This document shows, piece by piece, positions 1 through 32,417 of a stretch of 32,417 nt of DNA. The DNA lies in the IMG/VR virus record IMGVR_UViG_3300045988_085672; one strand, written 5' to 3'. Made by a program: the position numbers and the translations under genes. The notes under the pieces are model-generated. The model searched no databases and had not been told where the DNA came from. It saw nothing but the letters and a program-made list of their open reading frames with translations. This DNA comes from a virus. Numbering within the stretch: the first letter of the stretch is position 1; each line of letters starts with the position of its first letter.

Positions 1-77
1 AGGATCGGTTCAAGCACGTTATCGCAAAGCGAATGTTGAACAACCTTGTCTTTATAGCTGTTCGACATAACCACGCG
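1..77. repeat. Terminal overlap copy A: identical to 32341..32417, indicating circular closure of the contig
   Basis: Read directly. aggatcggttcaagcacgtt...ttcgacataaccacgcg is present at both ends, 77/77 identical. The RT reading frame continues in phase across the join. Confidence 0.95.
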
Positions 78-281
78 GCGCTTCGGCTCGTACACCTCGA
101 ACGTGTTGTACGGCGAAAGCGTGTACTTTTTCGTTTTGAGCTGGTAGCTTAACAGGTTCAGCGCTTCAAGAAGGTTTACTTCAAACTTTGCCGCCGCTCC
201 TTTCCACCTCTTGCCTTGCCGCGCCTTTCGGTAGGCTCTGTATAGGTTCTCGAAGTTATATATCTTCTCGTAATCTGTCAT
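1..281 (-). CDS. DGR reverse transcriptase, N-terminal part; continues at 32417 on the circle, joined product 351 aa
   Basis: ATG at 281 preceded by a GAGGA RBS. My translation is MTDYEKIYNFENLYRAYRKARQGKRWKGAAAKFEVNLLEALNLLSYQLKTKKYTLSPYNTFEVYEPKRRVVMSN..., with no stop down to position 1. It is in phase with ORF 31566..32414 through the 77-bp overlap. Confidence 0.9.
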   Translation of the reverse strand, partial: MTDYEKIYNFENLYRAYRKARQGKRWKGAAAKFEVNLLEALNLLSYQLKTKKYTLSPYNTFEVYEPKRRVVMSNSYKDKVVQHSLCDNVLEPI

Positions 282-448
282 AAAAAATATCCTCGCTGTT
301 TGTAGCCTTTGCCTTCCGCCGCGCGGAATGCTCTGGCATCGGCGATCCTGTATTTGCCCCCGCTGTGGATCGCGGCGGCGGGATACACCTTCCTTTGATG
401 GTGGTATTCTGCTTTCGGCTTGCGCCTACTCGATCTCATTTTCCACCG
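282..448 (-). other. DGR spacer between TR and RT (Sp-like region of the TR RNA)
   Basis: 167 nt non-coding stretch between the TR end and the RT ATG. It contains GC-rich short hairpins, for example ttccgc-cgc-gcggaa near 314..328. The position matches the spacer RNA of characterised DGRs. Confidence 0.5.
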
Positions 449-550
449 AAGCGGGCGAACGCCCCTGTTCCCGTTGTAAGCGTTGTTGTTGTTCAGCGTG
501 CCATCGGAATTGACGTTGCGGACGTTCTGCGCGTTCGACGAATTAGGCGT
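449..550 (-). repeat. DGR template repeat (TR), 102 nt
   Basis: 94/102 identical to VR1 and 67/78 identical to VR2. Every mismatch is at a plus-strand T, which is an adenine on the sense (minus) strand. I counted 28 sense-strand adenines. The sense frame is Asn(AAC)-rich: SSNAQNVRNVNSDGTLNNNNAYNGNRGVRPL. Confidence 0.93.
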
Positions 551-572
551 AACAAGATGTACCCCAAACGGT

Positions 573-977
573 TCACCCTCTCGCACGATCCCGCTTTTTC
601 CACGCGGCTAACATATACTTCACGTCAAGCGCAAGTTTAGACCAATATTCGCAACTGTTCGTTGATATGAAGCCCTGTTCGTGCGAAAGCTCTATGAAAA
701 ATAGAAGCTCCTTGCAATAGGTCATTGCCTTCGCTTGAAGCCTCTGCCGTTCCTTGAATTCCTGCGCGTCCAGAAGGTTTAATTCGTTCGCCTCCAGCGC
801 GCATTCGTAAATATCCACCGCTTTATCCTGTATCCTGTTCACAAGGGTAAATCGGTATTTCTTTGGGAAGCGTTCTGTCGAATTTGTGATCGTGAATGTG
901 TGCTTGATTAAATCTTTGCACTTCACGATTACGTTAAATTCCGAAGGTTCCTTTCTTCCTCGTTCCTGCCTCTGCAT
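573..977 (-). CDS. avd: Accessory variability determinant (Avd), four-helix-bundle family
   Basis: 134 aa, basic and helical. The segment FPKKYRFTLVNRIQDKAVDIYECALEAN resembles the Avd / 23S rRNA-IVS four-helix-bundle family. It lies 22 nt upstream of the TR. Confidence 0.75.
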   Translation of the reverse strand: MQRQERGRKEPSEFNVIVKCKDLIKHTFTITNSTERFPKKYRFTLVNRIQDKAVDIYECALEANELNLLDAQEFKERQRLQAKAMTYCKELLFFIELSHEQGFISTNSCEYWSKLALDVKYMLAAWKKRDRARG

Positions 978-1236
978 TTATGCACCGTCCTTTTCGTATG
1001 CGGTCGATCATAACGGTATCTTCGGCGCACCCCTCGAAATCAAAACCAACCGCCGTAACGAAAAGCGTTGCTTTGCTTCCGGTTACGGTCGTTCCCGTGA
1101 TTGTCAAAGTATCTTCGCCGCAATGCTCGCACGGCGGCGAAAGCTCGACAAACAGATTTCCTATAATGCACGATAATTCCGCCCGTGTGCAAGCGTACCG
1201 TTTTAGCATTCGATACGCTGTAAGTTCTCGTTCCAT
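934..1236 (-). CDS. Possible small hypothetical protein between the tail-fibre-like gene and avd
   Basis: 100-aa ORF (or 91 aa from Met at 1209) with protein-like composition (..ELSPPCEHCGEDTLTITGTTVTGSKATLFVTAVGFDFEGC..). The RBS is weak and it overlaps both neighbours (1203..2093 and avd). Confidence 0.3.
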   Translation of the reverse strand: MERELTAYRMLKRYACTRAELSCIIGNLFVELSPPCEHCGEDTLTITGTTVTGSKATLFVTAVGFDFEGCAEDTVMIDRIRKGRCINAEAGTRKKGTFGI

Positions 1237-2093
1237 ACGCCCGTTGTATTAACGCCGGAAAGGTCGTCAAACAGGATAAGGAACGGATTTTCGGTTATAT
1301 CGTTGAATACGACGGCTTCGATCAGATCGACGCGGGCGGAAAGCGCCGTAATCATATTCAGAAGATTTCCCGCCGTGTTTTCGTCCAGCACGTCCTGCAA
1401 GCTGTCAAACCACGTATCAAAATCGGTTTGCGCCTGTGTCTTGAAATCCGCGAAATACTCTTCCAGCGCGTCGTATTGTGTATCTCCCTGTAATTTCAAG
1501 GAATTCATATACGTAACAAGGGAATTGTATTCCGCCGCGCTGTCGCTCTGATACTCTGCGAACCACGCTTCAAGCTGTTCGTTAAATGCTTCTGTGTCGA
1601 TCTGTTCTACAACGGCGGCAACAACGCCGCAAACGGACGTATCCAGCCGCTTGTCCGTGATCCTCGATCCGGTAATTGATGTAACGCCCGCTCCGACGTA
1701 AATATCAGCCAGCGCCAATTCGTAAATATCCGCGTCCCGCTCGATATTCGGCGCGGAAGGCGAAGCGGACGGGGAAGAGGATTTCACCTTTACCGAAATA
1801 AGGCGGTTCGTCAAGTCCCAGCGGACGACAACGCGATCAATTCGGTTCAAAACGCCGTCAGCCGTCGCCAGCGTCAAGGAAAGGTCGCTTGTGTTGTCGT
1901 AGAAATAGCCATTGATCCACGCTTTTCCCGCCTTCACGGTTACTTGCATTCCGTTTCCCGCTACAACTTGAAGCCCCGTTGAAGGAACAGGGAAAACGCC
2001 GTTTCCGATGAACGAAGCGAAATACGAAGCCCAATCTTCGGCTTTATATTTCCGGTCGCCGGATACGCTGTTAAAAAAACTCGATTTTTCCAT
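1203..2093 (-). CDS. Tail fibre / baseplate-associated structural protein (hypothetical)
   Basis: 296 aa with an AAGGGGTG RBS. The N-terminus FNSVSGDRKYKAEDWASYFASFIGNGVFP recurs in Firmicutes prophage tail-tip proteins. The C-terminus is coiled-coil-like. It sits after the Gp37-like gene. Confidence 0.5.
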   Translation of the reverse strand: MEKSSFFNSVSGDRKYKAEDWASYFASFIGNGVFPVPSTGLQVVAGNGMQVTVKAGKAWINGYFYDNTSDLSLTLATADGVLNRIDRVVVRWDLTNRLISVKVKSSSPSASPSAPNIERDADIYELALADIYVGAGVTSITGSRITDKRLDTSVCGVVAAVVEQIDTEAFNEQLEAWFAEYQSDSAAEYNSLVTYMNSLKLQGDTQYDALEEYFADFKTQAQTDFDTWFDSLQDVLDENTAGNLLNMITALSARVDLIEAVVFNDITENPFLILFDDLSGVNTTGVWNENLQRIEC

Positions 2094-2105
2094 AGTTACA
2101 CCCCT

Positions 2106-3230
2106 TTATTTTGTAATCTGACGTATTTGCGTTAAAAGCGCTGGCAAGCTCTCGCCGAAGGTAATATCTATTTCTTCAACGTTGTTTTGGTAGGTTTCCG
2201 CAATCTCCGTTATGCGAACGTCAATGCGAATTCCCCAGCGCTTATTCACGCAAGTAACGCGGTCGCCTAAATCGTAATCGGTTCGGTAGATCAGATTTGC
2301 GAAGGTGTTTACCTTTGAACCGAACGAAAGCGTTTCCGCGTACTGCTCCAATTCCTCCGCGCCTCGGGCGGCAAGAAGCGCTAAATACTCCGGATCGGTT
2401 AGCGTTACTTTTTCGCCGCCTTCCTCTTCATATTCCTGCACTATATCGGTGGCGTTTATGAATACCTCTTCGCGCGTCAATCCTGCTGCCGATCCGCCCA
2501 CTTCGGCAACCTTGCGCGCAACGCCTTCTTTCTCTTCGCCTCCGACGAACGCCGTTGTTTTTAGGTTTTCAATGCTGTTCGTGTATTCCTGTTCCACGAT
2601 GTTGTCGAATTCCTGCGAAAAGATACAAGGTGCATTCCCTGCGGTATTGCCCGCTGTAAGATCGCGCCCTTTATAGACGGAAAAGACGTGCGCGCCTGTC
2701 CTCGCGTCCGTCCGCATTCGTATTCCCAGCTTTGCCGCCTTCGCCGCCGTTTCCGCCGCAAGCTGTGCGTTCGTGTACTGCTCCGAAGTGTAGTCAATCG
2801 TTCCGCTTCCCGTGTCGCTGTCGTCGGTGGCGATTGAAACGTCCGGAATTTTCCGCGCGCTGTCGGTCGGGCTTGTTACGTTTTCCCGTACAATGCGGTA
2901 AAGAATGCTTTGCGTTGTGTCCTTTGTGATGATCTGCTTCTTGATAATCCGCTTTCCGATCCAAGCGATAAGGAATTTCCCTTGAACCTCGATTTCCTCC
3001 AGCCCCTGCGAATTCTTCGTGATATGAACGTATCGGATTTGCGCCGCTTCATCGTCGCCGCGCTTCATAATGATATTGTTTTTCACAAGCATTCGGGAAT
3101 GCTCTTCGGTGAAAGGAACAAGAAGTTTGAATTCTCCGCACGTCCAATAACGCCGCGTCCAGATCAGCGAAGCGATCTTTTCGACAATCCCTTGAAGTAC
3201 CATATCGGAAGAATAAACGTATAATTCCAT
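2106..3230 (-). CDS. Siphovirus Gp37-like minor tail / baseplate protein
   Basis: I place the start at Met52 of the tracked ORF (MELYVYSSDMVLQGIVEKIASLIWTRRYW..). ATG at 3230 lies 5 nt after the Dit stop. It resembles the ReqiPepy6 Gp37-like family from memory. Confidence 0.55.
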   Translation of the reverse strand: MELYVYSSDMVLQGIVEKIASLIWTRRYWTCGEFKLLVPFTEEHSRMLVKNNIIMKRGDDEAAQIRYVHITKNSQGLEEIEVQGKFLIAWIGKRIIKKQIITKDTTQSILYRIVRENVTSPTDSARKIPDVSIATDDSDTGSGTIDYTSEQYTNAQLAAETAAKAAKLGIRMRTDARTGAHVFSVYKGRDLTAGNTAGNAPCIFSQEFDNIVEQEYTNSIENLKTTAFVGGEEKEGVARKVAEVGGSAAGLTREEVFINATDIVQEYEEEGGEKVTLTDPEYLALLAARGAEELEQYAETLSFGSKVNTFANLIYRTDYDLGDRVTCVNKRWGIRIDVRITEIAETYQNNVEEIDITFGESLPALLTQIRQITK

Positions 3231-3234
3231 ACCG

Positions 3235-4122
3235 CTACACCCCCAAATACAAGTTATTGTGATAAATAGATACTTCGAGATTTTCCGCGTTCGTGTCCGC
3301 CGAATATCGGAAAAGATTATCACCCACGGCAAGCTGTAAGTATGAGCTATCAACGTCCAAATAGCGGAAAGCGTCGCTTTCAACGCCGCCGCTTAACAGT
3401 TTCACGGATTTTTCGCCGTACCCCGTCGATACGGTCAGCACGTCGCCCGCTTCAAGCGAAATATTCGCTTTTATGAGCTCCTGCGTATTGACGTTCAAAA
3501 GCTGTGGATTTGTCAGCGCACCCAGCGCGCGAAACTCGATCCGGATACCGCTTTTCACGTCGCCGGAATTGAATACGTTTACGATCAGCGAAGGCTGGCG
3601 GTAGCCGATTTCCCAATCCGGCGTTATCTCCAGCCCGTCCGGAACGGGGAATTCAAAGCCGCCGATCCACGTTGCTATATCCTCCCGCGTTTCCGCCTGT
3701 TCGCGCCAAAACGGATTAAGGCACGAAAGCTGGATTGTGAATTGCTCGAAAATCGTTCCGCGCTTGAAAATAGGCGCGTTGTTGATCGTGCAACCGATAA
3801 CCCGCTTGAAGTCGCCCAATTCATAAGTAAGCGTCGCGGAATACTGCGGATTTAGTATCCTGTTCAAATTACGTCGCAAGTCCTGTATTGCGATTTTGTC
3901 CCGCTCCTTGATATGTCCTACGATGTCAATATCTCGGCTTTCAATGCGGTATCCTAAATAGGTATCGCCGTCCTGCCCCATACTATTTGTTGAATAAATA
4001 GCGTTCTGAACGTCGGACAATCCGGAAACGTCCTTGAAGTTTACGTGATAAGAAGAAGCAGGGGAAAAGACAATGCTTTCCCCCCGCTCGTTTGTGTAGG
4101 TCAATTTCTCTTGTATTTTCAT
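3235..4122 (-). CDS. Distal tail protein (Dit, Sipho_tail family)
   Basis: 295 aa. The start overlaps the TMP stop (TAATG). This is the canonical position after the tape measure, and the sequence style matches Dit proteins. Confidence 0.7.
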   Translation of the reverse strand: MKIQEKLTYTNERGESIVFSPASSYHVNFKDVSGLSDVQNAIYSTNSMGQDGDTYLGYRIESRDIDIVGHIKERDKIAIQDLRRNLNRILNPQYSATLTYELGDFKRVIGCTINNAPIFKRGTIFEQFTIQLSCLNPFWREQAETREDIATWIGGFEFPVPDGLEITPDWEIGYRQPSLIVNVFNSGDVKSGIRIEFRALGALTNPQLLNVNTQELIKANISLEAGDVLTVSTGYGEKSVKLLSGGVESDAFRYLDVDSSYLQLAVGDNLFRYSADTNAENLEVSIYHNNLYLGV

Positions 4123-7052
4123 TAGGTCATTACCTCCCGCGCGATCATTCTAAACTGCCGCGCCGCCTCGCGCTGTTGCTGGGCGTAGGAAGTTTCGTTT
4201 GCGTAGATGTTTTGCACCACCTCGAAACGTGTTTCCGGTCTGCCGCCTCTGCGCGGGCGCGGATTATCGTTATCGGGAACGGCGTTGTCCGTTGCCTTGC
4301 GGATTGATTTTTCAACGCCTCGCATTTCTCGCCCGAAGCCTTCGCCGATCCCCTGCGCCATATACGCGCCGATACCCGCAAAGACTTTCGACGGGGAAGC
4401 GATCTGCATTTCATCTTCAACCGCCGCGACAATTTCGCGCATCATCGAACGCACGCGGCTTTCAAGCCAACCGGACATATTTTGAAAGCCTTGCCAAATA
4501 CCGCGCACCATATCTTCGCCCGCCGCCGTGAATTCCGATACGAAGGAACGAAGCGCCGTCAAAACAGGCTGTACGATCTGCGCCACCTTGCTTGTGATCT
4601 GCGGGATACCCTGCACCATTCCGGAAGCGATATTCTTATCAATCGTAACGCCCGCTTCAATAAACTTCTGATTTTGCGCGTTGAAGGCGGTAATAATGCT
4701 TTGCGTGATCTGCGGTATCTTCGCGGTAATCTGCGGGATTGCGGTTATCATACCGGAAGAAATATGCCTGTCGAAGTCCTGTCCCGCTTGATTTAGTCTT
4801 TGTGCCTGTGCGGTCAGCCCGCTTATAACCCGCTCGACAATCGCGTTTACGGCTCCGGAAAGCCCTTCGATATTTGCTATGATACCGTCGTTCACCGCGC
4901 GCACCGCTTCGGCGGCTGTAAGCTGTCCCGCTCCGCCCATTGCGGCGGTCATATCAGCCGAAACGCCGTCCATACTTTCCCCGAAGCCTACGCCTACACC
5001 TTCGCCCATATTCGTACCGATTTCGGCGAATACGGTAGAAGGGGAATGAATGCCGAAAAAGCCTTTAATCCCGTCCACAAGGGAAGAAGCCCAGCCCGTT
5101 ACCTTATCCCAAAGCCACGAAGCCGCGCTTGAAATGCCTTCCCATAAACCGTGAAGAAGGTTCGCGCCTGCGTTCACCATTTCACCGACAAGGGAACCGA
5201 ACGCCGATACGATCCCGCTAACAATTTGCGGAACCGCTTTGACAATTTCAACAATGATTGTCGGCAAATTCTGAATGAGCGCCACGAAAAGCTGAACGCC
5301 CGCTTGAATAATCTGCGGGATATTCTGCACAAGCGCGTTTACAATCCCGCTGATAATCTGCGGGATTGCCTGTACGATCGTCGTTATAATCTGCGGAAGC
5401 GCCTGTATCAGCGCCACAAGAAGGTCAATACCCGCTTGAATGATAAGCGGTATATTTTCAAGAAGCGCCGTAATGATCCCGTTTATAATCTCCGGAATAG
5501 CCGCCACAATCGTTGCTATGATTTCCGGAAGGGCGGTAATAAGGGAAGTCAAAAGGTCGATACCCGCTTGAATGATCTGCGGGATCGCCGAAAGCAACCC
5601 GTCAATAAGGCTTGTAATCAGCGTAGGAAGCGCCGCTACAAGAACGGGGATCGCGTTTATGATACCCTGTGCCAGCCCTGTAACAAGCTGTAACGCGGCA
5701 TCTATCAGCAACGGGATATTGTCGATCAGCACTTGCACAATATCGGTTACAAGCTGAACCAGCGAAGGAACAAGCGTCGGCAAGGCTTGCGCTATTCCCG
5801 TCGCAATATTTGCGATCATCTGAAAGGCAAAGTTTATGAAGGTCGGTAACATTTCGGTTAGCTTTTGGATCGCAAACGTTACCATTCCCAGCAATCCGTC
5901 CGTAAACTGTTGCGCCGCGCCTTCTGCACCCGTAAGCGCACCCACCAAGCCGTTTCCGATAAGCTCGACGAACGGCGTAATCTGTTGCAGAAGATCCGCC
6001 GCAAGCTGTTTCAGCTTTGTAACGATCGGTTCTGCGATCGCTCCCAATTCCGCCATTGCGCTATTAAGGGAAGCCGTCGCCTTCTGTGCGTCGATAATAT
6101 CGCCGTTTACCTCTCTGTATTTTTTCGCCGCGTCGGAATATAGCCCGTTCAGCGTTTCCGTAATCAGCGCTTGCCGTTCTTGCTCTGTACTGCACTTATC
6201 AAGGCTGGCTTGAAATTCATCTTCCGAAACGCCCGCCCAATTCAAAGCATCTGCAAGCCCTCCCGTAATCGCGCCCGTTTTCGCGGTTTCGTTTGCGGCT
6301 TCGGTTAAGTTTTCAATAGGCAAGCTGTCGCCGAAGGTCGCATATACGCCCGTTGCTATATCCGTCCACGTCGCAAGCTCTTTTTCGTTGTTCGTAAGTT
6401 TCGCAAGGTGGGCGGCGGCTTCGGTCGCCTGTCCGTCGTCGCCTAAAATGCCGTATAACTCCGTATAGGTGTTCTTTGCATCTTCTGCCGAATGTCCCGC
6501 CGTTGTGAAGCCCGTTTCCAGCTTGCCCATATTTTCGCGGGCTTCGCGCGTACTTTCGGCAAGCCCCAAGAATGCACCCGCCGCCGCTCCGATTGCCGCA
6601 CCCATTGCGGCAACCCCTGCGCCGATCGCTTTTCCCACTTTGCCTACGGTTTCGCCGACGCTCTCCCAATCAATCTTTGACTTTTTCAGTTTTTCGGAAG
6701 TGTCGTCGATTTCCTTTTGAATTTTTACCATATCGGCTTTTGTGTTGTTCAAAGCCGTTTGCATTTTCTGATATGCGGGATTTGTAGGTTCGATCCCGCC
6801 GTCGCGCATTTTCTTCAAGGCATCTTCTGCGGCTTTCGCCTTTTTTGCCTGTTCTTCAAGCGATTTTTTTAGAATATCCTGTTTCCGTGTCAGCGCGTCG
6901 ATGCTTTCCGCATTGTCGCCGAATTCAGCCGTCGCCAGCTTCATTTCCGAACCGATTTCGCGAAGGGAAGTGTTGATACCCTTACAGGCGGAACGGTATT
7001 CTTTTTCGCCTTCAAGAATAATTTGCGATTTGATTTGTTCTTCCTTCGCCAT
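4122..7052 (-). CDS. Tail tape measure protein
   Basis: 976 aa. It has an N-terminal coiled coil, Gly/Ala-rich hydrophobic segments and tandem 44-aa repeats. It lies directly after the G/GT chaperone genes. Confidence 0.92.
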   Translation of the reverse strand: MAKEEQIKSQIILEGEKEYRSACKGINTSLREIGSEMKLATAEFGDNAESIDALTRKQDILKKSLEEQAKKAKAAEDALKKMRDGGIEPTNPAYQKMQTALNNTKADMVKIQKEIDDTSEKLKKSKIDWESVGETVGKVGKAIGAGVAAMGAAIGAAAGAFLGLAESTREARENMGKLETGFTTAGHSAEDAKNTYTELYGILGDDGQATEAAAHLAKLTNNEKELATWTDIATGVYATFGDSLPIENLTEAANETAKTGAITGGLADALNWAGVSEDEFQASLDKCSTEQERQALITETLNGLYSDAAKKYREVNGDIIDAQKATASLNSAMAELGAIAEPIVTKLKQLAADLLQQITPFVELIGNGLVGALTGAEGAAQQFTDGLLGMVTFAIQKLTEMLPTFINFAFQMIANIATGIAQALPTLVPSLVQLVTDIVQVLIDNIPLLIDAALQLVTGLAQGIINAIPVLVAALPTLITSLIDGLLSAIPQIIQAGIDLLTSLITALPEIIATIVAAIPEIINGIITALLENIPLIIQAGIDLLVALIQALPQIITTIVQAIPQIISGIVNALVQNIPQIIQAGVQLFVALIQNLPTIIVEIVKAVPQIVSGIVSAFGSLVGEMVNAGANLLHGLWEGISSAASWLWDKVTGWASSLVDGIKGFFGIHSPSTVFAEIGTNMGEGVGVGFGESMDGVSADMTAAMGGAGQLTAAEAVRAVNDGIIANIEGLSGAVNAIVERVISGLTAQAQRLNQAGQDFDRHISSGMITAIPQITAKIPQITQSIITAFNAQNQKFIEAGVTIDKNIASGMVQGIPQITSKVAQIVQPVLTALRSFVSEFTAAGEDMVRGIWQGFQNMSGWLESRVRSMMREIVAAVEDEMQIASPSKVFAGIGAYMAQGIGEGFGREMRGVEKSIRKATDNAVPDNDNPRPRRGGRPETRFEVVQNIYANETSYAQQQREAARQFRMIAREVMT
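5190..5720 (-). repeat. Four tandem ~44-aa repeats inside the tape measure
   Basis: aa 445..621 read as IPxIIQAG(I/V)xLxxALIxxLPxIIxxIVxAIPxIIxGIxxALxxN, four times in a row. Confidence 0.8.
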
Positions 7053-7262
7053 TTACAACCCTCCTAATATGTCGTCAATATCGGCTTCCGGCTCTTCCGG
7101 CTTGAAGCGATCCGGATTGAATTGTTTGTGTATCCTAAAAAGCGTTAAAATTTTATACGGTGTCATTCGCCATACTTCGGCTTCGCTCCACCGAAGAAGC
7201 GTAACGCCGATATAAAGAAGGCGGGCAAGGTCAATTACTCCTTGCCCGCCGCCGCGTTTTTT
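7053..7262 (-). CDS. -1 frame extension of the tail assembly chaperone (GT-type fusion product)
   Basis: The -1 frame is open from the slippery site. It reads KKRGGGQGVIDLARLLYIGVTLLRWSEAEVWRMTPYKILTLFRIHKQFNPDRFKPEEPEADIDDILGGL and stops at 7053..7055, directly abutting the TMP ATG. Confidence 0.75.
   Translation of the reverse strand, partial: KKRGGGQGVIDLARLLYIGVTLLRWSEAEVWRMTPYKILTLFRIHKQFNPDRFKPEEPEADIDDILGGL
7220..7262 (-). promoter_or_regulatory. Programmed -1 ribosomal frameshift signal
   Basis: Slippery heptamer A_AAA_AAC (7262..7256) in the zero frame gga aaa aac. A 5-nt spacer gcggc follows. Then an 11-bp perfect stem ggcgggcaagg/ccttgcccgcc (7250..7240 with 7230..7220) with a 9-nt loop that contains the G stop codon. 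Confidence 0.75.
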
Positions 7263-7633
7263 CCGTTTTCGTTGTCCTCTCCGTCGTCCTCTTCCTCTTC
7301 ATCGTCGCGGGCGGGCGGTTCTGCCGTCCCGTTGTTTCCCATCGAAAACGCTTTGAAGATAGATGATTTTACTTCAAGGAAATTGCCCGTATGAATGAGC
7401 TTGCCCACCTGTTTTTCGGTAAGCTCTTCTTCTCCGTCCTCTGCGCCCTCGTTCAAAAGCAGGGTAAGAAGCCAGCGAAGGTTTTTAATGCTGTCCTTTC
7501 CGGAAAGCGCCGTATCAAGGCGATCAAAGCCGCCGAATTTGTCTTGCATTTCGTCAATCACGTTCAAACTGAAAAGAAGATGTCTTTCCTTGTCAAGCGT
7601 GATCGGGAAGCGTCCGTCTTTAATTGCACTCAT
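7235..7633 (-). CDS. Tail assembly chaperone (G-like)
   Basis: 132 aa with an acidic C-terminus, between the major tail protein and the TMP. It carries the frameshift site near its 3' end. Confidence 0.75.
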   Translation of the reverse strand: MSAIKDGRFPITLDKERHLLFSLNVIDEMQDKFGGFDRLDTALSGKDSIKNLRWLLTLLLNEGAEDGEEELTEKQVGKLIHTGNFLEVKSSIFKAFSMGNNGTAEPPARDDEEEEDDGEDNENGKNAAAGKE

Positions 7634-7670
7634 AAAACAATAAGCGGGAAGCCGTTTCCGGCTCCCCGCT
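7634..7670 (-). terminator. Hairpin plus T-rich tract after the major tail gene (attenuator-type terminator)
   Basis: Minus strand reads agcggggagccg-gaaa-cggcttcccgct followed by tattgtttta. The stem has 12 bp with 1 mismatch. Confidence 0.45.
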
Positions 7671-7685
7671 GTACCCCCTTTCTTG

Positions 7686-8246
7686 TTATGCCGCCGCGTT
7701 GTTCGGCTCTCTTACCGTAGTAAACCACGCCGCCGCTACGCTCTCCGTAGGCAAAGCGACGTGTTCCGCCTTCCACAACCCGTCCGAACGTTTGATAAAC
7801 TGTCCGACGATCTCCGGCGTAGTAAATTCGATACTGTCGCCCTTTGTCGTGTAGTTTTCGGACGGGATCGCAAACTTCACCTTGTAAAGCCAAATGTACT
7901 TGTATGTTCCGCCCGCCTTCTTTGCGCGGAAGCCGATTGCAAAATAAGGCGGTTCGTCGGTGTCCGCTCCGTAAACCACTTTGTCGTCGTCCTGCTTCTG
8001 CCCAAGAAGGGCGGCAAGATCAACCGGAAGAAGGTCATTGACGTTCAGCGTCAATTCTCCGGATACAAATTCCTTCACTACTTCGTCGGCTCCGTCGTCA
8101 GCGTAAAGGATCGCTTCTGCAACCTCCACGGAAAGCTCCGCCGAAATTGCCTTCGCCATCTTTACAGGCGCGCCGTATTCCTCCGCGCCGTCCTCGCCAA
8201 TCGTAATAGGTGCGCGGTAAAGGTCGCGCAAACCGATTGTTGCCAT
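7686..8246 (-). CDS. Major tail protein (phi13-like family)
   Basis: Start at Met27 (MATIGLRDLYRAPI..), ATG at 8246 with a GGAGG RBS. 186 aa, in the typical position and with typical sequence style. Confidence 0.8.
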   Translation of the reverse strand: MATIGLRDLYRAPITIGEDGAEEYGAPVKMAKAISAELSVEVAEAILYADDGADEVVKEFVSGELTLNVNDLLPVDLAALLGQKQDDDKVVYGADTDEPPYFAIGFRAKKAGGTYKYIWLYKVKFAIPSENYTTKGDSIEFTTPEIVGQFIKRSDGLWKAEHVALPTESVAAAWFTTVREPNNAAA

Positions 8247-8250
8247 ATTC

Positions 8251-8580
8251 TTATACCTCCATATACTTAAATTCCACGGGAATATGATAATAACCCGTGC
8301 TTTCCTCGAACACTTCCGGATCAAACGTGATCCCGTAGAACCCCGCTTCCTTCAATGCCCGCTTTGCGCTCCGCATAAGGGCGATATAATCTACGCGGGA
8401 ATAAATATCCGCCCTGTACGTGAATTCCTCCGCGCCGCTTTCATCGTCTGAAAAGTGTTTGTCCTGCAATACGACAATCTGATACGTGATAAACGTTTTT
8501 GCCTTTCCGTCGTATTTCAGCCGTTCTACGGGACAACCCAGCTTTTCAAGTGTTGTTTTCACAAGTGTATCAACGTTCAT
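8251..8580 (-). CDS. Tail terminator / tail completion protein
   Basis: 109 aa, lying between the HK97 gp10-like protein and the major tail protein. Confidence 0.5.
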   Translation of the reverse strand: MNVDTLVKTTLEKLGCPVERLKYDGKAKTFITYQIVVLQDKHFSDDESGAEEFTYRADIYSRVDYIALMRSAKRALKEAGFYGITFDPEVFEESTGYYHIPVEFKYMEV

Positions 8581-8983
8581 TTTGCTTCGCCTCCCATACG
8601 CGGCGCATTTCTGCGTTTACAGCGTCAGCCGCCTTTGTGTTCGCCGCTGTGAACCACGGTCGCGCTGGCATATTCTTTCGCCCGTATTGCAGGACAAAGC
8701 CTTTTGTCGCGTTGCGTACCCCGTGCCGATCCTTGCCGTCCGGATATACTTCAACTATCTTCGCGTCGTCCCGCTCCTTGATTTTGGATACGATAACCGA
8801 CGCGGCAAGATCACCCGTGCTTCTGCGGCTCCGAAACATTTTCCGGATTTCCGCTTTTTGCGCTTCCTGCATTACCGCGCCGCCAGCTTTAAGCATTTCC
8901 GGTACGGCTTCTTCTGCAATCTGCGCTTGTTGAAGCATTCGTTCTTCCAGATCGTCAAGTCCTACAACGTTAAACTTCGCCAT
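8570..8983 (-). CDS. HK97 gp10-family neck protein
   Basis: 137 aa. The segments ..KGFVLQYGRKNMPARPWF.. and the N-terminal MAKFNVVGLDDLE.. are typical of the HK97 gp10 family. Confidence 0.7.
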   Translation of the reverse strand: MAKFNVVGLDDLEERMLQQAQIAEEAVPEMLKAGGAVMQEAQKAEIRKMFRSRRSTGDLAASVIVSKIKERDDAKIVEVYPDGKDRHGVRNATKGFVLQYGRKNMPARPWFTAANTKAADAVNAEMRRVWEAKQNER

Positions 8984-9356
8984 TTCCGCCGCCTCCTTCC
9001 TCTGCGCTGTTCTCCGCTTCTGCGGCGCTCTGCGCTTCGGGGAAGCTGGAAAGTGTCAATTCTATAAGCTCTCCGTCGTTGTGAATGTACGTCCGAAGAA
9101 TGCGATAGCGTTTCCCGCTCGAAACGGGATATTCTGCGATTGTTTCGCCGTTATATTCCATTGCGTAAACGTCAAACTTAATTTCGGCGACGTGTCCAGC
9201 CATCTCCGCTTTGTAGAATTCTGAATACCCTACGGATTTTTTATCAGCGAAAACCGTTGTCGCCGTTTCCGGCTTCGTTATAGGGAAGCCGTGTTCGTTT
9301 GTCCGCTCCGAAGTTTCTGCAAGCGCAATCAGCGTTATTTGATCTCTCCATCCCAT
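8970..9356 (-). CDS. Head closure / head-tail adaptor protein
   Basis: Start at Met17 (MGWRDQITLIA..). ATG at 9356 overlaps the upstream stop (TAATG). Order and size fit the SPP1 gp16-type protein. Confidence 0.6.
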   Translation of the reverse strand: MGWRDQITLIALAETSERTNEHGFPITKPETATTVFADKKSVGYSEFYKAEMAGHVAEIKFDVYAMEYNGETIAEYPVSSGKRYRILRTYIHNDGELIELTLSSFPEAQSAAEAENSAEEGGGGNGEV

Positions 9357-9655
9357 TAGCCGCCACCGCCTTCCGTGTAGTCGTCGGACAGCGACAAGGC
9401 ACATTTCAAGTAATCGTATGCTTTTCTGTGCCTTTCTCCTTCGCCGCCGAAGTTATCTTCGGATTTTGCGTATAGAATAATTGCGCGGTCTAAAAGGGGA
9501 TCGCCCAGCGTTTCGCTGGACGATCCCGCATTTTCCGGAACGTTGATACCGACAAGCCGAAGATCAGCGATACCGGAAGCGATATAATCTTCGATTTCGT
9601 CGTTAAATACGGCGGCTGTTTTCCGCAAAGCCAGCTTTACCTTGTCAAGCATCAT
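9356..9655 (-). CDS. Head-tail connector (gp6-like, Phage_connect_1 type)
   Basis: 99 aa, immediately after the capsid gene. The sequence MMLDKVKLALR...DDEIEDYI..A..DL is typical of this family. Confidence 0.6.
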   Translation of the reverse strand: MMLDKVKLALRKTAAVFNDEIEDYIASGIADLRLVGINVPENAGSSSETLGDPLLDRAIILYAKSEDNFGGEGERHRKAYDYLKCALSLSDDYTEGGGG

Positions 9656-9669
9656 CGTTCAGCCCTCCA

Positions 9670-10824
9670 TTACTCCGCCGCTTTCGCCAGCTTCACAAAG
9701 GCTTCACCGATCGCGGGCGTGCAATCGAAGATCGCAATACCGCTGTATTTGTAGCTGTTCGTGTCGATGTCGTAGGCGTTCTTCACGTTAATGTTTTCCG
9801 CAAGGTTCGCGCATACCTTCTTGAAGTCGCCCAAGAAGGCTTCGTGTTCCTTTACGTAGTCGGACAGAAGAACCGGATAGCCGTAAACAAAGTAGTTGTT
9901 GCCCTGCACGGTTACAATATGGTTCTTGCTGTTGTCCTGCAACGGCATAAAATCGGTGAACAAGGTTTTCTTGCTCATAGCGAATTTTGCGTTACGGTCG
10001 TATCCGGCGTTCAGAAGCCCGATCAGCGTCTGGACGTTTGCGGCGGTAAGGGAACCAGCTTTTGTTACGGTAACGCTGTTTTCCGCTCCCCAAGTGTTTG
10101 CCTTGTCAATGCCCTTCGGCTGGGAAGAACCCGTGCCGTTAATGAAGAAATCTTCAACCTTGCGGGCGATCGCCTCTGCAAGCATATCAACGATCCAGCT
10201 TTCAAAAGCCGCAATGCTCATTGTCATAACGGTATCGGAAATCTGAACCAGCTTGATAATCTCGTATCCGGTCAGCGTTACGGTGGTAAGGGTATCAGCC
10301 GCCGCCGTGATAGCCGCGTTTTCCTTATGGATTGCCGCGTCGTTGTTCGTACCCTCAACGGCGAACTTCACCGCGCCTTTGACGTGCAGAAGGGTAACTT
10401 CATTCAGCATCGGCGCAAGTTTCTTTACCTTGCTGATAATCTCGTTCGCGGTCTGTGTCGGCACAACCTCCGCGCCCGTGCCGCTGGCGTTCGCGTATGC
10501 GCGCTTCTCTGCATCGGTAAGGGGAAGGCGGCGAAGGTTTTTCAGCCACGCGGAACGATATTCGGGCGTGCCGAAAGGATCGTCCGGATCGGCGTTATCC
10601 TGCTTCTGCTCGAAGGTACGGGAAACAATGCCCGCGCCCTTTGCGATATTGTCCAGAATGCCGTTGCGCTTCTCTGCGGCGGCGATCAGTCCGGCGCGCT
10701 CTTCGGTAAGCTCCTTCGTTTCCTTCTCCAGCGCGTCGATTTCCTCGGCTTTCATAGCGTCGCCGCGCTCTTCGATCTCTTTCTTGATAGCCGCAAGGCG
10801 CGCTTCGATTTCTTTAATTCTCAT
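9670..10824 (-). CDS. Major capsid protein, HK97 fold
   Basis: 384 aa with an N-terminal coiled-coil delta-domain-like region (MRIKEIEARLAAIKKEIEERGD..). It follows the prohead protease. Confidence 0.9.
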   Translation of the reverse strand: MRIKEIEARLAAIKKEIEERGDAMKAEEIDALEKETKELTEERAGLIAAAEKRNGILDNIAKGAGIVSRTFEQKQDNADPDDPFGTPEYRSAWLKNLRRLPLTDAEKRAYANASGTGAEVVPTQTANEIISKVKKLAPMLNEVTLLHVKGAVKFAVEGTNNDAAIHKENAAITAAADTLTTVTLTGYEIIKLVQISDTVMTMSIAAFESWIVDMLAEAIARKVEDFFINGTGSSQPKGIDKANTWGAENSVTVTKAGSLTAANVQTLIGLLNAGYDRNAKFAMSKKTLFTDFMPLQDNSKNHIVTVQGNNYFVYGYPVLLSDYVKEHEAFLGDFKKVCANLAENINVKNAYDIDTNSYKYSGIAIFDCTPAIGEAFVKLAKAAE

Positions 10825-10828
10825 TGTG

Positions 10829-11449
10829 TTAAACCTCCATCATAAGTTTGATTTTTAGAATTTGCTTCCGGCGCTCCAGCCGCTCCTGCTGTTCTCTTTC
10901 GATCACTCCGTCGAAATAGGAACGCGCCGAAATATCGGTATCGGCGTTCGCCGGATAAGATACCGCCGAAACGTCGTAAACCTTCTTGATCTTCAAGATC
11001 GTTCTTGTGTGCGTGTCCTTGTTATATGCGTCCTCCGATACGGTGAACGCCCACGACATTTTGCAAATAAGCCCCGCGTCGATGCTTGCATAAAGGCGCT
11101 TCGCCTCTTCCGTAAGGCTCAAATTTGCGGCAATAAATAAGCCGCTGTCCTGCGGTTCCAAAAGCAGGGAAGGCGGCTTGTTTTTTGCCATCTTGTTTCG
11201 GGCGAATACCATTCCGGAATGGTCGAACTGCATAATCACGTCGGACAGGTCAGCGCCCACAAGGGCGTTCCGGTCGATCACTTCGCAATATTTGATCCCG
11301 CCGTATTCGTACATAACATACGGCTTATCAAACGTTGTCGCGAAGCCCTCAACGTAAAAATCCGTGTCAAACCTCTTGTTCTCCGTCCCCTGCGGGATCA
11401 TCAACGGCTGGAACATTTGACGGTATTCCCGCCCCTTCACTACTGGCAT
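10829..11449 (-). CDS. Prohead protease (HK97 / S78 family)
   Basis: 206 aa. The segments ..YVEGFATTFDKPY.., ..FDHSG.. and a C-terminal coiled coil fit the family. A GGAGG RBS precedes the ATG at 11449. Confidence 0.85.
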   Translation of the reverse strand: MPVVKGREYRQMFQPLMIPQGTENKRFDTDFYVEGFATTFDKPYVMYEYGGIKYCEVIDRNALVGADLSDVIMQFDHSGMVFARNKMAKNKPPSLLLEPQDSGLFIAANLSLTEEAKRLYASIDAGLICKMSWAFTVSEDAYNKDTHTRTILKIKKVYDVSAVSYPANADTDISARSYFDGVIEREQQERLERRKQILKIKLMMEV

Positions 11450-12602
11450 TCGATGTAACCTCCTTTCCTAACTCTGATACTTCCGCGTATTCTTTGCGAA
11501 TATAATACTTGTCCCCACCCTCGACGTGCGACATATTCCAAATATCCATAACGCCGTTTCGGTTGAGCAAGCCACGGTCAAATAATTGTGTGCTGATATT
11601 CAGCTTCGTATTGTTGCTTGCGTATTGAAGCCTGTTCGCTGTAAAGGTAATCGCATTCCCGAAGGATAATTCCCGCTGTGTATAGGTCATATTTGACATA
11701 ACCAGCGAAAGCTGGATCGCGAAAGGCTCGATCTTGCCTTCGTAGTAAGCGTTCCATTCATCTTCGGTATAGCTGTTCTGAATGATTTTAGCGTTCGTTC
11801 CGAAATAGTTAAATACATTTTCGTTGATTTGCGCCATCTGCGCGGCGTTCACGGTGAACGGCTTGCTTTCGATCGGCTTTACGTCCGCGAATTTGCTATC
11901 GTAGATCACCATTCCGGATTGATTATCCGCCGAAAGGTTATCCGCCGTGAAGCGCTTGCGCTCTTTCGTAATATCTTCCGGCTTTAACATATTCGCAACC
12001 TTCGCCAAGAACCGGACGGAAGCCGAATTTTTAACGCCGTTGATAATGCCTTGATTTTGTGTATGGATCAACTGCATTGTAGGACGAAGCGCGGCGTTGT
12101 TTTCCCCGAAGAAGTCGTCCTTGTACTGAAATTGCGTCAGCACTCCGACGCGCTCGAATTCGATTGCCGCTTTCTGCCCGTTCGCGAATGTGTATCGCAA
12201 GAAGGGCGCGCCCCTGTATTCGACAACCTCGCAACGCTGGGGAAGTAGGGGATAATAGCCCGCTATTCCTCCGTATTCATCTTCGATCGGAACAATGAAC
12301 GCCGTATTATTCACCGAAAGGATTGTCGCAATCCGGTAAATAAATTTTGACGTGTCCATAAACGGATTAGGTCGGAACTGCAAAACCCTTTCAAGGTTCT
12401 TGTATGCCGTTCCGCTGATCTCCGGTTTCAATTTTGAACAGAAATTCGCGAACGAATGAATAGCCGCCCGCGTAAGCTCCATTTCGTAAAGGCTTTCCGG
12501 CGCGTTCGTGAAAACGGGTGAATACCCGTTAAGCATCTTGAAATATCCTTCCGCTTGAATATCCGAACGCGGCTTTCGGAAAATTGTTTCAAAAATTCCC
12601 AT
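11367..12602 (-). CDS. Portal protein (HK97 family)
   Basis: About 411 aa from the ATG at 12602 (MGIFETIF..), with a GGGGTG RBS inside the TerL 3' end. The tracked ORF begins at a GTG at 12614. Confidence 0.88.
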   Translation of the reverse strand: MGIFETIFRKPRSDIQAEGYFKMLNGYSPVFTNAPESLYEMELTRAAIHSFANFCSKLKPEISGTAYKNLERVLQFRPNPFMDTSKFIYRIATILSVNNTAFIVPIEDEYGGIAGYYPLLPQRCEVVEYRGAPFLRYTFANGQKAAIEFERVGVLTQFQYKDDFFGENNAALRPTMQLIHTQNQGIINGVKNSASVRFLAKVANMLKPEDITKERKRFTADNLSADNQSGMVIYDSKFADVKPIESKPFTVNAAQMAQINENVFNYFGTNAKIIQNSYTEDEWNAYYEGKIEPFAIQLSLVMSNMTYTQRELSFGNAITFTANRLQYASNNTKLNISTQLFDRGLLNRNGVMDIWNMSHVEGGDKYYIRKEYAEVSELGKEVTSNASSEGAGIPSNVPAVDDPAGDGEQEV

Positions 12603-12610
12603 AGTTTTTA

Positions 12611-14263
12611 TCACCCCGCATTTTTCAGCATTTCGCCGATCTCGTTATAATACTTCTGCCGTACCGTCATAGCGTCGATCACGGAAACGAAGCCGTCAAT
12701 ACGCGCCCGCTGTTCAATCTTCACCGGACGGAATTTCCGTGTTTCCATATTGTGTTTTAGCGCAACGTTTAGGAAATGCGCCTTCAACAAGTTATTATCC
12801 GCGATCTTGAAATTTCCGTCTTTGATTATGCCTTCAAATTCCCGAATAACGGGCGCAAGGTTTTCACCCTGCCATACGTCGTCTGTCTGAAATCCCGCTG
12901 TTTTCAAGTCGTCAATCAGATATTGCGCGCTATAACGGTCATAGCCGATTTTTAGAATATATATGCCGTACTGATCCCGAAGGGTAGAAAACCATTCGTA
13001 AACGTCCCTGTAATCAACGTGATTTTCTCCGGATAGCTTCACGATCCCTTGCTTGACGAATATATCATACGGTACGCCGTCCACCGCCTGTGCGGTTTCC
13101 AGCCTGTTCGCTGGCATAAAGAATTGTGCGAAGGCATAAAGAACGCCGCCGCGCTCGATAATCACGCTTGCGGCGGTAAGGTCTGTCGTCTGCGATAGGT
13201 CGATACCGCCCACCGCGTAGCTGTCTTTGAAATCCTCCAGCTTTATTTTTTCACCCGCTCGATCGACAACGACATAATCAAGCCAAGCGACGGAAGAATT
13301 CTGCTTGATATTGCAGTATTTGCAAAGGAATTCCGCCCGCTTTGAAAGGCTCATTTCCGCGACGGCGATTTCCTCTTTGAAGAACTCCGGCGAAACGGAA
13401 ACGCCCATATTCGGATTTGCTTTTTTAAGCTCTTCAAGGTCGTTCCATTTCTCCACGTCGTCAATCATATAAAGCAGGGGAAGAAGGCGGCGTTCCTTGC
13501 TTCCGCCTTTTAGAAACGCCGTAGATCGTGCCATCAATTCGTCGAAGATACCGTCGTTTTCATATCCCGCCGTACTGATAGACAGGATCAGCGGCTGGCG
13601 GCGTGCGCCCAGCGCGGATTTCATTACTTCGTATTGCTTCAAGCCGCCGTCGCCGCGCCAGCTTGCAACCTCATCATTTACAACCAAATGCGGGTTGAAG
13701 CCGTCCGATTTCTTCGCGTTGAATGCCAGCGGCTTTATTGCCGTGTTGCTTTCCTCGATGTAAATATCCGAACGGCGCTTCTTCGCAAGCTCCGAAAGCT
13801 CCGGTTCTTTTTTAATCATCTGGAAGAAATTATCGTAAACGATGTTCGCTTGTTCCAGCTTCGGCGCAAGGCAATAAATCTTTGCCCCGTATTCGCCGTC
13901 AAGATATGCCATATACGCGATCACGGCGGACGCGAAAAGCGTTTTTCCGTTCTTCCGCCCGATCACGATAAACACTTCGCGGAATATCCGCACGTTATCT
14001 TCGTCAACTATCCCGAAGATCAGCGATACCGCCGCTTTTTGCCATAGCTCCAATTTCAGAAGGTCGGTTCGTCCCTCGCAATGGTGGCAGAAGTTTTCGA
14101 TAAAGCGAATTGCCTTGTTTGCCTTCTTCGCGTTAAAAAGAAAAAGTCCGTCTTGAAGCCCGCTAACGATATATTCATAAATCAGCCGCACCCATTTTCC
14201 GACGACAATTTTTTCCGTCGTTATGCCGTCGTAATACTCGTAAATGTAATTTGAAAACGGCAT
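12611..14263 (-). CDS. terL: Terminase large subunit
   Basis: Start at Met23 (MPFSNYIYEYYDG..), ATG at 14263, 2 nt after the TerS stop. About 550 aa. Walker A-like GRKNGKT is present and the layout is Terminase_1-like. Confidence 0.9.
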   Translation of the reverse strand: MPFSNYIYEYYDGITTEKIVVGKWVRLIYEYIVSGLQDGLFLFNAKKANKAIRFIENFCHHCEGRTDLLKLELWQKAAVSLIFGIVDEDNVRIFREVFIVIGRKNGKTLFASAVIAYMAYLDGEYGAKIYCLAPKLEQANIVYDNFFQMIKKEPELSELAKKRRSDIYIEESNTAIKPLAFNAKKSDGFNPHLVVNDEVASWRGDGGLKQYEVMKSALGARRQPLILSISTAGYENDGIFDELMARSTAFLKGGSKERRLLPLLYMIDDVEKWNDLEELKKANPNMGVSVSPEFFKEEIAVAEMSLSKRAEFLCKYCNIKQNSSVAWLDYVVVDRAGEKIKLEDFKDSYAVGGIDLSQTTDLTAASVIIERGGVLYAFAQFFMPANRLETAQAVDGVPYDIFVKQGIVKLSGENHVDYRDVYEWFSTLRDQYGIYILKIGYDRYSAQYLIDDLKTAGFQTDDVWQGENLAPVIREFEGIIKDGNFKIADNNLLKAHFLNVALKHNMETRKFRPVKIEQRARIDGFVSVIDAMTVRQKYYNEIGEMLKNAG

Positions 14264-14265
14264 TT

Positions 14266-14619
14266 TTATTCGTCCCGCAAGGCTTGCAGACGGCTTTCCT
14301 TTTTCTTTTCGGGCGGCACAAGCTCGCAAAGCTGTTTAATTATGGCGGCGTGATTTTTCGTCATAGCAATGTGCGTTTTTACTGCGTCGCTCTGCTTTGT
14401 CCCGCTCTGATTTGCGCCGTTTTGGTATTCGACGGTGTATCCCTCTTCGTTTATGATTTCTTGCAACTCTTCAAGGGATACCGCCATAAATGCGGCGTTG
14501 CGGATAAGGCTTTCGACGGTCTGCAACTTGTTTTTATCCAAATCGCGGAAAACCCGCTTTAATCGGTTTATCTCTCTCTTGATCTTTTGATCTTTCGTTA
14601 ATTCCTTTTTTGTCGCCAT
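14266..14619 (-). CDS. terS: Terminase small subunit (P27 family)
   Basis: About 117 aa from MATKKELTKDQK... It lies immediately upstream of terL and resembles the P27 family. Confidence 0.7.
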   Translation of the reverse strand: MATKKELTKDQKIKREINRLKRVFRDLDKNKLQTVESLIRNAAFMAVSLEELQEIINEEGYTVEYQNGANQSGTKQSDAVKTHIAMTKNHAAIIKQLCELVPPEKKKESRLQALRDE

Positions 14620-14696
14620 AAATATCACCCCTTTTCGGCGGATACCTACACCCCTTTTTCGCGTACACCCGTTATGCGCGCGCCTGCGGAGTAAAA

Positions 14697-15044
14697 TTAA
14701 CCTCCCGCCCTCGGTGTTCCACCCTCCCTAAATCCTCGGCGAATAGGGGGGAGTACCACGTTTCCGTTTTCGTCAAACGCATATCGCTTTTTTCGCTTTG
14801 ATCTGTGATGTTCTTTGTTATGGCAATCTTGACAAAGCGCTTCGAGATTATCCCACGAAAGCGCAATGTACGGATCGTTTACGTTCTGCTTCGTCAAGTA
14901 TGTTTTGTGATGTGCAATCTTTGCGGCGACGGGATCGTCCGGTGTAGAACAGCGTTCGCACAAGTATTTCTTTGATTGCAAGAAGGCATCACGGCAAGAT
15001 CGCCAAGCGTCGCTGTTGTAGAACTGTTCTGCCCACGGCTTCAT
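14697..15044 (-). CDS. HNH endonuclease (packaging-associated)
   Basis: Start at MKPWAEQFY.. with a GGAAGG RBS. It carries the Cys pairs CERC and CQDCHNKEHH. Position upstream of terS is typical of HK97-like cos phages. Confidence 0.85.
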   Translation of the reverse strand: MKPWAEQFYNSDAWRSCRDAFLQSKKYLCERCSTPDDPVAAKIAHHKTYLTKQNVNDPYIALSWDNLEALCQDCHNKEHHRSKRKKRYAFDENGNVVLPPIRRGFREGGTPRAGG

Positions 15045-15067
15045 ACTCGCACCTTCCTTTCCCGCGC

Positions 15068-15107
15068 ATAATAAAAGCGCCCTTTCGGATTGTTCCGAAA
15101 AGGCGCT
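15068..15107 (-). terminator. Intrinsic terminator in the leader of the HNH-terminase operon
   Basis: Minus strand reads agcgccttttcgga-acaa-tccgaaagggcgct (14-bp stem, 1 mismatch) followed by TTTTATTAT. Confidence 0.55.
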
Positions 15108-15147
15108 ATTTGTGCGCTTGCGTCTTGCGTAAGAATTCATCGTAAAC

Positions 15148-15176
15148 AGTATAGCATATAAATATACCCCGTTCCA
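15148..15176 (-). promoter_or_regulatory. Candidate late promoter (extended -10)
   Basis: Minus strand reads TGGAAC, 17 nt, TGcTATACT. The weak -35 fits an activator-dependent promoter. Confidence 0.4.
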
Positions 15177-15181
15177 CCCCT

Positions 15182-15203
15182 CGATATTGTCGCGATATTG
15201 TCA
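15182..15203. repeat. Tandem 11-nt direct repeat cgatattgtcg / cgatattgtca
   Basis: Read directly, 10/11 identical. It lies between the RinA-like gene stop and the candidate late promoter. Confidence 0.8.
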
Positions 15204-15204
15204 T

Positions 15205-15819
15205 TTATTCGCCCGCCTTGCGCCTGTACGTTGCCGCACTCACCGCCGCCGCGATCCCGAATACGCATACCGCCATATCATTTACTATCTTGTTCCGCCA
15301 TCTGCAAGCGGTCTTTACGCCTTTCAGAACGCCCACTTCTTCAAGGTCAAAGGCTAATTCCTCCCACGTGTAGGGCTTGCCGCTCTCGCGCGGCTTGCCT
15401 TCGTAATCCTCGCCGAAGTAGTACATACGAACCACCGTGAATTCCTTGCGGTCGCGGTATAGGTTTATAGCCCTCTCCAGCCTCTCGAAGCCGTACTTCG
15501 TTTCCCGATATTGCCGCCTTTTTTCCTCCTGCATTTCCGCAACAATATCCGCTTCGGTTTTTTGCTCGTAATATCCTGTGCTTTTGCTTCCCGCCGCGAA
15601 GGTCTTTCGCCCTGCGTGATACTCCACTTCGCAATAGGCTTCTTCGTCGGCGACAAGCGCCGCCAGCTTCTTGTAGTTATACAAAAGCGTTTCCATAGCC
15701 TTGAAGTAATTTACATATGCGCCCACCGTGTCCTTGTACGCTTCATAAGCACCCGCGCGGGCGGCTTCGTTGATTGCTTCGCGCAACTCTTCGGAAATGC
15801 CCGTTTTTTTCTTTGCCAT
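15205..15819 (-). CDS. RinA/ArpU-like late transcriptional activator (sigma region-4-like HTH)
   Basis: 204 aa. The segments ..LYNYKKL.., ..FTVVRMYYFGED..TWEELAFDL..VKTACRWRNKIVNDMA.. match the RinA/ArpU layout. It sits upstream of the packaging genes. Confidence 0.55.
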   Translation of the reverse strand: MAKKKTGISEELREAINEAARAGAYEAYKDTVGAYVNYFKAMETLLYNYKKLAALVADEEAYCEVEYHAGRKTFAAGSKSTGYYEQKTEADIVAEMQEEKRRQYRETKYGFERLERAINLYRDRKEFTVVRMYYFGEDYEGKPRESGKPYTWEELAFDLEEVGVLKGVKTACRWRNKIVNDMAVCVFGIAAAVSAATYRRKAGE

Positions 15820-15821
15820 TT

Positions 15822-16220
15822 TCAGCCCTCCGTTTTCTGCCGTAGATAGTCGATAATCACGCTTGCGGCTTCCTGCCAGCCCTTGCAGATTGCCGCCGCG
15901 TATCCCTGTTTCAAAAGCCCGTCGATCCAGCGCACCTGTTCTTCGCTGATCCTCCCGCCGCGCTGTCGTTTAAGCTCAATGTATAGCCCGTGATTTGCCC
16001 CGCGTGCAACCGGAAGGCAAAGATCGGGAACGCCGGATTTCACGCCCTGCGCCCGAAGGCGCGCCGCTTCGATCTTGTTTCGGCTCCCGCCGTTCGGAAC
16101 GTGATATAAAAGCGCCAATTCCGGAAAGCGCCCCGATTGAAGCGTCGCCCACTCGAAAAGCGCGATTTGTTCTTCCGCCTCCGTAGGAACGGGAAGGGTA
16201 AGCGTGCTATTTTTCCGCAT
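15822..16220 (-). CDS. VRR-NUC domain nuclease
   Basis: Start at MRKNSTLTLP.. (ATG 16220). Motifs seen: HVPNGG, GVKSGVPDL, YIELK, Q..W. Confidence 0.8.
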   Translation of the reverse strand: MRKNSTLTLPVPTEAEEQIALFEWATLQSGRFPELALLYHVPNGGSRNKIEAARLRAQGVKSGVPDLCLPVARGANHGLYIELKRQRGGRISEEQVRWIDGLLKQGYAAAICKGWQEAASVIIDYLRQKTEG

Positions 16221-16527
16221 TTTGCTTCGCCTCCCATTCCTCGAAGAAGAAAAACGGCTTTTCCTGCACGAATGCTTCGTCAAACTCGCGTTGCGCGCCT
16301 TTGCTCTCTTTCCAATCCGGAAGGAAGCAGACTTCGGCGCATTCGTCCAGCATTGCGCCCGCCATTCGCATATAGGCTTCCCACGTGAAGCCCTCCGAAG
16401 GCAATAACGCCGGATTGACGACAATAAAGCCGCCTTCCTCCAGCTTCTTCTGCGCTTCATAGAATTTTGAGCGGTAGAACGGATCGCCCGTAATCTTCCC
16501 CGCAAGGTAAACCGTCTTTTTCTGCAT
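16207..16527 (-). CDS. DUF4406 / nucleoside 2-deoxyribosyltransferase-like protein
   Basis: Start at MQKKTVYLAGKITGDP.. with a GGGAGG RBS. The sequence is typical of DUF4406. Confidence 0.6.
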   Translation of the reverse strand: MQKKTVYLAGKITGDPFYRSKFYEAQKKLEEGGFIVVNPALLPSEGFTWEAYMRMAGAMLDECAEVCFLPDWKESKGAQREFDEAFVQEKPFFFFEEWEAKQNAEK

Positions 16528-16544
16528 TGTTTTTCCTCCCTTCG

Positions 16545-17234
16545 TCAAAACAGCGTTGTTTGCGTTGCCTTTTCCTGTTCCTCCAGCAGATCAAACAGGC
16601 GGATTTGCGCTTTCTCTTCTTCAAGCCGCCTGTTCGCCGCCTCGAAATATTTTGCATTGATTTCAAAGCCCACATAATCAAGCCCGCCGATCCGCTGGCA
16701 AGCGACAAGGGAACTTGCGCTTCCGGCGTGCGTGTCTATAATCTTCATACCCTTTCGGGCAAACAGGGATAAAACCCATTCATACAGCTTCACGGGCTTT
16801 TGCGTAGGGTGGATCGTCCCTTCGATCTGCAATTCAACGCGGTTCAACGTGAAAATCCTTGTCGGCGTGTCAAAGCTGGTGTATGCAAGCTCGCAATCGG
16901 ACATTGAAAGCCCGCGTTGCCCCTTGTCCCATATAAGCCAGCCTTTATGCGCCTGTTTCAGCATCGGAACAAAGTAATTCCCGCCCCATATGATTTGATT
17001 TTGTGATACCCGTTCAAGCTCTCTGAAATATTCTTCGGTCGGTGGCTTCTTGTCCCAGCCTTCCCGCGAATGCTCCTTCCTGTTGTGTTTTGGATTAGTG
17101 CAAACGCGCTTTCGCTGTCCGTCAATCCCGATCCCGTAAGGCGGATCGACAATCGCAAGATCGAAGAACCCGTCCGGAAATTCCTTCATTCCCTGCATAC
17201 AATCCAAATTGTAAAGCCTGTTCAATTCAAGCAA
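16545..17234 (-). CDS. DNA methyltransferase, beta class (N6-A or N4-C), DPPY motif
   Basis: 229 aa with a TTG start 9 nt after AGGAGG. Motif IV (IVDPPYGIG) is N-terminal and motif I (IIDTHAGSASS) is C-terminal. Confidence 0.85.
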   Translation of the reverse strand: MLELNRLYNLDCMQGMKEFPDGFFDLAIVDPPYGIGIDGQRKRVCTNPKHNRKEHSREGWDKKPPTEEYFRELERVSQNQIIWGGNYFVPMLKQAHKGWLIWDKGQRGLSMSDCELAYTSFDTPTRIFTLNRVELQIEGTIHPTQKPVKLYEWVLSLFARKGMKIIDTHAGSASSLVACQRIGGLDYVGFEINAKYFEAANRRLEEEKAQIRLFDLLEEQEKATQTTLF

Positions 17235-17375
17235 TGCCGATCGCCTCCTTTCTTTCTTCTCCCACCCCTCCGCCCCTCCCGCTGGGAGGGGAACAGGCTC
17301 AAAGGAATAAACCCAGCGCCCGATCCGTTATGCACATTTCCCCAGCTTTCATTGTGGAAAAGTTGAAGCCGCCTT

Positions 17376-17528
17376 GATAGATTTTCTTTCCCCGTCGCCG
17401 CCCTGCTCCTATCACTCACGGATCACCCCGTAAAGGTCAAGCGGCTTCGCCGTGCTTCGCAACCTTGACGGGCTGAACCGTTCGTGATCTCTGATAAACA
17501 GGCGACGGGGAATAAACGAAAATCTATC
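17376..17528. other. Large nested inverted repeat in a 377-nt non-coding gap (candidate origin or structured RNA)
   Basis: gatagattttc (17376..17386) pairs with gaaaatctatc (17518..17528). ttccccgtcgcc (17388..17399) pairs with ggcgacggggaa (17501..17512). Internal stems are gatcac/gtgatc and gtcaag/cttgac. Confidence 0.6.
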
Positions 17529-17611
17529 TTCAATGCTCCTTCTGTGATCGAAGCTGTGCTTCGTCGCCAAACGTTACACATTTACAAGGCTTTATAAACG
17601 CTGATCCGAAA

Positions 17612-18367
17612 TCAGCTTTTGCCGTCCTTTGCCGCTCGTTTGCGTTTCCGCTTCGGCGGCTCTAACACATACTTAAAATAAAGGTATCCATACTTTGTGC
17701 TTTTCGTTTCTACTAATATATAGCCCTTCGGCGGGCGCGGCGGCTTGCTCTCTGTGTAAATCCTTTTCGCAACGGTTGGCGTTTCCCGTTCCGGCTTCCG
17801 CGCGTTGCGCGTCTGCTTCCAACGGTGTCCGCCCTGCTCCGGTGTCCAATGGTCGAAAAGGTAATTCGCAAGCCCCGTGTAATCCTGTCCGTGATCTACG
17901 CCGTCGTAATAATTGTGTTCGCGTAGATGGTCGATCCGGACGATACTTCCGTAAATCCATTGTTTCTTGATCGCTTCTTCCGGTACGCCGTCCGAAAGCA
18001 TATGCGCGTGAATTCTGTTCGTGTTCTTGCCGCGTCCTAAATAAATAAAGATCACGGCATCGGGGAAAGCGTATTTCAGCCGCCGCACGAATAGATCGCG
18101 TATCCGCTTTGCTTCCTTGAAGGTATGTACTTCGTTTTCGTCGTCCAGCGTCAGCGTGCTATATAATGAACGCGGGGAAAAGTTTTCATTTACCAGCCGC
18201 GCGTGTTTTCTTCTTGATATTCCGATCCGGTGTTGTTCCCGTTTTTCCTCTGTCTTAAATCGCGGGCGCGGTTCGGCTTTCTTTATATCGGTAAGCCTGT
18301 CCGATATGTTGAAAACTTCCTGTTCGCATACAGCGCCCGAAAATATCCTTCTTTTTACTCTCTGCAT
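17612..18367 (-). CDS. HUH-type rolling-circle replication initiator (Rep)
   Basis: 251 aa. Motif I-like YSTLTLD, HUH motif RIHAHML, and Tyr motif DYTGLANYLFDH, in the canonical order. Confidence 0.6.
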   Translation of the reverse strand: MQRVKRRIFSGAVCEQEVFNISDRLTDIKKAEPRPRFKTEEKREQHRIGISRRKHARLVNENFSPRSLYSTLTLDDENEVHTFKEAKRIRDLFVRRLKYAFPDAVIFIYLGRGKNTNRIHAHMLSDGVPEEAIKKQWIYGSIVRIDHLREHNYYDGVDHGQDYTGLANYLFDHWTPEQGGHRWKQTRNARKPERETPTVAKRIYTESKPPRPPKGYILVETKSTKYGYLYFKYVLEPPKRKRKRAAKDGKS

Positions 18368-18384
18368 ACGTCAAGCCACCTTCC

Positions 18385-18413
18385 TTTGACAAGAAGCCGC
18401 CTTCGTGCTATAA
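18385..18413 (+). promoter_or_regulatory. Perfect consensus sigma-70 promoter on the plus strand
   Basis: TTGACA (18385..18390), exactly 17 nt, TATAAT (18408..18413). Confidence 0.75.
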
Positions 18414-18419
18414 TAACAA

Positions 18420-18500
18420 ATGTATTGAATAGCCTTAAACGGCGCACCCCTCAACGGGGAATAACCGTCCTGTACGCCCATACAGGACGGTTCTTTTTTT
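18420..18500 (+). ncRNA. Candidate ~80-nt antisense small RNA (countertranscript upstream of rep)
   Basis: It is bounded by the consensus promoter and a 12-bp-stem, T7 terminator. No ORF is present. It is antisense to the intercistronic leader between gene 18503..18886 and rep. Confidence 0.55.
18463..18500 (+). terminator. Strong rho-independent terminator, plus-strand specific
   Basis: aaccgtcctgta-cgccca-tacaggacggtt followed by cTTTTTTT. On the minus strand the hairpin is followed by attcccc, with no U tract. Confidence 0.8.
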
Positions 18501-18502
18501 GT

Positions 18503-18886
18503 CTATCCGTTGTTAAGCCCTTCGCCCTGCAAGAAATCTTCGCATTTTGTTTCCTCGCAAGGCTTGAAGCGCATTCCGTCCGCGCAACCGATGCACGGGA
18601 AAGGGCGTATCCCGTCCGGCGCGTATCCTTCGCGGATTTTCTCGCATTCCTCCAGCCGCGCGCATTGATCGCACCAGCACTTCCTGCAATCCCCGATTTC
18701 GGTTTTTACCGGATCGCGCTTTAACGGCTCTTCTGTTTCGTGTACCTCTTTAATATCGTTTGCCGCTTCCATCACGTCGTAAGCGTCCACGCCTTCCTTA
18801 AAGCCCCGAAGGAAGGCGGCGAACATAAACCCGATTGCCGCGCCAGCTTCTTCAAGCGTTGCCGCGTCTATCTTGATTTCGTCCAT
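18503..18886 (-). CDS. Cys-rich hypothetical protein
   Basis: 127 aa with a GAGAGGT RBS. The C-terminal half has about 11 Cys (CRKCWCDQCARLEECE..CIGCADG..). Confidence 0.6.
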   Translation of the reverse strand: MDEIKIDAATLEEAGAAIGFMFAAFLRGFKEGVDAYDVMEAANDIKEVHETEEPLKRDPVKTEIGDCRKCWCDQCARLEECEKIREGYAPDGIRPFPCIGCADGMRFKPCEETKCEDFLQGEGLNNG

Positions 18887-19028
18887 TTCCGTTACCTCTC
18901 TTCCTGTCGATCCTGCAAGTGCGGATAATTGCCACGATTACGCAATATACAATCAGCACCGCCACCGCAATACAGGCGATCCCGCAAAGCAGGAAGAAGG
19001 CGTTTTGCATAAATTCAAACATTGTCAT
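18852..19028 (-). CDS. 58-aa single-pass membrane protein (below the ORF-track cutoff)
   Basis: My translation is MTMFEFMQNAFFLLCGIACIAVAVLIVYCVIVAIIRTCRIDRKRGNGNGRNQDRRGNA. A GGAAGG RBS lies in the last codons of DGR target 2, and the ATG is 6 nt after that stop. Confidence 0.5.
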   Translation of the reverse strand: MTMFEFMQNAFFLLCGIACIAVAVLIVYCVIVAIIRTCRIDRKRGNGNGRNQDRRGNA

Positions 19029-19034
19029 ATTGCT

Positions 19035-19658
19035 TTACCTTCCTTCCCCGAAAACCTCTTCTGGCTGAACGTCCCACGCCGCCGCAATATGCTTCATCAT
19101 ATCCACCGCTTCGGCGCGTTTCTTCATATCCCCGTCAAGGTAAGATTTCAAGATTTCAGATTTCAGAACACAAAGCGGGCGAACGCCCCCGTCCCCGTAG
19201 CAAGCGCTGTAGTAGCTCAGCGTGCCACCGGAATAGACGTTGCGGACGTAAGAATTTTTCGGGCTGTCCGGTGTAGCCGTCCACCACCAAGCGTCCGGAA
19301 GCTCCGGAATGTTGCCGCGAAGAAGCCTGTATTCGTCGCACGTGATAAGCCCGACGCGGACGCGATCGCCGCCGTAGTCCTTCAAACCGTCGTCGGCTGT
19401 CAAGTCTATATCGAAATGCTCGAACATTTCTTCCGGCGCGCCCGCTCCGATCAACTTTTGCAGGAATTCGCCGTTCAAGAACGCGCGAATATCAGACGCG
19501 GCGAAATCGTTTCGGTTCTGCGCGTCAAAAGCGCCGTTTCCGATACACTCCGAAGCAATGCACTTCACCCAGCTTTCGGCGGTCTGAATGATTGTGAATG
19601 CGATCCCGCCGATCGTGATTTCCTGTTTCGGCGCGAAGCCGTGTTTGTTCTCTGTCAT
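19035..19658 (-). CDS. DGR target protein 2 (DUF6273-like / C-type-lectin-like variable domain), 207 aa
   Basis: Start at MTENKHGFAPKQ.. (ATG 19658). It contains ..WWWTATPDSPKNSYVRNVYSGGTLSYYSACYGDGGVRPLCVLKSEIL.., which is paralogous to the VR region of target 1. VR2 is embedded at aa ~137..162. Confidence 0.85.
   Translation of the reverse strand: MTENKHGFAPKQEITIGGIAFTIIQTAESWVKCIASECIGNGAFDAQNRNDFAASDIRAFLNGEFLQKLIGAGAPEEMFEHFDIDLTADDGLKDYGGDRVRVGLITCDEYRLLRGNIPELPDAWWWTATPDSPKNSYVRNVYSGGTLSYYSACYGDGGVRPLCVLKSEILKSYLDGDMKKRAEAVDMMKHIAAAWDVQPEEVFGEGR
19173..19250 (-). repeat. DGR variable repeat 2 (VR2), 78 nt
   Basis: It aligns to TR 449..526. There are 11 mismatches, all at TR plus-strand T (sense A). 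Homology stops abruptly after position 78. Confidence 0.9.
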
Positions 19659-19714
19659 ATTGAAAAGCCCCTTTCTTATATATAATAGGTATATCCGCAC
19701 CCGCTCGCGGGCGT

Positions 19715-20047
19715 TTAACACTTCTTGCCGCCGTGTCGATACGGGCGGCTTTTGTTGTATTCGTGCTTCTGCGAAATTGCCGCGTCAATGTCAATTCCCG
19801 CATATCCGCAATAATCAAGAACGCGGATAATCACGTCGGCAAGCTCGATCGGTATTCCTTCCGGCTTCCCGTTGTTTCCGGTGTAAACCTCCGTAGGCAA
19901 GCGCCCGTTGCGGTATTCCTCCAGCGCTTCGGATACCTCCGAATGAATGAGCGCCAGCACTTCGGGAAAGCCGCGTTCTTCGTCCCACCAGCCGTGATCG
20001 ACGGCGTTTTCGTGAATTTGCCTTGCAACCTCGTTAATTCCTGTCAT
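19715..20047 (-). CDS. MazG-like nucleotide pyrophosphohydrolase
   Basis: Start at MTGINEVARQIHENAVDHGWW.. The segments ..LIHSEVSEALEEYR.. and ..ELADVIIRVLD.. give the EExxE and ExxD style motifs. Confidence 0.75.
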   Translation of the reverse strand: MTGINEVARQIHENAVDHGWWDEERGFPEVLALIHSEVSEALEEYRNGRLPTEVYTGNNGKPEGIPIELADVIIRVLDYCGYAGIDIDAAISQKHEYNKSRPYRHGGKKC

Positions 20048-20363
20048 TGTTTGCGCTCCTTTCTTCTCCGCTTTTGTTTTCGTCTGCGTCCTTCTGGCAA
20101 TCGCACGTTTCCCCGTTGTCAAGGTGTGCGCCGCAATGGTCGCATATTTTGTACTTCATTTCTTCGTTACCTCCGTTCTTTGGAATAATCAGACGGCGCA
20201 ATCCGTCCGCGCATAGCGTCAAGCCGTGTTCGTGAAGGTAGGCGCGGCGGCGTTTCGCCTCTGCCGCTTCCCATCCGCAAGTAGGACATTCGGAAGTGTT
20301 GCATTTCTGAACCTCTTTCGGATTGATACCTAAAAGGCAGATATATTTGCTTTTCTCACTCAT
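20034..20363 (-). CDS. Zinc-ribbon hypothetical protein
   Basis: 109 aa with the Cys pairs CPTCGW and CDHCGAHL..CDC. Confidence 0.55.
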   Translation of the reverse strand: MSEKSKYICLLGINPKEVQKCNTSECPTCGWEAAEAKRRRAYLHEHGLTLCADGLRRLIIPKNGGNEEMKYKICDHCGAHLDNGETCDCQKDADENKSGEERSANNDRN

Positions 20364-20810
20364 TTTTCACCCGCTCCCCGTTATAGATAACTACCATAGA
20401 AGGGAAGGGCGCGGGATCGCTGGCGTTCCCGTCGTCGTCCGTGAAGCGAAGCCGCCCGCGAACAAAACGGATTTCCGCTTTCCCGTATATGTAATCGTGA
20501 AAATAGGTCGTATCGGTTCGAGCGGGAATAAGCAGTACAACGGCGTACCCCCCCCGCGTGCTTCTTCGTATGCCTTCTTTACCCACTTTCCGATCTCGCG
20601 TCCGTAAGGCGGATTGCAGAAAACCGCCCCGCCGCGATCCCAGCTTTGCGAAAGCCCGTCCGTTTCCGGCGTATAGTAAAGCGTGCATTTTGCCGTTTTG
20701 TCGGTCGCCGCCGCGTCAAGCACGAAGCCGAATTCTTCGTTCAGACGGTCGAAGAAGTCTTGCGGCGTACACCAATCCATTTTCTTTGAAGATAGAAGCG
20801 CACTATTCAC
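20356..20810 (-). pseudogene. Phage Dam-type N6-adenine DNA methyltransferase interrupted by a frameshift in a G8 tract
   Basis: ORF 20391..20810 gives the N-terminal half (..DWCTPQDFF..VFCNPPYGREIGKWVKKAYEEARGGG). ORF 20356..20688 gives the C-terminal half (YAVVLLIPARTDTTYFHDYIYGKAEIRFVRGRLRF..). The frames switch at ccccCCCC 20548..20555. Confidence 0.8.
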
Positions 20811-21249
20811 CGCCGCCAGCCTCCTTTCCGGAAATCGGTTTTGTTTTCCCGTCTGCGAATGCTTTTAACGCCTTCGCCTTGCTGGTGTATGTTTCCGCCG
20901 TTTCAATCCCGCAGATCGGGCAGTACACGAAGTATTCTTTGTTTTCTTCGTCGGCGTATATAACCGCGTTTTCAACTTCTCCGCCGCAATGTGGGCATTT
21001 TGTCTTTTTTTCTGTGAACCCTCGCTTCTTTTCGGTTTTCGGCGTATCCTCTGTATGTTCGTCGGAAAAGAGGCGTACAACCGCCGCAACCTGTTCAAAG
21101 TCCAGATAAACGGGCTTGTTCTCCGTAATTCCTTCAATGTTGTATCCGGTCGCTTGTCCGAAGCCGTTTTGCTTGATCGTGAACTTGTCGCACTTGATAG
21201 CGAATTCCGAACCGCTCTTCAAGATAACGCGGATCGTCATTTTAGGCAT
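20803..21249 (-). CDS. Lar-like restriction-alleviation zinc-ribbon protein (C-terminal half)
   Basis: Start at MPKMTIRVIL.. The segment ..KCPHCGGEV..YFVYCPICGIETAETYTSKAKALKAFADG resembles the Lar family. Confidence 0.5.
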   Translation of the reverse strand: MPKMTIRVILKSGSEFAIKCDKFTIKQNGFGQATGYNIEGITENKPVYLDFEQVAAVVRLFSDEHTEDTPKTEKKRGFTEKKTKCPHCGGEVENAVIYADEENKEYFVYCPICGIETAETYTSKAKALKAFADGKTKPISGKEAGGGE

Positions 21250-21907
21250 TGTCCGCCACCTCGCTTTCGTCCCCGACGATCTCGCCCGTAGCAGGATCGA
21301 CATTCAAGGAATATTGTTCCGGTTCAGCGGCACGCGCCAGCGCTTTCTCCCGCTCCCGAAGGTCAAGGGAAAGCGCGCATTGCTCCGTAAGCCTCTTCAA
21401 GTTATCGACAAACTGCTGGCTAATTACGTCATACGGCATAATCACCGCTTGAAGCAGGAAGCCCGCTTTCGCTACGATGTAGGGCGTTCCGCCGGGCGTG
21501 ATCCGCTCGTATAGCTCCAGCACGTCTAAAATATCGGATACGGGCGAAAGATAGCGGCTTTCGATGAACACAAGCCCGCGCCGCGTCTGCAACGGCTTCA
21601 AGGTCTTTCCAGAATAGGCGATCGAAATTGCTTCCCGCTCGACAGGCTTTTCGTTCGCGTCTGTGTCCTCGAAGCTGATTTCCGAAGGAATGCCCGCTAC
21701 TTGAACGAACCAATCTTCCCGCTGTTTTTCCGGAACGTCGAAAATTGTCAAAAGGCTTTCTTTGTCCAGCGCCGGAAGCCCTGTTACCGGATAAGCCGCC
21801 GCGCCGTCGCCGATGTATTGAACAACGCCGCCGCCTTCGGTGTACCGCTCATAAATAACGGCGTATTTGTTCTTCTTGCAGATCGCCGCGATATTTTTAA
21901 TCTTCAT
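21242..21907 (-). CDS. Hypothetical protein
   Basis: 221 aa from MKIKNIAAICKKN.. (ATG 21907, GAGGTGG RBS). I recognise no motif. Confidence 0.6.
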   Translation of the reverse strand: MKIKNIAAICKKNKYAVIYERYTEGGGVVQYIGDGAAAYPVTGLPALDKESLLTIFDVPEKQREDWFVQVAGIPSEISFEDTDANEKPVEREAISIAYSGKTLKPLQTRRGLVFIESRYLSPVSDILDVLELYERITPGGTPYIVAKAGFLLQAVIMPYDVISQQFVDNLKRLTEQCALSLDLREREKALARAAEPEQYSLNVDPATGEIVGDESEVADNA

Positions 21908-22151
21908 CTTCCGCCACCTCGCTTTCGTCTGCGTCGTCCCGCTCCGCAATCGGCGAAAGGTCAACGCGGGGAACGCGGATCGCCAGCGCGATTTGACAAC
22001 CGCAACGCGGACAATCAATCGCATTGAAGCGGGTAGGCGGTTTCGTTAAACACTCCGTAAACCCGCGCGGCTCTTCCGCAATGTAGATTTCTTCTTTTGT
22101 CGGCGTTACGCGGTATCCGCATACGCCGCACGTCTTTTTCTTTGTAAACAT
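21897..22151 (-). CDS. Zinc-ribbon hypothetical protein
   Basis: 84 aa with CGVCG and CPRCGC pairs. It has the conserved GGAGGGCTATTCAATATG initiation region. Confidence 0.6.
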   Translation of the reverse strand: MFTKKKTCGVCGYRVTPTKEEIYIAEEPRGFTECLTKPPTRFNAIDCPRCGCQIALAIRVPRVDLSPIAERDDADESEVAEDED

Positions 22152-22172
22152 ATTGAATAGCCCTCCTTTTGT

Positions 22173-22487
22173 CTAATATCTGCCGTAAACCCGAACGACG
22201 GTGAAGGGCTTGTCCGCCTTCGTCGCCGTTACGATCGCCGAAGTCATAAAGGATACGCGCAAGAAATCCCGCGCCGCCCGTTTTGCAAGCCTCCACGTAA
22301 TCATTCGCGCGTTAGGTTCCTGCATTGCGTCGCCGTCCAGCGGATACTCGCAAATAAGAACCGTGTTCCCGAACGGTCGCCGCGCTGGGCGTTCCTTCAT
22401 AAATTCTTTGTTGCCCTCTTTGCACTTCACAATTTCAAGCGCCTTCGGAAACTGCCATCCGCAGTCCTGCTTCTTTTCTTTTGCCAT
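22173..22487 (-). CDS. Hypothetical protein
   Basis: 104 aa with an AAAGGGG RBS. Confidence 0.55.
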   Translation of the reverse strand: MAKEKKQDCGWQFPKALEIVKCKEGNKEFMKERPARRPFGNTVLICEYPLDGDAMQEPNARMITWRLAKRAARDFLRVSFMTSAIVTATKADKPFTVVRVYGRY

Positions 22488-22505
22488 TGTTCGCCGCCCC
22501 TTTCT

Positions 22506-22760
22506 TCAAAGCTGAACTAAATTCAAAACCGCAAGAAGCCGATCCGTAATCTGCTTCCGGCGCAACTGCTTCAATATCGTTTCTTCGTTTGCGTCGTAGT
22601 TTTCTGCAAGCGTTACGAAATACTTCAATTCCGGATTTGCCCTTTGCCGAATCCCAAGACAGAAAAGAAGGTGATCCGTTACTTCCGCTTTGATCGGATA
22701 AACGGCAATTTCTCCCGTGTTCTTGTCGATTTCTCTACAAACGCATATCATTTCGCCCAT
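22506..22760 (-). CDS. Hypothetical protein
   Basis: 84 aa with a GAGAGGGG RBS. Confidence 0.5.
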   Translation of the reverse strand: MGEMICVCREIDKNTGEIAVYPIKAEVTDHLLFCLGIRQRANPELKYFVTLAENYDANEETILKQLRRKQITDRLLAVLNLVQL

Positions 22761-22774
22761 ATCCGCGCCCCTCT

Positions 22775-23353
22775 CTAATCGTTATAGGGATTTTGCAAGC
22801 ACCAATCCCACGTTTCAGCGTCTTTCCAGCCGATCGTGAAATGATTGTTCCGCCCGTCGCCTGTGAAATACAGGTATTCAGCCGGAAGGACGCGCCCGAC
22901 GTTCGTTTCCCCGTCCCGCTCTGCGTGATAGCGGATCAGAACGTCAGCCGCCAGCGTCGCAAGCTCCGGAAGAACGGGATAATCTGTCGAATATCCGGCG
23001 AACTGATACGGCGCTTCTAATACCTCCAGCACGGTATCCGGAAAGCGGGGATCGTCAACGCGGTTCAGCACGCACCAAACGCACGCGGCTTTTTCCATAT
23101 CCGAAGCAATCCCGTGCGCTTCTCCGTAAAGCATCTTTGCAAGCGCTTCAACCTCTGCCGCGTCCGGTATGTAGTCCGTTTCTTCCGTTTCCGGTGCAAG
23201 CGTCAAGATTGGGGAAGGGGATATAAGCGCCGTAGGTTCTCCCGAATACTGTTCCGTTTCCGGTGTCCCGCTCCACGGCATAAATGCGACAAGCGGGATC
23301 GCGACGATTACCATTGAAAGCGCCGCCGCGATCCGTCTTTGTTTCCTCTTCAC
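22775..23353 (-). CDS. SleB-type cell wall hydrolase (Hydrolase_2) with N-terminal signal anchor
   Basis: 192 aa. The TM segment is IAAALSMVIVAIPLVAF. The segment ..LAKMLYGEAHGI..EKAACVWCVLNRVDDPRFPDTVLEVLEAPYQF.. matches the SleB family pattern. Confidence 0.7.
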   Translation of the reverse strand: MKRKQRRIAAALSMVIVAIPLVAFMPWSGTPETEQYSGEPTALISPSPILTLAPETEETDYIPDAAEVEALAKMLYGEAHGIASDMEKAACVWCVLNRVDDPRFPDTVLEVLEAPYQFAGYSTDYPVLPELATLAADVLIRYHAERDGETNVGRVLPAEYLYFTGDGRNNHFTIGWKDAETWDWCLQNPYND

Positions 23354-23877
23354 AACGCCACCCCGCTATCCGCTTCAAGGGACAGCCACCATTCGGGATT
23401 GTTTCGGAAGCGTTCGTTCGGGCAAGCGTCGCAATTCTCCGCCACGCACCCGCTACAATATCGCTTTTGAAATTCCGTATCCCACGGCGCTTCTAATACC
23501 GGAAGGGAACGCAAGAACCGCCCAAGCCCTTGCGCGTCCGCCGTGAGTGCTTCAAAGTTTGTTTTCCCGCTCGACGTTGCCCGCCTTTCTGCGCTTGCCG
23601 CCATACCCAGCGCCGCCCGCTGTTTCAAGACGGCGTAATTCTCGAACCACATTTTGTAAAGCTCCGCTTCCGTTTTCCGGATCGCGTGTTCAAGAACCCG
23701 CACCGCCGCTTCGGACAAGTCCGCGATCGTTTCTTTGATCCGCTTATAGTCCGCATATATGGCGCAATATTGCTCATAGGTGTAAAGGTAAGATGTGCAA
23801 TCGTTCTTCGGGCACTCCTTTTTCAAGGCTTCGCCGAAATCCGCCAGCGGCTTGAAAAGAATTAAAGTGTCTGTCAT
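23350..23877 (-). CDS. Hypothetical protein
   Basis: 175 aa. It has the conserved AGAGGGCTATTCAATATG initiation region and a C-terminal Cys cluster (CSGCVAENCDAC). Confidence 0.6.
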   Translation of the reverse strand: MTDTLILFKPLADFGEALKKECPKNDCTSYLYTYEQYCAIYADYKRIKETIADLSEAAVRVLEHAIRKTEAELYKMWFENYAVLKQRAALGMAASAERRATSSGKTNFEALTADAQGLGRFLRSLPVLEAPWDTEFQKRYCSGCVAENCDACPNERFRNNPEWWLSLEADSGVAL

Positions 23878-23910
23878 ATTGAATAGCCCTCTTTCTTGAA
23901 TTGCGGCGAA

Positions 23911-24255
23911 TTAGTTTTCCGCCGCCCTCTTTTTTCTTTCGTTCTCTATGTTTAGGTTCATTTTCCAATAGTGAAAATGATTAAACATTTCTTGCGTGCA
24001 AAGAAGCCCGTCCGCCCGCCGAACGTCAATTCCCATTGTGATTTGCAGGAATTCGGCAAGCCCACAAAACCGCCCACAAAGATTTGTGATGGCGTTCAAT
24101 TTCTGTTCTTCGGTGTAATCCCTGTTTTCGTATGCCGCTTTGCCCTCTGCAACATACTTTTGCATACGGTCGATCAACTCGATAACGATTTCTTCTTTCG
24201 TGTCCTGCAAACCCTTGTCGCTTACGGCAAGCGCTCCTAACTGATACTTTTTCAT
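23911..24255 (-). CDS. Hypothetical protein
   Basis: 114 aa with the conserved GGATGGCTATTCAATATG initiation region. Confidence 0.6.
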   Translation of the reverse strand: MKKYQLGALAVSDKGLQDTKEEIVIELIDRMQKYVAEGKAAYENRDYTEEQKLNAITNLCGRFCGLAEFLQITMGIDVRRADGLLCTQEMFNHFHYWKMNLNIENERKKRAAEN

Positions 24256-24275
24256 ATTGAATAGCCATCCTTTCG

Positions 24276-24527
24276 CTACTGATTTGCGGCGCGTCTGTTG
24301 CCCCTGCGCCTAATGTTTTCTTGTGCCGTCGTCTGTGCAAGATCGGCGCTATATACAGGACGCTTGTTTTCGTCAAGCTCTCCCGTGTAGCCGCGTTTAA
24401 GCTCTTCGTAAATAGCGGCAACGCTTCTTCCGATCTTCGCGGCAATATCCACCGCCCTTGTTCCTTTGCCGTAAAGCTCTTCAATTTCTCGGCGCTGGTC
24501 GAACGTCAAATACGAATATCCGTCCAT
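24276..24527 (-). CDS. Stand-alone IS30-type N-terminal HTH protein
   Basis: Start at MDGYSYLTFDQRREIEELYGKGTRAVDIAAKIGRSVAAIYEELKRG.. (ATG 24527, AGGAGG RBS). It resembles the HTH_38 domain of IS30 transposases, and no catalytic domain follows. Confidence 0.6.
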   Translation of the reverse strand: MDGYSYLTFDQRREIEELYGKGTRAVDIAAKIGRSVAAIYEELKRGYTGELDENKRPVYSADLAQTTAQENIRRRGNRRAANQ

Positions 24528-24564
24528 TTTGCAAGCCTCCTTTCGCCGCTTTGAATAAAAAAAT

Positions 24565-24598
24565 AAAGCAGGAAAACCGTTTCGGCTTTCTCTGCTTT
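24565..24598 (-). terminator. Hairpin plus T tract downstream of the transposase gene
   Basis: Minus strand reads aaagcagagaaagccg-aaa-cggttttcctgcttt (imperfect stem) followed by ATTTTTTTATT. Confidence 0.5.
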
Positions 24599-24600
24599 TA

Positions 24601-24629
24601 ATGTTACTTCTTTCATTGCTAAAAGTCAA
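24601..24629 (-). promoter_or_regulatory. Candidate promoter for the HTH gene
   Basis: Minus strand reads TTGACT, 17 nt, TAACAT. Confidence 0.4.
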
Positions 24630-24670
24630 GAGTAAAAGCAGAAAAAACTAAAATTATTTTTTATGCACTT

Positions 24671-25705
24671 TTACGCGGCGGCAATATGGACGGTGAACAA
24701 GTCGTTTGAAGTCGCATATCCTAAAATTTCGCGGGGATAATTATTGATCCAAGCTTCGACGCGCCGAATATATGCGGCGGTTACTTTCCGGAAGTCCGTT
24801 CCTTTTGGAAGGAACCGCCGTATCATTTTGTTTATATTCTCATTCGTTCCTCTCTCGAATGCGCTGTAAGGGTGGCAATAGTAAGCCTTCGTGCGCTTCC
24901 GATCCTTCCCGTAAACAGAACGTTCAATTCCGGCGCAGTCTGCGAATTCTGATCCATTGTCAAACGTAATGCTTTTGAATATCCTCGAAAATCGTTTCCC
25001 GTAACGCCGTTCCAGCTTGTTCAACGCCGCCACAATGCTTGCGGAAGTCTGATCCGGTATCTTCATAATGATTTCTTGCCGTGTCAACCGTTCCGAAAGC
25101 ACAAACAAGGCTTCCTTTGTCTTTTTCTTTCCGCATACGCAATCGCCTTCCCAATGCCCGAAGGTTTTTCGCTCTCCGATCTCCGGATCGCGTCTTTCTA
25201 TGCTTTCGCCCGCCGACGTGCGGGCGGATTTTTTGCGATCCACCTTGTCGTACTTCCTTTTGCGTTTTCCTTTTTCCGGCAAATTCTCGCGGCTGATCCC
25301 GTAAAATATTCCTTTGTCTATGTAATTATAAATCGTCTTTTCGCTGATCTCTGTTTTGAAGGTCAGCCCCAGCCGTTTAATTTCTCCGACAACGGCGGCG
25401 GGGGAATAACCTTCTTCGCCGATTTTCTTTTCGATAAAGGCGGCTAATTCGTAATCATTCCCGATCTTCAAGTCGCCGCCTTTCGCTTTTAGGTTTTCTT
25501 CATAGCGTTGTTGTGCGATTTCCGGCGAATAGCGTTCTTCCGTCGTTAAGTCGGAATTCAAATGCGTATAGGTTCCTCGCTTGATTTCTCTGTATATAGT
25601 TGTGTTATGGACGTGCAGACGGTCAGCGATCTTGCAGGGCTTCAAGCCCTCTTTCAACGCTTTTTCGATTTTAAGGCGATCTGTCCACGTTAAGTGCTTG
25701 TGCAT
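24671..25705 (-). CDS. IS30-family DDE transposase (possible phage integrase function)
   Basis: 344 aa with an N-terminal HTH (LTWTDRLKIEKAL..IADRLHVHNTTIYREIKRG). The catalytic triad context is HWEGD, FDNGSEF and ERGTNEN. A GGAAGGAGG RBS precedes the ATG. Confidence 0.88.
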   Translation of the reverse strand: MHKHLTWTDRLKIEKALKEGLKPCKIADRLHVHNTTIYREIKRGTYTHLNSDLTTEERYSPEIAQQRYEENLKAKGGDLKIGNDYELAAFIEKKIGEEGYSPAAVVGEIKRLGLTFKTEISEKTIYNYIDKGIFYGISRENLPEKGKRKRKYDKVDRKKSARTSAGESIERRDPEIGERKTFGHWEGDCVCGKKKTKEALFVLSERLTRQEIIMKIPDQTSASIVAALNKLERRYGKRFSRIFKSITFDNGSEFADCAGIERSVYGKDRKRTKAYYCHPYSAFERGTNENINKMIRRFLPKGTDFRKVTAAYIRRVEAWINNYPREILGYATSNDLFTVHIAAA

Positions 25706-25725
25706 TTTTGTTCCTCCTTCCTACG

Positions 25726-25755
25726 AAAGAAAAAGGGCGGCATATCCTGCCGCCC
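25726..25755 (-). terminator. Intrinsic terminator after the RHH-like gene
   Basis: Minus strand reads gggcggca-ggata-tgccgccc (8-bp GC stem) followed by TTTTTC. Confidence 0.65.
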
Positions 25756-25761
25756 TCCGCG

Positions 25762-25944
25762 CTACTTTGCCCGCGCCGCTTCGCAATACGAAGCAATGAA
25801 TTTTTTAATTTCGGTTGTCGGCGTAGTCCCGTTTTCTTTACAAACCTTCTTGAATTCTTCCAGCACCTCCGGACGAAGATCGAGCGGGAAGCGCGCGTAA
25901 TGCTTCCGAATGTGTTTTTCTTGTGCCGAATAATCTTTTCCCAC
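25762..25944 (-). CDS. Small ribbon-helix-helix-like DNA-binding protein (putative)
   Basis: 60 aa with a GTG start 8 nt after GGAGG. RFPLDLRPEVLEEFKKVCKENGTTPTTEIKKFI fits a beta-strand, helix, helix pattern. Confidence 0.4.
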   Translation of the reverse strand: MGKDYSAQEKHIRKHYARFPLDLRPEVLEEFKKVCKENGTTPTTEIKKFIASYCEAARAK

Positions 25945-26000
25945 TGTTATTTCCTCCGTTTGAATTATAAGACGATTGTAACATTTTAAATTCTGCTTTT

Positions 26001-26029
26001 ATTATAATATATACGTGCGTATATGTCAA
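26001..26029 (-). promoter_or_regulatory. Perfect consensus promoter with a palindromic operator in the spacer
   Basis: Minus strand reads TTGACA (26029..26024), 17 nt, TATAAT (26006..26001). The spacer holds the 7-2-7 inverted repeat atatacg-tg-cgtatat. Confidence 0.75.
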
Positions 26030-26059
26030 TGTTTTTTCGGGTATCAAACAAGAAAAAAT

Positions 26060-26099
26060 CGCAAAAAGCAACAGCGGCGGGAATTGCCCCGCCGCTGTT
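26060..26099 (-). terminator. Intrinsic terminator after the XRE gene
   Basis: 12-bp stem aacagcggcggg/cccgccgctgtt overlapping the stop codon. On the minus strand it is followed by GCTTTTTGCGATTTTTT. Confidence 0.7.
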
Positions 26100-26343
26100 A
26101 TTCGTCATTACCTAAAAGCCAATCAACCGAAACGCCCAACACTTTCGCAAATACCTTCAATTCAAAATCTGAAACGAAGCGCGTTCCGATCTCAATTCGG
26201 CTTATGCTGTCCCGCTCCATATTAACGCCCATTGTCTGTATTTTTGCGGCTAAATCTTCTTGCCGTAGCCGCTGGACAACTCGCGCTTCCCGTAATCGGT
26301 CGCCGCAAACATTTTTCTTTCCGTTGTAATCGTATATCTTCAC
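26098..26343 (-). CDS. XRE-family HTH transcriptional regulator (cI/Cro-like)
   Basis: 81 aa. GDRLREARVVQRLRQEDLAAKIQTMGVNMERDSISRIEIG is a classic HTH_3 segment. The GTG start is uncertain. Confidence 0.8.
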   Translation of the reverse strand: MKIYDYNGKKNVCGDRLREARVVQRLRQEDLAAKIQTMGVNMERDSISRIEIGTRFVSDFELKVFAKVLGVSVDWLLGNDE

Positions 26344-26409
26344 AAAGGCACGCCGCCTCCCTTCATTTGTAAATTTTCCGTTTCCGTGTGCTAATATTCC
26401 GCTTTATTC

Positions 26410-26438
26410 TTGATTTTAGCGCACGAGAAGCGTATAAT
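26410..26438 (+). promoter_or_regulatory. Promoter of the plus-strand HIRAN-like gene
   Basis: TTGATT (26410..26415), 17 nt, TATAAT (26433..26438). Confidence 0.6.
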
Positions 26439-26503
26439 TGTGTTAAAGGTAAGAATGGATGAATTCTGCCTTGAAAGTTTACAATTCAAAGGAGGTATTC
26501 ACA

Positions 26504-27100
26504 ATGAAGAAGCCGATCATTTTGTGGATCGTCGCGGCGCTATTCCTCTTTTGCTCTGTTCCGTTTTTCGGTCAAGGCAGTATTATTGAAGGCGTTTGCG
26601 GGATCGCCATAGCCGCCGCGCTGGGTGTTTTCGGATACGTTACGATGAAAAGGACGCAAGCCGCCGAACTTGCAAAAAAAGATACGGAAAATGAAGAAGC
26701 ACCCGTTGCCCTAAATGATGAAATTGCGCCGTCCGAATGTTCCGGAAATCTCGAAGCCCAGCAGGATAGTTCGTACGAATTTTTACGTACAAAGATCGCT
26801 GGCGTTACTTTTAAGGACGGCAGGAAAAGCCGTCAAACGATTATTCGCCGCTTGTATTGGAAGGACGAACCCTTCGACAAAAACGAAGCCGAAGTTGTCC
26901 TTGAACGCGGCGAATACGAAGGCAAGCCCGCTTTTGCTGTAATCTTAAACGGTCAAAAAGCTGGATACGTTCCCGCCGAACACGTCCAATTCATTGAAGA
27001 AAATTTCGCGCGTTGCGACGGTGTAACGCATATCGAAGCATATTGCGGTGCAAACGACATTTACGGCGCTGAAATTATTATCCGTTTCCGAAAGCCCTAA
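26504..27100 (+). CDS. Membrane-anchored HIRAN-like domain protein (moron-like, own promoter and terminator)
   Basis: Start at MKKPIILWIVAALFLF.. (AGGAGG RBS). It has two N-terminal hydrophobic helices. The C-terminal segment ..IAGVTFKDGRKSRQTII..EVVLERGEYEGKPAFAVILNGQKAGYVPAEH.. resembles HIRAN. Confidence 0.5.
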   Translation: MKKPIILWIVAALFLFCSVPFFGQGSIIEGVCGIAIAAALGVFGYVTMKRTQAAELAKKDTENEEAPVALNDEIAPSECSGNLEAQQDSSYEFLRTKIAGVTFKDGRKSRQTIIRRLYWKDEPFDKNEAEVVLERGEYEGKPAFAVILNGQKAGYVPAEHVQFIEENFARCDGVTHIEAYCGANDIYGAEIIIRFRKP

Positions 27101-27117
27101 ATCACCAACAAAAAAAG

Positions 27118-27154
27118 CCCCGTGAAGGCGGTTAAGCCCTCACGGGGAATTTTT
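27118..27154. terminator. Bidirectional terminator between convergent genes
   Basis: AAAAAAAG-ccccgtga...tcacgggg-AATTTTT. The stem is 8 bp and there are A/T runs on both sides. Confidence 0.65.
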
Positions 27155-27226
27155 GTATTCGGCGGGATAATTCCCGCCGCCGAAAGCCGCAACGCGGAAA
27201 GGGGAACGCGGGCGGCGCTGTCGGTG

Positions 27227-27559
27227 TTATTCTGTATCCGTTTCGCCTTCGGTTTCAATCAGCCCGATATAATCCGGCAAATTGAAAACGGCGGCTTCGA
27301 TCAACTTGTCCAAGCTGTCTGGATCAAGCGTAAATCCTTTTTCTTGCAGGAACTTCACAACGTAGGCTTTTTTCTCTTCGCCGCGTCCGGTTCCGATGTA
27401 AAGCTGTTCAGCGGCTTCTACGGCAACCGTAACCCACAATTTGATTTGTTCCAGCTTGTCTGCGTCGATTTTCCCTTTCAGCCACGGGATCACGAATGCG
27501 GTAATCACCGCTACGACAAGGGCGATAATAGCTTCCATAATGGGAGTAAGATCAATCAT
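27227..27559 (-). CDS. Holin, LL-H family-like
   Basis: 110 aa with one N-terminal TM (IIALVVAVITAFVIPWL). The segment ..EEKKAYVVKFLQEKGFTLDPDSLDKLIEAAV.. is typical of LL-H-type holins. Confidence 0.65.
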   Translation of the reverse strand: MIDLTPIMEAIIALVVAVITAFVIPWLKGKIDADKLEQIKLWVTVAVEAAEQLYIGTGRGEEKKAYVVKFLQEKGFTLDPDSLDKLIEAAVFNLPDYIGLIETEGETDTE

Positions 27560-27859
27560 TTATAAAACCTCGCTTTCGTCTGTATCCGTTTCCGGTTCGA
27601 TTTGCTCTTTTTTCTTGATCCTTGCGACGATCACTTCCGAAACACGTTTCAGCATCAGCGCGCCGCACTCGATCACAACGGCGGAAAAGTAATATTGAAT
27701 AAGCGTCGTTTGCTCCATTCCCGTAATGAGAAAAGAAACATACTGCGCCACAATGAAGATTGCCGTTGTAACGCCGATTGCGACGATCGTTTTTGTTGCG
27801 AAGCGTTCATTCGCAAGGAATTTCTTTTGACGCTTTCCGCGTCTTGATTTCAGCTTCAT
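27560..27859 (-). CDS. Holin-like two-TM membrane protein
   Basis: 99 aa with two hydrophobic helices and a charged C-terminus. It lies in the lysis cassette. Confidence 0.5.
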   Translation of the reverse strand: MKLKSRRGKRQKKFLANERFATKTIVAIGVTTAIFIVAQYVSFLITGMEQTTLIQYYFSAVVIECGALMLKRVSEVIVARIKKKEQIEPETDTDESEVL

Positions 27860-27929
27860 ATTTCCCCCTTCCTATCGCACATGATCGCACGGCGTGCAAT
27901 TCAAAAACGCGCGCGTGCAATCCCGTGTA

Positions 27930-28919
27930 TTAAACAAGCGTCAGATCGGACAGCTTCACCGCCGCGACAACTACGCCGCCGTAGGTAATGACGGCACGAT
28001 CTCCGCTGATTTCCTTTACAATGTGATTGCGGTTATACACGAAGGAAGCAAGGCTTTTCCCGTCGTAGGTTTTCGCGCCCTGCTTCAAGCGAACCTTGCT
28101 TCCTGCCTTCACGGAAGCCGCCGCCGTCCCGCCGCTTCCGGTCGTGATAAATGCGTCGGAATATCCCGCCGCTTTCAGCTTTGCAAGCATTGCTTCGGCG
28201 TTCTCCTTCTTGCTGAATGCTCCCACCTGTACTTTGTAATAGCCGCCCGTATTCACGACGTAGGTATCGAAGCCCGCCGCCTTCAATTTCTTTTCCAGCG
28301 CCTGTGCGTTTGATTTCTGCTTGAACGCGCCTGTCTGCACCTTGTAAAGCGCGCCCGATCCGGTCGAAGGCTTTTCCGGCTCCGCCGCCGAAGCGCCCAG
28401 CCTCTTATTTACCTCCGCCGCGATCGCGCCGTGCCTGTTATACAGGTAATCGCCAGGGCAAGCCTTATTTGCGTAGTCCCTGTGAACCGTCATATTGCAA
28501 CCGTTCTTGTGGTTTACGCGGTCGCTTTTCTTTGTACTCCATACCAGCTTTTTGATCCCGTTTCTACGGCAAATATCCGTTACAAGATCAAGAAGCGCGG
28601 CGTATGCCTTATCGGTAACGGCGTAAGGGTGTTTTGTGTCGCTTGCCACTTCAATCGTAATGGCTCTTTGGTCGTTTGCTTCGTTTGAACTGCACCACGA
28701 ACGATCCTTTTCTTCAACGGAAATTCCGATCGAACCGTCCTTCCCGACAACGTAATTCGCGGAACATTCCCGATCGGTAGTTGCGAAGTAGTCGCAACCC
28801 TGCTTCGCTGTAACCTGTCCGACGTAGCAATGAATTGTGATCGTGTCTTTTTTATGATTTCGCGGGCTTGTTCTATTTTTCGTGATCCTTGTATAGCTCG
28901 CCAGCGTACTGTTGCTCAT
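27930..28919 (-). CDS. Endolysin: N-acetylmuramoyl-L-alanine amidase (Amidase_2) with two SPOR repeats and an SH3-like C-terminus
   Basis: 329 aa. The amidase segment is ..TIHCYVG..SANYVVGKDG..AITIEVA..HRDYANKACPG... The SPOR repeats are YKVQTGAFKQKSNAQALEKKLKAAGF and YKVQVGAFSKKENAEAMLAKLKAAGY. Confidence 0.88.
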   Translation of the reverse strand: MSNSTLASYTRITKNRTSPRNHKKDTITIHCYVGQVTAKQGCDYFATTDRECSANYVVGKDGSIGISVEEKDRSWCSSNEANDQRAITIEVASDTKHPYAVTDKAYAALLDLVTDICRRNGIKKLVWSTKKSDRVNHKNGCNMTVHRDYANKACPGDYLYNRHGAIAAEVNKRLGASAAEPEKPSTGSGALYKVQTGAFKQKSNAQALEKKLKAAGFDTYVVNTGGYYKVQVGAFSKKENAEAMLAKLKAAGYSDAFITTGSGGTAAASVKAGSKVRLKQGAKTYDGKSLASFVYNRNHIVKEISGDRAVITYGGVVVAAVKLSDLTLV

Positions 28920-28981
28920 TCTTGATACCTCCTAATTGCAAAGGCGGGAACGGCTCATTTATAAACCGTTCCCGCTCTTTT

Positions 28982-29281
28982 TCATTTGTTATCAATTTGT
29001 TGTTCGATATGGTCAAGTCGCTTATGCGCCTGTTTTGCCGACGCTTCAACCGAAACAAGCCTTCCTACGAAATCCGTATTTGTCTTTCGCTGTTCTCGCT
29101 GTTCCGCTTTCACGTCGTCGATACCGCCTTTGATGTATCCCAACTCCGTAAGGATCGTTGCGTCGCTTTTCGCTTCCTTCGTTTTGTCTTGATCTCGATT
29201 TCGGACGAATGCGACATAGCCGAATACAATAGCGCAAACCGTGCTAATTACGGAAAGTACGGTTAAAATTCCTCCTTCCAT
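28982..29281 (-). CDS. Membrane-anchored coiled-coil protein (lysis or tail associated)
   Basis: 99 aa with an N-terminal TM (ILTVLSVISTVCAIVFGYVAFV) followed by a coiled coil. It has loose XhlA-like flavour only. Confidence 0.4.
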   Translation of the reverse strand: MEGGILTVLSVISTVCAIVFGYVAFVRNRDQDKTKEAKSDATILTELGYIKGGIDDVKAEQREQRKTNTDFVGRLVSVEASAKQAHKRLDHIEQQIDNK

Positions 29282-29284
29282 TGG

Positions 29285-29848
29285 TTATGTCTCCCTTCCT
29301 GTTACTTCTTCCCATTGCCACAAGGAAGGCGTATCGGGCGGATACACGCAATTTGGCATATCCGCTTTTGCAAGATAGACTTTTCCTTTGTAGCTGTAAT
29401 ATTTCCCGTTCTGGACGTTTACGACGATCCCCGCCGTTTCCGGATAGGGGATCGGATCGTCAATCGTTCCCGTGTGTGTAAGCTCCACAAGGCGGTAATA
29501 AGCGAAGGTCGTTTCAACGGGATAGGAAACGGCGTTCGACGTGTGCGCGGCGATAATCTCGTAATATCTCCCGTTATACTTGATGATTTCGCCCACAGTG
29601 TTATAGGCGTGCGCGTCCTCGTATTCCGGATATTCGATAACCTCCGCCGATTGCAGGATCATAGCGTCGGAAATGATGTTCGTTTTTGCCGCGCGATCCT
29701 GTGCGATCTGCGCCTTGAACGACAACGCAAGAAGGGCGGCGGTACTTTCGCCCGCTGTCTTTACTTCTTGTGTTTCTTTCTTTACTTCCTGCAATTCCTT
29801 CTTGATTTCCGCGTTTCCGCCGCCGTCTTTGTTATGTTTCACGCTCAT
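29285..29848 (-). CDS. Putative carbohydrate-binding (CBM5/12-like repeats) protein coupled to DGR target 1
   Basis: 187 aa. The ATG overlaps the target-1 stop (ATGA). It has two aromatic-rich repeats: ..YNTVGEIIKYNGRYYEIIAAH.. and ..KYYSYKGKVYLAKADMP..PSLWQW.. Confidence 0.4.
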   Translation of the reverse strand: MSVKHNKDGGGNAEIKKELQEVKKETQEVKTAGESTAALLALSFKAQIAQDRAAKTNIISDAMILQSAEVIEYPEYEDAHAYNTVGEIIKYNGRYYEIIAAHTSNAVSYPVETTFAYYRLVELTHTGTIDDPIPYPETAGIVVNVQNGKYYSYKGKVYLAKADMPNCVYPPDTPSLWQWEEVTGRET

Positions 29849-31581
29849 TCAAAATTACCTCCGATCCCCGATACCCAGCACGCGGTCAGCGCGTCGCCGC
29901 GCTCCACGGTTACGCGGATATTCAAGCCAAATTGAACCGCCGTGTTGGTTTTGTTCTTGAACACGTGCGCCAGTCCTGCGATAACTGCGTTTGTGCAATC
30001 CTCCCAAATAGGCGCTACGTCGTAAGGATTGTTGCACGCTTCAACCTTAAACGTGCCGCCCGCCGGAATATCCCTGTTTACTTTGATATTGCACCGCGTC
30101 GGCTGTCTGTTTGCCTCCAGCGGCTCCGAAAGGGAAATTACAAAGCTGTTGATCGCCTTTGTGAACGTGAGTGTTCGCGTTGCGCTGTTTCCGGCGCTAT
30201 CGGTCGCGACAATCTCGATCGTGTGCTGGGCGTTTGTCAATCCCGTAAACGTGTTCCCGCTTACGGAAAGGGTAAGCGTTGCGCCCAGCGCGATATTATT
30301 TCGCGTGTTGAACGTGCTTCCGTCGATCTTTTCTACAACGTTTACAACGTCCTTATCCGGATCAGTAACGCTATATTCATAGGTGAAATCCTCTCGCTTC
30401 ACGCCAAGATCAGCGTTCTGCCCGCTGATAACGGGCGGCTGATTGTGAATTACCGCGATCGCTCCGCTTGTCGTGTACGCGGAAGAATTGCCCGCCGTGT
30501 CAACCGCCTTCACGCGGTATTGCAGGGTGTTCCACGCCGTCGATACCATTTCCGAAAATGTGCGCGCGGCGGAACTCTGAACCTGTGTCCACGATCCGCT
30601 GTTTGCGCTCCGCTCGAAAACATAGGTCAGCGCATCGCCGTCCGGATCGGTCGCCGCCGCGCAAGAAATTTCGATATTCTGCCCGCTGTAACATTGTTTC
30701 GGCGCTGTAATGCTGGGTGGCGCGGAAGGCGCGGCGTTGTAGATGATTTCATAATTCCCGCTTGAATTCGGATTGTCAGATACCAAGATTGAAGATTTCA
30801 GATTACAAAGCGGGCGAACGCCCCTGCTCCCGTTGTAAGCGCTGATGTAGTTCAGCGTGCCATCGGAATTGACGTAGCGGACGTACTGCGCGCTCGACGA
30901 ATGAGGCGTGCGAAGCCACCAATACCAGCCCTTTGAAGTTGTAAAATTGCTGTTTGTGTATTCCGAATTGCTTACGCATTCCGGCGTAGGATAGGCGACG
31001 CGGGAAGCGTCGTTGCTGAATAGGGCAAGGCGTGTGCCTTCTGCGATCCCGTTTTCGTTTGCAAGCCCCACTTCGGTGGTAGATGCAAGAAACATTTTCG
31101 CCGTGAAGGTTTCATAACTTCCGCCGTCCGTCGAAGATTTTACGACGGTAAGCGTTGTGTTCATAAGCTCCGCAACGAATTTCGGATCAAGCATAGCAAG
31201 GAAGCCCGCCCAAGCGTCGTATTCGTTGTAGTTGTCCCATACGTTCGCATTCGTCGGCGGCGCGTCCTGTCCGTGCTTTGCGCTGTACCATTTGCCCGCC
31301 GCCGCGTTGCTGTTCAGCCATTGCAAAATGTTTGAATGAATATGCCTGTTGTTGCCGTAATTCTTCCGGTCGCTGTTGCTGTTGCTCGGTTCCTTTGCGT
31401 CCGAACACATAAGCTGGATAATCTTTTCGGCGATCAGCGTAACGGAATTCGCCGGATACCCGCTATGGTTCTTGTCCGCAATCTTGAATACGATCTTCGC
31501 ACCGAAGCGCGATTGATACGCCGGAAGAACCGGAACTTCGATTTTTGTTCCCACGGCAAGGGAACTTAATGCTTTTGACAT
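29845..31581 (-). CDS. DGR target protein 1: tail-fibre/receptor-binding-like protein with an N-terminal DUF6273-like variable domain and C-terminal FN3/Ig-like domains
   Basis: 578 aa from MSKALSSLAVGTKIEV.. (ATG 31581, AGGAGG RBS 7 nt upstream). It overlaps the RT stop by 16 nt. VR1 lies at aa ~225..258 (..WYWWLRTPHSSSAQYVRYVNSDGTLNYISAYNGSRGVRPL..). About 320 aa of beta-rich repeats follow. Confidence 0.85.
   Translation of the reverse strand: MSKALSSLAVGTKIEVPVLPAYQSRFGAKIVFKIADKNHSGYPANSVTLIAEKIIQLMCSDAKEPSNSNSDRKNYGNNRHIHSNILQWLNSNAAAGKWYSAKHGQDAPPTNANVWDNYNEYDAWAGFLAMLDPKFVAELMNTTLTVVKSSTDGGSYETFTAKMFLASTTEVGLANENGIAEGTRLALFSNDASRVAYPTPECVSNSEYTNSNFTTSKGWYWWLRTPHSSSAQYVRYVNSDGTLNYISAYNGSRGVRPLCNLKSSILVSDNPNSSGNYEIIYNAAPSAPPSITAPKQCYSGQNIEISCAAATDPDGDALTYVFERSANSGSWTQVQSSAARTFSEMVSTAWNTLQYRVKAVDTAGNSSAYTTSGAIAVIHNQPPVISGQNADLGVKREDFTYEYSVTDPDKDVVNVVEKIDGSTFNTRNNIALGATLTLSVSGNTFTGLTNAQHTIEIVATDSAGNSATRTLTFTKAINSFVISLSEPLEANRQPTRCNIKVNRDIPAGGTFKVEACNNPYDVAPIWEDCTNAVIAGLAHVFKNKTNTAVQFGLNIRVTVERGDALTACWVSGIGGNFE
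30808..30909 (-). repeat. DGR variable repeat 1 (VR1), 102 nt
   Basis: It aligns to the full TR 449..550. There are 8 mismatches, all at TR plus-strand T (sense A). Confidence 0.93.
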
Positions 31582-32417
31582 TTTTCCGCCTCCTTTGAAT
31601 TGAAAAGCCTGTTGTAATAGTGATCCGTTCGCCGGATCAAGTGATAACAATTTCCCTTTGCGGCGTGTCCCCGCCAGCTTTTGTAAGATTGTTCGACGGT
31701 CGCCGTTATGATTTTGCCCCGCTCCACAAGTCCGCGCATTTTCTTCAATTTGCGCTTCATATTGTTCTTGCTTCTGCGGCGCACCTTCCGGATTACCGCG
31801 CCCGTTTCGGTCAAGTAAGTGTGAAATCCCAAGAAATCCACCCCGTTCCGAAGCGGGTAAATGTTCGTTTTGTTGTTCAAGGACAAGCCGATCGCGGCAA
31901 CGTGTTTTTCGATCTCCGCGCGGCAATACTGCAAATAGGCTTTATCTTCGTGTATCAAGAAGAAATCGTCCATATATCTTCCGTAGTATTTAATGCCAAG
32001 CTTTTCCTTGATGAAGTGATCTAAATTATTGAGGTAAAGAAGGGCGAAAAGCTGTGAAGATTGATTGCCGATCGGAATTCCGACGTTCCCTTCTGTGCTG
32101 TCGATTATCATTTCGACAAGCCACAAAACGTCCGGATCGGTTATCTTCCTGCGGATTAAGGTTTTTAACACGTCGTGCCTAATGGAATAGAAGTATTTTG
32201 ATATATCACCCTTCAATATCCACCCGTCAATCCCGTTTTTACGGTAAAACCTCCGCAAGAATTCTTGAAGCCTGTCTAACCCGTAATGCGTACCTTTGCC
32301 CACTTGCGAAGCGTAGTTATCCGTTATGAACGATCTTGTAAGGATCGGTTCAAGCACGTTATCGCAAAGCGAATGTTGAACAACCTTGTCTTTATAGCTG
32401 TTCGACATAACCACGCG
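31566..32417 (-). CDS. DGR reverse transcriptase, C-terminal part (continues from 1..281 on the circle)
   Basis: The motif IGNQSSQ is the DGR-clade [I/L/V]GxxxSQ signature. The catalytic box is YMDD (RYMDDFFLIHED). The C-terminal segment ..SYKSWRGHAAKGN.. is also present. Confidence 0.92.
   Translation of the reverse strand, partial: RVVMSNSYKDKVVQHSLCDNVLEPILTRSFITDNYASQVGKGTHYGLDRLQEFLRRFYRKNGIDGWILKGDISKYFYSIRHDVLKTLIRRKITDPDVLWLVEMIIDSTEGNVGIPIGNQSSQLFALLYLNNLDHFIKEKLGIKYYGRYMDDFFLIHEDKAYLQYCRAEIEKHVAAIGLSLNNKTNIYPLRNGVDFLGFHTYLTETGAVIRKVRRRSKNNMKRKLKKMRGLVERGKIITATVEQSYKSWRGHAAKGNCYHLIRRTDHYYNRLFNSKEAEKCQKH
32341..32417. repeat. Terminal overlap copy B (identical to 1..77)
   Basis: Read directly, 77/77 identical. 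Confidence 0.95.

Follow-up and report, generated by a model that had tools for sequence, protein, structure and literature searches.

A probable working diversity-generating retroelement of the nd12 'tentaclin' family, with two targets and covariation evidence for a folded spacer RNA, in a circular gut phage genome

A viral contig on which an avd-like gene, a 102-nt repeat and a reverse-transcriptase (RT) gene lie in a row raises the question of whether it carries a working diversity-generating retroelement (DGR), which proteins such an element would diversify, and how it compares with systems already described. We addressed this in the 32,417-nt IMG/VR record IMGVR_UViG_3300045988_085672, the whole of which is hereafter called the window. 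A sequence-only reading had described a complete and intact DGR, and each part that it named was found in its place, with all open reading frames intact. Our best explanation, which as a whole we hold to be very likely, is a working DGR of the phage nd12/'tentaclin' family, carried by a temperate, siphovirus-like phage of roughly 32.3 kb from gut Oscillospiraceae (Clostridia).

Bases 1-77 of the window are identical to bases 32341-32417, as found by sequence comparison within the window. This 77-nt end repeat is an assembly overlap, and the genome is a circle of 32340 bp. The duplicate (32341..32417) lies outside the RT gene, which spans the contig join on the minus strand: its 5' part, 1..281, covers codons 1-93 and ends two bases into codon 94, and its 3' part, 31566..32340, includes the stop codon. 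Joined as 281..1 and 32340..31566, the gene has 1056 nt and encodes 351 aa. That protein length had been called correctly, as had the IGNQSSQ motif (here read as IPIGNQSSQ) and YMDD; the join first given (281..1 with 32417..31566) was wrong, and breaks the frame because the 77 duplicated nucleotides are counted twice. Every protein of the phage could be assigned to a PHROG family, and domain and PHROG searches showed its tail genes to be of siphovirus type. More than 200 related contigs are present in IMG/VR, and prophage relatives were found in genomes of Oscillospiraceae and other Clostridia; the cultured lysogens are Hominicoprocola fusiformis CLA-AA-H269 and Neglectibacter caecimuris M00184.

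The best match of the RT in the PDB is the RT of the Bordetella DGR, bRT (8ub7_A, E = 2.4e-42, residues 6-335), and the protein falls in PHROG family phrog_1423 (1e-135). Group II intron RTs in the PDB reach 1e-17 (67 bits for 7uim_D), and retron-type RTs 1e-17 or weaker. Together with motif 4 (IPIGNQSSQ, which fits [ILV]GxxxSQ), YMDD and scores below cut-off for other RT classes, these matches support a grouping with the DGR RTs, apart from group II intron, retron and defence RTs, in line with the clade proposed earlier.

The accessory variability determinant gene, avd (573..977, minus strand), encodes 134 aa and matches PHROG family phrog_3206, 'Avd protein of DGR' (E = 2.2e-29). Its matches to curated models run over the full length and score under the curated cut-offs, with 42 bits against 80 for NCBIfam DivGenRetAVD (8.9e-11) and 30 bits against 40 for Pfam bAvd (6.6e-7), the latter model matching 13 of 18 Avd family members. 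Searches of PDB sequences with phmmer and hmmsearch, using the single protein and the profile of the 18-member family, did not find Bordetella Avd and gave no PDB match, so the fold was taken from an AlphaFold model and Foldseek. The model comprises four helices (pLDDT 81.7); its top Foldseek matches are the S23-family pentamers 2gsc and 2rld (TM 0.70-0.73), and Bordetella Avd (8ub7_B and 4dwl) follows at ranks 11-13. The PHROG assignment and the predicted S23/Avd-type fold are consistent with the Avd-like four-helix bundle that had been proposed for this gene.

The template repeat (TR) at 449..550 lies on the minus strand, which is the sense strand, and has the 102 nt and 28 adenines that had been counted before. 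Two variable repeats (VRs), both on the minus strand, correspond to it. VR1 (30808..30909) encodes aa 225-258 of a first target protein, and all eight of its mismatches to the TR fall on TR adenines, which make up 28 of the 102 bases (p about 3e-5). VR2 (19173..19249), which lies 11.6 kb from VR1, has 77 nt corresponding to TR positions 26-102 and encodes, in the same reading frame as VR1, aa 137-162 of a second target; here too the mismatches over the common 77 nt are confined to TR adenines (10/10, with 21 adenines among the 77 bases; p about 2e-6). Codon positions 1 or 2 hold all 28 TR adenines. In VR1 17 codons can vary (about 2.7e16 peptides), and in VR2 12 (about 4.9e11).

The same pattern is seen in related contigs, where 774 of 796 TR-to-VR1 mismatches in 57 distinct TR/VR1 pairs lie on adenines. 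Mean entropy among 44 distinct relatives is 0.16 for the TR, 0.19 for the spacer and 0.54 for VR1; the TR, the spacer and the short gap between avd and TR rank with the best-conserved parts of the cassette, and spacer entropy is below that of the flanking genes. Compared with the nearest relative, L003, the TR has no differences and a single one falls in the 600 nt upstream of VR1, while VR1 has 10, all at TR-adenine sites. Judged by such differences between assembled genomes, the DGR looks recently active.

At their 3' ends TR, VR1 and VR2 share an identical, adenine-free, GC-rich stretch of 17 nt (GGGGCGTTCGCCCGCTT). Downstream of VR1 and VR2 we found no conserved hairpin or cruciform like that of BPP-1; a CCCGCTT...AAGCGGG sequence after VR1 was considered as a homing hairpin and rejected because it is not kept in relatives and is missing at VR2. 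The 33 nt that flank VR1 on its 3' side (TGTAATCTGAAATCTTCAATCTTGGTATCTGAC, 30775..30807, minus strand) are conserved and common to VR2, the two flanks being identical at 26 of 33 positions and encoding each of the 7 shared residues with the same codon. Wobble entropy in the VR1 flank is 0.39, against 0.50-0.69 elsewhere in the target 1 gene. Distant clades keep the flank peptide (LxSxxLVSD) and not the DNA, and with its nucleotides not kept there, a role of the flank as a DNA recognition element was left at low probability; from these comparisons, the common flank is more likely due to protein constraint or gene conversion.

The spacer, placed as before at 448..282 with a length of 167 nt (282..448, minus strand), is a structured non-coding RNA by its low entropy and by covariation. 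The model contains 38 pairs, which are 99.5% paired, and 8 of them carry compensatory changes; none of 500 shuffles reached the observed number of such changes, and slid controls gave 0-1. Its order of elements, which covariation supports, is that of the Bordetella DGR RNA. Helix H1 joins a strand between the avd stop and the TR (GGGGUACAUCUU, 554..565, minus strand) to 391..380 in the spacer (AAGGUGUAUCCC, 380..391, minus strand), the latter with a conserved CAAAGG directly before it. In relatives the upstream strand was located by a conserved-motif anchor, the avd stop being unsuitable owing to wrong ORFs and variable distance. In 23 distinct strand pairs, from relatives with RT identities as low as about 48%, 272 of the 276 cells of H1 are paired; none of 2000 partner shuffles attains this value, and the strands show compensatory changes. 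The upstream strand is a candidate for one strand of the duplex at which cPRT stops.

Helix H2 pairs GGUGG (443..447, minus strand), which begins one base past the end of the TR/VR homology, with CCACC (400..404, minus strand; 404..400 in pairing order). In place of one G-C pair of H2, 9 sequences have A-U and 3 have G-U, and no sequence breaks it. By analogy with Bordetella, the 5' strand is a candidate template strand of a template:primer duplex, and A399, next after the 3' strand, would be the predicted cis-priming region, equivalent to Sp A56 of the Bordetella DGR. Between the two strands lies H3 (417..426, minus strand), a GGC-GCAA-GCC hairpin with a GNRA-type loop and a candidate Avd-binding stem-loop; a stem pair changes from G-C to C-G in 2 sequences, and distant relatives also have the hairpin, with variable loop and length. 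The H4 stem-loop (356..379, minus strand; 7 pairs) follows directly after H1, shows U-A to C-G in 12 sequences, and distant clades keep a hairpin at the same place. A near-invariant single strand, AAAUACAGGA (346..355, minus strand), is retained in distant clades as (U/C)AAAYACA and may be an A-minor or thumb-ring analogue. The long interrupted stem H5-H8 (293..345, minus strand), a candidate RT-binding element whose 3' strand abuts the RT ribosome-binding site, has one pair at which 15 sequences carry G-C in place of A-U, and shows further compensatory changes.

Two other explanations of the locus must be weighed against a working DGR. The parts could be the recognisable remains of an element in which diversification has ceased and the VR differences are old. 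The divergence of Avd from the curated models fits such a relic, as does the fact that activity was deduced from differences between assembled genomes, but the ORFs are all intact, the catalytic YMDD is present, the TR and spacer are more constrained than the coding genes, and the nearest relative combines an identical TR and a nearly unchanged upstream region with changes in VR1 at TR-adenine sites alone. We consider a decayed element very unlikely.

Still further from what we would expect, to the point of being negligible, is an RT of another class (group II intron, retron or Abi/DRT) accompanied by 102-nt repeats that are ordinary paralogous segments of lectin genes. Group II intron RTs are the sister class of DGR RTs; their similarity to the RT studied here is recognisable over fingers, palm and thumb, and the top-scoring NCBIfam model is TIGR04416 (group II intron RT/maturase), in a library that apparently lacks a DGR-RT model, as no such model came up among the matches of the RT. 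Its 114 bits are, however, far under the cut-off of 300, and the RT also stays below the cut-offs of every other NCBIfam group II, retron and Drt model (Retron St85, 39.9 against 235; Drt3a, 66 against 200; others lower), whereas bRT leads the solved relatives by 25 orders of magnitude. An Rfam scan of the whole window gave no match, which places the spacer outside the curated RNA families and shows no group II intron or retron RNA. Unlike a group II intron, the window thus has no intron RNA, and it does have TR/VR repeats and Avd. Paralogy also sits badly with a repeat copy that is non-coding, between avd and RT, and with mismatches that are adenine-specific and directional. A working DGR remains our preferred reading.

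On the minus strand the transcript order is avd, TR, spacer, RT and target 1, as first read. The cassette had been placed in the tail module just upstream of the lysis genes, and this is borne out: Dit, a Sipho_Gp37 tail protein and a 296-aa virion structural protein precede target 1, which ends the tail module, and the lysis genes come next. The implication that the layout is unusual did not hold, for among 48 related loci from Clostridia genomes 44 have the VR 3' of the RT, and the nd12 cassette has been published with the same arrangement. Architecture B1 of Wu et al. 2018 has an avd-TR-RT core with a variable target position. The ATG of target 1 (31581) is preceded by a ribosome-binding site (AAAGGAGG) and overlaps the RT stop (31568..31566) by the 16 nt noted earlier; the same overlap is annotated in phage nd12. 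A single operon with translational coupling, as had been suggested, is plausible on this sequence arrangement. The overlap is conserved. We infer the transcription unit because no promoter was detected around the cassette: promoter and terminator scans there gave nothing above shuffled expectation, and beyond the overlapping genes they speak neither for nor against the operon.

Target 1 (29845..31581, minus strand; 578 aa) carries an N-terminal Pfam DUF6273 domain, a C-type lectin (2.2e-34, aa 45-263), which contains the VR, and Ig-like Big_13/Big_9 domains at aa 380-474. It matches PHROG phrog_10993 over its full length (1.3e-197), a family that PHROGs labels 'Hoc-like head decoration'. By this domain order it is of the published tentaclin type, the C-lec fold being taken from published models of the 80%-identical nd12 protein. 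The 'fibre-like' character first ascribed to it was not established.

One possibility is nevertheless that target 1 is a receptor-binding tail fibre and that the DGR switches host tropism like Mtd in BPP-1. The receptor-binding proteins of siphoviruses of Gram-positive hosts are usually encoded at the place where target 1 lies, between the tail genes and the lysis genes. Its variable lectin domain, however, is N-terminal and its conserved Ig-like part C-terminal, the reverse of most fibres; the PHROGs label is that of head decoration, and no tail-fibre domain was found in target 1 with the Pfam and NCBIfam profiles. Baykov et al. 2023 (PMC10743442) proposed instead an adhesin with a C-terminal Ig anchor, which may bind bacterial or host-mucosal ligands. 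We give the tail-fibre reading a real but less than even chance.

Target 2 (19035..19658, minus strand; 207 aa) is a single C-type lectin corresponding to the C-terminal part of DUF6273 (PHROG phrog_9958, 1.2e-41; Pfam DUF6273, 9.5e-10). It is encoded in the early/replication module, between a MazG-like pyrophosphatase and the replication initiator, and its nd12 counterpart is fused to DUF3310, the domain found in SaV, an early protein of lactococcal phage. From gene position, this fusion and the SaV literature, target 2 might be an early, non-structural, cytoplasmic lectin-fold binder and not a receptor-binding protein of the virion, a suggestion that we rate as rather unlikely. If true, one template would diversify both a virion adhesin and a host-takeover or counter-defence protein; we know of no DGR that is used to diversify a protein of the latter kind.

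Sequence comparison assigns the DGR of the window to the nd12 'tentaclin' family, whose element, two targets and gene order are already published (Baykov et al. 2023, Int J Mol Sci 24:17324; GenBank OR777946). Both phages have the order structural gene, small ORF, avd, TR, spacer, RT, target 1 with the 16-nt overlap, and lysis genes. They also share a 102-nt TR with 28 adenines, a target 1 whose N-terminal domain is a C-lec, which also carries Ig-like domains and whose 5' half holds the VR, and a small C-lec target 2 that lies far off in the genome (nd12 VR2 is in the CDS 31285..32178) and uses the 3' part of the TR. The genomes are 80% identical in nucleotides over 81% of the query, with collinear cassettes, and the proteins are identical at 80% for target 1 (full length), 74% for target 2 and about 85% for the RT. 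Differences are found at 12 of 102 TR positions and in target 2, which has an N-terminal DUF3310 in nd12 and none in the window. The nd12 paper describes a small myovirus, reports no nd12-like prophage and contains no spacer RNA analysis, whereas here the tail genes are siphovirus-type, prophage relatives occur in Oscillospiraceae genomes and the spacer RNA is modelled by covariation.

The BPP-1 DGR of Bordetella (mtd-avd-TR-brt; Handa et al., bioRxiv 10.1101/2023.10.23.563531, PDB 8ub7) shares with the window a full-length homologous RT, the Avd fold, the avd-TR-spacer-RT core, adenine-only mutagenesis and a C-type-lectin target. Its bRT-Avd-RNA cryo-EM structure shows the same order of RNA elements: a duplex at the TR 3' end and another formed by an upstream segment with the spacer, then a stem-loop, a single strand rich in A and finally a long stem. 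The two systems differ in that the BPP-1 target lies upstream of avd and carries its VR at the C-terminus, whereas target 1 is downstream of RT with VR1 in mid-protein (578 aa), and in that the window has a second, non-adjacent target. The upstream H1 strand is inside avd in BPP-1 and in the avd-TR gap here, the gap between the two spacer strands is 2 nt in BPP-1 and about 8 nt here, and BPP-1 has a hairpin downstream of its VR where we found none. Faecalibacterium prophages (PMC11792537), likened here by description, also come from Clostridia of the gut and have DUF6273 targets (Lelie, CP11, Roos, Pioen) in which the VR occupies the C-terminal end of that domain, or 'Hoc-like' targets (Mushu, Brigit); some pair one large with one small target. 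They belong to other phage lineages of low sequence identity.

These observations suggest a mechanism in which avd, TR, spacer, RT and target 1 would be read within the late transcript. The RNA from after the avd stop to before the RT start would fold with the TR as a loop between two spacer duplexes, H2 directly on its 3' side and H1 directly on its 5' side, beyond which come a stem-loop, a single strand rich in A and a long interrupted stem; the pairing itself is shown by covariation. By analogy with Bordetella, RT and pentameric Avd would bind this RNA and prime cDNA in cis near H2, around A399; the TR would be copied with misincorporation opposite its 28 adenines, and the cDNA would stop at H1. 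Homing would probably proceed via the adenine-free 3' end GGGGCGTTCGCCCGCTT, and the substitution pattern is consistent with cDNA replacing VR1 in target 1 and, through its 3' 77 nt, VR2 in target 2. The predicted outcome is a varied surface hairpin in two binding domains of C-type-lectin fold, with about 1e16 and 1e11 peptide variants.

As a discovery the element carries little weight: it is real but ordinary, because the same system, gene order included, has been published for closely related phages, and it is known from nd12-like phages, PHROG families and the IMG/VR contigs. What the window offers is a reference for a DGR that is very common in gut phages, in a clean, complete and circular copy with Oscillospiraceae as the likely host clade. 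It also yields a covariation-backed model of the RNA that RT and Avd should recognise, with concrete bases to mutate, and this model extends to a lineage of Clostridia phages the claim, based on Bordetella cryo-EM, of conserved cis-priming and stop elements.

The phage genome in the window is circular with a true length of 32340 bp, and a 77-nt exact terminal direct repeat (positions 1-77 = 32341-32417) is an assembly overlap that lies inside the reverse transcriptase (RT) gene; the minus strand carries nearly all genes. The RT join proposed in the sequence-only reading (281..1 with 32417..31566) breaks the frame because the 77 overlap bases are counted twice. Joining 281..1 to 32340..31566 (minus strand) yields an ORF of 351 aa across the contig join, with the motifs IPIGNQSSQ and YMDD. 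That reading was nevertheless correct in recognising a complete diversity-generating retroelement (DGR), and every part it named was found on the minus strand: avd (977..573, a 134-aa ORF), the template repeat TR (550..449; 102 nt with 28 sense-strand adenines), a 167-nt spacer (448..282) and the RT, together with two variable repeats. A 102-aa ORF with a GTG start across TR and spacer (278-586, minus strand) is most likely spurious, since this region is conserved at the level of RNA structure, where compensatory changes occur, rather than codon by codon.

The 102-nt repeat occurs in exactly three copies in the genome, TR, VR1 and VR2. VR1 (30909..30808, minus strand) matches TR over all 102 nt with 8 mismatches, 8/8 at TR adenines, and VR2 (19249..19173, minus strand) matches TR positions 26-102 with 10 mismatches, again all (10/10) at TR adenines. 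The probability of adenine-only mismatches arising by chance is ~3e-5 for VR1 (28 adenines in 102 nt) and ~2e-6 for VR2 (21 in 77 nt). Each of the 28 TR adenines occupies a first or second codon position and the two VRs share a reading frame, giving a computed ~2.7e16 possible peptide variants for VR1 and ~4.9e11 for VR2. The 3' 17 nt, GGGGCGTTCGCCCGCTT, are adenine-free and identical in the three copies, and the homology stops there.

No conserved hairpin was found downstream of VR1 or VR2. The 33-nt flanks that follow them (30775-30807 and 19140-19172, respectively) are identical at 26/33 positions, use identical codons for 7/7 shared residues and contain tandem GAAATCT-like units, in genes that are otherwise unrelated outside the VR. 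This likeness could stem from gene conversion, from a shared recent origin or from a signal at the DNA level. The VR1 flank is conserved in VR1 orthologues, wobble positions included; more distant clades keep the peptide motif alone, so that any role of the DNA itself would be speculative.

Of 210 IMG/VR contigs encoding a close RT relative, 80 were fetched, and the cassette was collinear in them. Across 57 distinct TR/VR1 pairs, 774/796 mismatches lie at TR adenines, with changes from TR to VR1 of A>G (363), A>T (334) and A>C (77). Entropy over 44 distinct cassettes is lowest in TR (0.16), the spacer (0.19) and the avd-TR gap (0.19), intermediate in avd and RT (0.27-0.29) and highest in VR1 (0.54). 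The nearest relative, contig L003, is 97% identical over 6.5 kb and has an identical TR; one change separates it from the window in the 600 nt preceding VR1, against 10 within VR1, and all 10 of these are at TR-A positions. As read from assembled genomes, this pattern bears the mark of recent mutagenic retrohoming.

A separate observation concerns contig L020 (IMGVR_UViG_3300045988_019455), whose TR (3734-3835) carries A-to-N changes at 14 family adenine positions in its 5' two-thirds, several of them also present in the VR of that contig. This TR appears to have been overwritten, either by a VR-like sequence or by cDNA. The remaining TR-to-VR mismatches are at adenines in 11/12 cases, so that the element apparently stayed active after this event.

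The proposed assignment of the RT to the DGR type is borne out by its matches. Among solved structures it is closest to bRT, the enzyme of the Bordetella DGR (8ub7_A, E=2.4e-42, residues 6-335), whereas solved group II intron RTs reach about 1e-17, and none of the NCBIfam group II, retron or Drt models comes near its cut-off; in PHROGs the RT belongs to phrog_1423 (E=1e-135). Avd is divergent at the sequence level. It matches Pfam bAvd over its full length at 30 bits (curated cut-off 40) and NCBIfam DivGenRetAVD, also over its full length, at 42 bits (curated cut-off 80). No PDB sequence match was obtained with either the single sequence or the family profile. It does match the PHROG ‘Avd protein of DGR’ (2e-29), and 13/18 members of its family match Pfam bAvd. 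An AlphaFold single-sequence model (pLDDT 81.7) predicts the four-helix bundle anticipated for this gene; structurally it comes closest to the S23-family pentamers 2gsc and 2rld (TM 0.70-0.73), with Bordetella Avd (8ub7_B, 4dwl) ranking behind them.

Covariation indicates that the spacer folds into a structured RNA. Aligning 35 segments, each spanning the avd stop to the RT start, gave a consensus fold, which was cut down to 38 pairs outside TR. In this set 99.5% of cells are paired and 8 pairs show compensatory double changes, a value reached by 0/500 shuffles, while slid partners give 0-1. On the minus strand, helix H1 pairs 565..554, between the avd stop and TR, with 391..380; H2 (447..443 with 404..400) starts one base past the end of TR/VR homology; H3 (426..417) is a hairpin with a GNRA cap; and H4 (379..356) is a stem-loop immediately 3' of H1. 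A near-invariant single strand, AAAUACAGGA (355..346), then leads to the long interrupted stem H5-H8 (345..293). In a wider set of 64 GTDB loci, in which RT identity falls to as little as ~48%, H1 is paired in 272/276 cells over 23 distinct strand pairs (0/2000 partner shuffles reach this value), with more than one Watson-Crick pair type at 9/12 positions and many compensatory changes.

The order of elements is the same as in the RNA of the Bordetella bRT-Avd-RNA structure, which comprises a template:primer duplex at the TR 3' end, an upstream-spacer duplex (‘cPRT stop’), a short stem-loop, adenosines, a single-stranded ‘thumb ring’ and a long RT-binding stem. By analogy with that structure, whose paper also predicted such elements in 207/278 Avd-containing DGRs, cDNA would very probably be primed in cis beside H2, and its synthesis would stop at H1.

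Target 1, the gene holding VR1, encodes 578 aa with an N-terminal DUF6273 (aa 45-263, E=2e-34) followed by Ig-like domains, and VR1 (aa 225-258) lies inside DUF6273. Its ATG at 31581 overlaps the RT stop by 16 nt, as had been claimed, and is preceded by the ribosome-binding site AAAGGAGG; a scan of the cassette for promoters and terminators gave none above chance. The gene's position suggests a tail-tip protein. PHROGs names the family ‘Hoc-like head decoration’, and the published proposal for this type is an adhesin anchored by its C-terminal Ig domain (Baykov et al. 2023, PMC10743442). Target 2 encodes a small protein of 207 aa that matches the C-terminal portion of DUF6273 and carries VR2 at aa 137-162.

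The cassette does sit within the tail module with lysis genes beyond target 1. Upstream of avd lie genes for the tape measure, Dit, a tail protein of the Sipho_Gp37 type and a virion structural protein of 296 aa (phrog_1220), as well as a small conserved ORF (934..1236, minus strand; phrog_21058, E=3e-18) with a 44-nt overlap with the avd start. Downstream of target 1 are a CBM5/12 protein, a conserved ORF of 99 aa (phrog_1863), possibly encoding a holin, and an amidase endolysin. The tape measure gene contains 33- and 132-nt tandem direct repeats (4590-5790; families D2-D5 and D9), which are typical of tape measures and bear no relation to the DGR. The position of the target downstream of RT, which had been singled out as notable, is the norm in this lineage: in our own scan, the VR lies in the gene directly 3' of RT in 44/48 related GTDB loci where a TR/VR pair could be detected. 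Wu et al. (2018), who recorded 48 DGR layouts in total, class an avd-TR-RT core with varying target position as architecture B1, and report two targets in 13% of DGRs, with phage DGRs often having their second target at another site of the same prophage.

Over the first 25 kb of the window, phage nd12 (OR777946) aligns to 81% of the sequence, with 80% identity. The genes of nd12 are annotated ‘hypothetical’ in its record, and its DGR was described in detail by Baykov et al. (2023, PMC10743442). They reported a TR with 28 adenines, shared with 13 further genomes; a first target founding the new family ‘tentaclins’, with an N-terminal C-type lectin, three Ig-like domains and a VR near the 5' end; and a second, small C-lec protein using ~20 adenines. 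These targets are 80% and 74% identical to targets 1 and 2 of the window, respectively. The GenBank record annotates the small-ORF equivalent long (17163..17549) and cuts avd to 17554..17799; the full avd ORF is 17395..17799 (134 aa). Baykov et al. classed nd12 as a small myovirus bearing a gene for the tail sheath, whereas the tail genes at 2106-8324 in the window are of siphovirus type (major tail protein phrog_88, a 976-aa tape measure, Dit and Sipho_Gp37) and include no ORF of sheath size.

Relatives of the window lie inside large contigs belonging to genomes of Oscillospiraceae and other Clostridia, and their hosts include the cultured isolates Hominicoprocola fusiformis and Neglectibacter caecimuris; the nd12 paper (PMC10743442) found no prophage. 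An IS30-type DDE transposase (24671-25705, minus strand; phrog_4646, E=8e-134) may be the integration enzyme of this temperate phage, being the sole integration/excision-type gene among the scanned ORFs.

Taken together, the DGR is real, complete and, judging from assembled genomes, evidently active. It is a further member of a published family, with a layout common in Clostridia prophages. What is new is modest: a covariation-backed RNA model, a host clade with cultured lysogens, siphovirus-type tail genes, and a second target among early genes that is fused to a SaV-like DUF3310 in nd12. There, target 2 (31285-32178) has an N-terminal DUF3310 (Pfam 2.5e-16), the domain found in SaV, an early protein of lactococcal phage; nd12 has ~230 nt extra at this site relative to the window (19035-19721), whose target 2 lacks the domain, and DUF3310 is not encoded elsewhere in the window. 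Given its location among early genes and this fusion in nd12, target 2 could have a less conventional role.

Follow-up and report, generated by a model that had tools for sequence, protein, structure and literature searches.

The analysed DNA, referred to here as the window, is a stretch of 32,417 nucleotides from the viral record IMGVR_UViG_3300045988_085672, in which nearly all long open reading frames are located on the minus strand. Between the stop codon of gene 18503-18886 (minus strand) and the ATG of the replication-initiation gene rep at position 18367 (minus strand) lies a gap of 135 nt, which is filled by a transcription unit reading in the opposite direction. The features of this locus are as follows (SD, Shine-Dalgarno sequence; the classes of related units are described below):

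17612-18367, minus strand: rep, encoding a replication-initiation protein of 251 aa (PHROG 3584, 'replication initiation protein', E 1.5e-39)
18368-18502, minus strand: intercistronic leader of the early operon, from gene 18503-18886 to rep, in which a perfect complement to the RNA and, closer to rep, the rep SD (18376-18384) are found
18386-18391, plus strand: -35 hexamer TTGACA of the small-RNA promoter; TTGAC is unchanged in 15 distinct class-1 variants
18406-18414, plus strand: extended -10 region TGcTATAAT; TGCTA.A is fixed in the alignment of relatives, with a variable promoter spacer
18420-18500, plus strand: predicted small RNA of 78-81 nt, with a start inferred at 18420-18422 and a 3' end within the T tract
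18423-18434, plus strand: 5' seed TATTGAATAGCC; the core TTGAATAGC is unchanged in relatives, and the first 9-10 nt are predicted to be unpaired
18447-18459, plus strand: small internal hairpin CCCC-UCAAC-GGGG, from fold prediction
18463-18500, plus strand: intrinsic terminator with a 12-bp stem, a 6-nt loop and a T7 tract

The protein deduced from rep contains a visible HUH-like motif, RIHAHM, and its match to the Pfam family REP_ORF2-G2P remained below the cutoff. Since the unit fills the gap upstream of rep, the predicted RNA is fully complementary to the intercistronic leader, as a preliminary description of this DNA had deduced. The -35 hexamer, which that description had placed over the ribosome-binding region of rep, instead abuts the complement of the rep SD with a gap of 1 nt.

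The promoter (18386-18414, plus strand) combines a spacer of 17 nt between TTGACA and TATAAT (18409-18414) with a TG dinucleotide at -15/-14. Only two perfect TTGACA-N17-TATAAT sites were present in the window, the second being located at 26029-26001 on the minus strand, and the mean count in 100 dinucleotide-preserving shuffles was 0.01, with two or more sites in none of them. The terminator stem is formed by the arms 18463-18474 and 18481-18492, includes six GC pairs and is followed by CTTTTTTT, reaching position 18500. When the hairpin is read on the minus strand, AUUCCCC comes next and a T tract is missing, so that the structure can serve as an intrinsic terminator in the plus direction only. 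In the relatives, the consensus terminator stem comprises 17 pairs, eight of them supported by compensatory double changes; the strand that carries the T tract is the same throughout. These data clearly indicate that the promoter and the terminator of the unit exceed chance expectation. The stand-alone unit with its 12/12 promoter, the improbability of such a promoter arising by chance and the one-sided terminator with its 12-bp hairpin had all been proposed before and were recovered here; the hairpin begins about 42 nt after the predicted start, slightly less than the 45 nt estimated previously.

Between promoter and terminator, the plus strand offers no reading frame other than ATG-TAT-TGA, in agreement with the earlier view that no coding sequence fits inside the unit. 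A small protein or a type I toxin encoded in the gap was considered and discarded, as the minus strand contains short frames of 30-45 aa that are not conserved and the plus strand only this triplet frame. The predicted RNA folds with a free energy of -29.9 kcal/mol (z = -4.4 against 200 shuffles). An Rfam scan of the whole window, including the C4 model, yielded no match at the gathering score, a search of positions 18300-18600 at relaxed E values (up to 10) returned only noise with E values of 3-7, and a search for tRNA and tmRNA genes yielded none for the unit.

The 5' end of the predicted RNA is single-stranded in the fold, with probabilities of being unpaired of 0.9-1.0 for positions 1-12. 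Likewise, the seed is predicted to be unpaired in all eight representative RNAs that were folded (probabilities of 0.7-1.0, mostly 0.9-1.0, over the first 8-12 nt). The internal hairpin of other lineages is longer and pairs the anti-SD sequence CUCCUUU with an internal AAAGGGGAG. The seed TATTGAATAGCC turned out to be the most repeated 12-mer of the 32-kb genome, with four exact copies that are all located on the plus strand. Allowing up to two mismatches, ten matches were obtained versus a shuffle mean of 2.2, and ten matches were reached in none of 100 shuffles. The three exact copies outside the RNA gene, together with one copy carrying a single mismatch, represent the complement of the SD, the spacer and the AUG of four early genes on the minus strand. 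The start regions of these genes share the sequence GGCUAUUCAAUAUG and are located 1.2-5.8 kb from the RNA gene:

22149-22166, minus strand: predicted trans target 1, start region AAAGGAGGGCUAUUCAAUAUG of gene 21897-22151 (CxxC protein of 84 aa); exact 12-mer complement, duplex energy -21.2 kcal/mol
23875-23892, minus strand: predicted trans target 2, start region of gene 23350-23877 (175 aa); exact complement, duplex energy -20.8 kcal/mol
24253-24268, minus strand: predicted trans target 3, start region of gene 23911-24255 (114 aa); exact complement, duplex energy -18.7 kcal/mol
19656-19673, minus strand: predicted trans target 4, start region of gene 19035-19658 (DUF6273 protein of 207 aa); one mismatch, duplex energy -16.7 kcal/mol

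A 22-nt seed was tested for duplex formation with 99 candidate start regions of the window, for which a median energy of -8.6 kcal/mol (sd 3.1) was calculated. Five start regions reached -14 kcal/mol or less, compared with an average of 0.76 for shuffled seeds; besides the four targets, this set includes an internal frame of 60 codons at position 30037 that is probably not a gene. A scan in which the leading 30 nt of the RNA were run against the complete minus strand was swamped by the GC-rich middle part of the RNA and was replaced by the scan with the 22-nt seed. The seed pairing of the window lineage consists of only 12-14 AU-rich base pairs. Gene 19035-19658 counts as the second target of the phage's diversity-generating retroelement (DGR); its orthologue in phage nd12 is the gene named 'target2', for which the DGR context has been described (PMC10743442). 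The complement of the RNA in the rep leader represents a further look-alike of these start sites, GGCUAUUCAAUAcau, which lacks the AUG.

Conservation of the unit was analyzed by means of an alignment of 15 distinct class-1 variants from phages with 72-100% Rep identity. The -35 hexamer, the TGn-10 element and a 5' motif of 9 nt are fixed in these variants, with variation in the promoter spacer and the RNA body. The preliminary description had staked its reading on the promoter and terminator being conserved in relatives that share the rep module; both are kept there, so this objection to it falls away. Antisense promoter-terminator units were detected upstream of rep homologues at about 46% of 128 loci, the remaining half or so of the rep relatives being devoid of a unit, and no such element was found upstream in Rep relatives at 62-73% identity. 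The units comprise at least three forms and additional singletons, whose RNA bodies display no evident mutual similarity, a pattern that appears to fit a role tied to the position. Locus L188 retains a class-1 unit about 400 nt from a different HUH-like rep gene without detectable similarity to the rep gene of the window (tblastn E > 1e-5). L188 was one of four hits of the pattern scan that lacked the rep gene; the other three (L179, L196 and L198) were set aside, as they look like unrelated promoter-RNA units or chance occurrences.

In every class-1 lineage with enough sequence and in class 2, the conserved motif starts 0-4 nt from the predicted +1 position of the RNA. The longest uninterrupted run between seed and start region measured 12-19 nt in all class-1 lineages and involved one to four start regions of the respective genome, with the single-mismatch DUF6273 sites going down to 7-9 nt. 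Two target families are conserved, the DUF6273 protein in 14 loci, covering all class-1 lineages, and the CxxC protein in eight loci. Moreover, lineage-specific changes occur on both sides of the predicted duplex. The window lineage carries ..AGCC.. in the RNA and in every target, as opposed to ..AGCUCC.. in other lineages, and the lineage of L191 and L085 has a G ahead of UUGAA in the RNA that is matched by ..UUCAACAUG in the targets. Cognate pairings are the longest in most lineages, although the difference within class 1 is modest (14.2 nt for cognate versus 12.7 nt for non-cognate pairs) and the RNA of L188 fits its own targets worse than other RNAs do.

The class-2 RNA occupies the same position, begins with 5'-GGUAUAGCAAUC... 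and matches another common start region, AAAGGAGAUUGCUAUACCAUG, that precedes one to four genes in the respective contigs. A blastp comparison of class-1 with class-2 target proteins revealed no homology. Class 2 represents an independent replicate of the matching between seed and start region. Class-1 loci contained 123 type-1 and no type-2 start-region sites, class-2 loci none and seven, respectively, and unit-free loci five loose type-1 matches and no type-2 site. The loose matches are located in coding DNA without an SD, and hence are regarded as chance hits; they were eliminated by a stricter, SD-linked motif pattern, which was detected in 18 of 32 class-1 loci versus one of 96 other loci. 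Kinship among the class-1 phages could partly account for this co-occurrence of RNA and start-site motif by common descent. Class-3 RNAs showed no matches to start sites within 4-kb flanks, and the promoter of this class is flanked by an inverted repeat of 9-10 bp. Another inverted repeat links the promoter spacer with the RNA body in some class-1 lineages (GCCGTAA/TTACGGC in L022) and is absent from the window. Features typical of trans-acting small RNAs that pair through a seed, namely a predicted and conserved independent promoter and terminator, a conserved and predicted accessible 5' seed, and multiple co-varying sites of complementarity at gene starts in excess of chance, were all recognized for the RNA of the window.

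The phages belong to a group of human-gut phages of Oscillospiraceae, Acutalibacteraceae and Ruminococcaceae that are uncultured but abundant. Relatives reside in chromosomes of Clostridia, among them one with 98% Rep identity on a contig of 452 kb from a Ca. Faeciplasma MAG, and a class-1 unit is present in the isolate genome of Neglectibacter caecimuris M00184 (NZ_JAWXXK010000004.1, approximately 553-562 kb). A literature search revealed no paper describing the small RNA, and the sole paper citing nd12 deals with the DGR of that phage (PMC10743442).

The anatomy of the unit, its conservation, the complementarity between seed and start sites, and the specificity for lineages and classes were computed. 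From these data we infer transcription of the RNA, repression by it and the timing of its action, and we propose, with a probability of about 0.65, that the unit is the gene of a trans-acting small RNA of about 80 nt that would block translation initiation of four early genes of the phage. The host sigma-A polymerase would transcribe the RNA from the consensus promoter, against the orientation of every phage gene around it. The RNA would consist of three parts: a single-stranded 5' seed (UAUUGAAUAGCC in the window phage), the short internal hairpin and the terminator hairpin. The seed would pair in trans with the start regions of genes 21897-22151, 23350-23877, 23911-24255 and 19035-19658 and would thereby span the 3' part of the SD, the entire spacer and the start codon, so that binding of the 30S subunit would be blocked and the duplex might also be cleaved.

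Because the RNA gene is placed in antisense orientation inside the early operon and ahead of rep, the operon mRNA carries a perfect complement of 80 nt. This leader complement might act as a cis target, through which the rep cistron would be cut or insulated, or as a built-in sponge for the RNA, and the head-on promoter abutting the rep SD could hinder read-through into rep. Cis effects on rep are therefore possible in addition to the action in trans. Production of the RNA in the lysogen is probable, since the promoter would need no phage factor and relatives are found in bacterial chromosomes; by analogy with P1 c4 and P4 CI, the RNA would probably provide a layer of immunity or timing there at the level of translation.

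The locus had initially been interpreted as the layout of a countertranscript that controls copy number in rolling-circle plasmids of the pT181 and pMV158 types. Accordingly, the RNA would pair with the rep mRNA leader alone and lower the level of Rep by attenuation, translational block or cleavage by RNase III. The antisense unit directly upstream of a replication-initiator gene, perfectly complementary to its leader, endowed with its own predicted promoter and terminator and recurring at the same position in relatives, stands as described, and a fixed position combined with free sequence (at least three forms at about 46% of the 128 loci) is typical of cis-antisense regulators. The inverted repeat around the class-3 promoter would moreover offer the rep leader alternative pairings, and the lack of class-3 start-site matches in the 4-kb flanks favours a cis role linked to rep. 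Other elements of the plasmid scheme found no support in the window. The region complementary to the RNA stops at position 18420, at a distance of 53 nt to the rep AUG and of 36 nt to the rep SD, leaving the SD uncovered. No terminator-like attenuator was found on the minus strand in 18368-18502, where the minimum-free-energy structure of the leader lacks a hairpin followed by a U tract. Minus-strand promoter-like sites (at least 9/12) were absent between 18400 and 22100, the nearest being located at 22175 and 24629, and rep appears to belong to a long operon and to lack a dedicated promoter. Furthermore, the nine fixed 5' nucleotides match the starts of other genes, although pairing in cis demands no particular sequence, the unit of L188 persists at a distance of about 400 nt from a dissimilar rep, and a unit is missing from about half of the rep relatives. 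Action in cis alone is consequently considered unlikely.

An explanation that we regard as distinctly improbable assigns the function to the motif as it reads on the minus strand, where it might be bound by a protein that recognizes start sites, serve ribosomes as a standby site or represent a conserved recombination linker, with the plus-strand promoter causing no more than transcriptional interference or being incidental. The copy in the leader is oriented like genuine start regions, its SD-like part keeps this character in all variants, and RNA polymerase bound to the consensus promoter would cover the SD and the ATG of rep on the DNA; however, the copy is devoid of a start codon in the variants examined, no conserved reading frame is present there, and clear constraint acts on both promoter hexamers, on the TG and on the T tract with its strand specificity. 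Moreover, the location of the motif 0-4 nt from the predicted +1 in both classes would have no explanation if the content of the RNA were irrelevant. Identical start regions preceding non-homologous gene cassettes, as seen in these phages, are also what recombination linkers at module borders would look like, and such joints would suit this explanation.

Very little probability is assigned to an element of the replication origin, in which the motif would be a nick or binding site of the HUH-type Rep and the promoter would activate the origin or its RNA serve as primer. The unit adjoins rep, its hairpin could extrude as a cruciform, and TTGAATAGC loosely resembles the nick sites of f1 (CTTT/AATAGTGG) and pT181 (..CT/AATAGCCGG). 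Yet the motif is fully explained by the match to gene starts and recurs at four of these, which are not origins, the element is absent upstream in the Rep relatives at 62-73% identity, class 2 carries a different motif beside a closely related Rep, and the sequence of the terminator stem drifts freely through compensatory substitution. Putative origin palindromes around the motif (TATTGAATA, GCTATgttgaATAGC and TTCAATATTGAA) were given less weight, as they are not conserved between lineages and the motif is the complement of gene starts.

Several well-characterized systems can be compared with the proposed trans-acting RNA. The c4 RNAs of P1 and P7 and the CI RNA of P4 are phage immunity RNAs of about 70-80 nt that pair in trans with early transcripts at more than one site and are processed from a same-sense transcript carrying their own targets. 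In P1, c4 covers the ribosome-binding site of icd, and differences between RNA and target separate the heteroimmune phages P1 and P7. The window RNA resembles them in size and in the predicted pairing in trans at several sites, and the seed and start-site pairs of class 1 and class 2 are reminiscent of P1 versus P7; as far as complementarity is concerned, more than one early-transcript site, including ribosome-binding sites, and RNA/target differences matched between lineages were found. Unlike c4 and CI, the window RNA has its own promoter and terminator, is oriented in the opposite direction and is not processed from a target transcript, its predicted targets are the start regions of four separate genes and not one leader, it has no match to the Rfam C4 model, and the hosts are Clostridia. 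The sar RNA of P22 is a short antisense transcript with a dedicated promoter and terminator that lies at an intercistronic site of a phage operon and blocks the ribosome-binding site of ant. The window RNA shares the signals, the intercistronic site and transcription against the operon, but sar acts on the site in ant that it overlaps, whereas the window RNA overlaps an AUG-less look-alike and matches starts that are 1.2-5.8 kb away.

The OOP RNA of lambda has a length of 77 nt, is made in lysogens from a constitutive promoter in antisense orientation to the early rightward transcript and directly upstream of the replication gene O, and, where it overlaps cII at the 3' end of that gene, brings about cleavage by RNase III; it is not known to have a multi-gene seed. 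A short antisense RNA directly upstream of a replication gene is common to OOP and the window, but OOP leads to cleavage of the overlapped cII end, whereas the window RNA has a predicted multi-gene seed. RNAI/II of pT181 and RNAII of pMV158 are likewise short, antisense to a rep leader and equipped with a strong constitutive promoter and a terminator, but what they overlap or remodel is the start region of rep or an attenuator, and the rep genes have their own promoters; the window RNA agrees with them in being short and antisense to the rep leader and differs in the missing rep-start overlap, attenuator and rep promoter. Small RNAs of the RsaE/RoxS type in Firmicutes bind the SD regions of multiple targets through short imperfect matches to host genes. 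The trans-acting RNA PreS encoded by lambda demonstrates that temperate phages do encode such RNAs (bioRxiv 10.1101/2024.10.31.621285). A conserved unpaired seed and several mRNAs contacted at or near ribosome-binding sites, as predicted for the window, are common to RsaE/RoxS, PreS and the window RNA. In contrast to these RNAs, the predicted targets in the window are the phage's own genes with an identical 'address' of 14 nt comprising SD, spacer and AUG, and this address shifts together with the seed between phage lineages.

Taken together, the best model is a trans-acting RNA that resembles P1 c4, P4 CI and P22 sar, with a possible additional cis effect on rep. A tentative and rather doubtful extension of this model is an RNA 'address code' in gut Clostridia phages, in which a constitutive RNA and identical SD-spacer-AUG tags would form an immunity or timing circuit. 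The tagged genes would include the DGR-diversified lectin-fold protein, and the leader copy would be a sponge that frees the tagged genes and licenses replication once early transcription is strong enough. The seed/tag pairs of class 1 and class 2 would define heteroimmunity groups, and new cassettes would enter the regulon by recombining behind a tagged start site.

To our knowledge, regulatory RNAs of temperate phages are known almost solely from the enterobacterial models P1, P4, P22 and lambda. A single RNA together with several genes of the same phage that bear an exact start-site tag, present in two independent seed/tag versions, would constitute a clear and testable circuit, and since a class-1 unit is present in the cultured isolate N. 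caecimuris M00184, experiments are feasible. If the proposal is true, the RNA would represent a new family, would explain the identical ribosome-binding regions on unrelated genes of these phages and would connect regulation by RNA with a DGR target gene as well as with the replication module. Clostridia would also gain a translational switch of natural origin that is orthogonal and can be reprogrammed.

The 135-nt gap between the stop codon of gene 18503-18886 and the ATG of the minus-strand gene 17612-18367 is wholly occupied by a plus-strand transcription unit. The 251-aa product of the latter gene, rep, matched PHROG 3584, 'replication initiation protein' (E 1.5e-39), and Pfam REP_ORF2-G2P below threshold only. 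The perfect TTGACA-17-TATAAT promoter and the terminator that the preliminary description had assigned to positions 18385-18500 were both confirmed in the sequence, whereas the -35 hexamer, claimed to overlap the rep ribosome binding region, abuts the complement of the rep Shine-Dalgarno (SD) sequence without overlapping it.

Elements of the transcription unit
18386-18391, plus strand: -35 hexamer TTGACA
18409-18414, plus strand: -10 hexamer TATAAT, separated from the -35 by a 17-nt spacer; TG two bases upstream makes it an extended -10
18463-18474 and 18481-18492, plus strand: 12-bp terminator stem with a 6-nt loop, followed by CTTTTTTT

Perfect TTGACA-N17-TATAAT promoters occur at two sites in the 32.4-kb window, compared with a mean of 0.01 per shuffle in 100 dinucleotide-preserving shuffles. 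Because AUUCCCC follows the hairpin on the minus strand, termination is predicted for plus-strand transcription only. Given a start at 18420-18422, the predicted RNA comprises 78-81 nt and folds with a predicted dG of -29.9 kcal/mol (z -4.4); it contains no ORF beyond ATG-TAT-TGA and matched no Rfam family, tRNA or tmRNA. Judged by its sequence, the unit is a real feature, well beyond chance.

With the Rep protein as query, 80 viral contigs and 48 contigs of bacterial genomes were recovered, the hosts being Oscillospiraceae, Acutalibacteraceae, Ruminococcaceae and related Clostridia. Since some loci lie deep within large chromosomal contigs, the phage group is evidently temperate. The unit of the window, termed class 1, is located at the same place in all relatives with this RNA type (72-100% Rep identity), with 35-39 nt between the -10 hexamer and the rep start in the rep-bearing loci from the pattern scan. 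In an alignment of 15 distinct class-1 variants the blocks TTGAC (-35), TGCTA.A (extended -10) and TTGAATAGC, just past the predicted start, are invariant, and the promoter spacer and the RNA body are variable. Of the 17 consensus pairs in the terminator stem, eight show compensatory changes on both sides, and the T tract never switches strand. Promoter and terminator are thus conserved in relatives sharing rep, contrary to the lack of conservation that the preliminary description had named as a ground for refutation. Other Rep relatives carry further antisense promoter-terminator units at this position (class 2, class 3 and several singletons), the RNA bodies of which have no evident similarity to class 1, and about half of the Rep relatives are devoid of any unit. 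At loci L038-L044 and L047 (70-73% Rep identity) the antisense promoter upstream of rep is absent, and rep and the gene before it remain separated by a GC-rich hairpin, GCCCCGGCGGC-n7-GCCGCCGGGGT.

The 12-mer TATTGAATAGCC at the 5' end of the RNA (18423-18434) is the most repeated 12-mer of the genome, with four exact copies, all on the plus strand, and one copy with a single mismatch. Allowing up to two mismatches, 10 matches were obtained, compared with a shuffle mean of 2.2, and none of 100 shuffles reached 10. The remaining copies represent the reverse complement of translation-initiation regions of minus-strand genes. The 5' segment of the RNA is referred to here as the seed and the shared, complementary SD-spacer-AUG region as the tag.

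Genes with tagged start regions in the window
21897-22151, minus strand: gene of an 84-aa CxxC protein, start region 5'-AAAGGAGGGCUAUUCAAUAUG
23350-23877, minus strand: gene of a 175-aa protein, start region with the same 14-mer as 21897-22151
23911-24255, minus strand: gene of a 114-aa protein, start region with the same 14-mer as 21897-22151
19035-19658, minus strand: gene of a 207-aa DUF6273 protein, start region GGCUUUUCAAUAUG

The tag spacer is absent from the remaining ~50 genes of the genome. For duplexes of the 22 nt at the RNA 5' end with the four start regions, the predicted energies are -21.2, -20.8, -18.7 and -16.7 kcal/mol; across 99 candidate start regions the median is -8.6 kcal/mol. 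The predicted pairing extends from the 3' part of the SD sequence through the entire spacer to the start codon, which is paired by two G-U wobbles, and the seed is predicted to be single-stranded.

In every class-1 lineage with enough sequence, the RNA 5' end starts 0-4 nt from the predicted start, and between one and four start regions in the same genome are complementary to it. The longest complementary run measures 12-19 nt in all class-1 lineages, and 7-9 nt at DUF6273 sites with one mismatch. The target families conserved across lineages are the DUF6273 protein (14 loci) and the CxxC protein (8 loci), the other targets being variable cassettes. Moreover, RNA and targets share lineage-specific differences, namely AGCC in the window lineage versus AGCUCC elsewhere, and G versus A before UUGAA in the L191 and L085 lineages. 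Cognate pairs within class 1 have a modest numerical advantage over non-cognate pairs; class 2, an independent replicate, is a stronger test of co-variation, with a different RNA at the same position whose 5' end, GGUAUAGCAAUC, matches a different shared start region, AAAGGAGAUUGCUAUACCAUG, located before one to four ORFs in the respective contigs.

RNA class and type of start region
Class-1 loci: 123 type-1 sites, 0 type-2 sites
Class-2 loci: 0 type-1 sites, 7 type-2 sites
Loci without a unit: 5 type-1 sites (loose matches), 0 type-2 sites

The resulting cross-table is clean, and the SD-linked pattern detected the motif in 18 of 32 class-1 loci versus one of 96 others. Both classes have a common predicted architecture, in which 8-12 unpaired nt at the 5' end form the seed and are followed by a hairpin and then by the terminator; in most class-1 lineages, the window excepted, the hairpin pairs the anti-SD sequence CUCCUUU with an internal purine run. 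At L002/L138, L142, L134 and L175, one intergenic sequence with a tagged start region (...AAATACGAAAGGAGCTATTCAATATG) precedes non-homologous genes of 169, 109, 76 and 175 aa, the mosaic joint being exactly at the ATG.

The preliminary description had interpreted the unit as a countertranscript (ctRNA) copy-control system of the type known from the rolling-circle plasmids pT181 and pMV158. The antisense RNA unit at rep is upheld, but the sequence comparisons suggest that its main content is probably a seed that acts in trans on early genes sharing the tag. Among the features that define such ctRNAs, two can be checked in the sequence, and both are lacking. The RNA overlaps neither the rep start region nor an attenuator: its complement stops 53 nt short of the rep AUG, the rep SD lies outside it, and the gap contains no attenuator-like terminator on the minus strand. 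Nor was a promoter dedicated to rep found nearby. Additionally, nine bases at the RNA 5' end never change, although cis-antisense pairing requires no particular sequence. At L188 (5601-7408) a class-1 unit is located downstream of the same Cys-rich upstream gene as elsewhere, and the gene following it, starting ~400 nt away, encodes a 297-aa HUH-like protein (motif RVHHHVIL) without detectable similarity to the window Rep (tblastn E > 1e-5). Maintenance of the unit despite the replaced rep indicates that the RNA gene travelled with the upstream module and not with rep. These observations make a purely cis-acting ctRNA at rep unlikely. That the functional element resides on the minus strand, the promoter being incidental, appears improbable, and an element of the replication origin is very improbable.

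The class-3 antisense units (L086, L087, L091, L092, L099, L101, L105, L108, L109, L111 and L112) lie ~40-190 nt upstream of rep. Their promoter, TTGACA-17-TATACT, is bracketed by a 9-10 bp inverted repeat, AAGGCGGTAA ... TTACCGCCTT, which could allow the rep leader to fold around the promoter, and the RNA has the same sequence as the rep-proximal repeat arm. Within the 4-kb flanks, class 3 gave no start-site matches.

The first and last 77 bases of the window (1-77 and 32341-32417) are identical, indicating a circularly closed assembly and a complete genome of ~32,340 bp. It carries a diversity-generating retroelement (DGR) with a bAvd-like gene at 573-977 on the minus strand (Pfam PF22296, below cutoff) and three copies of a 102-nt repeat (449-550, 19173-19274 and 30808-30909); the reverse transcriptase was not located. 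The copy adjoining avd is likely the template repeat, and the others lie within the large DUF6273/Ig protein gene 29845-31581 (92% identity) and the 207-aa DUF6273 gene 19035-19658 (75%). This arrangement agrees with the two-target DGR of the related phage nd12, the subject of the sole paper citing that phage (PMC10743442). The small target2 gene is among the predicted targets of the RNA, and the matched start region suggests an internal ATG as its true start (in nd12, 212 aa versus 297 aa annotated in the record).

The second perfect promoter, 26029-26001 on the minus strand, has a palindromic spacer, ATATACG-ca-CGTATAT, that is likely an operator; it is preceded by a strong terminator (26100-26069, minus strand) and followed by a 60-aa ORF (25762-25944) and a terminator (25758-25732, minus strand). 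The region 26100-25732 (minus strand) has the appearance of the main early promoter or of a switch region and faces 26459-27100, the other gene on the plus strand. This gene, called HIRAN-like in the preliminary description, matched nothing in Pfam or PHROG at the thresholds applied and by its position could encode the prophage repressor. The minus-strand gene 24671-25705 encodes an IS30-family DDE transposase (phrog_4646, E 8e-134) that, being found at the same place in phage nd12, is probably the phage integrase and not a passenger IS; the adjacent gene 24276-24629 (minus strand) duplicates its N-terminal HTH_38 domain.

The literature searched yielded no description of this RNA. Among the established phage RNAs, the immunity RNAs c4 of P1/P7 and CI of P4 seem closest in mode of working; the RNA also resembles sar of P22 and, in its position adjoining a replication gene, OOP of lambda. 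It differs from c4 and CI in that a promoter of its own lies on the opposite strand, and the lack of an Rfam match sets it apart from the C4 family. Further likenesses exist to the multi-target SD-binding small RNAs of Firmicutes and to trans-acting RNAs encoded by phages, such as PreS of lambda, from which it differs in that the targets are the phage's own genes and have in common an identical tag of 14 nt, which varies together with the seed.

The computations thus show that promoter, RNA and terminator form a plus-strand unit that is conserved, as is the accessible seed at the RNA 5' end, and that several start regions of the phage itself are exactly complementary to this seed in a manner specific to the RNA class. 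We assign a probability of about 0.65 to a model, derived from these sequence data, in which the RNA acts in trans by blocking start sites, with or without an added cis effect. The RNA would be transcribed constitutively by the host polymerase, also in the lysogen, and would repress the tagged genes by blocking binding of the 30S subunit. The rep leader itself holds the operon's own perfect complement of the RNA, a start-site look-alike that has lost the AUG in the variants examined. This look-alike may serve as a target in cis, through which the rep cistron is separated or destabilised, or alternatively as a sponge that titrates the RNA under strong early transcription, and the head-on consensus promoter beside the rep SD may also hinder read-through into rep. 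The tag may, in addition, act in recombination as a linker by which new cassettes come under control of the RNA.

Follow-up and report, generated by a model that had tools for sequence, protein, structure and literature searches.

The second variable repeat (VR2) of this phage is very probably a genuine and currently active homing site of the single diversity-generating retroelement (DGR) that the phage carries, as judged from substitution patterns in the window (the whole 32,417-nucleotide stretch of DNA that was analysed) and in its relatives, and it lies in the gene of a small tgt2-type protein. The literature already describes the two-target layout in closely related gut phages, and the window adds no new principle to it. 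New here are the position of the small target in the replication module of five divergent phage groups, its membrane-protein neighbour in two of them, a sister clade fused to MazG, and the MazG-like gene directly upstream of target 2. To our knowledge, DGRs are the only natural form of targeted protein hypermutation outside adaptive immunity. Phage DGRs are understood only as tools for retargeting tail fibres.

Features of the window discussed in the text (positions are those of the window)
Feature	Position	Strand	Remarks
DGR reverse transcriptase (RT), N-terminal part	1..281	-	ATG at 281
TR	449..550	-	Template repeat; adenine-rich copy between the bAvd-like gene and RT; VR2 receives 449-526 only
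bAvd-like gene (accessory variability determinant)	573..977	-	Directly upstream of TR, the typical position
Replication initiation protein	17612..18367	-	Downstream end of the target-2 block; phrog_3584 at 1.5e-39
127-aa Cys-rich protein	18503..18886	-	Conserved member of the target-2 gene block; 62% identity in nd12
58-aa single-pass membrane protein	18852..19028	-	Starts 6 nt past the target-2 stop; GGAAGG in the last target-2 codons
Target 2 gene, 207 aa	19035..19658	-	Small DUF6273 (C-type-lectin-like) protein with C-terminal helical tail; nd12_tgt2 orthologue
IMH-like 3' flank of VR2	19143..19172	-	TGTGTTCTGAAATCTGAAATCTTGAAATCT; common to VR1, absent from TR
VR2, second variable repeat	19173..19250	-	Copy of TR 449-526
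MazG-like NTP pyrophosphatase gene	19715..20122	-	Immediately upstream of target 2; phrog_3301 'pyrophosphatase' at 1.7e-39
phrog_24518 member	21242-22024		Early region of the window
IS30-like DDE transposase	24671-25705
Amidase-SPOR endolysin	27930-28919		Among the lysis genes
Target 1, 'tentaclin'	29845..31572	-	N-terminal DUF6273 domain and Ig-like domains
VR1 in target 1	30808..30909	-	Pairs with TR 449-550
DGR RT, C-terminal part	31566..32340	-	ORF spans the circular junction

The genome is complete and circular at 32,340 bp (positions 1-77 are identical to 32341-32417), and the window presents it in circularly permuted form with nearly all genes on the minus strand. In the direction of transcription, tail genes are followed by the bAvd-like gene, the TR, the RT, target 1 with its VR1, and the lysis genes; the order then continues through the IS30-like transposase into the early region, which ends at HNH and terminase genes. 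The bAvd-like ORF of 134 aa matches Pfam bAvd with E = 6.6e-7 and 30.2 bits, under the 40-bit cut-off, and its size and position fit this assignment. Once joined across the junction, the RT comprises 351 aa, lies directly downstream of the TR and matches RVT_1 at 1e-14, with the motifs IGNQSSQ at aa 184 and YMDD at aa 216 following the pattern of the DGR clade ([I/L/V]GxxxSQ, YxDD). Target 1 gives a full DUF6273 match at 2.2e-34 together with Big_13 in Pfam and matches phrog_10993 'Hoc-like' at 1e-196; tentaclin has been described previously (PMC10743442). Its VR1 aligns with the TR over 102 nt with 8/8 mismatches at A (P = 1.4e-5) and takes 12 of the 17 substitutions relative to a 99.5% identical relative. 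An Rfam search of the whole window returned zero matches.

VR2 aligns with TR 449-526 without gaps over 78 nt, and all 11 mismatches fall on TR adenines (TR positions 526, 511, 504, 492, 490, 487, 483, 477, 475, 469 and 466), a count that becomes 10 if the outermost site (526/19250), which sits on the homology boundary, is left aside. Adenines occupy 22 of the 78 TR positions, giving a probability of 9e-8 that 11 random mismatches would all land on A. This confirms the match described in the sequence-only reading, as well as the collapse of similarity that it placed beyond position 78: likeness to the TR breaks off at 526/527, where gcag/AACG in the TR stands against ttct/TACG in VR2. The distance of 13.5 kb between TR and VR2 along the transcription direction is likewise correct when counted round the circle. 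The open reading frame of 207 aa, its variable loop (NSYVRNVYSGGTLSYYSACYGDGGVRPL) and the 58-aa frame that follows, with its RBS in the last target-2 codons, also hold. The adenine-only mismatches support the proposal that VR2 is a remote, shorter second target of the same TR.

A GC-rich element, GGGGCGTTCGCCCGCTT, is present in TR, VR1 and VR2 alike, and the approximately 30 nt that come after it (TGTnnTCTGAAATCTnnAATCTTG...) are common to VR1 and VR2 only, the TR being without them. The IMH-like flank is kept beside both VRs in phages nd12 and nd4, and in more than 100 metagenomic VRs, so far as its sequence goes looking like the arrangement expected for an IMH in the VRs as against an IMH* in the TR. 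A BPP-1-type hairpin or cruciform was sought downstream of VR1, VR2 and TR and was not found, with DNA folding z-scores of -0.27, 0.08 and 1.0 for the 81 nt around the VR ends; the sole palindrome is one of 5 bp, GGGCG/CGCCC, within the GC element. Not every DGR has such a structure next to its VR.

From the BPP-1 paradigm, the sequence signatures of which are seen here, we infer a mechanism in which the RT, together with the bAvd-like protein, would copy TR RNA (449-550) into cDNA and misincorporate bases opposite adenines. This cDNA would then replace a VR wherever its 3' end has the common GC-rich element and the VR-specific IMH-like flank. TR homology at target 2 ends after 78 nt, so that TR 449-526 alone would be transferred. 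In the closest annotated relative, nd12 (OR777946.1), which has the same three repeats, VR2 shows the same truncation point and 13/13 mismatches at adenines. The VR2 of nd4, an unrelated myovirus, spans 77 nt with 9/10 mismatches at adenines, the same truncation point and the common 3' flank. A 5' junction set by the available homology would fit the relative L066, in which TR homology reaches 6 nt further 5' than in VR2. These comparisons support the view, already put forward for this DNA, that the 3' end of VR2 would be fixed by the IMH-like element and its 5' end by the limit of homology.

We asked how VR2 behaves across related phages. Scanning viral contigs for the pattern of this GC-rich element gave 118 loci, comprising TRs, VR1s and VR2s. 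Among the 29 indel-free VR2s from viral contigs, 286 of 579 TR-adenine sites (49%) differ from the best-fitting TR, as against 14 of 1625 non-A sites (0.9%). In the 17 VR2s having the nd12 TR, A sites reach an entropy of 1.42 bits, compared with 0.012 for non-A sites and 0.04 for the flanks. The TR of this phage and that of nd12 differ at 9 sites in the VR2 segment, and each VR2 matches its own TR at 9/9 of them. Selection on the target 2 gene outside the VR is purifying, the median dN/dS being 0.23 (0.11 against the near-identical relative L104). Adenine-confined VR2 variation has likewise been reported for 13 nd12-like and 39 nd4-like genomes by Baykov et al. (PMC10743442). VR2 activity in this very population is extrapolated from these relatives.

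Two other accounts of the repeat have to be set against these patterns. VR2 might be a fossil in which diversification has ended, left behind by an early homing event or surviving as a paralogous relic of the lectin domain of tentaclin, and the sequence-only reading had named an invariant VR2 beside a varying VR1 as the sign of this. Such a history would suit a repeat that is shorter than VR1 and so distant from the cassette; it would also suit the frameshift found in the VR2 of L104, which suggests that the target 2 gene may be dispensable, and the second paralogue of the relative L025, whose VR and IMH have decayed. We reject the fossil reading as very improbable because VR2s of relatives do vary, with variation confined to TR-A sites, because their non-A positions follow the cognate TR across phages, and because selection is purifying outside the VR; the IMH-like flank of VR2 is also intact and conserved, and the published nd12-like and nd4-like genomes display a like pattern. 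Alternatively, targets 1 and 2, as DUF6273 paralogues, might have exchanged sequence by ordinary recombination or by gene conversion, which would account for the likeness with no retrohoming. The likeness of VR1 and VR2 does extend beyond TR homology, one contig (L100) has a chimeric target-1/target-2 gene, and the entire target-2 gene has been swapped between near-identical genomes. Differences limited to the adenines of a third sequence are, however, beyond gene conversion, and within one genome VR1 and VR2 differ at A sites yet elsewhere both match the TR. Given this adenine-only pattern in the population, plain gene conversion can be practically dismissed, and we retain the reading of VR2 as an active homing site.

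The protein that receives this variation belongs to a large family. Target 2 matches Pfam DUF6273 at 9.5e-10 over residues 123-167, corresponding to the end of the profile, and phrog_9958, a PHROG without known function, at 1.2e-41 over residues 4-188. By tblastn it is 73.6% identical to its nd12 counterpart over 99% of the query. Close homologues in the protein database number 1,048, and an exhaustive profile search gave 3,597 family clusters at 50% identity, mostly proteins of 180-300 aa. AlphaFold2 returned models of low confidence, with a pLDDT of 49.7 from an alignment of 32 sequences and of 54.0 from 41 sequences that included the MazG-fusion clade and the tentaclin domain, the homologues reached by the protein search being too alike (hypervariable 90% clusters) for a deep alignment; helices at 167-203 are predicted in both. 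When the better model was compared with the PDB by Foldseek, no match went below E = 0.98. Sequence comparison links target 2 to one PDB entry only, 9qa6 (E = 0.004; PMC12402451), which is the N-terminal DUF6273 domain of an IgA protease, and the PDB search with the family profile returned no Mtd. A C-lectin fold of nd12_tgt2 has been reported from published models (PMC10743442), which, together with the Pfam match, point to a predicted C-lectin fold with a surface hairpin in target 2. Target 2 is of the published tgt2 type: one binding domain of the DUF6273/C-lectin-like kind, whose C-terminal end bears the hypervariable loop, and then a short helical tail; its 207 aa include no beta-prism, beta-sandwich or Ig anchor domain. 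A crude hydropathy test of the 150 best family representatives found 0 with a signal-like or transmembrane segment. A promoter and terminator scan round target 2 showed no enrichment and no clear promoter of its own; a reading of the gene as a 'moron' was dropped.

Target 2 is surrounded by replication and DNA-modification genes (the MazG-like gene, methyltransferases and the replication initiator), which supports the early-region setting assigned to it earlier. In about 40 window- and nd12-like loci, including prophages of Oscillospiraceae isolates (Neglectibacter, Oscillibacter, Hominicoprocola), the block runs MazG-like gene, DUF3310 (in some), target 2, 58-aa membrane protein, 127-aa Cys-rich protein, replication initiator. 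The MazG-like gene adjoins target 2 throughout these loci. The 58-aa protein, which is 52% identical in nd12, is a conserved downstream neighbour of target 2 in the same number of loci, bearing out the pairing noted from the sequence, and its translation is probably coupled to that of target 2. The nd12 annotation gives target 2 a longer ORF of 297 aa (294 aa according to Baykov et al.), which continues in frame out of a DUF3310 segment. Since the RBS and ATG belonging to the 207-aa form have been kept, such DUF3310-target 2 ORFs in nd12-like phages may reflect read-through ORF calling.

More divergent relatives place the gene in similar company. In phages of the L048, L005, L006 and L031 types, whose small DUF6273 protein is 37-44% identical, an overlapping two-pass membrane protein precedes the gene and a phrog_3584 replication initiator follows it. 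In nd4 the DUF6273 gene adjoins a DnaQ-like exonuclease and a cytosine methyltransferase, and in Toutatis its surroundings include methyltransferases and a replication initiator. The small DUF6273 gene is found in the replication/DNA-metabolism module of five groups (window/nd12, nd4, Toutatis, L048/L005-type and L070-type), and a small membrane-protein neighbour in two divergent groups of the five. In the L070-type clade the homologous DUF6273 domain is fused to a MazG NTP-pyrophosphohydrolase domain, and these DUF6273-MazG fusions form a stable, widespread family with 476 matches. Toutatis gp25, encoded directly downstream of the small DUF6273 gene, was considered as a further MazG-like protein and was confirmed by neither Pfam, PHROGs nor BLASTP, so that the MazG link is limited to the window/nd12 and L070-type groups. 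Across the 150 best and diverse family representatives, the only fused domains are DUF3310, MazG or MazG-like, DUF7768, DUF3846 and the tentaclin Ig; 0 of the 150 carry a fused tail or capsid domain.

What target 2 does can be approached from this circumstantial evidence of gene position, domain fusions and synteny. Synthesis in the cytoplasm without a signal peptide is the rule for virion proteins, and Mtd is no exception. The step taken in the sequence-only reading, from the lack of a signal peptide or TM segment to a cytoplasmic protein without a receptor-binding role, therefore does not follow, and the argument carries no weight either way. We lean slightly towards a non-virion role, because the gene keeps its place in a replication and nucleotide module across phages with differing virion modules, because of the MazG adjacency and fusion, and because target 2 has no virion-anchoring domain. 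That this role is intracellular is a more tentative proposition. Target 2 could well be, short of being probable, no tail-fibre-like virion component and instead an accessory ligand-binding protein of the replication/nucleotide-metabolism module, with the MazG-like enzyme and/or the small membrane protein as its partners in the conflict between phage and host. Its specificity would then stay adjustable through the DGR, alongside that of the virion tentaclin.

The experimentally characterised phage DGR targets that we know of are virion receptor-binding proteins only, the studied case being Mtd of BPP-1. Target 2 might accordingly be a virion-borne receptor-binding protein of the Mtd kind, encoded away from the tail genes and docking through its terminal helices, a hypothesis put by Baykov et al. 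2023 (PMC10743442) and Egorov et al. 2024 (bioRxiv 10.1101/2024.10.15.618418). C-lectin-type phage DGR targets do bind receptors in one studied case (PMC10743442; bioRxiv 10.1101/2024.10.15.618418), and target 2 draws on the same TR, hence the same loop chemistry, as the virion tentaclin. VR2 is rich in Tyr, Ser and Asp, a bias also seen in binding sites, and the absent signal peptide is compatible with assembly in the cytoplasm. Cys is tolerated beside a conserved Cys in 7 of 30 VR2s, which Baykov et al. took as a disulfide (PMC10743442) and which would suit an extracellular protein. We nevertheless consider this hypothesis rather unlikely: the gene is always in the replication/DNA-metabolism module, across five divergent groups with differing structural modules; the protein has none of the anchor domains named above, and Mtd is missing from the PDB matches of the family profile; the cytoplasmic enzyme MazG is the fusion partner in a sister clade; and a fused tail or capsid domain never occurs among the 150 representatives.

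A more specific version of the non-virion reading is that target 2 is an early, intracellular or membrane-associated hypervariable binder, an 'intrabody', acting with the MazG-like pyrophosphatase and/or the membrane protein and retuned by the DGR against variable host factors such as defence proteins. We regard this version as speculative and on present evidence doubtful. If it were true, one retroelement would diversify one extracellular and one intracellular weapon in parallel, and the DUF6273-MazG fusions would be a fixed-specificity version of the same device. More generally, a conserved and actively diversified second target recurs in several unrelated gut-phage lineages, always in the replication module, and three papers class this small target as 'function unknown'. 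Should it act within the host cell, counter-defence or host takeover would be added to the uses of phage DGRs. The lineage has prophages in cultured Oscillospiraceae, which makes the role of target 2 directly testable.

The sequence-only reading had overstated how unusual this arrangement is, as a two-target system has been published for nd12 and nd4, for Toutatis and for Lelie and CP11, and a distal non-structural target has been proposed for Quimbyvirus. Baykov et al. (2023, Int J Mol Sci 24:17324, PMC10743442) described the two-target DGRs of gut phages nd12 and nd4, with a shorter VR2 and a C-lectin fold. The present phage resembles both in its cassette order (avd-TR-RT-target 1, a tentaclin), in a remote small DUF6273 target 2 with a shorter VR2, and in TR and VR ends that are identical. 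With nd12 it further shares a 74% identical tgt2 and the block of MazG-like gene, target 2, membrane protein, Cys-rich protein and replication initiator. It differs from nd12 as a distinct lineage, with about 77% nucleotide identity over 53% of the queried half, and in that its target 2 is a free-standing 207-aa ORF set off by an upstream stop and a 56-nt spacer. The early-module position, the IMH and the MazG link are not discussed by Baykov et al. (PMC10743442).

The Faecalibacterium phages FP_Toutatis, Lelie and CP11 also carry a second VR in a small DUF6273 protein, their large target being Hoc-like or a tentaclin. In FP_Toutatis the second VR lies in a core gene 17,480 nt from the TR (Egorov et al. 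2024, bioRxiv 10.1101/2024.10.15.618418), and a two-target system was reported in the 2024 Lelie/CP11 prophage paper (PMC11792537). Their small target is, however, only about 33% identical to the window protein and has other neighbours. Toutatis gp23, encoded directly upstream of the small target, belongs to phrog_24518, a family also present in the early region of the window. The DUF6273-MazG fusions, found in uncultivated Caudoviricetes as 'NTP-PPase-like protein', are 33% identical to target 2 over residues 30-207, tail included, and occupy an early/replication neighbourhood as target 2 does. They differ in their C-terminal MazG domain and in a VR-equivalent loop that is not hypervariable, and as far as seen they are not DGR targets.

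With BPP-1, this phage has in common adenine-specific TR-to-VR transfer, a putative Avd, a VR in a predicted C-lectin-type domain, and, at the 3' end of the VR, a GC-rich element plus an IMH-like sequence that differs in the TR. BPP-1 has one target, in its tail module, whereas this phage has two, and the downstream hairpin/cruciform of BPP-1 was not detected here. Target 2 also departs from Mtd in being without the latter's beta-prism and beta-sandwich and in being encoded between a MazG-like gene and a replication initiator. A parallel in placement comes from Quimbyvirus, which belongs to another phage family with Bacteroides as host. There, as here, a single RT and TR supply one target in the structural module and a remote one of the C-lectin type (by prediction in target 2) beside methyltransferases; in Quimbyvirus the distal target is on the opposite strand. 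Benler et al. 2021 (PMC8008677) argued that this distal target is non-structural, lies in a defence/counter-defence island and has a role in phage-host conflict.

Target 1 is the tentaclin gene that holds the variable repeat VR1. A related viral contig, L012, matches window 24900-31272 at 99.5% identity, and 12 of the 17 substitutions between them fall inside VR1 (30833-30903). This concentration shows that target 1 was diversified very recently, with the phage genotype essentially unchanged.

Target 2 is the DUF6273 gene holding the second variable repeat (VR2). Another relative, L104, is 98.75% identical to window 15985-22796, and 66 of the 85 differences lie within the target-2 gene (19000-19700), with a pS of 0.34 and a pN of 0.038 in the part before the VR. 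Because of this clustering and these values, the gene must have been swapped whole by recombination, L104 and the window being otherwise near-identical. VR2 of L104 also carries a 1-nt deletion that causes a frameshift. Contig L100 has a chimeric gene: up to the VR it encodes the N-terminal lectin domain of target 1, and beyond the VR the C-terminal tail of target 2. The reverse transcriptase gene lies directly before it, and the 58-aa membrane protein and then the replication initiator follow. Either recombination between VR1 and VR2 deleted 11.6 kb, or the join is an assembly artefact across the repeat. In one relative, L025, target 2 is present as two paralogues separated by about 3 kb. The VR of one matches the template repeat; the other has non-adenine changes in its VR and in the GC/IMH element (the GC-rich stretch and IMH-like flank at the VR 3′ end), and looks like a decayed copy.

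Features located in the window and in related viral loci
Feature	Sequence	Coordinates	Strand	Details
Predicted sigma-70 promoter	window	18386-18414	+	perfect: TTGACA, 17 nt with TG, TATAAT
Hairpin and T-run terminator	window	18463-18492	+	12-bp hairpin; downstream of the promoter
IS30-type DDE transposase	window	24671-25705	-	phrog_4646 at 8e-134; HTH_38 and rve
Diverged tandem repeats	window	4590-5785	-	132-nt period; inside 976-aa ORF 4122-7052
Two-pass membrane protein, ~103 aa	L048	2965-3276		also L005, L006, L031, L038, L050
Target 1-target 2 chimeric gene	L100	3056-3967		
Target-2 paralogues	L025	4776-4174; 1528-923		locus coordinates
DUF6273-MazG fusion protein	L070 (IMGVR_UViG_3300006256_000321)	7533-8381		282 aa; family also P0121-P0240
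In-frame DUF3310-target 2 ORFs	L001	31285-32178		also P0007, P0017, P0118

In the group of small DUF6273 genes at 37-44% identity, the coding sequence of the ~103-aa two-pass membrane protein runs into the beginning of the DUF6273 gene. It has no detectable relationship to the 58-aa protein of the window and the groups are divergent; a small membrane partner therefore recurs in two divergent groups. The 135-nt gap separating the Cys-rich gene from the replication initiator, 90-98% conserved among window-like relatives, contains the promoter-terminator unit (18386-18492, + strand). The predicted unit would yield an RNA of ~80 nt; an Rfam search of the whole window returned no match.

Because the transposase is the only integrase-like gene in the window, and prophages related to the window are present in Oscillospiraceae isolates, the phage may integrate by a DDE transposase rather than by a tyrosine or serine recombinase. 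The tandem repeats (such as the units at 5271-5402 and 5403-5534) contain 33-nt and 66-nt sub-repeats and lie in what is, judged by position and size, the tape-measure gene.

DUF6273 domains like that of target 2 also occur joined to a MazG NTP-pyrophosphohydrolase domain, in a widespread phage protein family (476 matches in a database search) whose VR-equivalent loop lacks hypervariability; we found no paper naming MazG and DUF6273 together. In nd12, the closest annotated phage, and many relatives, target 2 is entered in frame from a DUF3310 segment with no stop between, giving ORF calls of ~290-355 aa for a putative fusion protein; even so, the 207-aa form has a conserved ribosome-binding site and start ATG in these phages. 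The window differs from nd12 in having a stop and a 56-nt spacer upstream of target 2 instead of the in-frame DUF3310 segment.

What the first reader, a model, noticed from the sequence alone, without database searches (positions are those of the whole stretch)
30808..30909. VR1 lies in the middle of its 578-aa target, followed by ~320 aa of Ig/FN3-like domains, instead of at the C-terminus
VR1 aligns with the whole TR (102 nt). There are 8 mismatches, all at TR adenines. VR1 encodes SSSAQYVRYVNSDGTLNYISAYNGSRGVRPL, against the TR-encoded SSNAQNVRNVNSDGTLNNNNAYNGNRGVRPL. In most described DGR targets the VR forms the extreme C-terminus of a C-type-lectin-fold domain. Here the variable DUF6273-like domain is N-terminal (VR at aa ~225..258). 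The protein continues with two beta-rich repeat domains (..TDPDGDALTYVFERS..YRVKAVDTAGNSS.. and ..SVTDPDKDVVNVV..IEIVATDSAGNSATRTLTF..) and a further C-terminal domain. If the C-terminus anchors the protein to the virion, the fibre polarity would be inverted relative to typical siphophage fibres.
Basis: partly seen in the sequence, partly recalled or inferred. Interest (0 to 1): 0.75.

Follow-up and report, generated by a model that had tools for sequence, protein, structure and literature searches.

The report
Known DGR target: a phage tentaclin
The hypervariable repeat really does lie in the middle of a 578-residue gut-phage protein, but this layout of a variable lectin head, an Ig-like stalk and a conserved C-terminal domain is the already published "tentaclin" ("Hoc-like") family of retroelement targets, so the finding is real but not new.

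Summary
VR1 (30808-30909, minus strand) matches the 102-nt TR (449-550) with 8 mismatches, all at TR adenines. It encodes residues 225-258 of one uninterrupted 578-aa ORF (31581..29845). In 66 related loci, TR and VR1 differ at 895 of 1888 adenine sites and at 29 of 4844 other sites, so the DGR is active at this internal position.

The architecture is not new. The protein is 80% identical to target1 of phage nd12, a founding member of the "tentaclin" family (Baykov 2023, PMC10743442). That family has an N-terminal C-type-lectin/DUF6273 head carrying the VR, 1-4 Ig-like domains, and a conserved C-terminal Ig-like "anchor". PHROG 10993 ("Hoc-like head decoration") matches end to end. Cornuault 2018 had already reported such DGR targets.

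The VR still sits at the C-terminal edge of the lectin domain; extra domains simply follow it. The "inverted polarity" idea is the same as the published C-terminal-anchor hypothesis and remains untested.

My additions:
- The tail is siphovirus-type.
- Oscillospiraceae isolates carry the prophage.
- There is no similarity to T4 Hoc.
- A gene ending in a conserved ~45-aa motif lies upstream of tentaclin genes in 129 of 137 loci. This favours attachment to the tail rather than the capsid.

The parts
29845..31581 (-). DGR target1, a tentaclin of 578 aa plus stop
   Evidence: Continuous ORF with an AAGGAGG Shine-Dalgarno 8 nt upstream of the ATG. PHROG 10993 matches 1-578 at E 1e-197. 80.5% identical to phage nd12 target1.
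30793..31449 (-). DUF6273 (C-type-lectin-like) head, residues 45-263
   Evidence: Pfam PF19789 at E 2e-34, covering profile positions 1-172 of 172. Sequence match to the N-terminal DUF6273 domain of the T. ramosa IgA protease, PDB 9qa6, E 2e-10. My AF2 model of this domain is low confidence.
30808..30909 (-). VR1, residues 225-258
   Evidence: 102 nt, 8 mismatches to TR, all at TR adenines. Hypervariable across homologues.
30448..30729 (-). Ig/FN3-like domain 1, about residues 285-378
   Evidence: AF2 pLDDT about 85-97, all-beta. Foldseek matches tandem FN3/Ig arrays.
30154..30435 (-). Ig-like domain 2, about residues 383-476
   Evidence: Pfam Big_13 and Big_9 below threshold. AF2 pLDDT above 90. 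PDB 31he 'tail fiber protein' at E 8e-5 over residues 367-486.
29848..30147 (-). Conserved C-terminal beta-sandwich (tentaclin 'anchor') ending IGGNFE-COOH, residues 479-578
   Evidence: AF2 pLDDT 90-95. 968 clusters (at 50% identity) match at E<=1e-3, and the domain is terminal in 140 of the 150 best. Invariant N, D, P, W, E, T, N, G in alignment A6. 41-43% identical to nd4, Brigit and Mushu.
449..550 (-). Template repeat (TR), 28 adenines
   Evidence: It lies between Avd and RT.
573..977 (-). Avd accessory protein, 134 aa
   Evidence: PHROG 3206 'Avd protein of DGR' at E 2e-29. Pfam bAvd below threshold.
31566..32417 (-). DGR reverse transcriptase, 3' part. The gene wraps the circular contig; 351 aa in all.
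   Evidence: ORF reconstructed across the 77-nt terminal repeat. It contains the YMDD and IGNQSSQ motifs and is 85% identical to the nd12 RT.
1..281 (-). DGR reverse transcriptase, 5' part (start codon at 281). Positions 1-77 repeat 32341-32417.
19035..19721 (-). DGR target2, 228 aa. VR2 is at 19173-19250; only the last 78 nt of the repeat match TR.
   Evidence: 11 mismatches in those 78 nt, all at TR adenines. Pfam DUF6273 C-terminal part at E 1e-9, PHROG 9958.
1203..2093 (-). 296-aa virion protein encoded after Dit and Tal. Its last ~50 residues (about 1206-1364) form the conserved motif ..FNDIT.NPF..F..L.G...TGVWN..LQRIEC-COOH, the candidate docking partner of the tentaclin.
   Evidence: PHROG 1220 and 5339, virion structural. 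The motif is shared with otherwise unrelated upstream proteins in nd4, Brigit, Toutatis, Mushu and IMG/VR loci. It is found upstream in 129 of 137 loci.
934..1236 (-). 100-aa ORF between the motif protein and Avd
   Evidence: PHROG 21058 at E 3e-18. Homologues sit at the same position in nd4, Brigit and Mushu.

Best explanation
The 578-aa protein is a tentaclin, the main target of an active diversity-generating retroelement in a temperate, nd12-like siphovirus of gut Oscillospiraceae.

Shown here: the cassette on the minus strand is Avd, TR, RT, target1. TR-derived cDNA with adenine-specific errors repeatedly replaces VR1. VR1 encodes the last ~34 residues of an N-terminal DUF6273 (C-type-lectin-like) domain, so about 13 residues of that domain are randomised. 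Behind this head lie three beta-sandwich domains. The last one is a family-wide conserved module that ends the polypeptide with IGGNFE-COOH.

Inferred: the C-terminal module fixes the protein to the virion, and the two middle Ig-like domains act as a flexible stalk. The diversified lectin head is then the distal tip that binds ligand. This is an N-out, C-in polarity.

Inferred more weakly: the attachment site is on the tail, not the capsid. The candidate site is the conserved ~45-aa C-terminal knob of the short fibre-like protein encoded just upstream. That would make the tentaclin play the role that Mtd plays on the fibre tips of Bordetella phage BPP-1.
For: DGR parts and activity:
- TR and VR1 differ only at adenines, in this window and in 66 related loci.
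- The RT has YMDD and IGNQSSQ motifs, and an Avd is present.
- Variability in homologues is concentrated at residues 227-253.

Family assignment:
- Pfam DUF6273 covers 45-263.
- PHROG 10993 matches end to end.
- 80% identity to nd12 target1 and 46% to nd4 target1. The whole window is about 80% identical in DNA to nd12.
- The published definition of tentaclins is met.

Stalk and anchor:
- The AF2 model has three confident beta-sandwich domains, which resemble tandem Ig/FN3 adhesin stalks.
- The C-terminal domain is found in 968 clusters and is terminal in 140 of the 150 best.
- It accompanies heads other than DUF6273 in some proteins.

Tail rather than capsid:
- In this window, nd4, Brigit, Toutatis, Mushu and Emery the gene always follows the last tail or baseplate genes. 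It is never next to capsid genes.
- The capsid types differ: lambda E-like in nd4, Mu-like in Mushu, HK97/PF05065 here. So do the tail types: sheathed in nd4, Mushu and Brigit, unsheathed here.
- The one constant neighbour is an upstream protein ending in the same ~45-aa motif. It is present in 129 of 137 loci, directly abuts the tentaclin gene where no DGR intervenes, and gives only 2 stray hits in about 2 Mb.
- In nd4 and Brigit that neighbour has a sub-threshold match to Pfam Phage_tail_fib N-terminal.
- All 11 phage records (of 50,697) that hold the motif also encode a tentaclin.
- There is no similarity to T4 Hoc.
Against: - No experiment locates any tentaclin on a virion; I found none in six papers.
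- Gene adjacency may only mark the edge of a mobile fibre-tip, chaperone and DGR module. It need not reflect a physical contact.
- Many of the 137 loci are close relatives, and the motif HMM was rebuilt from hits in the same set, so the count overstates independent support.
- Emery gp25 and Dulem virus 33 carry the C-terminal domain without a detectable motif protein.
- My AF2 model of the lectin head is poor (pLDDT below 50 over the VR). The C-lec fold and the surface hairpin therefore rest on Pfam and on the published models of the 80%-identical nd12 protein.
- A preprint finds the Mushuvirus homologue expressed from the prophage and present in an extracellular vesicle fraction without visible virions.
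Confidence: 0.6

Rival explanations
1. [quoted passage not shown] The C-terminal domain binds the capsid lattice, and the Ig stalk displays the diversified lectin head from the head surface, for example for adherence to mucus glycans.
For: PHROG 10993 and the GenBank records of FP_Brigit, FP_Mushu and FP_Toutatis name it 'Hoc-like head decoration'. T4 Hoc also has N-terminal Ig domains and a C-terminal capsid-binding domain (established knowledge; discussed in PMC10743442). Cornuault 2018 proposed mucus binding. An anchor that binds a generic HK97-fold surface could explain its occurrence with unrelated tails.
Against: There is no sequence or profile similarity to T4 Hoc: BLASTP E 0.058 over 21 residues, and hhalign probability 0.07% for the C-terminal domain. 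The 'Hoc-like' name is an analogy of architecture only. The gene is never next to capsid genes and always ends the tail module. The capsid protein families differ among carriers. The conserved neighbour looks like a tail fibre. A profile of the C-terminal domain finds no solved capsid decoration protein.
Confidence: 0.2
2. It is not a stable virion component. It is made, also from the prophage, and released as a free or vesicle-associated adhesin that benefits the lysogen. The conserved C-terminal domain would then serve export or cell-surface retention.
For: The preprint 10.64898/2026.05.08.723808 reports transcription and translation of the Mushuvirus homologue in lysogen cultures. It also reports the protein in an extracellular vesicle fraction without visible phage particles. 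DUF6273 also heads a secreted bacterial IgA protease.
Against: In every phage examined the gene sits inside the late structural and lysis block, on the same strand. Here it overlaps the RT stop and is translationally coupled to the next gene. The preprint is not peer reviewed and concerns a homologue that aligns only to residues 265-578, at 29-34% identity. I did not test for a signal peptide.
Confidence: 0.12
3. It is a gene-model artefact or a relic. Either the downstream Ig-like domains belong to a separate gene, or the TR/VR similarity is an inactive leftover.
For: I found no evidence for it.
Against: There is no stop or frameshift between residue 258 and 578. More than 100 homologues at 81-96% identity keep the 578-581 aa length. 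Distant relatives (nd4, Brigit, IMG/VR loci) align over the full length. 62 distinct VR1 sequences occur in 66 loci, with changes almost only at TR adenines.
Confidence: 0.02

Closest known systems
Tentaclins: target1 of gut phages nd12 and nd4 (Baykov et al. 2023, PMC10743442)
   Same: Same lineage: 80.5% aa identity to nd12_tgt1 and about 80% DNA identity over 81% of the first 25 kb of the window. Same cassette, same two-target layout, and a TR with 28 adenines. Same topology: DUF6273/C-lec head with the VR, three Ig-like domains, and a conserved C-terminal Ig domain.
   Different: This is a different species-level genome, with its own VR1 and VR2 sequences. The paper calls nd12 a small myovirus with a sheath gene. 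Neither this window nor the nd12 GenBank record shows a sheath gene; both show Dit, Tal and a phi13-type major tail protein. The paper found no nd12-like prophage, whereas I find them in Oscillospiraceae isolates.
'Hoc-like' DGR targets of Faecalibacterium phages FP_Brigit, FP_Mushu and FP_Toutatis (Cornuault et al. 2018, PMC5883640)
   Same: Homologous C-terminal domain (35-43% identity) and Ig-like domains. The gene order is the same, with the target directly after the RT at the end of the tail module.
   Different: These are sheathed myoviruses with P2- or Mu-like baseplates. Mushu aligns only from residue 265. That paper stated that VRs lie at the 3' ends of genes and did not note the internal position.
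Mtd of Bordetella phage BPP-1, the prototype DGR target
   Same: A C-type-lectin-type variable domain with the VR at the C-terminal edge of the fold. It is diversified by an Avd-TR-RT cassette through adenine mutagenesis and is thought to be the distal receptor-binding element.
   Different: In Mtd the VR ends the protein, and attachment to the fibre is through N-terminal domains (established knowledge; restated in PMC10743442). Here the order is reversed: the head is N-terminal and the presumed anchor is C-terminal. I detected no sequence similarity.
T4 Hoc
   Same: A string of Ig-like domains with the virion-binding part at the C-terminus, so an N-out, C-in polarity.
   Different: No detectable homology. 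Hoc has no lectin head and is not a DGR target. Capsid location is proven for Hoc and unknown here.
Invasin and intimin type bacterial adhesins
   Same: An Ig-like stalk plus one C-type-lectin-like binding head. Foldseek finds adhesin-type tandem arrays such as SiiE. The analogy is drawn in PMC10743442.
   Different: In those adhesins the lectin domain is C-terminal and the anchor N-terminal. They are not diversified by a DGR.

Membership tests
Tentaclin family (Baykov 2023) | N-terminal C-type-lectin (DUF6273) domain | tested here: met
   Pfam PF19789 at E 2e-34, residues 45-263, full profile. The fold itself is not confirmed by my model, which has low pLDDT there.
Tentaclin family (Baykov 2023) | The VR encodes a surface beta-hairpin of the lectin domain | tested here: inconclusive
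   The VR maps to the last 34 residues of the DUF6273 match. AF2 pLDDT is below 50 over 225-254, so the hairpin rests on the published model of the 80%-identical nd12 protein.
Tentaclin family (Baykov 2023) | [quoted passage not shown] | tested here: met
   Three beta-sandwich domains at 285-378, 383-476 and 479-578, with pLDDT above 85. Foldseek hits to tandem FN3/Ig arrays over about 320 columns.
Tentaclin family (Baykov 2023) | C-terminal Ig-like domain with the family consensus in the last 100 residues | tested here: met
   Alignment A6 has invariant N40, D44, P47, W49, E50, T53, N66, G98 and the terminal IGGNFE. 41-43% identity to the nd4, Brigit and Mushu C-termini. The paper's logo figure could not be read, so the match is to its named members.
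Diversity-generating retroelement | TR/VR pair differing only at TR adenines | tested here: met
   8 of 8 mismatches at A for VR1, and 11 of 11 in the 78-nt VR2. 895 changes at A against 29 at non-A across 66 loci.
Diversity-generating retroelement | DGR-type reverse transcriptase next to the TR | tested here: met
   351-aa ORF with YMDD and IGNQSSQ, starting 168 nt downstream of the TR. 32-85% identical to the RTs of nd12, nd4, Brigit and Mushu.
Diversity-generating retroelement | Avd accessory protein | tested here: met
   PHROG 3206 at E 2e-29. Pfam bAvd scores 30.2 bits, below its 40-bit cut-off.
Diversity-generating retroelement | Hairpin or cruciform downstream of the VR | tested here: not met
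   DNA folds of the 90 nt spanning each repeat end are no better than shuffles (z +0.46, +0.52, -0.37). Only a short GGGCG-TT-CGCCC palindrome inside the 3' end of all three repeats is visible. This element is not universal among DGRs.
T4 Hoc family (capsid decoration) | Sequence homology to Hoc, including its C-terminal capsid-binding domain | tested here: not met
   BLASTP best E 0.058 over 21 residues. hhalign of the C-terminal profile against Hoc gives probability 0.07%. No T4-like phage is among the 32 tblastn records.
T4 Hoc family (capsid decoration) | Bound to the capsid surface | not testable with these tools
   This needs virion proteomics, immuno-EM or cryo-EM. No such data appear in the papers read.
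Mtd-type DGR target | The VR forms the extreme C-terminus of the protein | tested here: not met
   320 residues follow VR1. Target2 is closer to this type, with 45 residues after VR2.

The most novel reading that the evidence does not exclude
Tentaclins are plugged onto phage tails through a dedicated two-gene module. A short fibre-like protein has a phage-specific N-terminus and a constant ~45-aa C-terminal knob (..NPF..F..L.G...G.WN....RIEC-COOH). This knob docks the conserved C-terminal Ig-like domain of the tentaclin. DGR cassettes (small ORF, Avd, TR, RT) were inserted between the two genes. The pair moves as a unit between siphoviruses and myoviruses. I did not find this partner gene described in the tentaclin paper.
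Probability: 0.3. Interest if true: 0.5.

Novelty: already known. Interest (0 to 1): 0.2.

Why it matters
Tentaclin-type targets are among the most abundant hypervariable proteins of the human gut virome. Single clusters at 90% identity hold up to about 18,000 distinct sequences. Where they sit on the particle, and what they bind, decides how these DGRs should be read: as changing host range, as changing adherence to mucus or immune cells, or as serving the lysogen.

This window adds no new principle, because its internal-VR architecture was published for the same phage lineage. Three things are useful for the open question:
- Cultured Oscillospiraceae isolates carry the prophage, so experiments are feasible.
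- "Hoc-like" is shown to be only a label.
- A conserved upstream partner gene gives a concrete, testable docking hypothesis.

Tried and rejected
- AF2 with a shallow alignment (32 sequences at 81-96% identity) gave pLDDT 53.9, with only the two middle domains confident. Adding nd4-like and Brigit-like sequences rescued the C-terminal domain but not the lectin head. The hypervariable VR probably degrades the alignment there.
- Foldseek against PDB and BFVD returned only generic tandem Ig/FN3 arrays. The exception was one 42%-identical uncharacterised viral protein, H7BW95. This says nothing about where the protein sits on the virion.
- A profile of the C-terminal domain against all PDB sequences gave no hit better than E 1.9.
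- The third homologue search, seeded with FP_Brigit, returned only 98-99% identical sequences and added almost no diversity.
- DNA folding found no significant hairpin downstream of VR1, VR2 or TR.
- Rfam found nothing in the window.
- One of three extra locus scans seeded with distant C-terminal domains found nothing.
- The DUF6273 domain of the T. ramosa IgA protease offered no functional clue. Its removal did not change catalysis.
- Looking for a virion protein shared by all carriers failed by sequence. Only RT, Avd, the small ORF, the tentaclin and the terminal motif are shared.
Full report
**Observation.** The window is a circular contig of about 32,340 bp; positions 1-77 repeat 32341-32417 exactly. 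One 102-nt repeat family has three copies: 449-550, 30808-30909 (92% identical) and 19173-19274 (75%). Read on the minus strand, the copy at 449-550 is adenine-rich (28 A) and is the template repeat. VR1 differs from it at 8 positions, and every one is a TR adenine. That is 8 of 28 A sites against 0 of 74 other sites, Fisher p = 1.4e-5. The target ORF starts at the ATG at 31581, which has AAGGAGG 8 nt upstream. It runs without interruption to the stop at 29845-29847, giving 578 aa with VR1 at residues 225-258.

**The retroelement.** On the minus strand the order is as follows:
- Avd, 977..573 (PHROG 3206, E 2e-29).
- TR, 550..449.
- A 351-aa reverse transcriptase that starts at 281, wraps the contig junction and ends at 31566. 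It has YMDD and IGNQSSQ motifs.
- Target1, which starts at 31581 and overlaps the RT stop.

A second target, 19721..19035 (228 aa), carries VR2. Only the last 78 nt of VR2 match TR, with 11 mismatches, all at adenines.

1. Gene model. There is no stop or frameshift after the VR. More than 100 homologues at 81-96% identity are 578-581 aa long. Distant relatives align over the full length.
2. Population diversity. I recovered TR and VR1 from 66 related IMG/VR and bacterial-genome loci. TR and VR1 differ at 895 of 1888 adenine sites but at only 29 of 4844 other sites, and 62 of the 66 VR1 sequences are distinct. In an alignment of 32 homologues, column entropy is 1.27 bits inside residues 225-258 and 0.33 outside. 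The most variable columns are 227, 230, 232, 233, 236, 238, 244-247, 250, 252 and 253, which are the AAC/AAT codons of TR.

The DGR is therefore active on this internal site across the lineage.

**Domain architecture.** Pfam places DUF6273 at residues 45-263 (E 2e-34, full profile). Big_13 and Big_9 match below threshold at 380-474. The VR is therefore still at the C-terminal edge of the lectin-type domain, as in canonical DGR targets; what differs is that the polypeptide continues. AlphaFold2 with a shallow alignment modelled only the middle of the protein. With nd4-like and Brigit-like sequences added, it gave three confident beta-sandwich domains at 285-378, 383-476 and 479-578 (pLDDT about 85-97). 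The head stayed poorly modelled, with the VR below pLDDT 50. Foldseek matches tandem Ig/FN3 stalks such as SiiE, contactins and titin over about 320 columns.

**What it is.** PHROG 10993, "Hoc-like head decoration", matches residues 1-578 against profile positions 1-556 of 556 at E 1e-197. tblastn against 50,697 phage records gives:
- phage nd12 at 80.5% identity over the full length;
- nd4 at 46%;
- Faecalibacterium phages FP_Brigit, FP_Toutatis, Lelie and FP_Mushu over the C-terminal two thirds or less.

The first 25 kb of the window is about 80% identical in DNA to nd12 over 81% of its length. Baykov et al. 2023 (PMC10743442) described exactly this case. nd4 and nd12 have DGRs with two targets, and target1 has its VR "close to the 5'-end". 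It encodes an N-terminal DUF6273/C-type-lectin domain with the VR as a surface hairpin, three Ig-like domains, and a C-terminal "anchoring" Ig domain with a consensus motif. They named the family tentaclins, found it in more than 350 metagenomic phage genomes, and analysed 13 nd12-like genomes whose TR has 28 adenines. Cornuault et al. 2018 had already listed "Hoc-like" DGR targets in Mushu and Brigit. Later papers repeat the assignment. The finding is therefore real but already known.

**Polarity and anchoring.** My data are consistent with it. A search of 1.84 billion representatives with residues 478-578 finds 968 clusters at E<=1e-3. In 140 of the best 150 the domain is at the extreme C-terminus, usually ending IGGNFE. 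Eight residues are invariant in 41 diverse copies. Only 47 of 81 diverse carriers match DUF6273; a few have other heads. This fits a generic attachment module. No paper I could read locates the protein on a virion.

**Capsid or tail.** "Hoc-like" is only a label. BLASTP against T4 Hoc gives E 0.058 over 21 residues. A profile of the C-terminal domain aligns to Hoc with probability 0.07%, and no solved structure matches that profile.

Gene order argues for the tail. In this window the late genes on the minus strand run TerL, portal, protease, capsid (PF05065), adaptor, tail terminator, major tail protein, chaperone, tape measure, Dit (Sipho_tail plus SPP1_Dit), Tal (Sipho_Gp37), a 296-aa virion protein, a 100-aa ORF, Avd-TR-RT, the tentaclin, a CBM_5_12 protein, a 99-aa ORF, and the endolysin. 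In nd4, Brigit, Toutatis, Mushu and the DGR-less Brevibacillus phage Emery, the homologue likewise follows the last baseplate or fibre genes. These phages have different capsid protein families, and both sheathed and unsheathed tails.

**A conserved partner gene (new here, as far as I can tell).** I compared all late proteins of the window with nd4, Brigit and Mushu. Only RT, Avd, the 100-aa ORF, the tentaclin and the last ~50 residues of the 296-aa protein are shared. That tail end has the motif ..FNDIT.NPF..F..L.G...TGVWN..LQRIEC-COOH. It terminates otherwise unrelated proteins of 100-300 aa immediately upstream of the cassette.
- tblastn of the motif against the 50,697 phage records finds 11 records, and all of them encode a tentaclin.
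- Using an HMM on 170 related loci, the motif ORF lies upstream on the same strand within 5 kb in 129 of 137 loci with enough sequence. That is 89 of 92 with a DGR and 40 of 45 without. There are only two stray hits in about 2 Mb.
- Where no DGR is present, the motif ORF abuts the tentaclin ORF with a gap of 0-110 nt.
- The nd4 and Brigit versions have sub-threshold matches to Pfam Phage_tail_fib N-terminal, and RefSeq calls the Brigit one a tail fiber protein.

I read this as a short fibre whose constant C-terminal knob may dock the tentaclin. There are caveats. Many loci are close relatives, and the HMM was refined on the same set. Adjacency may only reflect a shared recombination module. 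Emery and Dulem virus 33 lack the motif.

**Other points.** The tail genes are siphovirus-type and no sheath gene is present. The nd12 GenBank record likewise lists a phi13-type major tail protein and no sheath, although the paper calls nd12 a myovirus. Relatives of the target are integrated in genomes of Hominicoprocola fusiformis, Neglectibacter caecimuris and other Oscillospiraceae. Their homology to the window stops at about 24621, just beyond an IS30-family transposase gene.

**Verdict.** Interest is low for the finding itself. The partner-gene lead is the only potentially new element.

Noticed in passing
window 1203-2093 (-), motif at about 1206-1364; also L096 18190-18939, L098 31755-32483, L173 5477-5863, L097 31773-32084, L176 5277-5939, L243 3633-4076: A ~45-aa C-terminal motif (..NPF..F..L.G...G.WN....RIEC-COOH) ends otherwise unrelated 100-300 aa proteins encoded directly upstream of tentaclin genes, with or without a DGR in between. 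It is present in 129 of 137 loci, and all 11 phage records that hold it also encode a tentaclin. It is a possible docking partner or short tail fibre. The tentaclin paper does not mention it.
   Followed up: partly
window 2106-8324 (-); OR777946.1 10127-10687: The tail module is siphovirus-type: major tail protein PHROG 88, tape measure, Sipho_tail/SPP1_Dit, Sipho_Gp37, and no sheath gene. The nd12 GenBank record also lists a phi13-type major tail protein and no sheath. The published text, however, calls nd12 a small myovirus with a sheath gene.
   Followed up: partly
window 24621-25705; loci L083, L086, L089, L090, L091: nd12-like prophages occur in cultured Oscillospiraceae (Hominicoprocola fusiformis CLA-AA-H269, Neglectibacter caecimuris M00184, strain CM18GR_63), although the 2023 paper found none. 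In all five bacterial loci, homology to the window ends at about 24621, just past an IS30-family DDE transposase gene (24671-25705). I identified no other recombinase, so this one may act as the integrase.
   Followed up: partly
window 19035-19721 (-): The second DGR target lies about 11 kb from the cassette, next to the replication initiation gene (17612-18367) and not in the structural module. Only the 3' 78 nt of the repeat match TR. VR1 and VR2 also share sequence just beyond the repeat (TGT..TCTGAAATCT, encoding C.LKS).
   Followed up: partly
window 1-77 and 32341-32417: An exact 77-nt terminal direct repeat shows the contig is circular or circularly permuted. The RT gene is split by the contig ends.
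   Followed up: yes
window 29285-29848 (-): A 187-aa protein with a CBM_5_12 carbohydrate-binding module starts in an ATGA overlap with the tentaclin stop codon, which suggests translational coupling. It is conserved in nd12 (77% identity) and lies between the tentaclin and the lysis genes. Its function is unknown.
   Followed up: no
window 5271-5534: Two tandem 132-nt copies (73% identical) lie inside the tape measure gene, and they are in frame (132 = 44 codons).
   Followed up: no
window 30793-31449 (-); PDB 9qa6_A residues 33-271: [quoted passage not shown] It could serve as an experimental template for the tentaclin head. The published work assigns that domain no function.
   Followed up: partly
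L171 7369-9318 (Brevibacillus phage Emery gp25); L172 8722-9219 (Dulem virus 33): The tentaclin C-terminal domain also occurs without any DGR. Emery gp25 (649 aa, with an Ig_Rha78A_N domain) occupies the tail-fibre position after baseplate J and XkdT-like genes. In Dulem virus 33 the domain is in a 165-aa protein of a siphovirus.
   Followed up: partly
L098 9953-10771 (FP_Brigit record 21952-22770): FP_Brigit has a second protein ending in the same C-terminal motif (HMM E 5e-20). It is encoded far from the DGR, just upstream of the portal gene.
   Followed up: no
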